Source of the DNA: an archaeon
GTDB taxonomy: Archaea > Iainarchaeota > Iainarchaeia > Iainarchaeales > JANQMZ01
Direction: 5' to 3'
NCBI GenBank assembly: GCA_028279805.1
Contig: JANQMZ010000007.1
Location: 660,001 to 692,000 of the forward strand
Length of the DNA: 32,000 nucleotides
Part shown: one piece after another, positions 1 through 32,000 of the stretch
How the letters are laid out: each line of letters opens with the position of its first letter
How positions within the stretch are numbered: the stretch's first letter is position 1
The notes under the pieces: generated by a model
The model's database searches: none
Seen by the model: only the letters and a program-made list of their open reading frames with translations
What the model was told of the DNA's origin: nothing
Made by a program: the position numbers and the translations under genes

Positions 1-420
1 AAATCTTACAGGGAACAAACAAGCCCTGATTTTGGCAACATAAAACTTTCAACATTAAAATATGATGCAAGCAACGGAAAAGAGTTTTTTATTTCACTGG
101 AAGACAAAAAAACCGATACCTTGTTCGGTTTTTGCAGGTTAAGAATTTTGCCTCAAAATGTTAAAACGTTTGGTTCTTTTGATTCCATTATTCGTGAATT
201 AAGAATTTTTGGAGAATCCCTGTCCATAGGCTCAAGAAATGAAAAAGCCTCACAGCACAAGGGAATGGGCGTTAAACTGGTAAAAGAAGCGGAAAAAATA
301 GCAAAAGAAGACTTTGATTCAAAGGAGATTGCGGTTATTGCCGGCTTGGGTGTTAAAGAGTATTACAGAAAATTTTTTAATTTTGAAAACTCGGGTTTTT
401 TGATGTCAAAAAGGATTTAA
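1..420 (+). CDS. elp3: Elp3-family tRNA U34 modification enzyme, C-terminal GNAT part (5' end cut by the window edge)
   Basis: Frame +1 is open from nt 1 to the stop at 418-420, so the ORF-track start at 121 is internal. The blocks FGFCRLRI, RELRIFGESLSIG, QHKGMGVKLVKEAEKIAKE and IAVIAGLGVKEYYRKF match the conserved C-terminal acetyltransferase region of Elp3. Confidence 0.8.
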   Translation, partial: KSYREQTSPDFGNIKLSTLKYDASNGKEFFISLEDKKTDTLFGFCRLRILPQNVKTFGSFDSIIRELRIFGESLSIGSRNEKASQHKGMGVKLVKEAEKIAKEDFDSKEIAVIAGLGVKEYYRKFFNFENSGFLMSKRI

Positions 421-446
421 TATTTTTCAACCTGTTTTTTTGCACA

Positions 447-803
447 ATGTTTGAAATTTTTATAGCCATTATTGTACTTTTAATAATAATAATTTTTTTT
501 CTTTTTTTAAATTTTCAGAAAACAAAAAAAGAACTTTCTGATTTAAAATTTTTAAAATCCTCCCAGTCTGTCAAATATGGAAAAATAACTGAACAATGGA
601 TGCCTTTTTTGGAGTCTTTTCCTTATGATCCGGGAAATTTCAGGTTTTTGGGTTCTCCTATTGACGGAGTTGCTTTTAATGAAGATAAAATTATTTTTTT
701 GGAATTCAAATTTTCAGGTTCACAGCTTAACAAAAAGCAAAAAAAAGTTAAAGAATTAGTTAAAGACAAAAAAGTTGAATGGAAGGAAATCAGAATCAAT
801 TAA
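447..803 (+). CDS. Membrane-anchored endonuclease distantly related to archaeal Holliday junction resolvase (COG4741 / Endonuc_Holl-like)
   Basis: 118 aa. An N-terminal hydrophobic helix (IFIAIIVLLIIIIFFLFL) is followed by GKITEQWMPFLESFPYDPGNFRFLGSPIDGVAF...IIFLEFKFSGSQLNKKQKKVKELV...VEWKEIRI, the pattern recalled for this family. Confidence 0.6.
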   Translation: MFEIFIAIIVLLIIIIFFLFLNFQKTKKELSDLKFLKSSQSVKYGKITEQWMPFLESFPYDPGNFRFLGSPIDGVAFNEDKIIFLEFKFSGSQLNKKQKKVKELVKDKKVEWKEIRIN

Positions 804-2365
804 CATTCATATGTTCTGTCTTTTTTTCCTTTTTTTAAATTATTAACTGCAAGTTTGATAAGTTTTTGTCCTCCTGGTGTAGGATATTCTCCTGTCAGGC
901 AGGCAGTACATAATTCTTTTTTTGGTTTTCCTATTGCTTTAACCAGATCTTCAACTGTCTGGTAAATTAATGAATCTGCTTTCAGATATTTTCTTATTTT
1001 TTCAATTAGTTTTGGGTTGCGCTCTTTTAATGCTTTTACCATTTCATCCGGTTTTCTGTAACGGTTTGCAACAAGTTCATTTAATGTACTCATGTCTATT
1101 CCGTAAAAGCACGGATACATTATGGGCGGACAGCAAACTCTTAAGTGAACTTCTTTTGCTCCTCCGCTTTTAATATGTTCAACAAGCATTTTTGAAGTTG
1201 TTCCCCTTACAACACTGTCATCCACTAAAAACACTTTTTTGCCTTTCAAAACGCTTTTATTTAAAATAAACTTGTTTTTTACTTTTGCTGCTCTTTCGCT
1301 TGGTTCAATAAATGTTCTTCCCACAGACCTGTTTCTTATCAGCCCTTCCATTGAAGGCAAACCCAATTCCAATGCAAATGCGTCTGCTGCCGGTTTTGCA
1401 GTGTCCGGTGCGGGCACAACAATATATTCATCTGAATTAACTTTTTCTGTTTCTCTTTTTGCAAGATTTTTGCCCAGATTCCATCTTACTTTGTAAACTT
1501 CTTCTCCGTCAATTTTTGATGAAACGTTTGCAAAATAAACCCATTCAAACATGCAGTGTGCTGTTTTTTTGTTTTTTGCATATCTTTTTTTTTCAAATCC
1601 TGACCCGTTGAATAAAATCATTTCTCCCGGCTTAACATCTTTCATTTTTTCCACTCCGACGCTTGCCAGTGCCACTGATTCGCTTGCAGCCATTGCCGCA
1701 TGCCCGTTTTTTCCAAAAATAAGAGGGCGGAATCCGATTGGATCCCGGGATATTGCAACCTGCCCATCCGCATTAATAAAATTAATATTGTATGCTCCGT
1801 CCAATTCTCTTGAAAGAGAATTAAAAACATCTTTTAATGATTTTTTTTTGTCTCCAACAAATTCTTTTGAAATGTAATGCATTAATAATTCCGTGTCAGT
1901 TTGCCTCACCAGATGATATTGTTTTTTTTTAAGCCTTGTTTTTAAATCAGAATAATTTGCTATATTCCCGTTTAATCCGAAGGAAAACCATTTCCATTTT
2001 CTTCCATGCTGCCTTTCAAAAGGCTGTGCATAATCGGATTCATTTTTTCCTGATGTGGCATAACGCACATGCCCTATGCCCTTGCTTCCTTTCATTTTTG
2101 CAACAATGCTTTTGTTTTTTCCTTCATGATGTGTTTTAAAAACCTGGTTAACCAGTCCCAAACCTTTATGGGTTTTTATCAACCTGTCTCTTTCAGAATT
2201 ATATGTTGTTATTCCTGCACTTAATTGTCCTCTGTTTTGCTGTTGTAACAACAATCCGTACAAATAGTGTGTAGCCCAGCTTTTTGGCCATTTTTTTTCG
2301 GGGCCAAAAAGGCTTACTGCAGCCAAACCACAATTATGGTGTAAGTCTTCCATAAAAAGCCACAT
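800..2365 (-). CDS. purF: Amidophosphoribosyltransferase (glutamine-PRPP amidotransferase)
   Basis: 521 aa. It has an Ntn-type Cys after a short propeptide (HHNCGLAAV), the PRPP loop VFLVDDSVVRGTTS, and the CCPPIMYPCFYGIDMS block typical of PurF. The start could be the second Met at 2353. Confidence 0.9.
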   Translation of the reverse strand: MWLFMEDLHHNCGLAAVSLFGPEKKWPKSWATHYLYGLLLQQQNRGQLSAGITTYNSERDRLIKTHKGLGLVNQVFKTHHEGKNKSIVAKMKGSKGIGHVRYATSGKNESDYAQPFERQHGRKWKWFSFGLNGNIANYSDLKTRLKKKQYHLVRQTDTELLMHYISKEFVGDKKKSLKDVFNSLSRELDGAYNINFINADGQVAISRDPIGFRPLIFGKNGHAAMAASESVALASVGVEKMKDVKPGEMILFNGSGFEKKRYAKNKKTAHCMFEWVYFANVSSKIDGEEVYKVRWNLGKNLAKRETEKVNSDEYIVVPAPDTAKPAADAFALELGLPSMEGLIRNRSVGRTFIEPSERAAKVKNKFILNKSVLKGKKVFLVDDSVVRGTTSKMLVEHIKSGGAKEVHLRVCCPPIMYPCFYGIDMSTLNELVANRYRKPDEMVKALKERNPKLIEKIRKYLKADSLIYQTVEDLVKAIGKPKKELCTACLTGEYPTPGGQKLIKLAVNNLKKGKKDRTYEC

Positions 2366-2397
2366 ATGATTCTGCTTGGAAAAGCTTTAAAGACTGC

Positions 2398-3438
2398 TTA
2401 CGATATTTTGAATCTTAACAGGGCGGCAATGCTTCCAAGGCTTTCCAGTTTTTTTCCGGCTTCATTTTTTGAATTGATTATGTGCACATTTGAGTTTTTT
2501 TTCTCGGATTCTGCCATTATTTTTTGCACGGTTTCATTTTTTTTCAAAAAATATTTATCGGAAACAATTAATGTTTCAATTGCTCCCAAATTGTTTGCGT
2601 TTTCCACATCTTTTAATCCGTAAACGTATAATCCTGATTGTTTTCCTATTTCTATGAAAAGTTTTTCAACAAGCTTTGTTTCTCTTAACAATTCCATGTC
2701 TTTTACAACGGAACTTATTTGTTTTCCCTGTAATAACTCGTTTATTCCCGGGGTTCCGGTTGAACCTATTGCAAATGAATAAATTTTTGCTTCAAAATTG
2801 TTTTCTTTAAAATATTCATTTAATTCTTCTCTCATAAAACCCGGCCCGGCCATTATGACTTTTTTTGGTTTTGTTTCATTTGTTTTGCTTAATATTTGTT
2901 TAAAGTATTCATGTTTCCAGTTTAATTCTTTAAACTGTTTTCCCTGTTTTTTTGACCTGATGTTTGCTTTTTCCTGCACTCCGAATTCTTTTAAAATGTA
3001 AAAATATGCCGATTCATCATCCAAGATTATTACAAACAATGGTTCTTTGTGTGTTGCTTTTTCTGCTTTTTTTATTCTTTCAATGTGAAAATTTTTCCAT
3101 TCTTTTTTTATTATTTCAAGTTTTTGCCCTTTTTCAACATCCAAGCTATGATATACTCCTAATTCTGTTAATTCTTCCGGCTTTCCCCATGTTATTTTTC
3201 CGTTAATATTCAAAGATTCTCCTGTTTCCCTGTATTCAATGCTTTCAACTTCTATTTGAACAAACATTTTTTCCCTGATTGTTTTTTCTCCTTCCTCTTT
3301 TCCTTTTATTTTCCTCGAAGTTTTACCTTTAACCAAATCTCCTTTTTCTATTATTCTTTCCAGGTGCCAAAAATCGTCCAGTGTTTCAGGTCTTAGAATT
3401 ATTTTTTTTTCTTTTTGGCTTGTTTTTAACAATTTCAT
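2398..3438 (-). CDS. pelA: Pelota/Dom34 mRNA surveillance (ribosome rescue) protein
   Basis: 346 aa. The N-terminus ILRPETLDDFWHLERIIEKGDLVKGKTSRK and the eRF1-like middle and C-terminal domains (IMAGPGFMREE, GAIETLIVSD, GSIAALLRF) fit archaeal Pelota. Confidence 0.85.
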   Translation of the reverse strand: MKLLKTSQKEKKIILRPETLDDFWHLERIIEKGDLVKGKTSRKIKGKEEGEKTIREKMFVQIEVESIEYRETGESLNINGKITWGKPEELTELGVYHSLDVEKGQKLEIIKKEWKNFHIERIKKAEKATHKEPLFVIILDDESAYFYILKEFGVQEKANIRSKKQGKQFKELNWKHEYFKQILSKTNETKPKKVIMAGPGFMREELNEYFKENNFEAKIYSFAIGSTGTPGINELLQGKQISSVVKDMELLRETKLVEKLFIEIGKQSGLYVYGLKDVENANNLGAIETLIVSDKYFLKKNETVQKIMAESEKKNSNVHIINSKNEAGKKLESLGSIAALLRFKIS

Positions 3439-3478
3439 ATTATTTTTTTAATGGAAAATTGTTTTAAAGCCGTTCAAA

Positions 3479-4141
3479 TTACCGGCTTTTGAGCCATGTT
3501 AGAATCAGAATTATTGAAACTGCAAATAAAATTATTCCAAGAATAAAAAACAGGTCAAACCCTGTCTGTGTAAGCCCTGCTGTTTGTGTTGCTATTTCGT
3601 TTGTTCCTTCCTGAACAATTTCATCAGTTATAACTTCTTTTGCTGTTTCTTCAGCTGTTTTTGTTGTTGTGTCAGTAATTGCCTCTTCTCCGACAGTTCC
3701 CCCAGCAGTGATATCAATAGTGCCGCTTTCCATGACATTCCCTGTTACATCACCGTCAACGGAGAATTCCGTGCCTGATGTTTGCATGCCTGATTGCGGC
3801 AAAATTCTGTTCACTGATGAATACATGAAAGAAAATGTTCCGAGTACCGCTGCGACAATTGATGACAATAATAAGATTATTTTTTTTCCTCCGCCTCCGA
3901 TTAAATCTTTGCCGCCTGATGTTAATTCATAGTAAACCCATTTGTTTCCGTTTTCTTTTTTTGTGATTAAGTTTTCCTGAACCAGTTTTGCCAGATGTTC
4001 ATGAACTGTGGATTTTGATAATTTGAATTCTGCTGCCAGTTCCGAAACTGTTTTTCTTCTTGAATTTAAAGATTTTAATATTTTTATTCTTGAATCTGAG
4101 GACAAAACCTTCATTGTTTCAGGTGTTATGGCCGGTTCCAT
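3479..4141 (-). CDS. ArsR-type winged-HTH regulator with two C-terminal transmembrane helices
   Basis: 220 aa. The HTH is RIKILKSLNSRRKTVSELAAEFKLSKSTVHEHLAKLVQENLI. Two hydrophobic helices (IILLLSSIVAAVLGTFSFMY and LFFILGIILFAVSIILILTWL) flank an approximately 85-aa T/G/E-rich segment. Confidence 0.7.
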   Translation of the reverse strand: MEPAITPETMKVLSSDSRIKILKSLNSRRKTVSELAAEFKLSKSTVHEHLAKLVQENLITKKENGNKWVYYELTSGGKDLIGGGGKKIILLLSSIVAAVLGTFSFMYSSVNRILPQSGMQTSGTEFSVDGDVTGNVMESGTIDITAGGTVGEEAITDTTTKTAEETAKEVITDEIVQEGTNEIATQTAGLTQTGFDLFFILGIILFAVSIILILTWLKSR

Positions 4142-5024
4142 TAAACAATTTTTTTGGAAAGATTATTTAAGTTTTTTTAAAGCTATTTTTTTGGTGAATT
4201 TAAAAGAATTATTTACAAACAGTCAAAAACTGCAGGAATTAAAACTCAATACTCCTGAAAAGAACTCAATTGAAGCTTTAAACAAGGCTTATCAGTTATC
4301 GCTTGAAGAATCATGCAGGGGAATAAAAAAAGCAGCTGTTTTGTTTTCAGGAGGCATTGATTCTTTTTTTGTTGCAAAAACTTTGACTGAAAAAATTCCT
4401 GACATAAAACTGTTTTGTGCCGGAACCCAAAATTCTTCCGCTTTAAAAAATGCTCAGAATGCCGCCAAAATGCTTGAAAAAGAGCTCATTCAAATTGTTA
4501 TTGATGAAAAAAGCCTGCCTGTTTTGGAAAAAAAAGTTTTTCAAATTCTTAAAACAAAAATGCCCATGCAGCTGTCAATAGGCTTAACAGAATTTGCAGC
4601 CTTGCAGGAAATAAAAAAACATTCTCTGATAAATGTTTTTTGCGGGCAAGGCTCTGATGAAATGTTTTGCGGTTATCAGGAATTCGAAACAATTTTGAAG
4701 CAAAAAGGATTTGACGCGGTTCAAGAAGAATGCTGGAACAAAATTTTTAACATGTTTGAAAGAAACCTGAAAAGAGATTTTGCAATTGCTGACAATTTTT
4801 CATTAAAATTAATTGCCCCATTTTTGCATCCTGATTTTATAAAACAGGCAATGGCTTTTCCTGCGGAAGAAAAAATTTTATCACCTGAAGACGAATTAAG
4901 AAAGCATCCGATTAGAAAACTGGCAAAACTTTATAATGTTCCTGAAGACATTGTTAATAAAAGAAAAAAAGCAATGCAATACGATTCAGGCGTTGCCAAT
5001 GCTTTAAAAAAAATTAACGGCTAG
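4128..5024 (+). CDS. Asparagine synthetase-like PP-loop ATP pyrophosphatase (synthetase domain only, no glutaminase domain)
   Basis: The PP-loop AAVLFSGGIDSFFVA and the GQGSDEMFCGYQEF block are as in the AsnB C-terminal domain. The ORF-track start at 4008 overlaps the divergent regulator gene by 134 nt. In-frame ATG 4128 or GTG 4194 is more plausible, so the start is uncertain. Confidence 0.6.
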   Translation: MAGSIKQFFWKDYLSFFKAIFLVNLKELFTNSQKLQELKLNTPEKNSIEALNKAYQLSLEESCRGIKKAAVLFSGGIDSFFVAKTLTEKIPDIKLFCAGTQNSSALKNAQNAAKMLEKELIQIVIDEKSLPVLEKKVFQILKTKMPMQLSIGLTEFAALQEIKKHSLINVFCGQGSDEMFCGYQEFETILKQKGFDAVQEECWNKIFNMFERNLKRDFAIADNFSLKLIAPFLHPDFIKQAMAFPAEEKILSPEDELRKHPIRKLAKLYNVPEDIVNKRKKAMQYDSGVANALKKING

Positions 5025-5499
5025 CTTCAGTTTCCCCTGAAAAAACATCTGTAACATTGCAGTTTCCTGAAACACTTTTTCTCGAATTTGCTGTTTCCTC
5101 ATAAAAAACATCAAGCTTTTCTCCCAAATTTGTTGAACATGAAACATTATACAAAACATTAACTGTTGCTCCCGGAGAAACATTCAAACCGGAATAATTA
5201 CAGTTAACCCCCTGTTCTTTCAAATCATTTATAACATTGTCATAATATTGCGTTATCATATTTGAAACATTTGAATTGACATTACAGCCATTAGGTTCAG
5301 CATGATCCAGAATTGCGTCACTTGTTGTTCTGTCCAGTAAAATTTTTGTTGAAAAAACCTGTTTTTTTGATTCAAGAATAATGCTGGAATAAGCACTTGT
5401 ATCATTTAAAGTCTGGGTCATGCTGTTCATTGTTATAAGTGTGGCTAATACAAGCAGGGCTCCTGCCCCGATTAAAAGCGTGTAACTTCCTTTTTTCAT
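5014..5499 (-). CDS. Pilin-like / signal-anchored secreted protein (fourth gene of pilin-like cluster 1)
   Basis: 161 aa. The N-terminus MKKGSYTLLIGAGALLVLATLI (basic residues, Gly, hydrophobic helix) is followed by an N/S/T-rich soluble part with 4 Cys. The gene directly abuts the upstream gene (5499/5500). Confidence 0.5.
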   Translation of the reverse strand: MKKGSYTLLIGAGALLVLATLITMNSMTQTLNDTSAYSSIILESKKQVFSTKILLDRTTSDAILDHAEPNGCNVNSNVSNMITQYYDNVINDLKEQGVNCNYSGLNVSPGATVNVLYNVSCSTNLGEKLDVFYEETANSRKSVSGNCNVTDVFSGETEASR

Positions 5500-5787
5500 T
5501 CATTCACCACAGTATAATTTTGCTTCAAAGCCCTGGTATCCCGTTCCGCTTGCGTTATTGTAAACAAATGCTTTTCCGCAGTAATATGTTTCAGCTTCAC
5601 TTGTTTTTTTTTCTGAAATTTTTGAATAGTAGCCCATAAAAGCATCATCTGATTGTTTTTTCACTGTTGATTCAAATTCTGAATTTTTTGACTGAATATT
5701 AACCGCAAATAAGGACAAAACAATTGCAACCATTATCAGTGCAACAATTGCATCAATTGTAAAAATCATTCCTTTTTTCATTTCCAC
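5500..5787 (-). CDS. Type IV pilin-like protein (class III signal peptide-like N-terminus)
   Basis: 95 aa with N-terminus MEMKKG/MIFTIDAIVALIMVAIVLSLF. It overlaps the upstream gene by 10 nt. Confidence 0.55.
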   Translation of the reverse strand: MEMKKGMIFTIDAIVALIMVAIVLSLFAVNIQSKNSEFESTVKKQSDDAFMGYYSKISEKKTSEAETYYCGKAFVYNNASGTGYQGFEAKLYCGE

Positions 5788-6266
5788 ACCTTTAAAGTCA
5801 TTTCAGTTTGAGGCAATGCACACGTTCCGCCATAAATGCATTGCATTAAAACAGATTTTGAAACAGAGCCTGATGCTGTTAAAACTTTTCTTTTTTCCGA
5901 ATAAATATTTTCAGCGTTTAGCGGATTTGACGAGCCTCTTGTTCCGCCGCTCCATGTCAGTCGCCATTCATATTCTTCGGGAATTCCTAAAACATTTTCA
6001 ACCTCTGAATCAGTGCCAATGTTTTGAAGATTAATACAGTTTGCAATTTTATAATTTTGCTGTGCTATTTCACAGTTTATTGAATTTGACGAAACAAGAT
6101 TTTCAGAGGCAGCAGAACCAACACTTTTTAATTCCCTAAAAATGTTTTCCTGTTTTTTTTCATAGGAATTTCCTTCAACAAACTGAACAAGCAGGCCTAA
6201 TGCAATAACAATTAATCCTATTGAAATCAAAAAGTCTAATGAAATAATTTGCCCTTTTTTATTCAA
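5778..6266 (-). CDS. Type IV pilin-like protein (class III signal peptide)
   Basis: 162 aa with N-terminus MNKKG/QIISLDFLISIGLIVIALGLLV and 4 Cys in the soluble part. Its start overlaps the upstream stop by 4 nt. Confidence 0.6.
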   Translation of the reverse strand: MNKKGQIISLDFLISIGLIVIALGLLVQFVEGNSYEKKQENIFRELKSVGSAASENLVSSNSINCEIAQQNYKIANCINLQNIGTDSEVENVLGIPEEYEWRLTWSGGTRGSSNPLNAENIYSEKRKVLTASGSVSKSVLMQCIYGGTCALPQTEMTLKVWK

Positions 6267-6652
6267 ATATTTGCCACCTCAAGTGTTTGTCCGCAGGCAG
6301 AATTTGAAATGTTTACATTTGGTTTTCTGAATGGAATTTCTTCCGAAATATTTCCCGATGTTATAATTATTTTACTGTTTTGAATGTCAACAGAACAATC
6401 AATTTTTTCAGAGCCAGGAGTGGAAATGTAAGGCACTTTGAATTTTATTGTAAAATTTTCACCTTCAAGAGAACGTGCACTTGAAACTATTTCGCTTATG
6501 CTTAACGCAATATTTTTTTGCTGAAATCTTATGCTTGTTTCTCCCTGGTTTAACTGAAAATCGGTTAAAGTTGTCTGCAAAAACCAGGCTATTGCAATAA
6601 AGCCCAGAATTGCCATTAAAAAATCAAAACTAATTTGCCCTTTTTTTTTCAT
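6263..6652 (-). CDS. Type IV pilin-like protein (class III signal peptide)
   Basis: 129 aa with N-terminus MKKKG/QISFDFLMAILGFIAIAWFL. The soluble part shares a block (SEKIDCSVDI) with the 163-aa protein at 23290-23781 (KSSIDCDVLG). Confidence 0.6.
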   Translation of the reverse strand: MKKKGQISFDFLMAILGFIAIAWFLQTTLTDFQLNQGETSIRFQQKNIALSISEIVSSARSLEGENFTIKFKVPYISTPGSEKIDCSVDIQNSKIIITSGNISEEIPFRKPNVNISNSACGQTLEVANI

Positions 6653-6684
6653 GTTAAAATTTGGAATAATCAGTATTTAATCAT

Positions 6685-7884
6685 TTAGGCGCCTAAAAGC
6701 TCTGCTTTTCCTGAAAGATTCATTATTTCAGGCATTATCTGCATTCCGATAATTCTGTGCAATCCGCCTTTTGCACAACTCCTCTCCCCAAATTCTTTAA
6801 CCGAATCTGTTCTTACCCCCGGACCGCAAAAAACTATGGGCACCGGATCCCCTGAATGTGCTTTTAATTCGCATGGTGTTGAATGGTCTGCAGTAACAAC
6901 AATCAGCGTGTTTTTTAATCCTGTCAAAACTTCTGCTGCTTTGTCAATTTTTTCAATAAATTCTTTTTTTGCTTTTGCATCCCCGTTTTCCCCGCATAAA
7001 TCCGTTCCTTTTATGTGCACAAAAACAAAATCATTTTCTTTTAATGCTTTTATTGCTGAATCAAATTTTGCATCAATATTTGTATCAAGTTTTCCGGTTG
7101 CTTCTTTAACATCAACAATTTTCATTCCGATAGCCTTTGATATTCCTTTGTATAATCCTGCGCCTGCAACACAAACAGATTTTAATCCGTATTTTTCCTG
7201 CATTGAAGGAATTTCCAAAAACTCTCCGGCGCCCCGTGTTAACAAATAATTTGCTTTTAATTTTCTTTTTTTATTTTCTGAATGTTTTTCCAGAATTTTA
7301 TGGGTTTTTTCCAAAAATTGGTTTAAAATTCGGGCTGTAAATTCTGCTTCTTCACTTTCATCCAATGCTTTTACTTTTAAAACATTTTTTTCAGTTTCAT
7401 GCGGGTCAGAATCGCTTATGTTTGGACTTAATTTTTTGCCACGCATTACAATTGCAACCCTGTGTCCTGTTCCTGCTTTTACAATAAATTCAATTCCTTC
7501 GATTTTTATTCCCTGTAATTCTTTTTCAAATAATTTGCTTTCAATTCTTCCGGCTCTTCTGTCTTTAATTGTTCCATTTTCAACTGTTCCAAGATTTGCT
7601 CTTAATGCAACATCTCCTTTTTTTAAATCAAGTCCTATGCCCAATGCTTCAAAAGGTCCTCTTCCTGAATAATATTCGTTAATATTGTATCCAAATATTG
7701 ACAAATGTGAAACATCTGAACCGGGCCTCACAGGAAAAATTATTGAATTCATTAAACCATTGATTCCCCTTTCAGCCAGTTTATCCAGATTAGGTGTTTT
7801 TGCTTCTTCAAGCGGAGTTTTTCCTCTGAATTCTTTTATTGGCCTGTCCCCAATTCCGTCACATATAACAAGTAAGGTTTTCAT
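6685..7884 (-). CDS. apgM: Cofactor-independent phosphoglycerate mutase, archaeal type
   Basis: 399 aa. The motifs are MKTLLVICDGIGDRP, TPNLDKLA, PGSDVSHLSIFGY, GRGPFEALGIG, VHIKGTDLCGENGD and TADHSTP. Confidence 0.9.
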   Translation of the reverse strand: MKTLLVICDGIGDRPIKEFRGKTPLEEAKTPNLDKLAERGINGLMNSIIFPVRPGSDVSHLSIFGYNINEYYSGRGPFEALGIGLDLKKGDVALRANLGTVENGTIKDRRAGRIESKLFEKELQGIKIEGIEFIVKAGTGHRVAIVMRGKKLSPNISDSDPHETEKNVLKVKALDESEEAEFTARILNQFLEKTHKILEKHSENKKRKLKANYLLTRGAGEFLEIPSMQEKYGLKSVCVAGAGLYKGISKAIGMKIVDVKEATGKLDTNIDAKFDSAIKALKENDFVFVHIKGTDLCGENGDAKAKKEFIEKIDKAAEVLTGLKNTLIVVTADHSTPCELKAHSGDPVPIVFCGPGVRTDSVKEFGERSCAKGGLHRIIGMQIMPEIMNLSGKAELLGA

Positions 7885-8252
7885 TTTACAACCCAGTTAA
7901 TTTCTTTGCCATTTGTGTCATACAAAGCGCAGCTATCCAAATTAAAGGGGTATGCAATTATTAAATGTATTTTTCCCGTTTTTTTAAAAGTGCTTAAATC
8001 TGCTCTTGAAGGCCGGTTATTCGGGGTCGGATGGGAATGAACGCTGCCCAAAATGGTTTTGTCTATGGGAATTTTTCCAAGTTCAAAATGAACAAGTTCT
8101 TTTCCGTAACTTGCCGGAATTACAACAAATTCGTCAACAAAATTGTTTTTCTGAGTACTCCCTAGTAATGCTAAAAATTCTCGTGGATACGTGTTTTTTG
8201 CCGCTTCAAACAAATCTTCAATTATTTCTTTTTTAAATTCAATCATGTTCAA
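7881..8252 (-). CDS. JAMM/MPN+ metalloprotease (Mov34/PAD-1 family)
   Basis: 123 aa. An upstream Glu (YPREF) and HSHPTPNNRPSRAD give the JAMM motif HxH-x7-S-xx-D. The stop overlaps the apgM start by 4 nt. Confidence 0.8.
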   Translation of the reverse strand: MNMIEFKKEIIEDLFEAAKNTYPREFLALLGSTQKNNFVDEFVVIPASYGKELVHFELGKIPIDKTILGSVHSHPTPNNRPSRADLSTFKKTGKIHLIIAYPFNLDSCALYDTNGKEINWVVK

Positions 8253-8253
8253 A

Positions 8254-9465
8254 TTATACTCCTAAATAAATTAGAATTGTGGGAAGCATTAAAAAAGTCA
8301 TGCAACTTGTTCTGTTAATTTTTGATGTAATTGCATAAAAACCTATGCTTGTTGCAGTAAGCAAAATCGTTAATCCTAAAATTCCTGAAAAAACAAGTGT
8401 TAAAATTAAAAGAAAAATTAAAACGCTGATATTAATTTTTTTATAAGGCAGCATTTCAACAATTTTTATAATTTGTTTTGAAATTTTTTTTGTTATAACA
8501 ACTCCGAAAGCTATTGATATTAGGGAAATGGCTAAAATGAGAATAAAATGTTCTTTTTCTAAAAACAAAATCTGTTTTATTATTTTGGCAACGCCTGTTC
8601 TTGTGATTCCTATTGCATACAATCCAAAAAAGCTTAACAAAATGTTAACAGTGTTGATTCCTCCGAGAATTATTAAATATTTTTCACTATTTTTGACATT
8701 TGTTAATTTTTGAATAATTGTTGCAGCCTGTGCTGAACCAATGCTTGGCAGCAGTGAAACAAAAGTTCCTGAAAAAAACCCGAAAAAACTTGATTCCAAC
8801 GCTTCCATTTTTCCTATTAGTTTTTTTGAAGTTTTTTGTTTTGGCAGAACAGGTTCATTATTAATTGAAGCTATAATTGTGCTTAATCCGAAAAACCCTG
8901 TTACCAGCGGAAACAACGAATTTGAAACAGTTAAATTTCTTAAAACCAGTATTCCCAGCAATCCGGATAAAATCATTACAATTAAAGTTTTTGTTTTGTT
9001 TTTCTGAAACAAAATCATTAAAATAATTACAAAAAAAAGAATGCCCGGAATTGCCATCGGAAGAACCTCAAAAATTTTTCTGGCAAAAAGAACAAAAACA
9101 GGGGAAAAAATCAAAGCAAAAATTCCTGAAAATAATCCGCCTAAAACAGTCAAATTAACCGCTTTAATGCCATTTCCGTCTAAAAGCATTTTGTGGCCTG
9201 GCAGTATTGACAAAAAACTGTTTTCGTCAGGCACTCCTAATAAAATGCTCGGAATAAAATCCACAAAACTGTGAACCAAGCTCATTGAAATTATTACTGC
9301 GAGAACAAATTCATTTCCCTGTGCAACAAACAAAAACAATAACAATGCCAATGCATTTATGTGCAAGCCGGGAATTAATCCTGTCAAAATTCCCAGGCAG
9401 CATCCTATTATTGTAAAGAAAAATAATGCTAAAAATGTTTCAATCATTTTGAATTTTTCTTGCAA
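8254..9465 (-). CDS. Polytopic membrane protein, TctA/DUF112-like (COG1784)
   Basis: 403 aa and hydrophobic throughout. The N-terminal region LGILTGLIPGLHINALALLL...IPSILLGVPDENSFLSILPGHKMLLDGNG resembles the TctA-family signature. The start may be Met7 (9447). Confidence 0.6.
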   Translation of the reverse strand: MQEKFKMIETFLALFFFTIIGCCLGILTGLIPGLHINALALLLFLFVAQGNEFVLAVIISMSLVHSFVDFIPSILLGVPDENSFLSILPGHKMLLDGNGIKAVNLTVLGGLFSGIFALIFSPVFVLFARKIFEVLPMAIPGILFFVIILMILFQKNKTKTLIVMILSGLLGILVLRNLTVSNSLFPLVTGFFGLSTIIASINNEPVLPKQKTSKKLIGKMEALESSFFGFFSGTFVSLLPSIGSAQAATIIQKLTNVKNSEKYLIILGGINTVNILLSFFGLYAIGITRTGVAKIIKQILFLEKEHFILILAISLISIAFGVVITKKISKQIIKIVEMLPYKKINISVLIFLLILTLVFSGILGLTILLTATSIGFYAITSKINRTSCMTFLMLPTILIYLGV

Positions 9466-9808
9466 TTATCTGCAAGTCTCCTTTGTATAATCCTATTTTT
9501 CCGATAATTTTTACAACAGAATTTTCCCTGACTTTTAATGCATCTTCCTGTGAATAATTAAATTTTACAATTTTAATTTTTGAACCGTCATTAACTTCAA
9601 ACCATAAAACATTTTTTTCAATATTTATTTTTTCAGCAAAGCCTTGTACCTGGACAAATTTGTCCAGGTCTTTTTCTGAAATGTTTTCAATTTTTACCGT
9701 TTCAGGCTCAACCAGGTTTGCGTAGAAAAACAAAAAAAGCATTCCTGCAAAAGCCAAAGCTAAGGCAATTAAATCTAACCAGTTCTCTCTTAGCATACAC
9801 TTATTCAA
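9440..9808 (-). CDS. Membrane-anchored OB-fold (tRNA_anti-like) protein
   Basis: 122 aa. One N-terminal TM helix (LIALALAFAGMLFLFFY) is followed by a beta-rich segment, VQVQGFAEKI...VVKIIGKIGLYKGDLQIIARKI, typical of OB-fold nucleic-acid-binding domains. Confidence 0.5.
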   Translation of the reverse strand: MNKCMLRENWLDLIALALAFAGMLFLFFYANLVEPETVKIENISEKDLDKFVQVQGFAEKINIEKNVLWFEVNDGSKIKIVKFNYSQEDALKVRENSVVKIIGKIGLYKGDLQIIARKIQND

Positions 9809-9848
9809 GTATCAATATTTCTTTAAATTTTTTCATTTTACTTTAATT

Positions 9849-10178
9849 ATGGCTAAAGTTATTGGATTTGACCATCTGGCTGTTTCTGTTTCTGACATGG
9901 ATGAATGTAAAAAATTTTTTGTTGAAGGCCTGGGTTTGAAGAAAAAAGCTGATTATGGAAATGAATTTTTTATGGAACTGCCTGATTCGAGGACTATTGC
10001 ATTGTTTAAGGGAAAAAATGAAAAGAGCACAATTCATCATCTTGCTTTAAAAGTTGATGATTTGAACGGAATTAAAAAAAAGCTTAAAAAACTTGGTTAC
10101 AGGCTTTATAAAGGAACTGTTACCCCCACTGACATGGTCGAGGGGCCTAACGGTTTAATCATTGAATTGGTTCCCTGA
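9849..10178 (+). CDS. Glyoxalase/VOC-family protein
   Basis: 109 aa with IGFDHLAVSVSDMDECKKFFVEGLGL, HHLALKVDD and GLIIELV. Confidence 0.7.
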   Translation: MAKVIGFDHLAVSVSDMDECKKFFVEGLGLKKKADYGNEFFMELPDSRTIALFKGKNEKSTIHHLALKVDDLNGIKKKLKKLGYRLYKGTVTPTDMVEGPNGLIIELVP

Positions 10179-10179
10179 T

Positions 10180-10716
10180 TTAAACAGTGAATTCTTCCGG
10201 TTTTATTTTAAGAATTTTAAAAATTTCTTTTTCCATTTGAATTGATTTTTTTTCTGCTTTTTTTATTTCTTCCAGCCTTTCAGCATTTTTTCCGTACTTG
10301 TTTTCAATATATTCAAATCGTTTTTTTAATGAAACAAATTTGTCATCAGGATTAACCCTTTTGTCACAATAAAAAACAATTTTTTCTTCCCACGTTTCAT
10401 GTTCATTGTTTAAAACAGCGGTTAAATGTGTTTTTTTAACAATTTTCCATATGGAAGGCCATTTTTTTTCCAGCATTTTTTCTCCCGCTCTATACTCAAA
10501 ACCGTGTTGTATTTGACCCCATTTGTCAATATCATGCAGTAAAGCGGCCCTGCTTACAAGTTTTTTGTCAATTTTTAATCCTTTTTTTAAAAAAATTTTT
10601 GCCATTGCATTTGAAACCTGTTCAACTTTTTTTGAATGAATTAAAATATTTGGCGGATTTTTTTCTTTAACAAGTTTAATGCATTCTTTTTTAGTGGGAA
10701 GCATTTTTTTCACCAA
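10180..10716 (-). CDS. HD-domain phosphohydrolase
   Basis: 178 aa with an early His (ILIHS) and the AALLHDIDK HD motif. The start may be Met5 (10704). Confidence 0.7.
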   Translation of the reverse strand: MVKKMLPTKKECIKLVKEKNPPNILIHSKKVEQVSNAMAKIFLKKGLKIDKKLVSRAALLHDIDKWGQIQHGFEYRAGEKMLEKKWPSIWKIVKKTHLTAVLNNEHETWEEKIVFYCDKRVNPDDKFVSLKKRFEYIENKYGKNAERLEEIKKAEKKSIQMEKEIFKILKIKPEEFTV

Positions 10717-11167
10717 GAATTTTTATCAAGGAATTCATATCCGAAACTTTTCTTAATTCGTAAAAATTTTTTGCACCGGATAAAACAATTGTTTTTGCTT
10801 TTGCTTTTTTGCACAGTTTTAATGTTCTTGCCAGTTCAGTAAAAGCTTTTGCTTTTTCATATTCGGATAAGCTCAAATAATCTGAAAAAATTATTCCAAC
10901 ACTTGTTTTGTTTTCATAACATTTCTTTGCTGTTTGTAAATCAAATGAGTGTTTTTTTTTAGCAGGCAGAATCAAAACTGAAACCTTTTTGTTATTTGCA
11001 GCAAAAGCATTTTGCTGCGGTGTTCCGCCCAAAACAGCAATTTTTTTGTTTTTGTTCAGATTTTTCAAATTTGTTTTTGTTAAAATTTCAAAATCAGTCA
11101 ACGTTTCTTTCCATTCTTTTATTTTATTTAAAATTTTTTCATCTTTTTTTATTGTTAAATTTTCCAT
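10691..11167 (-). CDS. Short RNase P protein component 3 (Rpp30)-like protein
   Basis: 158 aa. The segments VSVLILP, SVGIIFSDYL and CKKAKAKTIVLSGAKNFYELRKVSDMNSLIKILG resemble the C-terminal half of Rpp30. It lies next to L15e, a neighbourhood I recall, without certainty, from other archaea. The call rests on motifs only. Confidence 0.45.
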   Translation of the reverse strand: MENLTIKKDEKILNKIKEWKETLTDFEILTKTNLKNLNKNKKIAVLGGTPQQNAFAANNKKVSVLILPAKKKHSFDLQTAKKCYENKTSVGIIFSDYLSLSEYEKAKAFTELARTLKLCKKAKAKTIVLSGAKNFYELRKVSDMNSLIKILGEKNASH

Positions 11168-11214
11168 AAGTAAAATAACGTTTTTTAAGATTTAAAATTT
11201 TTCACAATTTTAAT

Positions 11215-11820
11215 TTATTTTAACCTGTTTTTTTTGCTTTTCTGGCTTGGCCTTGCTTTTTCGCTGCCTTTCCCTTTTTTTCTTAAACCGCGGCCTTTTT
11301 TGCCCGCGGATGTCAATCCTCGTTCTGCCCTTCCTGTTTTTTTTTCAATTGCAATCCAGTTAATTTTTTTGTCTTTAATTATTGCAGGATGTGTTGTGTC
11401 TATTAAAATTATTTCATAAAAATGTGTTTTTCCGTCGGATGCAACTTTGTAAGAATTTAAAACTTCACAGTTTGCATATTTTTTTGAAGCTCTTTCTTCT
11501 GCTATTCTTTGAATGCTTTTTTTTCTGGTTTTTTTTAAAACATTCATTCTTTTTGGCCTGCGTCCCTTGGTCGGTCTTTTGTGTAATCCTGTTCCTTTTC
11601 TTATTTTAACTATTGCCACAATATAGCCTTGTTTTGCCCTGTAACCCAAAACCCTGGCTCTTGCCAGGTTTGAAGGCTTTTTTAACCTTGTTATTGAATT
11701 TGGAAATTTTCTTAATTCTATTAATCTTTTCTTTTTCAATTCTTTGTAGTTGTATTCGCCGCCTTTAATCCCTTTGGCTTCATTTTGAAAAGTTTTTTGA
11801 ATTTGTTTTAATGCATTCAT
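11215..11820 (-). CDS. rpl15e: 50S ribosomal protein L15e
   Basis: From ATG 11820 the protein is 201 aa. It contains MNALKQIQKTFQNE, RLKKPSNLARARVLGYRAKQGYIVAIVKIRKG and a basic C-terminal tail. The ORF-track start at 11922 adds 34 non-homologous residues and would overlap the divergent gene. Confidence 0.9.
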   Translation of the reverse strand: MNALKQIQKTFQNEAKGIKGGEYNYKELKKKRLIELRKFPNSITRLKKPSNLARARVLGYRAKQGYIVAIVKIRKGTGLHKRPTKGRRPKRMNVLKKTRKKSIQRIAEERASKKYANCEVLNSYKVASDGKTHFYEIILIDTTHPAIIKDKKINWIAIEKKTGRAERGLTSAGKKGRGLRKKGKGSEKARPSQKSKKNRLK

Positions 11821-11913
11821 TTTAATCACAAAAATTTGATAATCCTGTTTAAAAGCAGATTTAAACCTTTTTGTTACTAAATTGTATTTACATAAATTTA
11901 AAAGGCTTTTTTT

Positions 11914-12912
11914 ATGGCTCAAAAAAGTTGTATTGTAAAACAGGTAAATGCTCCAAATCCGGATAAAAAAACCTGTTTAAAATGCGGCAAAAACGCCCAA
12001 ATAACACTTCCATATGGCCCTCAGCATTATTGTAAAACTCATTTTATAGAACTTTTTGAAAAAAGAGTCAGAAAAACAATCAGAAAAAACAAGCTTGTTT
12101 TGCCCGGTGAAAAAATTGTTATAGGGGTTTCAGGAGGCAAAGATTCAATGATTTCATTGTATTTGCTCAAAAAAATTTGCCCTCAGAATGAAATTATTGC
12201 TTTAATGATTGATGAAGGAATTCACGGTTACAGAAACAAGGCAATTGATATTGCAAAAAAACAATGTGATTCCTGGAACATTTCTTATAAAATTGTTTCT
12301 TATGAAAAAGAATTCGGCCATTCAATGGATAAAATAATGAAACATTTGCATCAAAATAAAAATCTTGGTTCAAGCTGTTCTTTTTGCGGAGTTTTTAGGA
12401 GGCGTTTGCTTAACAAGTTTGCAAAAAATTTAAATGCCGACAAGCTTGCAACCGGCCATAACCTGGATGATGAAGCTCAAAGCATTGTTATGAATGTTTT
12501 TGACAATGATGTGAAAAAATTTTCACGCCTTGGACCAATTGTAGGGGAGAATCAGAAAAATTTTATTCCAAGAATCAAGCCTTTGTATGAAATTCCTGAA
12601 AAAGAAATTGTTGCATTTGCTTCTTTTAAAAATATTCAGCATTATTCAGATGAATGCTGTCCTTACAGCTGGCAGGCCAAACGAAATAATTACAGAAACA
12701 TGTTAAATGATTTTGAAAAAACTTATCCCGGAACAAAACATTCAGTTCAAAAATTTTTATTAAGCATTCGGGAAAAAATGATTCCTCAAAATTTAACACA
12801 AAAAGATTTAATGAACTGCATTAAATGCGGTTCGCATTCCAATAGTGAAATTTGTCCTGTTTGTCAAAAAATTGATTTGATTGAATCAAAAATTGTTGTT
12901 AAAAGCACTTAA
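11914..12912 (+). CDS. tRNA 2-thiolation PP-loop ATPase, TtuA/NcsA (Ncs6/Ctu1) family
   Basis: 332 aa. It has an N-terminal zinc ribbon (CLKCGK...CKTH), the PP-loop IGVSGGKDS, cluster Cys residues (CSFCGVFRR, CCPY) and a C-terminal CxxC...CxxC (CIKCGSHSNSEICPVC). Confidence 0.85.
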   Translation: MAQKSCIVKQVNAPNPDKKTCLKCGKNAQITLPYGPQHYCKTHFIELFEKRVRKTIRKNKLVLPGEKIVIGVSGGKDSMISLYLLKKICPQNEIIALMIDEGIHGYRNKAIDIAKKQCDSWNISYKIVSYEKEFGHSMDKIMKHLHQNKNLGSSCSFCGVFRRRLLNKFAKNLNADKLATGHNLDDEAQSIVMNVFDNDVKKFSRLGPIVGENQKNFIPRIKPLYEIPEKEIVAFASFKNIQHYSDECCPYSWQAKRNNYRNMLNDFEKTYPGTKHSVQKFLLSIREKMIPQNLTQKDLMNCIKCGSHSNSEICPVCQKIDLIESKIVVKST

Positions 12913-12914
12913 GG

Positions 12915-12986
12915 GGGCCTGTGGTCTAGTGGTATGACGTCACGTTGACAACGTGGAGGTCGGCGGTTCAATTCCGCCCAGGCCCA
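12915..12986 (+). tRNA. tRNA-Val (anticodon GAC)
   Basis: Hand-folded cloverleaf. The acceptor stem is GGGCCTG/CAGGCCC with discriminator A. The anticodon stem TCACG/CGTGG encloses the loop TTGACAA. The T-arm is GGCGG-TTCAATT-CCGCC. The gene starts 2 nt after the upstream stop codon and has no encoded CCA. Confidence 0.9.
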
Positions 12987-12992
12987 TTTTTT

Positions 12993-14369
12993 TTATTTTT
13001 TTGAATTAATTATTCTGTTCATTTCTGCTGCAAATTTTTTTTCAAATACATCCAATTCTTTTATTTTTTTGTCAATTAATTCAATTCTGGAATCAGTTTT
13101 TTGCTCTGCTTTTTGGGCTTCCTGATTTAATTGTTCAAGTTTTTTGCTTAATCTTTCAGTGTTTTCTTCTATTGTTTTGATAAATTTTTCTTTAAATATT
13201 TCCAAATCATGCGTTGTATTTCTTAAAGAATCATAATCTATTTCGCCTTTTATTTCGGTTTCAAGCTCATGTATTTTATCTGAAACCCTTTTGTCCCATT
13301 CAACAATTTTTTTACCCATTTTTTCATCCCATTCTTGTACATTGATTTGCTCTGTTTTGCCTGTTTGTTCAGGCATGCTTTTCCCGGTTTTTTCTGTCAT
13401 GTTACTGATTTTTTTTTCTGTTTCCACAGCCTTTTGTTCAAATTCTTTTAGTTTTTTATCAATTTTTTCAGGATTCAGTTTTTTTATTAATTCGTTCATT
13501 TCTGAAAGCTTGTTTTTCATTTCATTTTCCAGGTCTGTGTTTTTTTGAACAGCAATGCTTGAAACCTTGTCTTCAGCTTCTTTTATTAATCCTTCAACAA
13601 TGTTTGACTGCAATTCAAGTGTTTTGCTTATCCTCTGGTCCAGTTCTTCCAGGCGTTTTTTTGATGATTCCAAAAAATCTTGCGCATCGCTTTTTGATTG
13701 AATGAGTTCTGAATTCATTTCTTTTATGAGTGAATTTTTTAACTCTTTTAATTCTTCTTCAAGCATTTTGAATTTTTCAAGCATTAACTTGTTTTCCTGT
13801 GTTTTTTTTTCAACCTGTTCCAAATCTATTTTAAGCTGTGAACCAAGTTTTTTTAATTCTGAAATTTTTGTGTTTAAAACACTTGCAACTTCCAATTCTT
13901 TTTCTTCCATTTTTGAATTTATTTTTTCGCTTAACAAAATACTTTTTGATTCAAGCAATGCATTAATTTTTTTAATTTCTTTTTCTAACCCTTTTTCAAC
14001 TTCTTTTGAAATTTTTCCTTCAAAATTTTCCTGAATTTCTTTCATTTCCTTTAATCTTTGATTTGCTGTTGTAAGAATTCCTTTTTCCCAAAGTTTTGCT
14101 ATCTGCCCGTCTTCAAGTTTTGAAATTTCATCATCTTTTTTTCCATAATTTTTAACTTTTTCAGAAAAAGGTTCTGTGTCTTTTTCATCATCTGTTTTTT
14201 CCGGTTTTGTTTTTTTTTCAGGTTCTTTTTTTGCTTCTTTTATTAACTGGTTTGCATTTTCTTCGGATATTCCTACTTCCTTTAAGTTGAGAATTATTTC
14301 TTTGTCCGGAACATTTAATTTTAAGAGTTTTCTGATGCTTTCCAAAACCAGTTCATTTTTATCAGGCAT
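12993..14369 (-). CDS. Long K/E-rich coiled-coil protein with a small N-terminal helical (UBA-like?) domain
   Basis: 458 aa with no TM segment. The N-terminal approximately 45 aa (LVLESIRKLLKLNVPDKEIILNLKEVGISEENANQLIKEA) are followed by an acidic/basic linker and about 350 aa of heptad-like K/E/L/I sequence. A TATA-like box lies about 27 nt upstream of the ATG. Confidence 0.6.
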   Translation of the reverse strand: MPDKNELVLESIRKLLKLNVPDKEIILNLKEVGISEENANQLIKEAKKEPEKKTKPEKTDDEKDTEPFSEKVKNYGKKDDEISKLEDGQIAKLWEKGILTTANQRLKEMKEIQENFEGKISKEVEKGLEKEIKKINALLESKSILLSEKINSKMEEKELEVASVLNTKISELKKLGSQLKIDLEQVEKKTQENKLMLEKFKMLEEELKELKNSLIKEMNSELIQSKSDAQDFLESSKKRLEELDQRISKTLELQSNIVEGLIKEAEDKVSSIAVQKNTDLENEMKNKLSEMNELIKKLNPEKIDKKLKEFEQKAVETEKKISNMTEKTGKSMPEQTGKTEQINVQEWDEKMGKKIVEWDKRVSDKIHELETEIKGEIDYDSLRNTTHDLEIFKEKFIKTIEENTERLSKKLEQLNQEAQKAEQKTDSRIELIDKKIKELDVFEKKFAAEMNRIINSKK

Positions 14370-14387
14370 TTGAGTAAAATATCTTTC

Positions 14388-14475
14388 AAATTTATTTAAA
14401 CCTTCGGTTTAAAACTTTCAAAAATGAAGAGTTTTTGAAATTTATTTAAAACTTGTGTTTTAAAGCTTTCAAAAA
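14388..14475. repeat. Tandem duplication (50-bp period) of a 37-38 bp module containing an 8-bp-arm palindrome
   Basis: Copy 1 (14388-14424) is aaatttatttaaaccttcggtttaaaactttcaaaaa. Copy 2 (14438-14475) is aaatttatttaaaacttgtgttttaaagctttcaaaaa. The palindromes are TTTAAACC-ttc-GGTTTAAA (14395-14413) and TTTAAAAC-ttgt-GTTTTAAA (14445-14464). Confidence 0.8.
14393..14400 (-). promoter_or_regulatory. TATA-like box (TTTAAATA on the minus strand) for the coiled-coil gene, implying a leaderless mRNA
   Basis: The minus strand reads GGTTTAAATAAATTTG. The box centre is about 27 nt upstream of the ATG at 14369. Confidence 0.45.
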
Positions 14476-14499
14476 CAGTGTTTTAATTTGAAAAAAATG

Positions 14500-14603
14500 T
14501 GGACCGGACGGGAGTTGAACCCGTGGCCTCCACAATTTTAGCCTCAATCTTTTAAGATTTTCAGTTGCCAATGTGGCGATCTACCAGACTGATCTACCGG
14601 CCC
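14500..14603 (-). tRNA. tRNA-Ala (anticodon GGC) with a 30-nt intron in the anticodon loop
   Basis: The minus strand has acceptor GGGCCGG/CCGGTCC with the G3:U70 Ala identity pair, D-arm GATC-AGTCTGGTA-GATC, anticodon stem CCACA...TGTGG and loop TTGGCA. An approximately 30-nt insertion (actgaaaatcttaaaagattgaggctaaaa) precedes the T-arm ACGGG-TTCAACT-CCCGT. A T7 run follows the 3' end. Confidence 0.85.
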
Positions 14604-14608
14604 ATTAG

Positions 14609-14830
14609 CTATAATGAGATTGAAATGATTGAATCGCCTCTTATCATAAGCTTTCCAACTTTTGTTTTTGTCTCTCCGTTAACCAGTTCTTCCGCGTCTT
14701 CCAAAACAATGTTTAAGTGAACGTCAAATGCTTTTAAAGTGCCTCTTACCTGTTGTTCTCCTTTTAGTTTTACTAAAACCGGTTTTCCTATGTTTTCGCT
14801 TAAACTGTCAAACGGTCTTCCATCAGTCAT
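14609..14830 (-). CDS. Sm-like archaeal protein (SmAP/LSm)
   Basis: 73 aa. Sm1 is KPVLVKLKGEQQVRGTLKAFDVHLNIVLEDAEE and Sm2 is LMIRGDSIISI. Confidence 0.9.
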   Translation of the reverse strand: MTDGRPFDSLSENIGKPVLVKLKGEQQVRGTLKAFDVHLNIVLEDAEELVNGETKTKVGKLMIRGDSIISISL

Positions 14831-15621
14831 TGTGGTTCCCCCTGTCTTTTGAATATTTTGTTTAGAAGCCTTTTTAAAAATGATTCTTTTTTTTCTTTTT
14901 CAACAATTTTTACTCCTGTCATTTTTTGTGAAATTTTTTCAAAAGATTTTGAGGCAGGGCTGTTAATGTTTCTTAAAATAACGGGTTCCTGTTTTTTTTC
15001 CAAAAAAGTTTGTCTTACGTTTTCATCGTAAGGAATTTCACCGTAACTTGGCAATTCCATCATTTTCATTAACTGTTTTTTCTCAATTTCTCCTTTTTGT
15101 TTTTTTATCATGTTTATAATTATTCCGATAGGCTTCGAACCAAGTTTTTGTGCAACTATTTTTGTTTTTAATGCATCTGCAACGCTTGGCGAATCCGGCG
15201 TTGTTACAATCAAAACATGGTCTGCTGCCGCCAAAGCAGACTGAACATTTTTTTCAATTCCTGCTGCTGCATCCAGTAAAATGTAATCATATTTGTCTTT
15301 TAATGTTGAAATAATTGATTTTAATCTTGCAGAATCAACTTTTTTATAATTTTCCAAACTCAGCCCTGAGGGAATCAGTTCAACATTTCCGGGGCCGTCA
15401 TAAATGGCGTCATCAATTGTTGATTCTCCTGTTAACACTTCATGCAGTGTTATTGGAGACATTTGCAGTCCTAATATTAGTGACAGGTTTGCCATTGCAA
15501 CATCTGCGTCAATCAGCAAAACTTTTTTTCCAAGTTTTGCCAGTGCCACTCCCAAATTTGCAACAACTGTTGTTTTGCCAACACCGCCTTTTCCTGATGC
15601 AATTGTTATTATTATTCCCAT
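14827..15621 (-). CDS. minD: MinD/ParA-family P-loop ATPase (archaeal MinD-like) with a C-terminal amphipathic helix
   Basis: 264 aa. It has the deviant Walker A ASGKGGVGKTT, Walker B ILLDAAAG, and a C-terminal SFLKRLLNKIFKR. The stop overlaps the Sm start (ATGA). Confidence 0.9.
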   Translation of the reverse strand: MGIIITIASGKGGVGKTTVVANLGVALAKLGKKVLLIDADVAMANLSLILGLQMSPITLHEVLTGESTIDDAIYDGPGNVELIPSGLSLENYKKVDSARLKSIISTLKDKYDYILLDAAAGIEKNVQSALAAADHVLIVTTPDSPSVADALKTKIVAQKLGSKPIGIIINMIKKQKGEIEKKQLMKMMELPSYGEIPYDENVRQTFLEKKQEPVILRNINSPASKSFEKISQKMTGVKIVEKEKKESFLKRLLNKIFKRQGEPQ

Positions 15622-15646
15622 GTTATCATCATGTTTTTTGTTGTTT

Positions 15647-16123
15647 TTATTTTCTTTCCATTCCCAGCAATCCCAGTTTTTTTAATATGTCAAGCTTTGT
15701 TTCTTCTTTTGTTTCTTCTGAGGCTTGTTCGTATTTTTTAGGAATTTTTCTTTTTAATTCCTGTAAAGAATATTCTTTTGATAACTGCATTTTTTCTTCA
15801 AATGCTATAACCAGTTCTGCCTGTTGTTTGCTTAACTCGTTTACATCAATTATTCCCTGTTGTGATGCAAATGAGTTTAAAATTTTTGTTAAAGCCTCTT
15901 CTCCAAGCACATCTTTTTCTTCGTTTATGTTTTGAAAAATTGCCCCTTTCAATGAACCTTTCTGAAATAATAACAGTCCTTCACTTATTCCGTTTTTTCC
16001 TTCAGTTGTTATAACAAGATAACCTGTAAACGTTTCTTTGAACAGGTTTGTCAAAATTTCCAAAATATTTGTTTCTGATAATTTTTTTCTGTTTTCAATT
16101 GTTTTTCCTGCGGGAAGATTCAT
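15647..16123 (-). CDS. Hypothetical protein with a PATAN/DUF4388-like N-terminal domain
   Basis: 158 aa. FTGYLVITTEGKNGISEGLLLFQKGSLKGAIF...VLGEEALTKIL resembles the PATAN-type pattern. The C-terminal part is K/E-rich and ends LDILKKLGLLG. The gene lies 25 nt upstream of minD on the same strand. Confidence 0.4.
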   Translation of the reverse strand: MNLPAGKTIENRKKLSETNILEILTNLFKETFTGYLVITTEGKNGISEGLLLFQKGSLKGAIFQNINEEKDVLGEEALTKILNSFASQQGIIDVNELSKQQAELVIAFEEKMQLSKEYSLQELKRKIPKKYEQASEETKEETKLDILKKLGLLGMERK

Positions 16124-16217
16124 TTTTTCACCTGTTTTTGAGCAATAAAAGTAACAAAATTGTTTTAAAAAGCTTTTTTATTACATTTTTTTTGGTGATT
16201 TTTTGGAAGAAGAAAAG

Positions 16218-16589
16218 ATGTTTAAAAAAGTGTCACAATTAAAACCTGGAAATTATATTTTAATTGAGGGTAATGCGTGCAGAATTAAAAATATTGAAAA
16301 ATCCAAGCCGGGAAGGCACGGAGCAGCAAAAGCCCGTATTTCCGCCACAGGGGTTTTTGACAATCAGAAAAGAAATTTGTTAAGACCCACATCAGCCGAT
16401 GCTGAAATTCCTGTAATGAAAAAAGCTGCAGCACAAGTTGTGGCTGTAATGGGTGATACTGTTCAGATAATGGACAAGGAAAATTATCAGACTTTTGATG
16501 TTAAAAAACCGGATTTTAATGTTGAATCAGGAAAAGAAATTGAATATATGCAATACGGTCAAAATGTTTTGATTGTTAAAGAAAAATAA
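16218..16589 (+). CDS. eif5a: Translation initiation factor 5A (aIF5A), with Arg at the hypusine site
   Basis: 123 aa from ATG 16218; the ORF-track TTG at 16203 is less likely. The N-terminus VSQLKPGNYILIEGNACRIKNIEKSKPGRHGAAKARI and the OB-fold C-terminal domain fit aIF5A. A GGTGAT Shine-Dalgarno-like motif lies upstream. Confidence 0.9.
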   Translation: MFKKVSQLKPGNYILIEGNACRIKNIEKSKPGRHGAAKARISATGVFDNQKRNLLRPTSADAEIPVMKKAAAQVVAVMGDTVQIMDKENYQTFDVKKPDFNVESGKEIEYMQYGQNVLIVKEK

Positions 16590-16594
16590 TTTTT

Positions 16595-16873
16595 ATGTTT
16601 CAATTAAAAAATTTTACTGGAAGGATTTGTTCAGGAAGAACAGGTTATGAATTTTTGCCGCAAAATTCAACCCAACTAAACCTGGAAGAATTGTCAAAAA
16701 AGTTAAACAAAAAAGGAGTTTTTGTTGAAATTGAAACTCCTGACATGCTTTTAATTGATTTTAAAGGCAACGATATCAGCATTTTTAAAACTGGAAAAAT
16801 TTTAATCAAAAACATTGCATCAGAAGCAGAAGCAAAAAAAATTGCAAACCTTTTAATGCAATCCTTAAAATAA
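16595..16873 (+). CDS. Small hypothetical protein (TBP-repeat-like motif)
   Basis: 92 aa, starting 5 nt after the aIF5A stop. The C-terminal half, DISIFKTGKILIKNIASEAEAKKIANLL, resembles the strand-turn-helix motif of TBP-like folds. The antisense 80-aa ORF looks like a shadow ORF. Confidence 0.4.
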   Translation: MFQLKNFTGRICSGRTGYEFLPQNSTQLNLEELSKKLNKKGVFVEIETPDMLLIDFKGNDISIFKTGKILIKNIASEAEAKKIANLLMQSLK

Positions 16874-16948
16874 CAATTTTGCTTCAAAACAAACCCTTAA
16901 ATATTGTTTTTGCTTAATTTACTAAAATTTACTTTCAGGAGGGATTCA

Positions 16949-17617
16949 ATGGTTGACTATGTGGAAGCAATAAAAAAACCTTTTAGTGATGTTAAAACAT
17001 TGGTTTTAGGTTCAGTTATTGCAGCAATTCCGTTGCTTGGCTTGTATGTTGGCGGTTATGCTTTAAATTCGGCTTCATGGGAATTAAAAGGAAAAAAACA
17101 ATTGCCCAGTTTAGGCGATGATGTAAGCGGCAACATAATGAAACTAGTAATGGGTTTAATTATAGGCATAGTTTATGCTTTACCGGCATTTGTTCTGTTT
17201 TTCATCGGAGGAGGAGCAGTTTTATTAGGTGCATTTGGTGCAGGAGCAACTCAGGATCCAAGTGTTTTCATTAACGCTTTAACCAGCGGAGGTCCAATGC
17301 TTTTGGTCGGAGCAATACTTGCAGTTATTGCAGGATTCATTTCTCCGATTGCAGTAATGAGTTATCTGAGTAAGGGAACATTAAGTGCTGCTTTTGCTTT
17401 TGGTGAAGTAATAAGAAAAGCTTTTACCGGAACTTACATTGTAACATGGATTTTTGCAGTTGTATGGTCATTAATTTTTTCAGCAATTACAAGTGCAATA
17501 ATTATTGCAACATCTGTAACAATAATTGTGCCATTTTTATTGTCAGGATTCATTAACTACATTTTACTCGTATCAGTTTACTCAATGTACGCACAAGCAT
17601 TCAAGGAGATCAAATAA
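16949..17617 (+). CDS. Polytopic membrane protein, DUF4013-like
   Basis: From ATG 16949, preceded by GGAGGG. The N-terminus YVEAIKKPFSDVKTLVLGSVIAAIPLLGLYVGGYAL...KKQLPSLGD matches the DUF4013 N-terminal pattern. Four to five TM helices follow. Confidence 0.6.
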   Translation: MVDYVEAIKKPFSDVKTLVLGSVIAAIPLLGLYVGGYALNSASWELKGKKQLPSLGDDVSGNIMKLVMGLIIGIVYALPAFVLFFIGGGAVLLGAFGAGATQDPSVFINALTSGGPMLLVGAILAVIAGFISPIAVMSYLSKGTLSAAFAFGEVIRKAFTGTYIVTWIFAVVWSLIFSAITSAIIIATSVTIIVPFLLSGFINYILLVSVYSMYAQAFKEIK

Positions 17618-17640
17618 TCTCCTTCTTTATTTTTCTTTTT

Positions 17641-18525
17641 CTACATTTTTCTTAATTTTTTAATTCTTTCTTCTATTGGCGGGTGAGTTGCAAACAAGTT
17701 ATTCAAAAAACTTGGCGTATTTTTTAACGGGTTAGAAATAAACAAATGCGATGTGGCTTTGTTTGCAGACTTTAAAGGCTTATTGTCTTGTGAAATTTTT
17801 TCCAAAGCAGATGCCAACCCCTCCGGATATCTTGTCAATAGTGCTCCAGAAGCATCAGCCAAATATTCTCTTTGTCTTGACACTGCCAATTTTATTATTG
17901 TTGCAACAATCGGCGTTAAAATAGCCAAAACCAAACCCAAAACCAATGCGATGGCTGTTGCCCTGCCATCCCTTCTCCCTCCAAAGCTTCCCCAAAAAAA
18001 TGAACGCAGAATAAAATCACTCAGCAAAGCTGTTACTCCGACCAAAACTGTTATAATGCTCATAAACCGAATATCATAATTGCCAATATGGCTCATTTCA
18101 TGGGCAATAACTCCTTCCAGTTCCTGTTTATTCAGTTTTTTCATTAAACCAGTTGTCACACAAATAACACCATTTTCAGGGTTTCTGCCAGTTGCAAAAG
18201 CATTTAATGCATCTGAGTCAATCACATAACATTTTGGTTTTGGCAATCCCGCAGCAATAGCCAAACCCTCAACGGTGTGATACAAGAATGCTTCATTTTT
18301 TCTGTCAACAGGCCTTGCTTTGCTTATTCTCAGAACAAGTTTATCGGAATAATAATATGAGCCCCAAACCATTGCCAACGCGATTATCGTGGCAATAATT
18401 ATTCCAAAAGTGCTGCTTCCAAACAGTAAACCAAAAACCCAGCCTAATCCTATTATTAAAATTATAAAAAATAATGATAATAGAATGCTGTTTCTTTTGT
18501 TTGATGAAATTCTGTCATAAATCAT
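17641..18525 (-). CDS. htpX: HtpX-type M48 zinc metalloprotease
   Basis: 294 aa. It has N-terminal TM helices, the HEMSH zinc motif (GVIAHEMSHIGNYD) and a C-terminal ATHPPIEERIKKL. Confidence 0.9.
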   Translation of the reverse strand: MIYDRISSNKRNSILLSLFFIILIIGLGWVFGLLFGSSTFGIIIATIIALAMVWGSYYYSDKLVLRISKARPVDRKNEAFLYHTVEGLAIAAGLPKPKCYVIDSDALNAFATGRNPENGVICVTTGLMKKLNKQELEGVIAHEMSHIGNYDIRFMSIITVLVGVTALLSDFILRSFFWGSFGGRRDGRATAIALVLGLVLAILTPIVATIIKLAVSRQREYLADASGALLTRYPEGLASALEKISQDNKPLKSANKATSHLFISNPLKNTPSFLNNLFATHPPIEERIKKLRKM

Positions 18526-18531
18526 TTTTTA

Positions 18532-19089
18532 TCAAAATGAAACTTTTGGAACAGTTTTTTCTGCTTCATCCATTTCAAAATATTCTTCCTGTCCAAATCC
18601 GAACATTTGGGCAAAAATATTGTTTGGAAAAACCTGAATTCCGTTATTGTAATTTAAAACAGAATCATTGTAAAACTGTCTTGCATAAGCTATTTTGTTT
18701 TCAATTCCTGACAATTCTTCCTGCAAATTTAAAAAATTTGCACTTGCTTTTAAGTCAGGATAAGCTTCGGCTACAGCAAACAATGATTTTAATGCAGATG
18801 TTAACATGTTGTTTGCATTTGCATTTTCTTCAACTGTTCCCGCATTAACCAATGCCGATCTTGCTTTTGTTACATTTTCAAAAACACTTTTTTCATGTTT
18901 TGCATAACCTTTAACTGTTTCAATTAAATTGGGAATCAGATTTGTTCTTTTTTTTAACTGAACATCAATCTGGCTCCATGCATTTTTAACCCTGTTGCGC
19001 CTGATAATCAAAGAATTAAAAATTGATATTACAATTATTCCCAGAACAACCAGAATTGCTACGGGAATCCAAAAACCCAGAGAACTCAA
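18532..19089 (-). CDS. lemA: LemA family protein
   Basis: 185 aa. One N-terminal TM helix is followed by [37 protein letters not shown]...YPDLKA...[11 protein letters not shown]. The gene lies 6 nt upstream of htpX, a common pairing. Confidence 0.9.
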
Positions 19090-19128
19090 AAAATCACCTA
19101 TTTAATTCTGCTCTGATTTGTTTTTAAA

Positions 19129-20598
19129 TTAATCCAATTTTTGAAATAACACATTCCCTTTACTTGTTTTTGCTTCCTGCGTCAAATCAAATCTGCACTC
19201 CTGCAGGCTTTTTCCTTCAACGCCAAGCTGTTTTTGAATTTCTTTAGAACTTGCAGGAATAAAAGGCCATAACAAAATACTGATAATTCTTAAAGAGTCA
19301 GCCAAACTGTACAAAACATTTTCCCTGTTTTGCTCATTTTCCCATGGTTTTTTGTCATTAATGAATTTGTTGCATTCTTTTACAAAACCCATTATTTGTC
19401 CGAGAGCCAGATGCAGTTCAAATTTGTTCATATGATTCCTGATTTGATCCAGCTTTAATGCTTTTTTTAACTGTTCATCTGTTTTGCCTTTTGGAATTTT
19501 TCCATCAGAATACCTTTCAATCATTGAAATTGTCCTGTTTAACAGGTTCCCCAGTTCATTGGCTAATTCATTGTTATTCCGCTCTTTTAATGCTTTTTCT
19601 GAGAAAAAGCCGTCCTCGCCAAAAGGAATTTCTCTGACCAAAAAGTAACGAATTGAATCCAGTTCATATTTTTTAACCAAGGCAAAAGGGTCAATCACAT
19701 TGCCTTTGCTTTTGCTCATTTTTTCCCCTGAATCCGTGTTAATAAAGCCATGAACCAAAACTGTTTTTGCAGGTTCAATGTCTGCCGCCATTAAAATTGC
19801 AGGCCAGATTACACTGTGAAACCATAAAATGTCTTTTCCTATTACATGCGCATCAGCAGGCCAGAATTTTTCAAATTTTTTATCCGGGTAATCAATTCCG
19901 GAAATATAATTGGTTAAGGCGTCCAGCCAGACATACAATACATGTTTCTGGTTTATGGGAAGCTTGATTCCCCAGTCAAAACTTGTTCTTGAAATGCTCA
20001 AATCCTTTAATTCTTTTTTAACCCTGTTAACAATTTCTTTTTGCTTTTTTTTTGGCAGAATTGATTCATTTTTTTCCAAATATTTTAACAAAGGTTCCTT
20101 AAATTCTGATAATTTGAAAAAATAACTGTCTTCCTCAATTTCTTCAGGCTTTGTTTTATGAATCGGGCACAAACCATTTTGCAAATCTTTTTTTTGATAA
20201 AAAGCTTCACAATCAGAACAGTACAAACCAACATATTTGTCCAGATAAATTAATTTTTTTTGATTTATTTTGTCAAAAATCTGCAAAACAACTTTTTCAT
20301 GTCTTTTTTCCGTTGTTCTGATAAAATCATTATTGCTAATGTTCCACGCTTTGCATAATTCTTCAAATTTTTTGGCCTGCACATCCACAAATTTTTCAGG
20401 TTTTAATTTTGCTTTTTCTGCAGCTTTTTGAATTTTTTGACCGTGTTCATCTGTGCCTGTTAAAAAAAATGTGTCTTTGCCTTCAAGTGTTTTCCAACGC
20501 GCAATTACATCTGTCACAAGCTTTTCATAAGCATGTCCCATGTGAGGGTTTCCTGACGGATAATCTATTGCGGTTGTTATGTAAAATTTTTCACTCAT
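19129..20598 (-). CDS. metG: Methionyl-tRNA synthetase
   Basis: From ATG 20598 the protein is 489 aa. It has the HIGH motif (PHMGHAYE), a zinc knuckle (CSDCEAF...CPIH) and KMSKS (EKMSKSKGN). The ORF-track start at 20670 adds 24 unrelated residues. There is no C-terminal Trbp111-type domain. Confidence 0.95.
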   Translation of the reverse strand: MSEKFYITTAIDYPSGNPHMGHAYEKLVTDVIARWKTLEGKDTFFLTGTDEHGQKIQKAAEKAKLKPEKFVDVQAKKFEELCKAWNISNNDFIRTTEKRHEKVVLQIFDKINQKKLIYLDKYVGLYCSDCEAFYQKKDLQNGLCPIHKTKPEEIEEDSYFFKLSEFKEPLLKYLEKNESILPKKKQKEIVNRVKKELKDLSISRTSFDWGIKLPINQKHVLYVWLDALTNYISGIDYPDKKFEKFWPADAHVIGKDILWFHSVIWPAILMAADIEPAKTVLVHGFINTDSGEKMSKSKGNVIDPFALVKKYELDSIRYFLVREIPFGEDGFFSEKALKERNNNELANELGNLLNRTISMIERYSDGKIPKGKTDEQLKKALKLDQIRNHMNKFELHLALGQIMGFVKECNKFINDKKPWENEQNRENVLYSLADSLRIISILLWPFIPASSKEIQKQLGVEGKSLQECRFDLTQEAKTSKGNVLFQKLD

Positions 20599-20844
20599 AA
20601 AACATTTTTCCCGTAAAACCAATAAAAGCTTTTTTCCTTTTTTTTTCAAAAAACCGGTTCTGAAAACCAATTATATTTTTTGTTATTGTTTGAATACTTA
20701 ACTCTTCCCTGTTAAATAAATTTAACATATCAGTATATAGTTTTCCGAGCACACGCTCCTGACACAATTTCTCGATACACATTCAAAAGTCAGTGGAAAT
20801 TTACTTCCCAAACTGCCTTTTAAAAGTATGAAAATGGTATATTT

Positions 20845-22947
20845 ATGGTTAGTTCTATCGGAGCGGAAAAAGTCTCAGAAAGCCCTTTTGTGTCAAAATA
20901 CCAGGCTTTTCTGGATTCAAGCTATAAAAAGGAAATTGAAAGGCTGGCTGAACATTACCCCCAGAAACGTTCCCTTAATGTCAATTTTCAGGATTTGGAA
21001 AAATTTGACTATGAATTGGCGGATTCTTTGTTAAGAGATCCTGACACTCATTTGGAGGCTTTGCAGGAATCTGTTGAAAGAATTAATATTCCTTTGCTTG
21101 ATGAACAGGATTTTAAGCCGCATGTTCGTTTTTTTAATTTGCCTGCTGATGCGTGCCCTTTAATCAGAAACCTGGGAGTAGACAGTTTAAGAAAAATGGT
21201 TCAGATTGACGGTGTAATAAAACAAATAACCGACATTATGCCTAAAATTAAAAATTCAACATGGGAATGTCTGGCATGCGGCAATACTTATAAAATTGCC
21301 CAAAAAGAACATGCAATTAACAAGCCTCATATGTGTGAATGCAAAAGCCGTGAATTTAAACTCATTGTGGAAGACTCCGATTACATTGATTATCAAAAAA
21401 TTTTGGTTCAGGAACCTTTGGAATTGTTAAAAGGGAATGAACAGCCAAGCACTTTTGAAGTTCATGTTTATGATGATTTAGTTAACATGGTTACAGCGGG
21501 AGACAGAATTAAAATAACAGGAATTTTAAGATTAAGACCAAGCAAAAAAAACAAACTTGTTTTTGAAAGATTTTTAGAATCAAATTTTTTGGAAAAAACA
21601 GAGGAAAAATTTGAAGAATTGGAAATTTTGCCTGAAGAAAAAGAAAAAATTGAAGAATTGTCAAAAGACCCTTTAATTTATGACAAACTGATTCAAAGTT
21701 TGGCTCCTACAATTTATGGCCATGATGATGTCAAAGAAGCAATAATAATGCAGTTGTTTGGAGGTGTAAAAAAAGTTTTACCGGATGACCAGAAAATAAG
21801 GGGAAATGTTCATGTTTTGCTTGTCGGTGACCCGGGAGCCGCAAAATCAATGATGTTAATGGCAGTGGACCGAGTTGCTCCAAAAAGTGTTTATACATCC
21901 GGAAAAACAACAACCGGTGCAGGAATATCTGCAACAGCTGTTAAGGATGAATTTGGTGAGGGAGGCTGGACTTTAAAAGCGGGAGCATTAGTTTTGGCTT
22001 CAGGCGGTTTGGCTTTAATTGACGAATTTGATAAAATGGATACACAGGACCGTTCGGCGTTACATGAAAGCCTTGAACAGCAGACAATTTCTGTTGCAAA
22101 AGCAGGCATTGTTACAAGGTTTAAAACTGAGACAAGTGTTTTGGCTGCTGCAAACCCTAAAAATGCAAGGTTTGATCCAATGGATGATCTGATTAACCAG
22201 ATTGATTTGCCTGTCACTTTGATGTCAAGATTTGACTTGTTTTTTATTATCCGGGATGAACTGGACAGAACCAAGGACAAAAATATTGCTGAACATATTT
22301 TAAAAAACCATAAAAGCGGTGAAAATTTTGCACAATCCAAAAAAACAGGAAAATCTTTAACAAAAGAAGAACAGGAAACACTGGAATCTTTGCTTCCTCC
22401 AATTGAACCTGAACTGTTAAAAAAATATATTTCTTATGCCCGTCAAAATGTTTTTCCGGTTTTGTCAAAAGAAGCAATTAAAGCAATTTCAGATTTTTAT
22501 ATTGAGTTAAGGGACCGAGGCAGGGAAGAAGGGCAGTATGCTGCGACTCACAGGCAACTTGAAGGCTTGATAAGATTAAGTGAGGCTTCTGCAAGAGTCA
22601 GATTGGCTGATGAAGTTAAAAAATCGGATGCTGAAAGGGCTATTCGATTATTAAAAGATTCACTTGAAAAAGCGTTTACTGACCGAGAAACAGACAGGCT
22701 TGATATTGATATTCTTACAACAGGCAAAAGCCATTCAAAAAGACAGACAATGAAAGAAATTATGAAAATTGTAAGGGATATTACAAAGGAAGAGGACACT
22801 GCGGTTATTGAGAAAGTTGTATCCGAAGCTGACAAGCTTGGAATAGATGAGGACAGGGCAAGAGATGCCATTAATGATTTGTTAAAACAAGGCGATTTAT
22901 ACAAACCTCCGGAAGGGCAGGGAAGAGCTGTTAAACCGGTTGATTAA
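20845..22947 (+). CDS. mcm: MCM replicative helicase
   Basis: 700 aa. It has an N-terminal zinc motif (CLACGN...CECKSREF), Walker A LLVGDPGAAKS, Walker B ALIDEFDKM, the arginine finger SRFDL and a C-terminal winged-helix region. A TATA-like TTTTAAAA at 20818-20825 suggests a near-leaderless start. Confidence 0.95.
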   Translation: MVSSIGAEKVSESPFVSKYQAFLDSSYKKEIERLAEHYPQKRSLNVNFQDLEKFDYELADSLLRDPDTHLEALQESVERINIPLLDEQDFKPHVRFFNLPADACPLIRNLGVDSLRKMVQIDGVIKQITDIMPKIKNSTWECLACGNTYKIAQKEHAINKPHMCECKSREFKLIVEDSDYIDYQKILVQEPLELLKGNEQPSTFEVHVYDDLVNMVTAGDRIKITGILRLRPSKKNKLVFERFLESNFLEKTEEKFEELEILPEEKEKIEELSKDPLIYDKLIQSLAPTIYGHDDVKEAIIMQLFGGVKKVLPDDQKIRGNVHVLLVGDPGAAKSMMLMAVDRVAPKSVYTSGKTTTGAGISATAVKDEFGEGGWTLKAGALVLASGGLALIDEFDKMDTQDRSALHESLEQQTISVAKAGIVTRFKTETSVLAAANPKNARFDPMDDLINQIDLPVTLMSRFDLFFIIRDELDRTKDKNIAEHILKNHKSGENFAQSKKTGKSLTKEEQETLESLLPPIEPELLKKYISYARQNVFPVLSKEAIKAISDFYIELRDRGREEGQYAATHRQLEGLIRLSEASARVRLADEVKKSDAERAIRLLKDSLEKAFTDRETDRLDIDILTTGKSHSKRQTMKEIMKIVRDITKEEDTAVIEKVVSEADKLGIDEDRARDAINDLLKQGDLYKPPEGQGRAVKPVD

Positions 22948-23309
22948 ACAAAAATAACCTGAACGTTTGCTTCTTCAAATTTTGTTTTCTCTGTAATCGT
23001 GTTTTCCGCTTTTTTTATTTCTGTTTCAAGTTCACCATTTTGAAAACCGTTTATTGTTATTTTAATATTTACAGAATTTTTTCCCTCAGAATTTTGAAAA
23101 AATTCGGGGTCATCAATTTTTTCAATAAAATAAAAATCGTTTTGTTTTTGCAGTTCTTTTAATGTATGATTTTTTAACAAAATCATTGAAAAAGTTGTAT
23201 CTGACACGTTAAAAAATTTTCCCAAAACAAGCGTTGCCATTATAAAAATTATTGACATTATTATCAGAAATTCAACTGAAGCCTGTCCCTTATTCTGTTG
23301 CCTGAACAT
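22944..23309 (-). CDS. Type IV pilin-like protein (class III signal peptide)
   Basis: 121 aa with N-terminus MFRQQNKG/QASVEFLIIMSIIFIMATLVL. It is the last gene of the pilus operon. Its stop overlaps the convergent mcm stop (TTAA). Confidence 0.65.
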   Translation of the reverse strand: MFRQQNKGQASVEFLIIMSIIFIMATLVLGKFFNVSDTTFSMILLKNHTLKELQKQNDFYFIEKIDDPEFFQNSEGKNSVNIKITINGFQNGELETEIKKAENTITEKTKFEEANVQVIFV

Positions 23310-23781
23310 TTATTTGTTCTCCTGTTTTGGAAATAATTATTTTTGCTTTAGGAGTTTCGTTTCCGTTTAAAATGGTAAAACAACTGTTTAAAGAATAATT
23401 TAATTTTATGTTTCCCCTGCATCTTTGAATCTCCCCGTTTTCATCCTGTTCGTATGAACATGATTCAACTTCAGCAGGATTTTCTAATTCTATTACATAA
23501 TCAATTTTTTTCCCCAAAACATCACAATCAATTGATGATTTTTCAGGCACAAAAACCCAGAACGTTTTTTTGCTGTCTCCGCTTAAAGAACCAATTTCAT
23601 TAATATTGTCTGCAATAATGTTTGCATGCTGAATGTTTTGAGCAACTCTTTTTGTATCAAGCAAAGCGGTTGAAGAATTTTGCAAAGCGGGATTTATCAC
23701 AGTAAAAAGGTAAATAAGCATTATCAGTATGATTAAAAGGAATTCAATGGATGTCTGTCCTTTTATATTAAAAACTGCCAT
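23290..23781 (-). CDS. Type IV pilin-like protein (class III signal peptide)
   Basis: 163 aa with N-terminus MAVFNIKG/QTSIEFLLIILIMLIYLF and 4 Cys in the soluble part. Confidence 0.65.
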   Translation of the reverse strand: MAVFNIKGQTSIEFLLIILIMLIYLFTVINPALQNSSTALLDTKRVAQNIQHANIIADNINEIGSLSGDSKKTFWVFVPEKSSIDCDVLGKKIDYVIELENPAEVESCSYEQDENGEIQRCRGNIKLNYSLNSCFTILNGNETPKAKIIISKTGEQINVQATE

Positions 23782-24869
23782 AAAACATCTCCGACCAAAT
23801 TTAGCATTACATATCCTATTAATATTGCTGGTGCCAATGGTGCTGATTTTTTTAACATTATTGTGTTTTTTAATTTTTTTTCTTTCACCAGTCTTTTCAA
23901 AATTTTAATTTCCTCCTCTGTAACTCCTCTTGCTTTTTTTTCACTTACAACAATTTTTTCATTTTTTAATGACTGCAATTCTTTTAACCTATTTTCTTTT
24001 AAGTGTTTAATAATTGTTTTTATTCCAACAGATTTTTTTACAATTGCTTTTTTTCCTTTAATTATGATTGTCTGAGCGGGTATTTCCCCTTCTTCCAGCT
24101 GGGTTATTTTTTTTGAATAATTTAAAGCCGGTTTTCCGACAACATAAAGCTGAAAAAATGCAAACAAAAACAATGCAGATATTAATCCTGTAAAAATTTC
24201 AAACGATAAAACAAAAAGTCTTTCATAAATGCTCCATAAAAAAAATGCGTAAAAAAAATATTTTACACTTTTTGAATAATTTTTTTTAATTAAATAATTT
24301 AAAAACATCGCAAAAGCTATGCCAAGCAAAAACAATGTTCCGATGGGGTAAAAAATTTCTCCTGCAATAAGTATTGCCAAAAAGATTCCCATTTTTTTTA
24401 TTCTGTTTTTAAAATTCTGTAAAACTTTTTGCTTTAATTTTTTTTGTTTTCTCAATTCATTTAAAATTAGGAGAACTGAATACGGAAACATGGCAAAAAT
24501 TGAAAAAAACAATAAGCTTACTGTAAAAATTGGCAGAGAAATTGTTCCAAAAATTCCGGCAATATTGTTGTTAAAAGGATTTAATGCTGCGATTCCTGTG
24601 AAAAGTTTTACATCTCCTCCTGCCCAAAAACCAACTTTGTATAACAAAAAAGCCCATGTAAATGTAAAAAGTGTTGCAATTATTGAATTTGTTAAAAAAG
24701 AATAATCGTTTACAAAAAAAGAATAAATGCCATGTCCAGTCAAACCGATTGCAACCATTCCGTATGTTATTTTGTTTGAAATAATTCTTTCCTTCAAATC
24801 AGTATAACTTGCATAAATTAAGCCAATGACTGAAGTAAGGAATAAAAAAACAGGAAAAAATGCTGTCAT
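23763..24869 (-). CDS. Prepilin (class III signal) peptidase, A24 aspartyl protease family (EppA/PibD/FlaK-like)
   Basis: 368 aa and polytopic. The catalytic Asp motifs are ASYTDLKERIISN and FWAGGDVKLF. A Lys-rich soluble segment of about 105 aa sits before the last TM helix. Confidence 0.85.
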   Translation of the reverse strand: MTAFFPVFLFLTSVIGLIYASYTDLKERIISNKITYGMVAIGLTGHGIYSFFVNDYSFLTNSIIATLFTFTWAFLLYKVGFWAGGDVKLFTGIAALNPFNNNIAGIFGTISLPIFTVSLLFFSIFAMFPYSVLLILNELRKQKKLKQKVLQNFKNRIKKMGIFLAILIAGEIFYPIGTLFLLGIAFAMFLNYLIKKNYSKSVKYFFYAFFLWSIYERLFVLSFEIFTGLISALFLFAFFQLYVVGKPALNYSKKITQLEEGEIPAQTIIIKGKKAIVKKSVGIKTIIKHLKENRLKELQSLKNEKIVVSEKKARGVTEEEIKILKRLVKEKKLKNTIMLKKSAPLAPAILIGYVMLNLVGDVLWQFLI

Positions 24870-25048
24870 GCTCCCATTAGGGATGAAATTGTTTTATTTC
24901 TATAGTCAAGCAACTGTGTTTGTGATTCTGTTGCAATATTGTTTACAACAACAATTAATGCAGCTACAGCCAATGTTAAAAGTATTGCAAATGTAACCGT
25001 AAGCAGGTATTCAAAAGACACCTGTGCTTTTGAATCCATTTTAATCAT
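24866..25048 (-). CDS. Short Flp-like type IV pilin (class III signal peptide)
   Basis: 60 aa with N-terminus MIKMDSKA/QVSFEYLLTVTFAILLTLAVAALIVVV. The start overlaps the upstream stop by 4 nt. Confidence 0.7.
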   Translation of the reverse strand: MIKMDSKAQVSFEYLLTVTFAILLTLAVAALIVVVNNIATESQTQLLDYRNKTISSLMGA

Positions 25049-25332
25049 CTTACACAGTTTTGAGGATCAGCGCATGCATGACATTCTGATATTGTGTCCG
25101 CATCCAAATCCACCCATTCACAGTCTGCCACAGTATCATTGTCAACATCTGCAGCATCACACTGTACTTTTGTTTGCTTTTGGGCGCACAATGCTTCTTT
25201 TAATCCGGACTCTGTTCCCTGTTCCGCCTGTTGTTGAATTGTTGTCATAACAGTCAAAACTACAGCCGCAATTAATATTGCGCCGCCTATTAGCAACAGG
25301 TATTCTAAAGCGCCTTGTCCTTTTTTGTTCAA
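25045..25332 (-). CDS. Type IV pilin with a Cys6/Asp-rich C-terminal head domain
   Basis: 95 aa. A TTG start at 25332 is preceded by GGAGGG with 6-nt spacing. The N-terminus MNKKG/QGALEYLLLIGGAILIAAVVLTVM is followed by CAQKQTKVQCDAADVDNDTVADCEWVDLDADTISECHACADPQNC. Confidence 0.7.
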   Translation of the reverse strand: MNKKGQGALEYLLLIGGAILIAAVVLTVMTTIQQQAEQGTESGLKEALCAQKQTKVQCDAADVDNDTVADCEWVDLDADTISECHACADPQNCVR

Positions 25333-25356
25333 TTTTTTCCCTCCAATTTTTTATAA

Positions 25357-25500
25357 TTATGATGATTCTTCTTTTATTTCTTCTCCAATTGTGTTTGCGG
25401 TTGTTTTTAAGTATAATCCTATTATTGCGGTTACAAAAATTATTCCGCCTAAAATTATTAAATATTCCAAGCTGACTTGTGCTTTTTTCTCCTTAAACAT
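25357..25500 (-). CDS. Very short Flp-like type IV pilin (47 aa, absent from the ORF track)
   Basis: Hand translation of the minus strand from ATG 25500 gives MFKEKKA/QVSLEYLIILGGIIFVTAIIGLYLKTTANTIGEEIKEESS, with a stop at 25357-25359. The ATG directly abuts the stop of the upstream platform gene (25501). Confidence 0.7.
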   Translation of the reverse strand: MFKEKKAQVSLEYLIILGGIIFVTAIIGLYLKTTANTIGEEIKEESS

Positions 25501-26439
25501 TTAAGCCCCGCCGACAAGTGTTGAGCCCAAAAAGGCTGATGCGTAGAACACAAAATATGCAATTAATAGGAGCATTGGAATGTATATAATACTTTTGGTA
25601 ATTTTTCCGTTTCTCATTATTGCAAGCATTGCTCCTATCGCAATAGCCTCAATTAAAACATAAAACTGCATTAAGTTTACAATTAATTCTTTTGCATTCA
25701 AAGAATTTTGAATAATTGTTTGAGGTAAATTTAAGCCTGATGCAGCAGTTTCAATAAAAAATGCAATAATTGATGAAACTAATCCGAAAATAAACGGTGC
25801 GACAAATGCTCCGGCTGCAACCATAAACATTGCCTGCATTAATGTTGATGACTTTCTTTCCTCCTTTAATCTGTTCATTTCCCTTATGTCATCTGCTATT
25901 TCATCCAAAACATTTGCCAGTCCCGCGCCGGCCTTTATTGAATCAATTATTATGTTAACCGTTCTTTTAATCAGCCTGCTATCAATATTGTTTGAAAATC
26001 CGAGCAAAGAATTTTCCAGGTTGCCTCCCTCTTCAATTCTTCTTAATGCTATTTCCATTTCATCTGTTAACGGGCCGTATTCTGCATTTGTTATTTCTCT
26101 TAAAGCGTATTCATATGTGCCTCCCGCCTTTAAAGTGTCAGCCATTTGTTTTAATGCATCCGGAAAAGCCTGTTCTATTAATTCAATTCTTTTTTCAGCT
26201 TTAAAATAAGGATATCCTGCAAACAAGTCCAGAAAAACAACAAAAACTATTAATGATAACAATGGTGATACTGGCAGTTTCAAAAAAGTTATTGTAAAAA
26301 AACTTGCAATTCCAAAACCTGTTGAAATTATTATTGAAAGTATTATCCAGATTTTTGGATTAATTTTCCATCCGTATTGTCTTAAATGGTTTTCATAATT
26401 TTTCCATGCATTCATTTTAAATCCTCGGCTGCGTCCCAT
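25501..26439 (-). CDS. Type IV pilus platform protein, single T2SSF domain (TadC-like)
   Basis: 312 aa. Two N-terminal TM helices are followed by the cytoplasmic helical domain FPDALKQMADTLKAGGTYEYALREI...GPLTDEMEIALRRIEEGGNLENSL and then C-terminal TM helices. Confidence 0.8.
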   Translation of the reverse strand: MGRSRGFKMNAWKNYENHLRQYGWKINPKIWIILSIIISTGFGIASFFTITFLKLPVSPLLSLIVFVVFLDLFAGYPYFKAEKRIELIEQAFPDALKQMADTLKAGGTYEYALREITNAEYGPLTDEMEIALRRIEEGGNLENSLLGFSNNIDSRLIKRTVNIIIDSIKAGAGLANVLDEIADDIREMNRLKEERKSSTLMQAMFMVAAGAFVAPFIFGLVSSIIAFFIETAASGLNLPQTIIQNSLNAKELIVNLMQFYVLIEAIAIGAMLAIMRNGKITKSIIYIPMLLLIAYFVFYASAFLGSTLVGGA

Positions 26440-27499
26440 TAATGTATGAAATCATAAAAAGCAAAAGCAATGGCATTATCACCAAATATATTACCGCTAT
26501 TGACAACGGCGTTAAAGGAATTATTTGGAGTGCTCCTCCTCCGATTGATAACGGAACATTTCTTATTCCTCCTAACACCGCCACAAAAACCGGGAAAACT
26601 ATTGCTATGAAAATAAAAATGACCCCGAAAAAATTTAGCCTTTGGGCAAAATCTTTCATGCTGTTTTTTAATTCAAATGAAACATCTTCAGCTATTTCAG
26701 TCATTATATTTGACAAATTTCCGCCGGTTTTTAAGGCTCTGATTATGTGGGTTAAAGCATTCCTTAAAGGCTTTGATTCTGTTCTTAATGCCATATGTTT
26801 TAAGGCTTCTTTTGTATCTGTCCCTTCCTCTATTTCAATAATTGATCTTGAAAATTCTTCGGATAATGCGCCATAGTCTGCCATTGAAATGGTTTGAATT
26901 GTCCTGTATAATCCGAGGCCTGATTTTAATTCTGTTGCAATATGCCTTAATGCAAAAGGCAGTTCAACATTTATTGCATTTGCTCTTGCTGTTGATTTTC
27001 TTTTTGGAACCGACAGCATCACTATTTCAGCCATTAAAAAAGCCAGAATAGCTATGGGAACGATCAGTGCGGCATCCGGAAATCCTAAAAACAAGTTTAA
27101 GGCTCCGAAGACAAGCAATGAAAAAATTAATCCGATAAATCCTAAAATTGTTGAAATGGCAATCCATTGTTTTGCTGAATATTTCATATCAGCAGCATAC
27201 AAATAATATCCGAGTTTATCAGCAAAAGGCAGTCTTATTGTTATTTTTGTTAATGGTTCCAAAATTGTTCTTAACCCTAAATATAATCTGCCAAGCCTTC
27301 TTATCATCGGTGAATCAAAATCAACCAGATCTTCAACTCTTTGAATTTCTATTTCCGCTGCTTTCCCTTCAGTAATAATTCCGTGCAATTCGTCAAGGCT
27401 TTCTGTTTCAACGTTTAAATCTTCTTGTGAATATTTTTTTTTCATTCTTTTAACTATTTCTTCAACTTGTTTTGTATCAATGTTTTCATCTTCAGGCAT
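26417..27499 (-). CDS. Type IV pilus platform protein, single T2SSF domain (TadB-like)
   Basis: About 360 aa from ATG 27499, which is preceded by AGGTGA and lies 1 nt after the ATPase stop. It has FALRHIATELKSGLGLYRTIQTI...GALSEEFSRSIIEIEEGTDTKEAL plus TM helices. Confidence 0.8.
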   Translation of the reverse strand: MPEDENIDTKQVEEIVKRMKKKYSQEDLNVETESLDELHGIITEGKAAEIEIQRVEDLVDFDSPMIRRLGRLYLGLRTILEPLTKITIRLPFADKLGYYLYAADMKYSAKQWIAISTILGFIGLIFSLLVFGALNLFLGFPDAALIVPIAILAFLMAEIVMLSVPKRKSTARANAINVELPFALRHIATELKSGLGLYRTIQTISMADYGALSEEFSRSIIEIEEGTDTKEALKHMALRTESKPLRNALTHIIRALKTGGNLSNIMTEIAEDVSFELKNSMKDFAQRLNFFGVIFIFIAIVFPVFVAVLGGIRNVPLSIGGGALQIIPLTPLSIAVIYLVIMPLLLLFMISYINGTQPRI

Positions 27500-27500
27500 T

Positions 27501-29312
27501 TTAATCACCTGAGTTATCCAAATATTTTTGCATTTCTTCTGATACAATGCTCATTTCTCTTTTTTTTTCCTGAATAAGTTTTTTTAAAAAATTTTCTCTT
27601 TTTTTTAATTCTTCTAAAATCTGCTGGTTTGTTAATCCTGACAAGTCCTGTAATTTTTTCAAATAATTGCTCGGAATATTTGTTTTTTCAATGCTGTCTT
27701 TTGAAGCTGTTCTTTCAAAAAGAGTTTGTGTTTCAGGTTTTTTTTGTAATGCTCCTGTCACTTCTGACAATTCTGTTATTCTTCTAATTGTTCCTTTTTT
27801 TTTGTCATGCAACCTGTGCTGCACTAATACAAAGTCTAATCCTGATAACATTGTCACCGGAACATTCATTGGCGGGTTTGAAACTCTTATTATTGTTTCT
27901 TCACCTGAATTGGAGTGAACCGTGCCCAGAGAACCATCGTGCCCCGTGTTCATAGCGGTAAAAAGGGTAAAGGCTTCATCATGCCTTATTTCCCCGACAA
28001 TAATTCTGTCAGGACGCATTCTAAGCGAGTTTTTTGTTAAAATGTCCATTTTTATTTCCCCTTTTTCTTCTAAACCCGGAGGCCTTGCTTCTAATCTTAT
28101 CCAGTGTTCCAAAGGCAGATTTAATTCAGCTGTATCCTCAATTGTTACAATTCTTTCACTTTTGGGAACAAATGAAGCTAAAACATTTAATGTTGTGGTT
28201 TTTCCTGAACCTGTGCCTCCTGCAATTAAAATATTTGCAGGTCTTGTTCTAAGCCCTTCAACACATAACCACAGAAAAGCAGCCAATTCTATTGTTAAAG
28301 TGTTTGAATTAATTAAATCAATTATTGAATAAGGGTCTTTTCTGAATTTTCTTATTGTAAGACTTGAACCTGAAACAGATGCCGGTGCAATTGTTGCATT
28401 AACTCTTGAACCGTCCGGTAATTTTGCATCAAGCAACGGCGCACTAATGTCAACACGTCTCCCCACCTCTCTTGCTATTCTGTTAATAACATCGTTTATT
28501 TCATCATCTGAAAAAAATTCAATATTTGTTTTCATCATTTCATGTTTCCTATGAAACACGTAAACAGGTTTTCCTTTTCCTATAACCATTATTTCTTCAA
28601 GCTGGTCGTCCCTGATAAGCAAATCAATTAAACCATAGCCAACCATCTCCCTCACAACAGAATCTGCATAAAATTCAAATTTTCTTTTTGGAATTTTTAA
28701 TTCAGGAGATTCTTCCAGTATTTCCAAAATTTTCTGCCTGTAAACATTTCTTCTTTGTTCCGGGTCTCTGATTTTATATGGGGCGATTGAAATAAGTCTT
28801 GTAGCTGCCTCTTTTAATGTGTAAATTATTGATTTTTCGCTTTGATTTGGTTTTGGAACAGGAATATAATAATATAACAATGGCTTGCCGGGAATTTTGT
28901 AAATTTTTGTTTCTCCGTATGATTCAATTTCTTTTTTTTCCCCGCTTTTTAATTCTTTTTCTGCTTCAGATTGTTTTGGCGTTTCTTCTTTTGCAGGATC
29001 TTCAATTGTTTTTTCTTTTAATTCATGCAATGCTTTTTTTGCTTCCGCCGGAATTTCAATTTGTTCCTCTTTTTCAACAATTGGTTTTGCTTCCAATTCT
29101 TTTTCGGGAAACTCCTGTTTTTTTTCCAAAAATTCATCTGCTGGTTTTGTTTTTTGAACAGGTTTTTCTTTTAATTTTTTTTCAAAGCCGGTTTTTTGTT
29201 CTTTTTTTTCCAAAACCGTTTCATTTTTTTTTTCAGGTGCTTTTTCTTTTTCTTCTTTGGCTTTTTTAATCATGTCTTTCAAATAGTCAGCCACAGACAC
29301 ACCCACCAACAA
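27501..29312 (-). CDS. Type II/IV secretion-family pilus assembly ATPase (FlaI/TadA/PilB-like) with a K/E-rich N-terminal extension
   Basis: Up to 603 aa. It has Walker A ILIAGGTGSGKTT, Walker B PDRIIVGEIR and the His box NTGHDGSLGTVHS. The first approximately 130 aa are low-complexity K/E/P. The start is uncertain, with candidates TTG 29312, GTG 29306/29300/29294 and ATG 29273. Confidence 0.9.
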   Translation of the reverse strand: MLVGVSVADYLKDMIKKAKEEKEKAPEKKNETVLEKKEQKTGFEKKLKEKPVQKTKPADEFLEKKQEFPEKELEAKPIVEKEEQIEIPAEAKKALHELKEKTIEDPAKEETPKQSEAEKELKSGEKKEIESYGETKIYKIPGKPLLYYYIPVPKPNQSEKSIIYTLKEAATRLISIAPYKIRDPEQRRNVYRQKILEILEESPELKIPKRKFEFYADSVVREMVGYGLIDLLIRDDQLEEIMVIGKGKPVYVFHRKHEMMKTNIEFFSDDEINDVINRIAREVGRRVDISAPLLDAKLPDGSRVNATIAPASVSGSSLTIRKFRKDPYSIIDLINSNTLTIELAAFLWLCVEGLRTRPANILIAGGTGSGKTTTLNVLASFVPKSERIVTIEDTAELNLPLEHWIRLEARPPGLEEKGEIKMDILTKNSLRMRPDRIIVGEIRHDEAFTLFTAMNTGHDGSLGTVHSNSGEETIIRVSNPPMNVPVTMLSGLDFVLVQHRLHDKKKGTIRRITELSEVTGALQKKPETQTLFERTASKDSIEKTNIPSNYLKKLQDLSGLTNQQILEELKKRENFLKKLIQEKKREMSIVSEEMQKYLDNSGD

Positions 29313-29325
29313 AAGAGCTTTTTTT

Positions 29326-29333
29326 TATTTAAA
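29326..29333 (-). promoter_or_regulatory. TATA-like box (TTTAAATA on the minus strand) upstream of the pilus operon
   Basis: The minus strand reads GGTTTAAATAAAAAAAAGC, 15-30 nt upstream of the candidate start codons of the ATPase gene. The same GGTTTAAAT core occurs upstream of the coiled-coil gene and of rpl15e. Confidence 0.4.
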
Positions 29334-29410
29334 CCTATCTTTAAACGGGTTTAGAGCAACTTTTAAACTTTTTTACACGGGAATTGTTAAACTAAAAAAG
29401 GTGTATTTTT

Positions 29411-29701
29411 TTGTCATTGGAATCTGATTTGAAAACAAAAGTAAAAAAATACAAGTCTTTGACAGAAACTGCTTTGAAAAAAGTTTCAGTGCTGGCTGAA
29501 AAAGGTTCAAAAGAACATGACATTGCTTTGGACTATCTGGATATGGCTAAAAATTATTTCAATGACGCATGCTATTATGAGCAAAAAGGCGATTTTTTAA
29601 CAGCTTTAGCTTCTTTTTCTTATTCTCACGCATGGCTCGATGCAGGTGTCAGGGCAAAAATTCTGAAAGGCTCTGATGATAAGCTTTTTACGCTTCCTTA
29701 A
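29411..29701 (+). CDS. DUF357-family archaeal protein
   Basis: 96 aa. The TTG start is preceded by AAGGTG. The sequence ALDYLDMAKNYFNDACYYEQKGDFLTALASFSYSHAWLDAGVR matches the DUF357 pattern. Confidence 0.6.
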   Translation: MSLESDLKTKVKKYKSLTETALKKVSVLAEKGSKEHDIALDYLDMAKNYFNDACYYEQKGDFLTALASFSYSHAWLDAGVRAKILKGSDDKLFTLP

Positions 29702-29741
29702 CCAAAAACAATTTAAAAAGCCGAACACTTATATTCCAATT

Positions 29742-30227
29742 ATGGCTTTATATGATGAAAATCCTTTAACCGGTTTAATTTCAGATTCCCAAAATCAAAA
29801 AATATTTTTAATTATTTTAACAATAATTGCAATTGTTTTGCTTTTTTTCTTTTATGTTCTGCCTTTTTTTCAGGCAAAACCTTTAAACTCAAATTTTAAA
29901 GACAATCCTTTAAATTTAAACCAGAAAAGTTTTACTATTTTAAATGTAACAGCCACAAACACAACCGGAAACTTTTTGGAACTGTCAACAATAAGAGTTG
30001 AAGCTGATGCTAAAAACGATTTTTATGTAGGAGGAAATCCTGTTGAAATTAAAAACATTTCAAATCTTGGAATAAATGAACAAAGAAAACTGCAGTTTGA
30101 CATCCGGCCGAATCCTTCAAGGCTTGGACAGGTTTTGCCGGGCACTTATAATTTTAAAATTGTTTTCACATCAAACAATGAAACAATTCTGGAACAAACA
30201 GCTGTACTTGTTGTTGAAAAAAATTAA
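29742..30227 (+). CDS. Membrane-anchored hypothetical protein with a beta-rich extracellular domain
   Basis: About 161 aa from ATG 29742; the ORF-track start at 29676 overlaps the upstream gene. One TM helix (IFLIILTIIAIVLLFFFYVLPFF) is followed by a beta-sandwich-like sequence (FTILNVTATNTTGN...GTYNFKIVFTS). Confidence 0.45.
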   Translation: MALYDENPLTGLISDSQNQKIFLIILTIIAIVLLFFFYVLPFFQAKPLNSNFKDNPLNLNQKSFTILNVTATNTTGNFLELSTIRVEADAKNDFYVGGNPVEIKNISNLGINEQRKLQFDIRPNPSRLGQVLPGTYNFKIVFTSNNETILEQTAVLVVEKN

Positions 30228-30255
30228 TTCACAATTTTAAAGCTTTAAAAAATGT

Positions 30256-30525
30256 TTAATATTTAATTTCAAAATCCTTAAAATGTTCCAATTCTTCAAA
30301 TTCAGTCACAACATTTTCAACTTTTGAAGCAGGAGAGCCCTTTTCAATTTTTTGAACAAATTTTTTCAAATTTTTTTCGATGCCCTGGGCAACACATTCA
30401 ACTTTTCCGTTTTCTAAATTTTTAACCCAGCCTTTCAACTTTAATTCTTCAGCCCATTTTTTTACATGTGCCCTGAAAAAAACTCCCTGAACTTTTCCGG
30501 AAACAAAAATATGCATTTTTTCCAT
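30256..30525 (-). CDS. acyP: Acylphosphatase
   Basis: About 89 aa from ATG 30525 with IFVSGKVQGVFFRAHVKKWAEELKLKGWVKNLENGKVE. The start is uncertain (30546, 30525 or 30516). Confidence 0.85.
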   Translation of the reverse strand: MEKMHIFVSGKVQGVFFRAHVKKWAEELKLKGWVKNLENGKVECVAQGIEKNLKKFVQKIEKGSPASKVENVVTEFEELEHFKDFEIKY

Positions 30526-30577
30526 ATTAAACAAACTGAAAAACACTTTTTTTATTTTTTTTTATTTTAAATTTATT

Positions 30578-30892
30578 ATGAAAATTCTGCTTACAACAAC
30601 CAAAAATGAAAAAGAAGCTCAAAAAATTTCAAAAGAGCTTTTAAAACAAAAACTTGCAGCCTGCTGTAACATTATTCCCGGAATAAAAAGCTTTTACTGG
30701 TGGAAAGGCAGAATAGAATCAGATTCAGAATGCCTGCTTTTATGCAAAACCTCTGCTTTTAAACAAGAAAAAGCAGCTGAACTGGTTAAAAAAATGCATT
30801 CATACGAGGTTCCAAGCATTGAATCTTTTGAGTTAAAAAACCTAAATTCTGACTACAAAAAATGGCTTGAAACAACGTTAAAACAGCCTTAA
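30578..30892 (+). CDS. cutA: Divalent-cation tolerance protein CutA
   Basis: 104 aa with AACCNIIPGIKSFYWWKGRIESDSECLLLCKT and HSYEVPSI. Confidence 0.85.
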   Translation: MKILLTTTKNEKEAQKISKELLKQKLAACCNIIPGIKSFYWWKGRIESDSECLLLCKTSAFKQEKAAELVKKMHSYEVPSIESFELKNLNSDYKKWLETTLKQP

Positions 30893-30946
30893 AAATGGTT
30901 AATTTTGGCAAAAGCTTTTATTAACTTTATAATCCCTATTGTTATT

Positions 30947-31025
30947 GGAAGCGAGGGGTTCGGGTTCTATTTCATAGGCCTGATCAACCAACTCTCTTAG
31001 CAAACCCTTGCTTCCTCTTTTTTTT
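30947..31025 (+). ncRNA. Candidate structured RNA or terminator: an 11-bp G+C-rich stem enclosing about 47 nt, followed by T8
   Basis: GGAAGCGAGGG (30947-30957) pairs with CCCTTGCTTCC (31005-31015), with one G.T pair. Inner pairings GGTT/AACC and TCTAT/ATAGG are possible. A T8 run follows at 31018-31025. TATA-like TTTATAAT lies at about 30925-30932. The function is unknown. Confidence 0.3.
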
Positions 31026-31034
31026 GTGATTGTA

Positions 31035-31574
31035 ATGTCTTTGGAGCAGGTGCATTCTCAAATTGTTTCCTGCACCAAATGTTCCTTGCATGAAAACAGG
31101 ACAAATGCTGTTCCCGGTGAAGGGAACAGGAATGCAAAAATTTTTTTTGTAGGAGAAGCTCCGGGAAGAAATGAAGATTTAACAGGAAAACCTTTTGTGG
31201 GTTCTGCTGGAAAAATTTTAACACAGCTTTTGGAAGAAAACGGTTTTTCAAGAGAAAATGTTTTCATAACTTCTATTTTAAAATGCCGTCCTCCTAAAAA
31301 CAGAAACCCGCATCAGAATGAAATTAAGGCATGTTCTCCTTATTTAACCCGGCAGATAAATTTAATAAAACCAAAACTTTTGGTTTCATTGGGGCAAACC
31401 GCTTTGTCTTTTTTTTCAAAAAACTCTAAACTAAGTGAAAAAAGAGGAACTTTGTTTGATTTTGAAAATTTTAAAGTGTTTTCAACTTATCATCCTGCCG
31501 CAGTTATTTATAACAGAACTCTTTTATCTGAATTAAAAAAAGATTTTAAAAAAATTTCAAAACTTGTTGTTTAA
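31035..31574 (+). CDS. udg: Uracil-DNA glycosylase, family 4 (Fe-S type)
   Basis: About 179 aa from ATG 31035. It has CTKCSLHENRTNAVPGEGNRNAKIFFVGEAPGRNEDLTGKPFVGSAGKIL, ILKCRPPKNRNP and ACSPYL. Confidence 0.85.
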   Translation: MSLEQVHSQIVSCTKCSLHENRTNAVPGEGNRNAKIFFVGEAPGRNEDLTGKPFVGSAGKILTQLLEENGFSRENVFITSILKCRPPKNRNPHQNEIKACSPYLTRQINLIKPKLLVSLGQTALSFFSKNSKLSEKRGTLFDFENFKVFSTYHPAAVIYNRTLLSELKKDFKKISKLVV

Positions 31575-32000
31575 TTTTTTCCTTTTATTTTGCTTGAACC
31601 TGGCCCTTTTTGTTTTAAGTATTTGCTTCCTTTTCTTTTATTGTAAGGTGTTTTGCTGGGACTTGACAATTCTTCAAAAGTTATTCTGCATATTTTCATT
31701 CCAGGCCAGAGTGAAACAGGAAGTTTTGAAATATTGGCAAGTTCAAGTGTTAGTTGTCCTTCAAACCCGGGATCAACTGAACCTGCAGTTGAATGAATAA
31801 CCAAACCTAATCTTCCAAGAGAGCTTCTCCCGTCAAGCCTTGCAATCAAATCGTCAGGCATTTTGACATATTCAATAGTGCTTGCCAGAACCAGTTCGCC
31901 CGGATGAATTGTAAAAGGTTTTCCTTTTTTTATTTTAATTAATTCTGTTAAATCGTTTGACAAGCCTTTTTTTGAATCAATATGAGTCATTTCAGTGTGT
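31571..32000 (-). CDS. dcd: dCTP deaminase / dUTPase-family protein (N-terminus beyond the window)
   Basis: It has RLDGRSSLGRLGLVIHSTAGSVDPGFEGQLTLELANISKLPVSLWPGMKICRITF. The frame stays open upstream of Met 31990 to the window end, and full-length Dcd proteins have about 40-60 more N-terminal residues. Confidence 0.8.
   Translation of the reverse strand, partial: HTEMTHIDSKKGLSNDLTELIKIKKGKPFTIHPGELVLASTIEYVKMPDDLIARLDGRSSLGRLGLVIHSTAGSVDPGFEGQLTLELANISKLPVSLWPGMKICRITFEELSSPSKTPYNKRKGSKYLKQKGPGSSKIKGKN

What the first reader, a model, noticed from the sequence alone, without database searches (positions are those of the whole stretch)
16218..16589. aIF5A encodes arginine at the hypusine position (GRHG instead of GKHG)
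Seen: codon AGG at 16314-16316 gives ...NIEKSKPGRHGAAKARI..., in an otherwise ordinary, full-length aIF5A. Established: in characterised archaeal and eukaryotic IF5A, the Lys of the SKxGKHGxAK loop is converted to (deoxy)hypusine by deoxyhypusine synthase, and this is regarded as required for function. Bacterial EF-P lineages with Arg at the equivalent loop tip use a different modification, EarP-dependent rhamnosylation. Inference: this aIF5A cannot be hypusinated. It either works unmodified or carries an Arg-directed modification not described for archaea. That would fit a reduced genome that has lost deoxyhypusine synthase.
Basis: partly seen in the sequence, partly recalled or inferred. Interest (0 to 1): 0.7.

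Follow-up and report, generated by a model that had tools for sequence, protein, structure and literature searches.

The report
Archaeal aIF5A with arginine replacing hypusine lysine
A whole clade of tiny DPANN archaea (Iainarchaeota) carries an otherwise normal, well-conserved translation factor aIF5A in which the lysine that all characterised archaea and eukaryotes convert to hypusine is an arginine, so it must work without that supposedly essential modification.

Summary
The ORF at 16218-16589 (+) is a full-length aIF5A, and codon AGG 16314-16316 (R33) falls gaplessly on the hypusine lysine of solved archaeal aIF5A structures.

It is not an error. I found 33 distinct aIF5A sequences with GRHG, using AGG, AGA and CGG codons, in 8 GTDB species representatives labelled Candidatus Iainarchaeum and in many metagenomes. 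dN/dS is 0.04-0.18.

Flanking-gene trees make the main R clade monophyletic, and it includes the window. Two further lineages (L141, L188) acquired Arg independently.

Among 150 diverse aIF5A representatives, 140 keep GKHG. A 2026 review still calls the lysine strictly conserved, and the same change in yeast (K51R) is non-functional.

Hypusination of Arg is chemically impossible.

Loss of deoxyhypusine synthase (DHS) could not be tested genome-wide. There is no DHS or remnant in the window or in 177 kb of R-type loci. DHS lies directly downstream of aIF5A in 48 of 87 K-type loci and 0 of 14 R-type loci. In the main R clade that position holds a 92-aa half-TBP ORF.

The most likely mechanism is an unmodified Arg at the loop tip, tolerated by a proteome poor in polyproline. 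An unknown Arg modification is not excluded.

The parts
16218..16589 (+). aIF5A coding sequence (123 aa from the ATG; an alternative TTG start at 16203 gives 128 aa)
   Evidence: NCBIfam NF003076 151 bits and TIGR00037 120.5 bits. Pfam IF5A-like_N plus eIF-5a OB. AF2 model with TM 0.92-0.94 to 1bkb, 1iz6 and 8put_E.
16314..16316 (+). AGG codon = Arg33 at the hypusine (Lys) position
   Evidence: Read directly. Gapless alignment to the GKHG lysine of 1iz6, 1bkb and 1eif. Invariant Arg in 33 distinct relatives, with AGG, AGA and CGG codons.
16302..16337 (+). Loop S29-KPGRHGAAKA-R40, the tip of the beta-hairpin that points to the peptidyl-transferase centre in IF5A/EF-P
   Evidence: G-x-H-G, K(+5) and R(+7) are invariant in both R-type and K-type sequences, and loop length is identical. 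Residues 29-37 are a loop between strands 19-28 and 38-45 in the model.
16595..16873 (+). 92-aa single-repeat TBP-like ORF, 5 nt downstream of aIF5A. It is the conserved operon partner in the main R clade.
   Evidence: Pfam TBP PF00352 at 23.2 bits against a cut-off of 22.9. Beta-alpha-beta4-alpha model whose best PDB matches are TBP. It is the next gene in 12 of 14 R-type loci and 1 of 87 K-type loci, with a 4-nt ATGA overlap in L132, L134 and L136.
16904..19089 (.). DUF4013 (+), HtpX-type M48 peptidase (-) and LemA (-): a block lying between aIF5A and MetRS in the R clade
   Evidence: Pfam annotation. Homologues are present in 4-5 of 8 other R-type GTDB loci and 0-1 of 29 K-type loci.
14609..16123 (-). 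LSM, MinD/ParA and DUF2226: upstream synteny anchors shared with K-type relatives
   Evidence: The concatenated tree of these three proteins groups all R-type loci that carry them (76% including the window, 100% for the rest).
19129..20670 (-). Methionyl-tRNA synthetase, the downstream synteny anchor used for phylogeny
   Evidence: NJ tree on 485 columns: window + L139 + L132 + L134 form a clade at 99% bootstrap, and R-type L141 branches elsewhere.

Best explanation
This is the genuine, apparently single-copy, selectively maintained aIF5A of an Iainarchaeota (DPANN) lineage. A one-base change (AAG/AAA to AGG/AGA) replaced the hypusine-acceptor lysine with arginine in the ancestor of a deep clade.

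Shown here: the substitution, its age, its purifying selection, and its recurrence in independent lineages.

From established chemistry: deoxyhypusine synthase needs a lysine epsilon-amine, so the protein cannot carry (deoxy)hypusine.

Inferred: the factor still binds next to the P-site tRNA and presents the unchanged G-x-H-G loop. An unmodified guanidinium at its tip takes the place of the aminobutyl-lysine. This reaches less far, since the loop is not lengthened as it is in EfpL. It is probably sufficient because these proteomes contain very few polyproline stall motifs. DHS then has no substrate and has probably been lost. In the main R clade, a co-transcribed half-TBP gene lies immediately downstream of aIF5A, the position DHS holds in many K-type relatives.
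For: - Identity and column assignment.
- Clade-wide and real: 23 of 56 nearest database homologues, 8 of 36 GTDB species representatives, 9 JGI contigs, and 33 distinct sequences with three Arg codons.
- Purifying selection: dN/dS 0.039-0.18, with dS mostly saturated. The loop is otherwise invariant.
- Monophyly of the main clade. Independent origins in L141 and L188.
- No DHS or DHS remnant in the window or in 177 kb of R-type loci.
- DHS is the next gene after aIF5A in 48 of 87 K-type loci against 0 of 14 R-type loci (Fisher p = 5.6e-5; not phylogeny-corrected). This includes the Diapherotrites-labelled K-type relative P0039.
- Precedents for unmodified tips in the EF-P/IF5A family: EfpL Arg33 and PGKGP-type EF-P (PMC12856214, PMC13602936).
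- PP motifs occur at 0.90 per 1000 aa in R-type loci against 1.72 in K-type loci, and PPP once in 40,179 aa.
Against: - DHS absence was not tested on any whole R-type genome.
- No biochemical data exist; the Arg could be modified.
- The same substitution is non-functional in yeast (K51R; PMC9117371).
- The R-type loop is not extended as in EfpL, so an unmodified Arg would reach less far towards the CCA end.
- The polyproline comparison rests on about 155,000 aa of syntenic neighbourhoods and is confounded by proline content.
- The DHS-adjacency contrast is phylogenetically confounded. K-type relatives that share the window's synteny also lack an adjacent DHS.
Confidence: 0.6

Rival explanations
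1. The Arg is post-translationally modified by an enzyme not yet linked to aIF5A. The modification (glycosylation as by EarP in bacteria, methylation or another extension) would restore the reach that hypusine normally provides.
For: Most EF-P/IF5A family members need a tip modification, and Arg-tip EF-Ps are rhamnosylated (PMC12856214). Unmodified K51R eIF5A is inactive in yeast. The loop is not lengthened relative to K-type sequences.
Against: No glycosyltransferase, EarP-like (DUF2331) or other plausible modifying enzyme is in the 32-kb window. None is among the genes conserved next to R-type aIF5A. The loop (SKPGRHGAAK) does not resemble the EarP acceptor loop KSGRNAA (my recollection of the literature). 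Whole genomes were not searched.
Confidence: 0.22
2. The R-type protein has lost the elongation role and is kept for another, hypusine-independent function, such as RNA binding or RNase activity as proposed for Sulfolobus aIF5A. Alternatively, the half-TBP partner supplies the missing function.
For: Moonlighting roles of aIF5A have been reported (titles and abstracts of PMC9599864 and PMC6105217). A translationally coupled half-TBP ORF follows aIF5A in 12 of 14 R-type loci.
Against: The ribosome-facing loop (G-x-H-G, K+5, R+7) stays invariant in R-types, which is hard to explain without ribosome contact. The gene keeps its orthologous position. One K-type locus (L137) also carries the half-TBP gene, so that gene is not tied strictly to Arg.
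Confidence: 0.1
3. The Arg codon is a sequencing or assembly error, a pseudogene state, or is backed up by a canonical second copy.
For: None found. Only the single-base distance from AAG makes an error conceivable.
Against: The same protein appears in two assemblies. There are 33 distinct R-type sequences with AGG, AGA and CGG codons. dN/dS is 0.04-0.18. There is one aIF5A locus per R-type GTDB genome, and no other hit on the 853,278-bp contig.
Confidence: 0.02

Closest known systems
Canonical archaeal aIF5A (e.g. P. horikoshii 1IZ6; Sulfolobus aIF5A in complex with DHS, 8PUT)
   Same: Same two-domain fold (TM 0.92-0.94), same loop length, same G-x-H-G/A-K-A-R loop context, and the same orthologous genome position within Iainarchaeota.
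   Different: Arg replaces the deoxyhypusine/hypusine-acceptor Lys. No adjacent DHS, whereas 48 of 87 K-type loci examined carry an aIF5A-DHS operon.
Yeast/human eIF5A K51R/K50R laboratory mutants
   Same: The same amino-acid change at the same position.
   Different: The laboratory mutant cannot support yeast growth (PMC9117371). Here the change is fixed and under purifying selection across a deep natural clade.
EfpL (YeiP), the bacterial EF-P paralogue with unmodified Arg33
   Same: An Arg at the loop tip that works without modification (PMC12856214, PMC13602936).
   Different: EfpL has three domains and a loop extended by two residues that compensates for the missing modification. The R-type aIF5A has two domains and no loop extension.
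EarP-type EF-P (Arg32 rhamnosylation; Pseudomonas, Shewanella, Neisseria)
   Same: Arg at the tip of the equivalent loop.
   Different: Bacterial three-domain factor with a different loop consensus, dependent on EarP. No EarP-like gene was seen in the window or among conserved neighbours.
PGKGP-type unmodified EF-P (Actinobacteria)
   Same: A family member that is active without any tip modification.
   Different: It keeps Lys and stiffens the loop with two flanking prolines. The R-type loop has a single Pro at -2, and some members lack even that.

Membership tests
aIF5A (archaeal translation factor IF-5A; NCBIfam NF003076 / TIGR00037) | Whole-protein score above the curated equivalog cut-off | tested here: met
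   NF003076 151 bits (cut-off 138); TIGR00037 120.5 bits (cut-off 75.45).
aIF5A (archaeal translation factor IF-5A; NCBIfam NF003076 / TIGR00037) | Two-domain architecture: N-terminal SH3-like/KOW barrel plus C-terminal OB fold | tested here: met
   Pfam PF21485 + PF01287. AF2 model with pLDDT 94.7 and TM 0.92-0.94 to 1bkb, 1iz6, 8put_E and 2eif.
aIF5A (archaeal translation factor IF-5A; NCBIfam NF003076 / TIGR00037) | Lysine in the S-K-x-G-K-H-G-x-A-K loop that accepts deoxyhypusine | tested here: not met
   Arg (AGG 16314-16316) occupies that column. The rest of the loop is conserved.
aIF5A (archaeal translation factor IF-5A; NCBIfam NF003076 / TIGR00037) | Orthology: the same genomic position as the aIF5A of K-type relatives, and single copy | tested here: met
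   LSM-MinD-DUF2226-aIF5A-...-MetRS-MCM synteny is shared with K-type loci. One locus per genome. The single-copy status of the window genome was checked only indirectly.
aIF5A (archaeal translation factor IF-5A; NCBIfam NF003076 / TIGR00037) | Partner enzyme deoxyhypusine synthase encoded in the genome | not testable with these tools
   No DHS in the window or in 177 kb of R-type loci. Whole genomes could not be scanned; the collection and protein-database searches were exhausted.
EarP-dependent Arg-rhamnosylated EF-P | Arg at the loop tip | tested here: met
   R33.
EarP-dependent Arg-rhamnosylated EF-P | Three-domain bacterial EF-P | tested here: not met
   EF-P models score 35 bits or less against cut-offs above 160. 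The protein has two domains.
EarP-dependent Arg-rhamnosylated EF-P | EarP-type acceptor loop (KSGRNAA, as I recall it from the literature) | tested here: not met
   The loop is SKPGRHGAAK.
EarP-dependent Arg-rhamnosylated EF-P | EarP (DUF2331) glycosyltransferase gene present | tested here: inconclusive
   None among the Pfam-annotated genes of the 32-kb window.
EfpL/YeiP-type unmodified Arg factor | Loop extended by two residues so that the unmodified Arg reaches the CCA end | tested here: not met
   R-type and K-type loops align without gaps from -13 to +22. EfpL models score 26 bits or less against cut-offs of 216 and above.

The most novel reading that the evidence does not exclude
The main R clade runs a hypusine-independent IF5A system. 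After the K-to-R switch made DHS useless, function is maintained either by a new archaeal Arg-directed modification or by the translationally coupled 92-aa half-TBP protein. That protein is encoded immediately downstream of aIF5A, the operon position DHS holds in many K-type relatives, and would act as an accessory subunit. Recurrent, independent K-to-R switches (L141, L188) would then mark a general evolutionary route out of hypusine dependence in DPANN archaea.
Probability: 0.15. Interest if true: 0.88.

Novelty: new variant of a known kind. Interest (0 to 1): 0.72.

Why it matters
Hypusine is textbook-unique: one modification, on one protein, regarded as essential and universal in archaea and eukaryotes. 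A January 2026 review still calls the lysine strictly conserved (PMC12856214).

A deep natural clade, plus at least two independent lineages, carries the same substitution that abolishes eIF5A function in yeast. This shows that IF5A can be freed from hypusine.

It provides a natural system for asking three things: what the modification contributes at the peptidyl-transferase centre, how low a polyproline load must be to make it dispensable, and whether archaea have an Arg-based alternative comparable to the several EF-P modification systems in bacteria.

It also warns against using the lysine or DHS as universal archaeal markers.

Tried and rejected
**Hunt for DHS in the R-type genome**
- I rebuilt human, Sulfolobus and Pyrococcus DHS sequences from memory and verified them against the PDB.
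- I then spent the two remaining protein-database searches on a three-sequence profile and on a 'Diapherotrites' DHS, P0258.
- Each search lists only the best 120 of more than 6,000 hits. P0258 turned out to be 80% identical to Pyrococcus DHS and comes from unrelated assemblies.
- No listed hit sits on the 853,278-bp contig, but that result carries no information about absence.
- Look-ups of other DHS hits (P0332, P0335, P0337) did not land in any assembly that carries a typed aIF5A.

**Other dead ends**
- Viral-collection scans for DHS motifs found nothing.
- A test scan showed that pattern scans stop at 120 arbitrary rows, so motif scans for DHS in the big collections were abandoned.
- Supplement searches (Prunetti 2016; Dombrowski 2020) gave no usable DHS distribution for Iainarchaeota.
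- Paper searches for hypusine combined with DPANN or Diapherotrites, for SRR20820740, and for MAG names gave nothing relevant.

**Analyses set aside**
- The NJ tree of aIF5A alone (129 columns) was too noisy to count K/R transitions. I used flanking proteins instead.
- Loop-flank relaxation in R-types is not supported once 225 diverse K-type sequences are compared.
- P0195 (GRHG with an HGHAK-type loop) has a scrambled C-terminal half and was not counted as an independent origin.
- The apparent GEHG variants are an artefact of reading through an insert.

Full report
**The observation.** The sequence reads GGA AGG CAC GGA at 16311-16322, in frame with the ATG at 16218. AGG 16314-16316 therefore encodes residue 33 of a 123-aa product, MFKKVSQLKPGNYILIEGNACRIKNIEKSKPGRHGAAKARI.... 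A TTG at 16203, four bases after a GGTGA, would add MEEEK and matches the N-termini of homologues such as MAEEEKTFKK, so the true start may be 16203.

The protein passes the curated equivalog thresholds for IF-5A: NF003076 at 151 bits against 138, and TIGR00037 at 120.5 against 75.45. It carries both Pfam domains. phmmer aligns it without gaps to P. horikoshii, P. aerophilum and M. jannaschii aIF5A, with the Arg exactly opposite their GKHG lysine, K37 in 1iz6. An AlphaFold2 model built on 25 relatives has mean pLDDT 94.7 and superposes on 1bkb, 1iz6, 8put_E and 2eif at TM 0.92-0.94. Residues 29-37 form the hairpin loop.

**It is real and belongs to a clade.** The identical protein is encoded on an 853,278-bp NCBI contig and on an independently assembled Logan contig from SRR20820740. 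Of the 56 closest database homologues, 23 have GRHG.

A scan of GTDB species representatives with an R-type alignment returned 36 loci. Eight are R-type, five with AGG and three with AGA, and those that carry an organism label are named Candidatus Iainarchaeum archaeon; several are labelled only 'uncultured archaeon'. A scan of JGI metagenomes added nine more, including one with a CGG codon. In total there are 33 distinct R-type sequences.

Pairwise dN/dS among R-type genes is 0.039-0.18 wherever dS is not saturated, and it is saturated for most pairs. The state is therefore old and under purifying selection.

**Phylogeny.** An NJ tree of the neighbouring MetRS (485 columns) groups the window with L139, L132 and L134 at 99% bootstrap. 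A concatenate of MinD, DUF2226 and LSM (492 columns) groups all nine R-type loci that carry these genes, at 76% including the window and 100% for the rest.

R-type L141 (JAFCFF01) branches far away in the MetRS tree and lacks the clade's gene order. R-type L188 (a 75-kb JGI contig) has K-type nearest relatives and a different context. These two are independent origins.

**How unusual it is.** HMMER against 1.84 billion cluster representatives listed 150 aIF5A clusters. Of these, 140 have GKHG. The exceptions are fragments, two with a changed Gly, one corrupt GRHG sequence (P0195), and P0154, a full-length variant with SGGRG and no Lys.

The library holds no paper linking hypusine to DPANN or Diapherotrites. 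[quoted passage not shown] The same change in yeast, K51R, cannot be modified and does not support growth (PMC9117371).

**Surroundings.** The window is an ordinary DPANN housekeeping region: PurF, an eRF1-family protein, RNase P p30, L15e, TtuA, LSM, MinD, DUF2226, aIF5A, MetRS, MCM, type IV pilus genes, UDG and dCTP deaminase. It contains no DHS and no EarP-like gene. The LSM-MinD-DUF2226-aIF5A-...-MetRS-MCM order is shared with K-type relatives.

What sets the main R clade apart lies between aIF5A and MetRS:
- a 92-aa ORF 5 nt after the aIF5A stop (16595-16873);
- DUF4013;
- an M48/HtpX peptidase;
- LemA.

The 92-aa ORF is a single TBP repeat. Pfam TBP scores 23.2 bits against a cut-off of 22.9. 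The model has beta-alpha-beta4-alpha topology, and its best PDB matches are TBP. In L132, L134 and L136 it overlaps the aIF5A stop by ATGA.

**DHS.** tblastn with a verified DHS panel found nothing in 582 kb of window and GTDB loci. It also found no remnant in 177 kb of R-type loci, even at E = 10.

The metagenome loci showed that DHS is very often the next gene after aIF5A. Among loci with at least 450 nt downstream, it is adjacent in 48 of 87 K-type and 0 of 14 R-type loci. A half-TBP ORF is adjacent in 12 of 14 R-type and 1 of 87 K-type loci, the exception being L137. Fisher p for DHS adjacency is 5.6e-5.

That contrast is not corrected for phylogeny, and the K-type relatives sharing the window's synteny also lack an adjacent DHS. 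The most telling case is P0039 with L183, a Diapherotrites-labelled K-type lineage. Its aIF5A is the closest K-type relative of the L132-type R proteins at 70-72% identity. It has a Pfam-confirmed DHS 21 nt downstream of aIF5A.

A genome-wide check of any R-type genome was not possible, so DHS loss remains a well-motivated inference and not a result.

**Mechanism.** The G-x-H-G core, K(+5), R(+7) and the loop length are invariant in R-type and K-type proteins alike. This points to an unchanged ribosome-facing role.

Hypusination of Arg is chemically excluded. The family offers precedents for unmodified tips: EfpL Arg33, confirmed unmodified by mass spectrometry, and PGKGP-type EF-P. EfpL, however, compensates with a two-residue loop extension that the R-type aIF5A lacks.

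The sampled R-type neighbourhoods have 0.90 PP per 1000 aa and one PPP in 40,179 aa. K-type neighbourhoods have 1.72 PP per 1000 aa and six PPP in 114,806 aa. Demand for stall relief therefore appears low in the whole family and lowest in the R clade. This is weak, local evidence.

I rate the alternatives as follows:
- unmodified Arg that is functionally sufficient: about 0.6;
- an unknown Arg modification: about 0.2;
- a changed or partner-dependent function: about 0.1.

**Verdict.** The finding is real, it is a clade-level trait with recurrent origins, and I found no description of it in the searchable literature. It is a new variant of a known factor and not a new kind of system.

Noticed in passing
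window 16595-16873 (+); homologues at L129:10384-10656, L132:7968-8255, L134:5275-5562, L136:624-902, L139:10397-10687, L140:10398-10700, L137:10406-10684: A 92-aa protein made of a single TBP repeat (a 'half-TBP') is encoded directly after aIF5A. The gap ranges from -4 to +24 nt, with an ATGA overlap in three loci. It follows aIF5A in 12 of 14 R-type loci and in only one K-type locus (L137). Its function is unknown. It sits immediately downstream of aIF5A, where DHS sits in many K-type lineages.
   Followed up: partly
L237-L251 (JGI contigs, GC about 53%), e.g. L242:6067-6130 and L238:6067-6127: In this lineage the aIF5A ORF is broken exactly in the hypusine loop by a conserved 26-29-nt insert. 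The insert folds into a hairpin flanked by two 3-nt bulges on opposite strands, which resembles a bulge-helix-bulge motif. Removing ...GGAA|insert|AGCA... restores K-P-G-K-H-G in frame in all 15 loci, so the Lys AAG codon itself is split (A|AG). This is a candidate mini-intron in an archaeal protein-coding gene, or a programmed bypass. There is one compensatory pair and several wobble changes. In the papers I retrieved, cbf5 is the example given of archaeal pre-mRNA splicing, and none mentioned IF5A.
   Followed up: partly
L183:6001-7428, L252:10001-11410, and 46 further metagenome loci among L190-L251: aIF5A and deoxyhypusine synthase form a tight two-gene operon, with DHS 20-100 nt downstream on the same strand, in 48 of 87 K-type loci. 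This includes contigs of 0.99 and 1.11 Mb (Ga0208692_1000001, Ga0208321_1000001).
   Followed up: partly
protein P0154 (129 aa, representative of a 50%-identity cluster): A full-length aIF5A-like protein whose loop reads TSKSGGRGAARCK: Gly at the hypusine position, Arg one residue later, and Arg at +5. This is another apparently hypusine-less variant from an unidentified lineage.
   Followed up: no
proteins P0315, P0326, P0329 (about 440 aa); locus L253:2648-3981: Some archaeal DHS proteins are fused to an N-terminal pyruvoyl AdoMet decarboxylase domain (PF02675+PF01916). In L253 a separate AdoMet_dc gene overlaps the DHS start. This links synthesis of the aminobutyl or aminopropyl donor physically to hypusination.
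   Followed up: no
P0258 / L165:10001-11008 (GCA_030445695.1) and P0332 / L171 (GCA_013154145.1): Two NCBI MAGs labelled 'Candidatus Diapherotrites archaeon' carry a Thermococcales-like DHS: P0258 is 80% identical to Pyrococcus furiosus DHS, and P0332 is 74% identical to P0258. This indicates horizontal transfer from Thermococcales or misbinning.
   Followed up: partly
window 16190-16220: aIF5A may start at TTG 16203 (GGTGA four bases upstream) and not at ATG 16218. The extra MEEEK matches the MAE(E)EK N-termini of homologues. The database entry uses the ATG.
   Followed up: partly
R-type loci L129 and L140 compared with K-type loci of similar GC: At 45-48% GC the R-clade neighbourhoods have 3.1-3.5% proline, against 4.3-5.5% in K-type loci of the same GC. 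PP dipeptides occur at about half the K-type frequency. The sample is small and local.
   Followed up: partly
L002:12261-14891 (K-type relative) compared with window 20845-22947: The MCM gene of the K-type relative P0036 carries an intein (PF14890; 876 aa). The window's MCM (700 aa) does not.
   Followed up: no
window 12993-14369 (-): A 458-aa, highly charged, lysine- and glutamate-rich protein of probable coiled-coil character with no Pfam family. It is conserved at this position in 6 of 8 R-type and 18 of 29 K-type loci.
   Followed up: no

What the first reader, a model, noticed from the sequence alone, without database searches (positions are those of the whole stretch)
22944..29312. Complete nine-gene Epd/Tad-like type IV pilus operon with split platform genes and Flp-sized pilins
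Seen: nine co-directional minus-strand genes have abutting or overlapping start and stop codons.
- A secretion ATPase with GGTGSGKTT, DRIIVGEIR and GHDGSLGTVHS.
- Two separate single-domain T2SSF-like membrane proteins (312 and about 360 aa).
- Three short proteins (47, 95 and 60 aa) with K-[GA]/Q-x-[SA]-x-E-[YF]-L N-termini.
- An A24 peptidase with YTDLKER and GGDVKLF.
- Two larger KG/QxSxEFL proteins.
Established: these N-termini are class III signal peptides, and Gln at +1 is the preference reported for the Methanococcus EppA/Epd system. As I recall, splitting the platform into two half-size genes and mature pilins of about 40-55 aa are hallmarks of the Tad/Flp and archaeal Epd-type branch. 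Archaellum loci would carry FlaH, FlaF/G and about 200-aa archaellins, which are absent here. Inference: this is an adhesion or attachment filament. In a small-genome episymbiont-like archaeon it is a candidate host-contact organelle, and the specific combination here may not match a characterised system.
Basis: partly seen in the sequence, partly recalled or inferred. Interest (0 to 1): 0.65.

Follow-up and report, generated by a model that had tools for sequence, protein, structure and literature searches.

The report
Epd-type archaeal pilus operon, split supercluster
This is a real, complete type IV pilus gene set of the already known archaeal Epd ("System 1", Tad-like) kind from a tiny DPANN archaeon (Iainarchaeota). 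It is one half of a larger gene cluster, conserved across the phylum, whose other half (two DNA-uptake-type membrane genes and four more pilin-like genes) lies 13 kb away in the same window.

Summary
Nine tightly packed minus-strand genes (22944-29312) encode:
- a T2SSE ATPase;
- two single-domain T2SSF platform proteins;
- three short pilins (47, 95 and 60 aa);
- an EppA-type A24 peptidase;
- two larger pilin-like proteins.

All five pilins have G/A|Q at +1 and Glu at +5.

The Epd/Tad-like reading holds. No archaellin was found in the genome. The ATPase falls outside the FlaI clade, and its best solved relative is the Tad ATPase CpaF.

This kind is already described: Makarova 2016 clade 1, Denise 2019 Epd-like, and Sivabalasarma & Albers 2026 System 1, which includes DPANN. 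The ATPase ortholog was found in all 121 phylum genomes sampled.

What I add concerns the size of the unit. In most relatives the nine genes run straight into a membrane-anchored OB-fold gene, a TctA-like gene, a JAMM protease gene and four more pilin-like genes. In this genome that second half sits at 5014-9808, separated by a 13-kb housekeeping block. Methanococcus needs an OB/TctA pair of the same architecture, together with its Epd pilus, to take up DNA. DNA capture and import is therefore as likely a role as adhesion. Host contact is untested.

This scan had already noted the same linkage in other Iainarchaeota genomes. Interest is moderate.

The parts
27501..29312 (-). Assembly ATPase (603 aa). 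VirB11/T2SSE family, EpdL/CpaF-like, with a Lys/Glu-rich N-terminal extension of about 130 aa.
   Evidence: Pfam T2SSE, E = 1.9e-46. Best PDB matches: CpaF 239 bits, AfGspE 231, FlaI 204. Walker A, Walker B and His box are present. Orthologs at 49-67% identity were found in 121 of 121 phylum genomes sampled.
26417..27547 (-). Platform protein 1 (EpdJ/K- or TadB/C-like). One T2SSF domain. The start is probably the ATG at 27499 (360 aa).
   Evidence: Pfam T2SSF, E = 4.3e-19, a single domain at residues 199-325. Four or five hydrophobic segments.
25501..26439 (-). Platform protein 2 (312 aa), one T2SSF domain.
   Evidence: Pfam T2SSF, E = 1.7e-18, residues 96-219. It aligns to the C-terminal half of the FlaJ and UpsF models.
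25357..25500 (-). Type A pilin, 47 aa (MFKEKKA|QVSLEYL). The mature form would be about 40 aa, the size of Flp.
   Evidence: Class_IIIsignal, E = 1e-5, above the cut-off. A 46-64 aa pilin of this type is the first gene after platform 2 in 23 of the 26 relatives' loci examined.
25045..25332 (-). Type B pilin, 95 aa (MNKKG|QGALEYLLLIGGAIL), with an acidic C-terminal part holding six Cys. Candidate major pilin (inference).
   Evidence: Class_IIIsignal, E = 9.1e-9. Relatives have 1-3 copies with a near-invariant N-terminus and a variable C-terminus (40-180 aa). A TATA-like element and GGAGG lie in the 24-nt gap upstream.
24866..25048 (-). Type C pilin, 60 aa (MIKMDSKA|QVSFEYLL). The mature form would be about 52 aa.
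   Evidence: Weak Class_IIIsignal match (E = 0.016). In all 26 relatives' loci examined, the last pilin gene before the peptidase is of this type.
23763..24869 (-). Dedicated prepilin peptidase of the long EppA type (368 aa).
   Evidence: Peptidase_A24, E = 7.3e-14, plus Arc_PepC, E = 1.3e-10. NCBIfam EppA model: 75 bits, aligned over positions 6-328 of 334. Both Asp motifs are present. Among the 14 control genomes, Arc_PepC is found only in M. jannaschii.
23290..23781 (-). Pilin-like protein, 163 aa (IKG|QTSIEFLL). Candidate minor or tip pilin.
   Evidence: Class_IIIsignal, E = 4.2e-5. AlphaFold2 model (pLDDT 94): a 63-residue N-terminal helix plus a 7-strand beta head. No solved structural relative was found.
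22944..23309 (-). Pilin-like protein, 121 aa (NKG|QASVEFLI). Last gene of this half; its stop overlaps the convergent MCM gene.
   Evidence: Class_IIIsignal, E = 6.6e-4, below the cut-off. Conserved after the 163-aa gene in relatives.
29313..29410 (-). A/T-rich upstream region with TATA-like boxes (TTTAAATA about 20 nt before the TTG start). Possible promoter.
   Evidence: Sequence read. This is inference only; no transcript data were available.
9809..22943 (.). A 13-kb housekeeping block that interrupts the ancestral supercluster in this lineage. It holds MCM, MetRS, LemA, HtpX, aIF5A, a DUF2226 gene with MinD, a coiled-coil protein, a TtcA-like gene, L15e, RNase P p30 and an HD-domain gene.
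   Evidence: ORFs and Pfam results. The same block splits the cluster in G034 and G049. It is absent from that position in G001, G054, G053, G028, G006, G004 and others.
9440..9808 (-). Membrane-anchored OB-fold protein (122 aa: one N-terminal transmembrane helix plus a nucleic-acid-binding-type OB fold).
   Evidence: Pfam tRNA_anti-codon OB fold, E = 2.4e-7; 32 of 33 orthologs match it. One transmembrane segment at residues 10-28. Same architecture as M. maripaludis MMJJ_13020 (PMC10133366).
8254..9465 (-). TctA-like polytopic membrane protein (403 aa). It overlaps the OB-fold gene by 26 nt.
   Evidence: Pfam TctA, E = 9.3e-50, full length. No TctC was found in the genome. In 59 of the 71 relatives where both genes are on one contig, it lies 3.6-12 kb downstream of the ATPase on the same strand.
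7881..8252 (-). JAMM/JAB metalloprotease-like protein (123 aa) with an intact HxHx7Sx2D motif.
   Evidence: Pfam Prok-JAB, E = 1.8e-11. It follows TctA in nearly all Iainarchaeota loci. It is retained in family f10, where TctA is not detectable.
6685..7884 (-). Cofactor-independent phosphoglycerate mutase (ApgM-like). Probably a housekeeping passenger in the cluster.
   Evidence: Pfam Metalloenzyme and PhosphMutase. Present at this position in only some relatives.
5014..6652 (-). Four overlapping pilin-like genes (129, 162, 95 and 161 aa; N-termini KKG|QISFDFL, KKG|QIISLDFL, KKG|MIFTIDAI, KKG|SYTLL). They form the distal end of the supercluster and are followed by a T-run.
   Evidence: ORFs. 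Orthologs lie in the same order after JAB or ApgM in relatives. AlphaFold2 model of the 162-aa protein (pLDDT 93): a 56-residue N-terminal helix plus an alpha/beta head. No Pfam match and no solved structural relative.

Best explanation
The nine genes are the assembly half of an Epd-type (archaeal T4F 'System 1', Tad-like) type IV pilus system of an Iainarchaeota (DPANN) archaeon.

Proposed mechanism:
1. The in-operon EppA-type aspartyl peptidase removes the short class III signal peptide between G/A and Gln+1 of the five prepilins.
2. The hexameric ATPase docks on a heterodimeric platform made of the two half-size T2SSF proteins.
3. ATP hydrolysis lifts the mature 40-90-residue, largely helical pilins out of the membrane into a thin Flp-like filament.
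4. The 163- and 121-aa proteins (an N-terminal helix with a small globular head) act as minor, priming or tip pilins.

The operon is not a self-contained unit. Ancestrally in this phylum it continues, on the same strand, into five further elements:
- a membrane-anchored OB-fold protein;
- a TctA-like channel-type protein;
- a JAMM protease;
- in some genomes, a phosphoglycerate mutase;
- four more pilin-like genes.

In this genome a 13-kb housekeeping block has split the unit, and the second half lies at 5014-9808.

By analogy with Methanococcus, where the Epd pilus and an OB/TctA pair of the same architecture are each essential for natural transformation, the whole system most likely both adheres and captures and imports extracellular DNA.

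What is shown: gene content, domain identity, signal-peptide signature, conservation and synteny.

What is inferred: pilus assembly, which pilin is the major one, DNA uptake, and any role in host contact.
For: Domain identities.

Signal peptides: all five pilins have Gln at +1 and Glu at +5, matching the published EppA substrates RAQI, KGQV, KGQL and KGQI (PMC4371748).

Defining features from the literature: two single-T2SSF platform genes plus short pilins define the Epd-like/Tad clade (PMC6668835). Two TadC genes plus the long EppA peptidase define clade 1 / System 1 (PMC4858521; PMC13705601).

ATPase affinities:
- CpaF is the best solved relative.
- The ATPase clade lies outside the FlaI+AfGspE clade, which has 100/99 support alone and 91/94 support when the stand-alone paralog is included.
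- The ortholog in archaeon GW2011_AR10 carries an intein whose best PDB match is the M. jannaschii MJ0781 (KlbA) intein, E = 1e-34.

No archaellin was found in the genome.

Conservation and synteny:
- The ATPase ortholog is present in 121 of 121 phylum genomes sampled.
- TctA lies a median of 6.5 kb downstream on the same strand in 59 of the 71 genomes where both genes share a contig.
- Gene-by-gene synteny of the full supercluster was seen in more than 20 loci.

OB/TctA pair: the architecture matches MMJJ_13020 and MMJJ_13030, both essential for transformation (PMC10133366). No TctC and no ComEC were found.

Other gene families on the Methanococcus transformation list are also present in the genome:
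- a MinD-like gene in the window;
- an SNase gene;
- an archaeosortase-family gene.
Against: - No EpdL reference sequence could be placed in the tree. Membership of the ATPase in clade 1 therefore rests on indirect evidence, and CpaF was unresolved in the small tree.
- The peptidase scores far below the NCBIfam EppA equivalog cut-off (75 against 450 bits).
- No MinD/FlaH-like secondary ATPase lies in the operon.
- Operon neighbours are not proof of shared function. A glycolytic mutase sits in the same cluster, the OB/TctA half is physically separated here, and it has its own TATA-like upstream element.
- The pilus operon persists where TctA is not detectable (0 of 15 sampled genomes of family f10 had a TctA match) or is interrupted by stop codons (G061).
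- OB/TctA pairs occur in other DPANN with no pilus genes detected within 8 kb.
- Only 1 of 5 TctA-bearing genomes outside Iainarchaeota that were tested had an Arc_PepC (EppA marker) match.
- Direct orthology of the OB/TctA pair to the Methanococcus genes was not tested.
- There are no expression data.
Confidence: 0.8

Rival explanations
1. A pure adhesion or host-contact pilus. The nine genes make an Epd/Tad-like adhesive filament only. The OB/TctA/JAB genes next to it in relatives are unrelated neighbours (for example a small-molecule transporter), as the phosphoglycerate mutase is.
For: - Epd pili of M. maripaludis and bacterial Tad pili are documented adhesins.
- The operon is retained in the 15 sampled f10 genomes, where TctA was not detectable, and in G061, where TctA carries five in-frame TAG codons.
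- A housekeeping mutase sits in the same cluster.
- In this genome the two halves are 13 kb apart.
Against: - The same-strand adjacency is conserved in 59 of 71 genomes, including one genome of the phylum outside G000's order (G004).
- In f10 an OB-like transmembrane protein and a 327-aa polytopic membrane protein still occupy the same position.
- There is no TctB or TctC partner for a transporter role (TctC search; archaeal TctA-like proteins lack both, PMC10133366).
- In Methanococcus, the Epd pilus and an OB/TctA pair of this architecture are all required for the same process.
Confidence: 0.35
2. A pseudopilus or bindosome-like machine. Short filaments of these pilins would present or export proteins or substrates, in the manner of a type II secretion system or the Sulfolobus bindosome, rather than form long adhesive pili.
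For: - The NCBIfam bindosome ATPase model BasE matches at 177 bits.
- The system has many pilin-like proteins (nine in the two halves).
- Sivabalasarma & Albers 2026 propose functionalised T4F machines.
Against: - BasE scores far below its cut-off (177 against 1000 bits) and below the FlaI and TadA models.
- No substrate-binding proteins with class III signals lie in the cluster.
- The bindosome platform is a single two-domain protein, whereas here it is split.
Confidence: 0.07
3. An archaellum or a degenerate motility apparatus.
For: The highest-scoring NCBIfam model is FlaI (308.7 bits). The platform halves align to FlaJ models.
Against: - The FlaI score is well below the 550-bit cut-off.
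- No archaellin was found anywhere in the 93.7%-complete genome at E <= 1, although the control archaea do match.
- The ATPase is excluded from the FlaI/AfGspE clade.
- The pilins are 47-163 aa with Gln at +1, which FlaK does not process (PMC4371748).
- No FlaH, FlaF or FlaG was apparent in the flanking ORF lists, which were read but not searched by domain.
Confidence: 0.02

Closest known systems
Epd (EppA-dependent) pilus of Methanococcus maripaludis. Also called archaeal T4F 'System 1' (Sivabalasarma & Albers 2026, PMC13705601), clade 1 (Makarova 2016, PMC4858521) and 'Epd-like' (Denise 2019, PMC6668835).
   Same: - VirB11-type ATPase.
- Two separate single-T2SSF platform genes.
- A dedicated long EppA-type peptidase with the Arc_PepC domain.
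- Prepilins with a K/R-G/A|Q cleavage site and Glu at +5.
- Very short helical pilins together with several larger minor pilins.
- Already reported as the predominant pilin type in Nanobdellati (DPANN).
   Different: - Everything is in one locus with the order ATPase, platform 1, platform 2, pilins, peptidase, pilins. In M. maripaludis, epdJKL, eppA/epdA-I and the major pilin lie at separate loci (locus tags).
- No MinD/FlaH-like gene is in the operon.
- The peptidase and ATPase score below the equivalog cut-offs.
- Ancestrally the operon is fused in line with the OB-fold/TctA-like pair, a JAMM protease and four more pilin-like genes. In M. maripaludis the OB/TctA pair is at yet another locus.
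Bacterial Tad/Flp pilus (CpaF/TadA, TadB, TadC, Flp, TadV).
   Same: - CpaF is the best solved relative of the ATPase (239 bits).
- Split platform.
- Flp-sized pilins with Glu at +5.
- One ATPase and no PilT paralog in the locus.
   Different: - This is an archaeal system without a secretin (RcpA), TadD, TadZ, or TadE/F/G.
- The peptidase is the archaeal EppA type, not TadV.
- The tree did not resolve a specific sister relation with CpaF.
Methanococcus natural-transformation genes MMJJ_13020 (OB-fold protein with one transmembrane helix) and MMJJ_13030 (TctA-like) (Fonseca et al. 2023, PMC10133366).
   Same: - The same two-gene architecture, adjacent and overlapping: a single-transmembrane OB-fold nucleic-acid-binding protein followed by a TctA-family polytopic protein.
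- No TctB or TctC partner.
- It co-exists with an Epd-type pilus.
   Different: - In Iainarchaeota the pair is ancestrally in line with the pilus operon, followed by a JAMM protease and four pilin-like genes.
- In this genome the pair is split from the pilus operon by 13 kb.
- Sequence-level orthology to the Methanococcus genes was not tested, and the function is untested.
Conserved DPANN type IV pilus-like loci with coiled-coil proteins (Hamm et al. 2024, PMC11291902).
   Same: DPANN loci with a CpaF-like ATPase and TadC-like platform genes, proposed to mediate cell-cell interaction.
   Different: - Those loci were described for 'cluster 2' DPANN and Undinarchaeota, not for Diapherotrites/Iainarchaeota.
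- The locus here has no coiled-coil protein inside it. A 458-aa coiled-coil gene lies in the intervening block, and its link to the pilus is untested.

Membership tests
Archaeal T4F System 1 / clade 1 / Epd-like pilus | Secretion ATPase of the VirB11/T2SSE family. | tested here: met
   Pfam T2SSE, E = 1.9e-46. Walker A, Walker B and His box are intact.
Archaeal T4F System 1 / clade 1 / Epd-like pilus | The ATPase belongs phylogenetically to clade 1, with EpdL and sister to bacterial TadA/CpaF. | tested here: inconclusive
   No EpdL sequence was available. The best PDB relative is CpaF. The ATPase lies outside the FlaI+AfGspE clade, but CpaF is unresolved. The AR10 ortholog carries an MJ0781/KlbA-type intein. 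From memory, MJ0781 is the Methanocaldococcus clade-1 ATPase; I could not verify this.
Archaeal T4F System 1 / clade 1 / Epd-like pilus | Two contiguous platform genes, each with one T2SSF domain. | tested here: met
   One T2SSF domain in each of the 376- and 312-aa proteins. Platform 1 aligns mainly, and platform 2 clearly, to the C-terminal half of the FlaJ model; in the UpsF model platform 1 matches the N-terminal half and platform 2 the C-terminal half.
Archaeal T4F System 1 / clade 1 / Epd-like pilus | Dedicated long prepilin peptidase EppA (arCOG02300 type). | tested here: met
   Peptidase_A24 plus Arc_PepC. The alignment to the NCBIfam EppA model covers its full length, but the score is below the equivalog cut-off (75 against 450 bits). 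Among the controls, Arc_PepC is found only in M. jannaschii.
Archaeal T4F System 1 / clade 1 / Epd-like pilus | Prepilins with Gln at +1 and Glu at +5 (DUF361 / Class_IIIsignal). | tested here: met
   Five of five in-operon pilins. The same signature is seen in 26 relatives' loci. Published signature.
Archaeal T4F System 1 / clade 1 / Epd-like pilus | Short major pilin without a globular head. | tested here: met
   Precursors of 47 and 60 aa (about 40 and 52 aa when mature). Which pilin is the major one is not known.
Archaeal T4F System 1 / clade 1 / Epd-like pilus | A MinD/FleN-type (arCOG00589) or FlaH-like secondary ATPase associated with the locus. | tested here: not met
   None in the operon. 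A MinD-family gene lies 7 kb away (14827-15621), but only because of the lineage-specific inserted block. It is not near the cluster in relatives with the contiguous arrangement. The literature describes this component as frequent, not obligatory.
Bacterial Tad/Flp pilus | Secretin RcpA, TadZ, the TadE/F/G pseudopilins and the TadV peptidase. | tested here: not met
   No such domains in the nine proteins. There is only a sub-threshold TadE hit (E = 0.14) on the 121-aa protein. The system works like Tad but is not a member.
Archaellum | Archaellins (Arch_flagellin), a FlaI equivalog and a two-domain FlaJ. | tested here: not met
   No Arch_flagellin match in the genome at E <= 1. FlaI model: 308.7 bits against a 550-bit cut-off. 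The platform is split.
Archaeal transformation module (OB-fold + TctA-like, MMJJ_13020/13030 type) | Adjacent genes for a single-transmembrane OB-fold protein and a TctA-family protein, without TctB or TctC. | tested here: met
   OB fold, E = 2.4e-7, and TctA, E = 9.3e-50. One transmembrane segment in the OB protein. The genes overlap by 26 nt. No TctC in the genome.
Archaeal transformation module (OB-fold + TctA-like, MMJJ_13020/13030 type) | Orthology to the M. maripaludis genes and a requirement for DNA uptake. | not tested
   No Methanococcus sequence could be reached with the tools. Only the architecture was compared with the description in the paper. Function needs an experiment.

The most novel reading that the evidence does not exclude
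Iainarchaeota carry, as one ancestral co-directional supercluster, a complete archaeal 'competence machine'. It would consist of an Epd-type pilus, a surface-anchored OB-fold DNA receptor, a TctA-like DNA channel, a JAMM protease and a four-member accessory pilin set.

If so, the conserved operonic fusion is independent comparative-genomic evidence that the OB/TctA pair is the dedicated partner of Epd pili and the long-sought archaeal DNA translocon. It would play the part that ComEA and ComEC play in bacteria; 5 of 33 OB orthologs even give weak, sub-threshold hits to DUF4131, which as I recall is the N-terminal domain of ComEC. In these tiny-genome archaea the machine may serve to scavenge DNA or nucleotides.
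Probability: 0.4. Interest if true: 0.7.

Novelty: new variant of a known kind. Interest (0 to 1): 0.42.

Why it matters
The pilus itself is an ordinary member of a described class, so the nine-gene operon alone adds little.

What matters is the context. How archaea move DNA across the membrane is an open question. The only genetic lead is the Methanococcus OB-fold/TctA-like pair, which sits at a locus of its own there. In Iainarchaeota that pair is ancestrally written into the same transcription-direction unit as the Epd-type pilus. This holds in 59 of the 71 sampled genomes where both genes lie on one contig.

This gives a testable, independent argument that the pilus, the OB protein and the TctA-like protein work together. 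It also nominates extra candidate parts: the JAMM protease and the four accessory pilins.

For annotating this window, it joins two separately noted features, the 'main operon' and the 'orphan pilin cluster', into one system. It also cautions against the default 'host-attachment organelle' reading for DPANN pili.

Tried and rejected
- Archaellum reading: rejected.
- Reference tree for the ATPase. I could not obtain EpdL, Aap or Ups sequences, because no named Methanococcus or Sulfolobus genome can be reached. I built a 12-row tree from the PDB-aligned cores of CpaF, AfGspE and FlaI plus the five paralogs of this genome and four orthologs. It excludes the FlaI clade but leaves CpaF unresolved, with long-branch warnings for three paralogs.
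- The search for related loci with an 8-sequence TctA alignment failed because no stretch was conserved enough. A 4-sequence alignment worked but returned no Methanococcales locus, so direct comparison with MMJJ_13020 and MMJJ_13030 was not possible.
- Foldseek of confident AlphaFold2 models of the 163-aa and 162-aa pilin-like proteins against the PDB gave nothing at E < 0.01. The pilin-like call for their heads rests on secondary-structure layout only.
- Co-occurrence of TctA with the EppA marker outside the phylum: only 1 of 5 genomes matched, so there is no general rule.
- The Makarova 2016 supplements do not mention MJ0781 or MMP0040 in the text that is held.
- The sigma-70 promoter scanner was not used because it does not apply to archaea. 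TATA-like boxes were only read by eye.
- MinD plus DUF2226 as a counterpart of MMJJ_11080/11090: considered but not claimed. The Methanococcus partner's domain content is not given in the paper, and the pair is near the cluster only in the split lineage.

Full report
OBSERVATION

The window is G000:C9:660001-692000 of an 876-kb, 14-contig genome that is 93.7% complete. Its relatives are named Candidatus Iainarchaeum, Diapherotrites or archaeon GW2011_AR10, so it is a DPANN archaeon.

One search confirms nine co-directional minus-strand ORFs between 22944 and 29312. Their junctions abut or overlap: a 1-nt gap or a 47-nt overlap depending on which start is used for the first platform gene, then gaps or overlaps of 0, 24, -4, -4, -19 and -20 nt.

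Pfam and NCBIfam give:
- T2SSE for the 603-aa protein (E = 1.9e-46);
- exactly one T2SSF domain in each of the two membrane proteins (4.3e-19 and 1.7e-18);
- Peptidase_A24 plus the archaeal C-terminal domain Arc_PepC for the 368-aa protein;
- Class_IIIsignal for all five small proteins, three above the gathering score and two weaker.

All five read [KR]-[GA]|Q-x-[SA]-x-E-[FY]-L.

CLASSIFICATION

The literature defines this kind precisely.
- Makarova et al. 2016 (PMC4858521) describe clade 1. It has an ATPase, two TadC genes, small major pilins of about 70 aa, at least five minor pilins, often a MinD/FleN ATPase, and the long EppA peptidase, which is found only in clade-1 organisms.
- Denise et al. 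2019 (PMC6668835) describe the 'Epd-like' clade. It groups with bacterial Tad, and both have two platform genes with one T2SSF domain each and short major pilins.
- Sivabalasarma & Albers 2026 (PMC13705601) describe 'System 1'. [quoted passage not shown]
- Pohlschroder & Esquivel 2015 (PMC4371748) report that EppA substrates have a conserved Gln at +1 and Glu at +5. The processing sites are RAQI, KGQV, KGQL and KGQI. EppA requires Gln at +1, and FlaK refuses it.

The window's operon meets these features (see the membership table).

Tests against the archaellum reading:
- No Arch_flagellin match exists anywhere in the genome at E <= 1, while the control archaea do match.
- The FlaI equivalog model scores 308.7 bits against a cut-off of 550.
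- The best solved relative is the Tad ATPase CpaF (239 bits), ahead of AfGspE (231) and FlaI (204).
- I built a small maximum-likelihood tree from the PDB-aligned cores, the genome's five ATPase paralogs and four orthologs. In it FlaI+AfGspE form a 100/99 clade that also takes in a different paralog of this genome (91/94). The window's ATPase and its orthologs lie outside that clade. CpaF was not resolved, and no EpdL reference could be obtained, so clade-1 membership of the ATPase stays indirect.

One further indirect link exists. The ortholog in archaeon GW2011_AR10 carries a 438-aa insert in the His box, between G460 and S461 of the window protein. Its best PDB match is the M. jannaschii MJ0781 (KlbA) intein (E = 1e-34).

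CONSERVATION

An ortholog of the ATPase, mostly 49-67% identical, was found in all 121 phylum genomes sampled.

Between the second platform gene and the peptidase, 26 relatives' loci show the same series. In 23 of them the series starts with a 46-64-aa 'type A' pilin. In 24 of them, one to three 'type B' pilins follow; these have an almost invariant GQGALEYLLLIGGAVL N-terminus and a C-terminal part of very variable length (40-180 aa). All 26 end with a 'type C' pilin, mostly 56-82 aa.

The conserved helix combined with a variable exposed part and variable copy number makes type B (the 95-aa gene here) my candidate for the major pilin. In the window it is preceded by TTATAAAA and GGAGG in the only real intergenic gap of the operon. 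This is an inference.

THE OPERON IS HALF OF A LARGER UNIT

This lead came from earlier notes of this scan on other genomes, and I tested it here.

The window also holds, on the same strand at 5014-9808, these genes in order:
- a 122-aa protein with one N-terminal transmembrane helix and a nucleic-acid-binding-type OB fold (PF01336, E = 2.4e-7; 32 of 33 orthologs match);
- a full-length TctA-family protein (E = 9.3e-50), overlapping the OB gene by 26 nt;
- a JAMM/JAB protein with an intact HxHx7Sx2D motif;
- a cofactor-independent phosphoglycerate mutase;
- four overlapping pilin-like genes, ending in a T-run.

I searched the same 121 genomes with the TctA protein and compared coordinates. Of the 71 genomes where both genes lie on one contig:
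- 59 have TctA 3.6-12 kb (median 6.5 kb) downstream of the ATPase on the same strand;
- 6, including this genome, have it 17-30 kb downstream;
- 6 are otherwise rearranged.

Gene-by-gene annotation of 14 fetched loci and about 30 named loci gives the ancestral order. It runs ATPase, platform 1, platform 2, pilins A/B/C, EppA, pil163, pil121, OB, TctA, JAB, sometimes ApgM, then p129, p162, p95b and p161, with an asparagine-synthetase-like gene on the opposite strand at the end. Examples are the complete AR10 genome and G004, a genome of the phylum outside G000's order.

In this genome and in G034 and G049 of family f7, the unit is cut after pil121 by a block holding MCM, MetRS, LemA, HtpX, aIF5A, DUF2226 with MinD, a coiled-coil gene, a TtcA-like gene, L15e, RNase P p30 and an HD-domain gene. 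G099 (f7) and G051 (f11) show the same long ATPase-to-TctA spacing. The block is 13 kb here.

The 'assembly-gene-less second pilin cluster' of this window is therefore the distal end of the same system.

AlphaFold2 models, built with 25-28-sequence alignments (pLDDT 93-94), show the pilin 'lollipop' layout for pil163 (a 63-residue helix plus a 7-strand beta head) and for p162 (a 56-residue helix plus an alpha/beta head). Foldseek finds no solved relative for either head.

FUNCTION

Fonseca et al. 2023 (PMC10133366) showed that M. maripaludis needs several things for natural transformation: its Epd pilus genes (epdJKL, eppA, epd pilins), an operon of an OB-fold protein with one transmembrane helix (MMJJ_13020), and a TctA-like protein (MMJJ_13030). 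They proposed the TctA-like protein as the archaeal DNA transporter. In that organism the three gene sets sit at three loci.

The Iainarchaeota arrangement puts gene sets of the same architecture in one co-directional cluster. The genome has no TctC and no ComEC domain. It does have single members of other families on the Methanococcus list: a MinD-like gene, an SNase and an archaeosortase-family gene. These are family-level matches only.

I therefore rate 'adhesive Epd-type pilus that also feeds a DNA-uptake route' as the best reading of the whole system. DNA uptake is marked as inference, at about 0.4-0.45.

Points against the DNA-uptake reading:
- A housekeeping mutase shares the cluster.
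- The halves are separated here, and the OB gene has its own TATA-like upstream element.
- The pilus operon persists in family f10, where TctA is not detectable (0 of 15 sampled genomes). However, in the f10 locus I read through (G014), an OB-like transmembrane protein and a 327-aa membrane protein with no Pfam match still sit at that position.
- TctA carries five in-frame TAG codons in G061, while its neighbours are intact.
- Outside the phylum the OB/TctA pair occurs with no pilus genes detected within 8 kb.
- Only 1 of 5 TctA-bearing genomes outside the phylum that I tested has the EppA marker domain.

Nothing in the sequence bears on it. The window even encodes a PurF-like amidophosphoribosyltransferase, so the organism is not obviously unable to make nucleotides.

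GENOMIC CONTEXT

This 0.88-Mb genome has five T2SSE ATPases and three ATPase-plus-split-platform modules, at about 330 kb, 572 kb and 686 kb. It has only two A24 peptidases: the in-operon EppA type and a 269-aa short form at 635 kb. The window's module is the only one with its own peptidase and with Flp-sized pilins.

NOVELTY AND PRIOR WORK

The pilus kind is known and has been reported in DPANN. A full-text search found no paper linking TctA, DPANN and pili. Earlier follow-ups of this scan had already reported the Epd-plus-OB/TctA linkage in at least six other Iainarchaeota genomes.

What is specific here is that this genome shows the split state, and that the window's two separately noted features belong together.

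I class it as a new variant of a known kind, of moderate interest.

TOOLS

Noticed in passing
Relatives only, e.g. L019:15413-18568 (archaeon GW2011_AR10). The corresponding site in the window is ATPase residue 460/461 (about window 27930).: In about 25 of the 121 relatives, the orthologous ATPase ORF is 770-1570 aa, and the match breaks at query residue about 462 (His box) or about 396 (after IEDTAEL). The AR10 insert (438 aa, ending ...VSN|C) best matches the M. jannaschii MJ0781/KlbA intein (PDB 2jmz, E = 1e-34). The window's gene has no intein.
   Followed up: partly
G000:C9:654694-656253 (+), 3.7 kb before the window's start (L003:1072-2631).: A stand-alone T2SSE ATPase paralog (519 aa, 46% identical over the core) with no platform gene beside it. 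It groups with FlaI/AfGspE in the tree (91/94). In relatives it is conserved 20-40 kb from the main ATPase, on the same contig and the opposite strand. M. maripaludis also has one extra VirB11-like ATPase not next to a pilC gene, which has been discussed as a possible retraction ATPase (PMC4371748).
   Followed up: partly
window 14827-16123 (-): A DUF2226/DUF4388-like 158-aa protein is followed 25 nt later by a MinD-family ATPase. In M. maripaludis, a MinD-like ATPase (MMJJ_11080) and an adjacent hypothetical protein (MMJJ_11090) are both essential for transformation. Whether these are counterparts was not tested. The pair lies near the pilus genes only in the lineage with the inserted block.
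   Followed up: partly
G000:C9:706184-708572 and 710537-710839 (14-19 kb beyond the window's end): A third cluster of pilin-like genes with class III signals (NRA|QVSVE, TKA|QASLEY, QKG|QIVIEA and others) and no assembly genes. About 2 kb further on is the genome's only SNase (thermonuclease-family) gene. A secreted thermonuclease is on the Methanococcus transformation gene list.
   Followed up: no
L109:9908-11231 (G014, family f10): In family f10, TctA is not detectable (0 of 15 sampled genomes at E <= 1e-10). In G014, the position after pil121 is still occupied by an OB-like protein with a transmembrane helix (119 aa) and a 327-aa polytopic membrane protein with no Pfam match. That OB-like protein and 4 other orthologs give weak, sub-threshold hits to DUF4131, which as I recall is the N-terminal module of bacterial ComEC.
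   Followed up: partly
L117:8995-10152 (G061:C1:491485-492654): The TctA ortholog of G061 carries five in-frame stop codons, all TAG. They sit at positions where the congeneric G006 has G, N, I, L and K. The ATPase, platforms, pilins, peptidase and JAB of the same cluster have none. This is probably a pseudogene, but having only TAG stops in a 30% G+C genome is odd.
   Followed up: partly
L022:7513-11034 (G049): The MCM ortholog next to the pilus operon in G049 is 1173 aa, against 700 aa in the window (20845-22947). It probably carries an intein.
   Followed up: no
window 12993-14369 (-): A 458-aa Lys/Glu-rich coiled-coil protein with no Pfam match lies in the block between the two halves of the pilus system. 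Its orthologs in G034 and G049 are 731-835 aa. Hamm et al. 2024 linked coiled-coil proteins to DPANN pilus loci in other lineages. No link was tested here.
   Followed up: no
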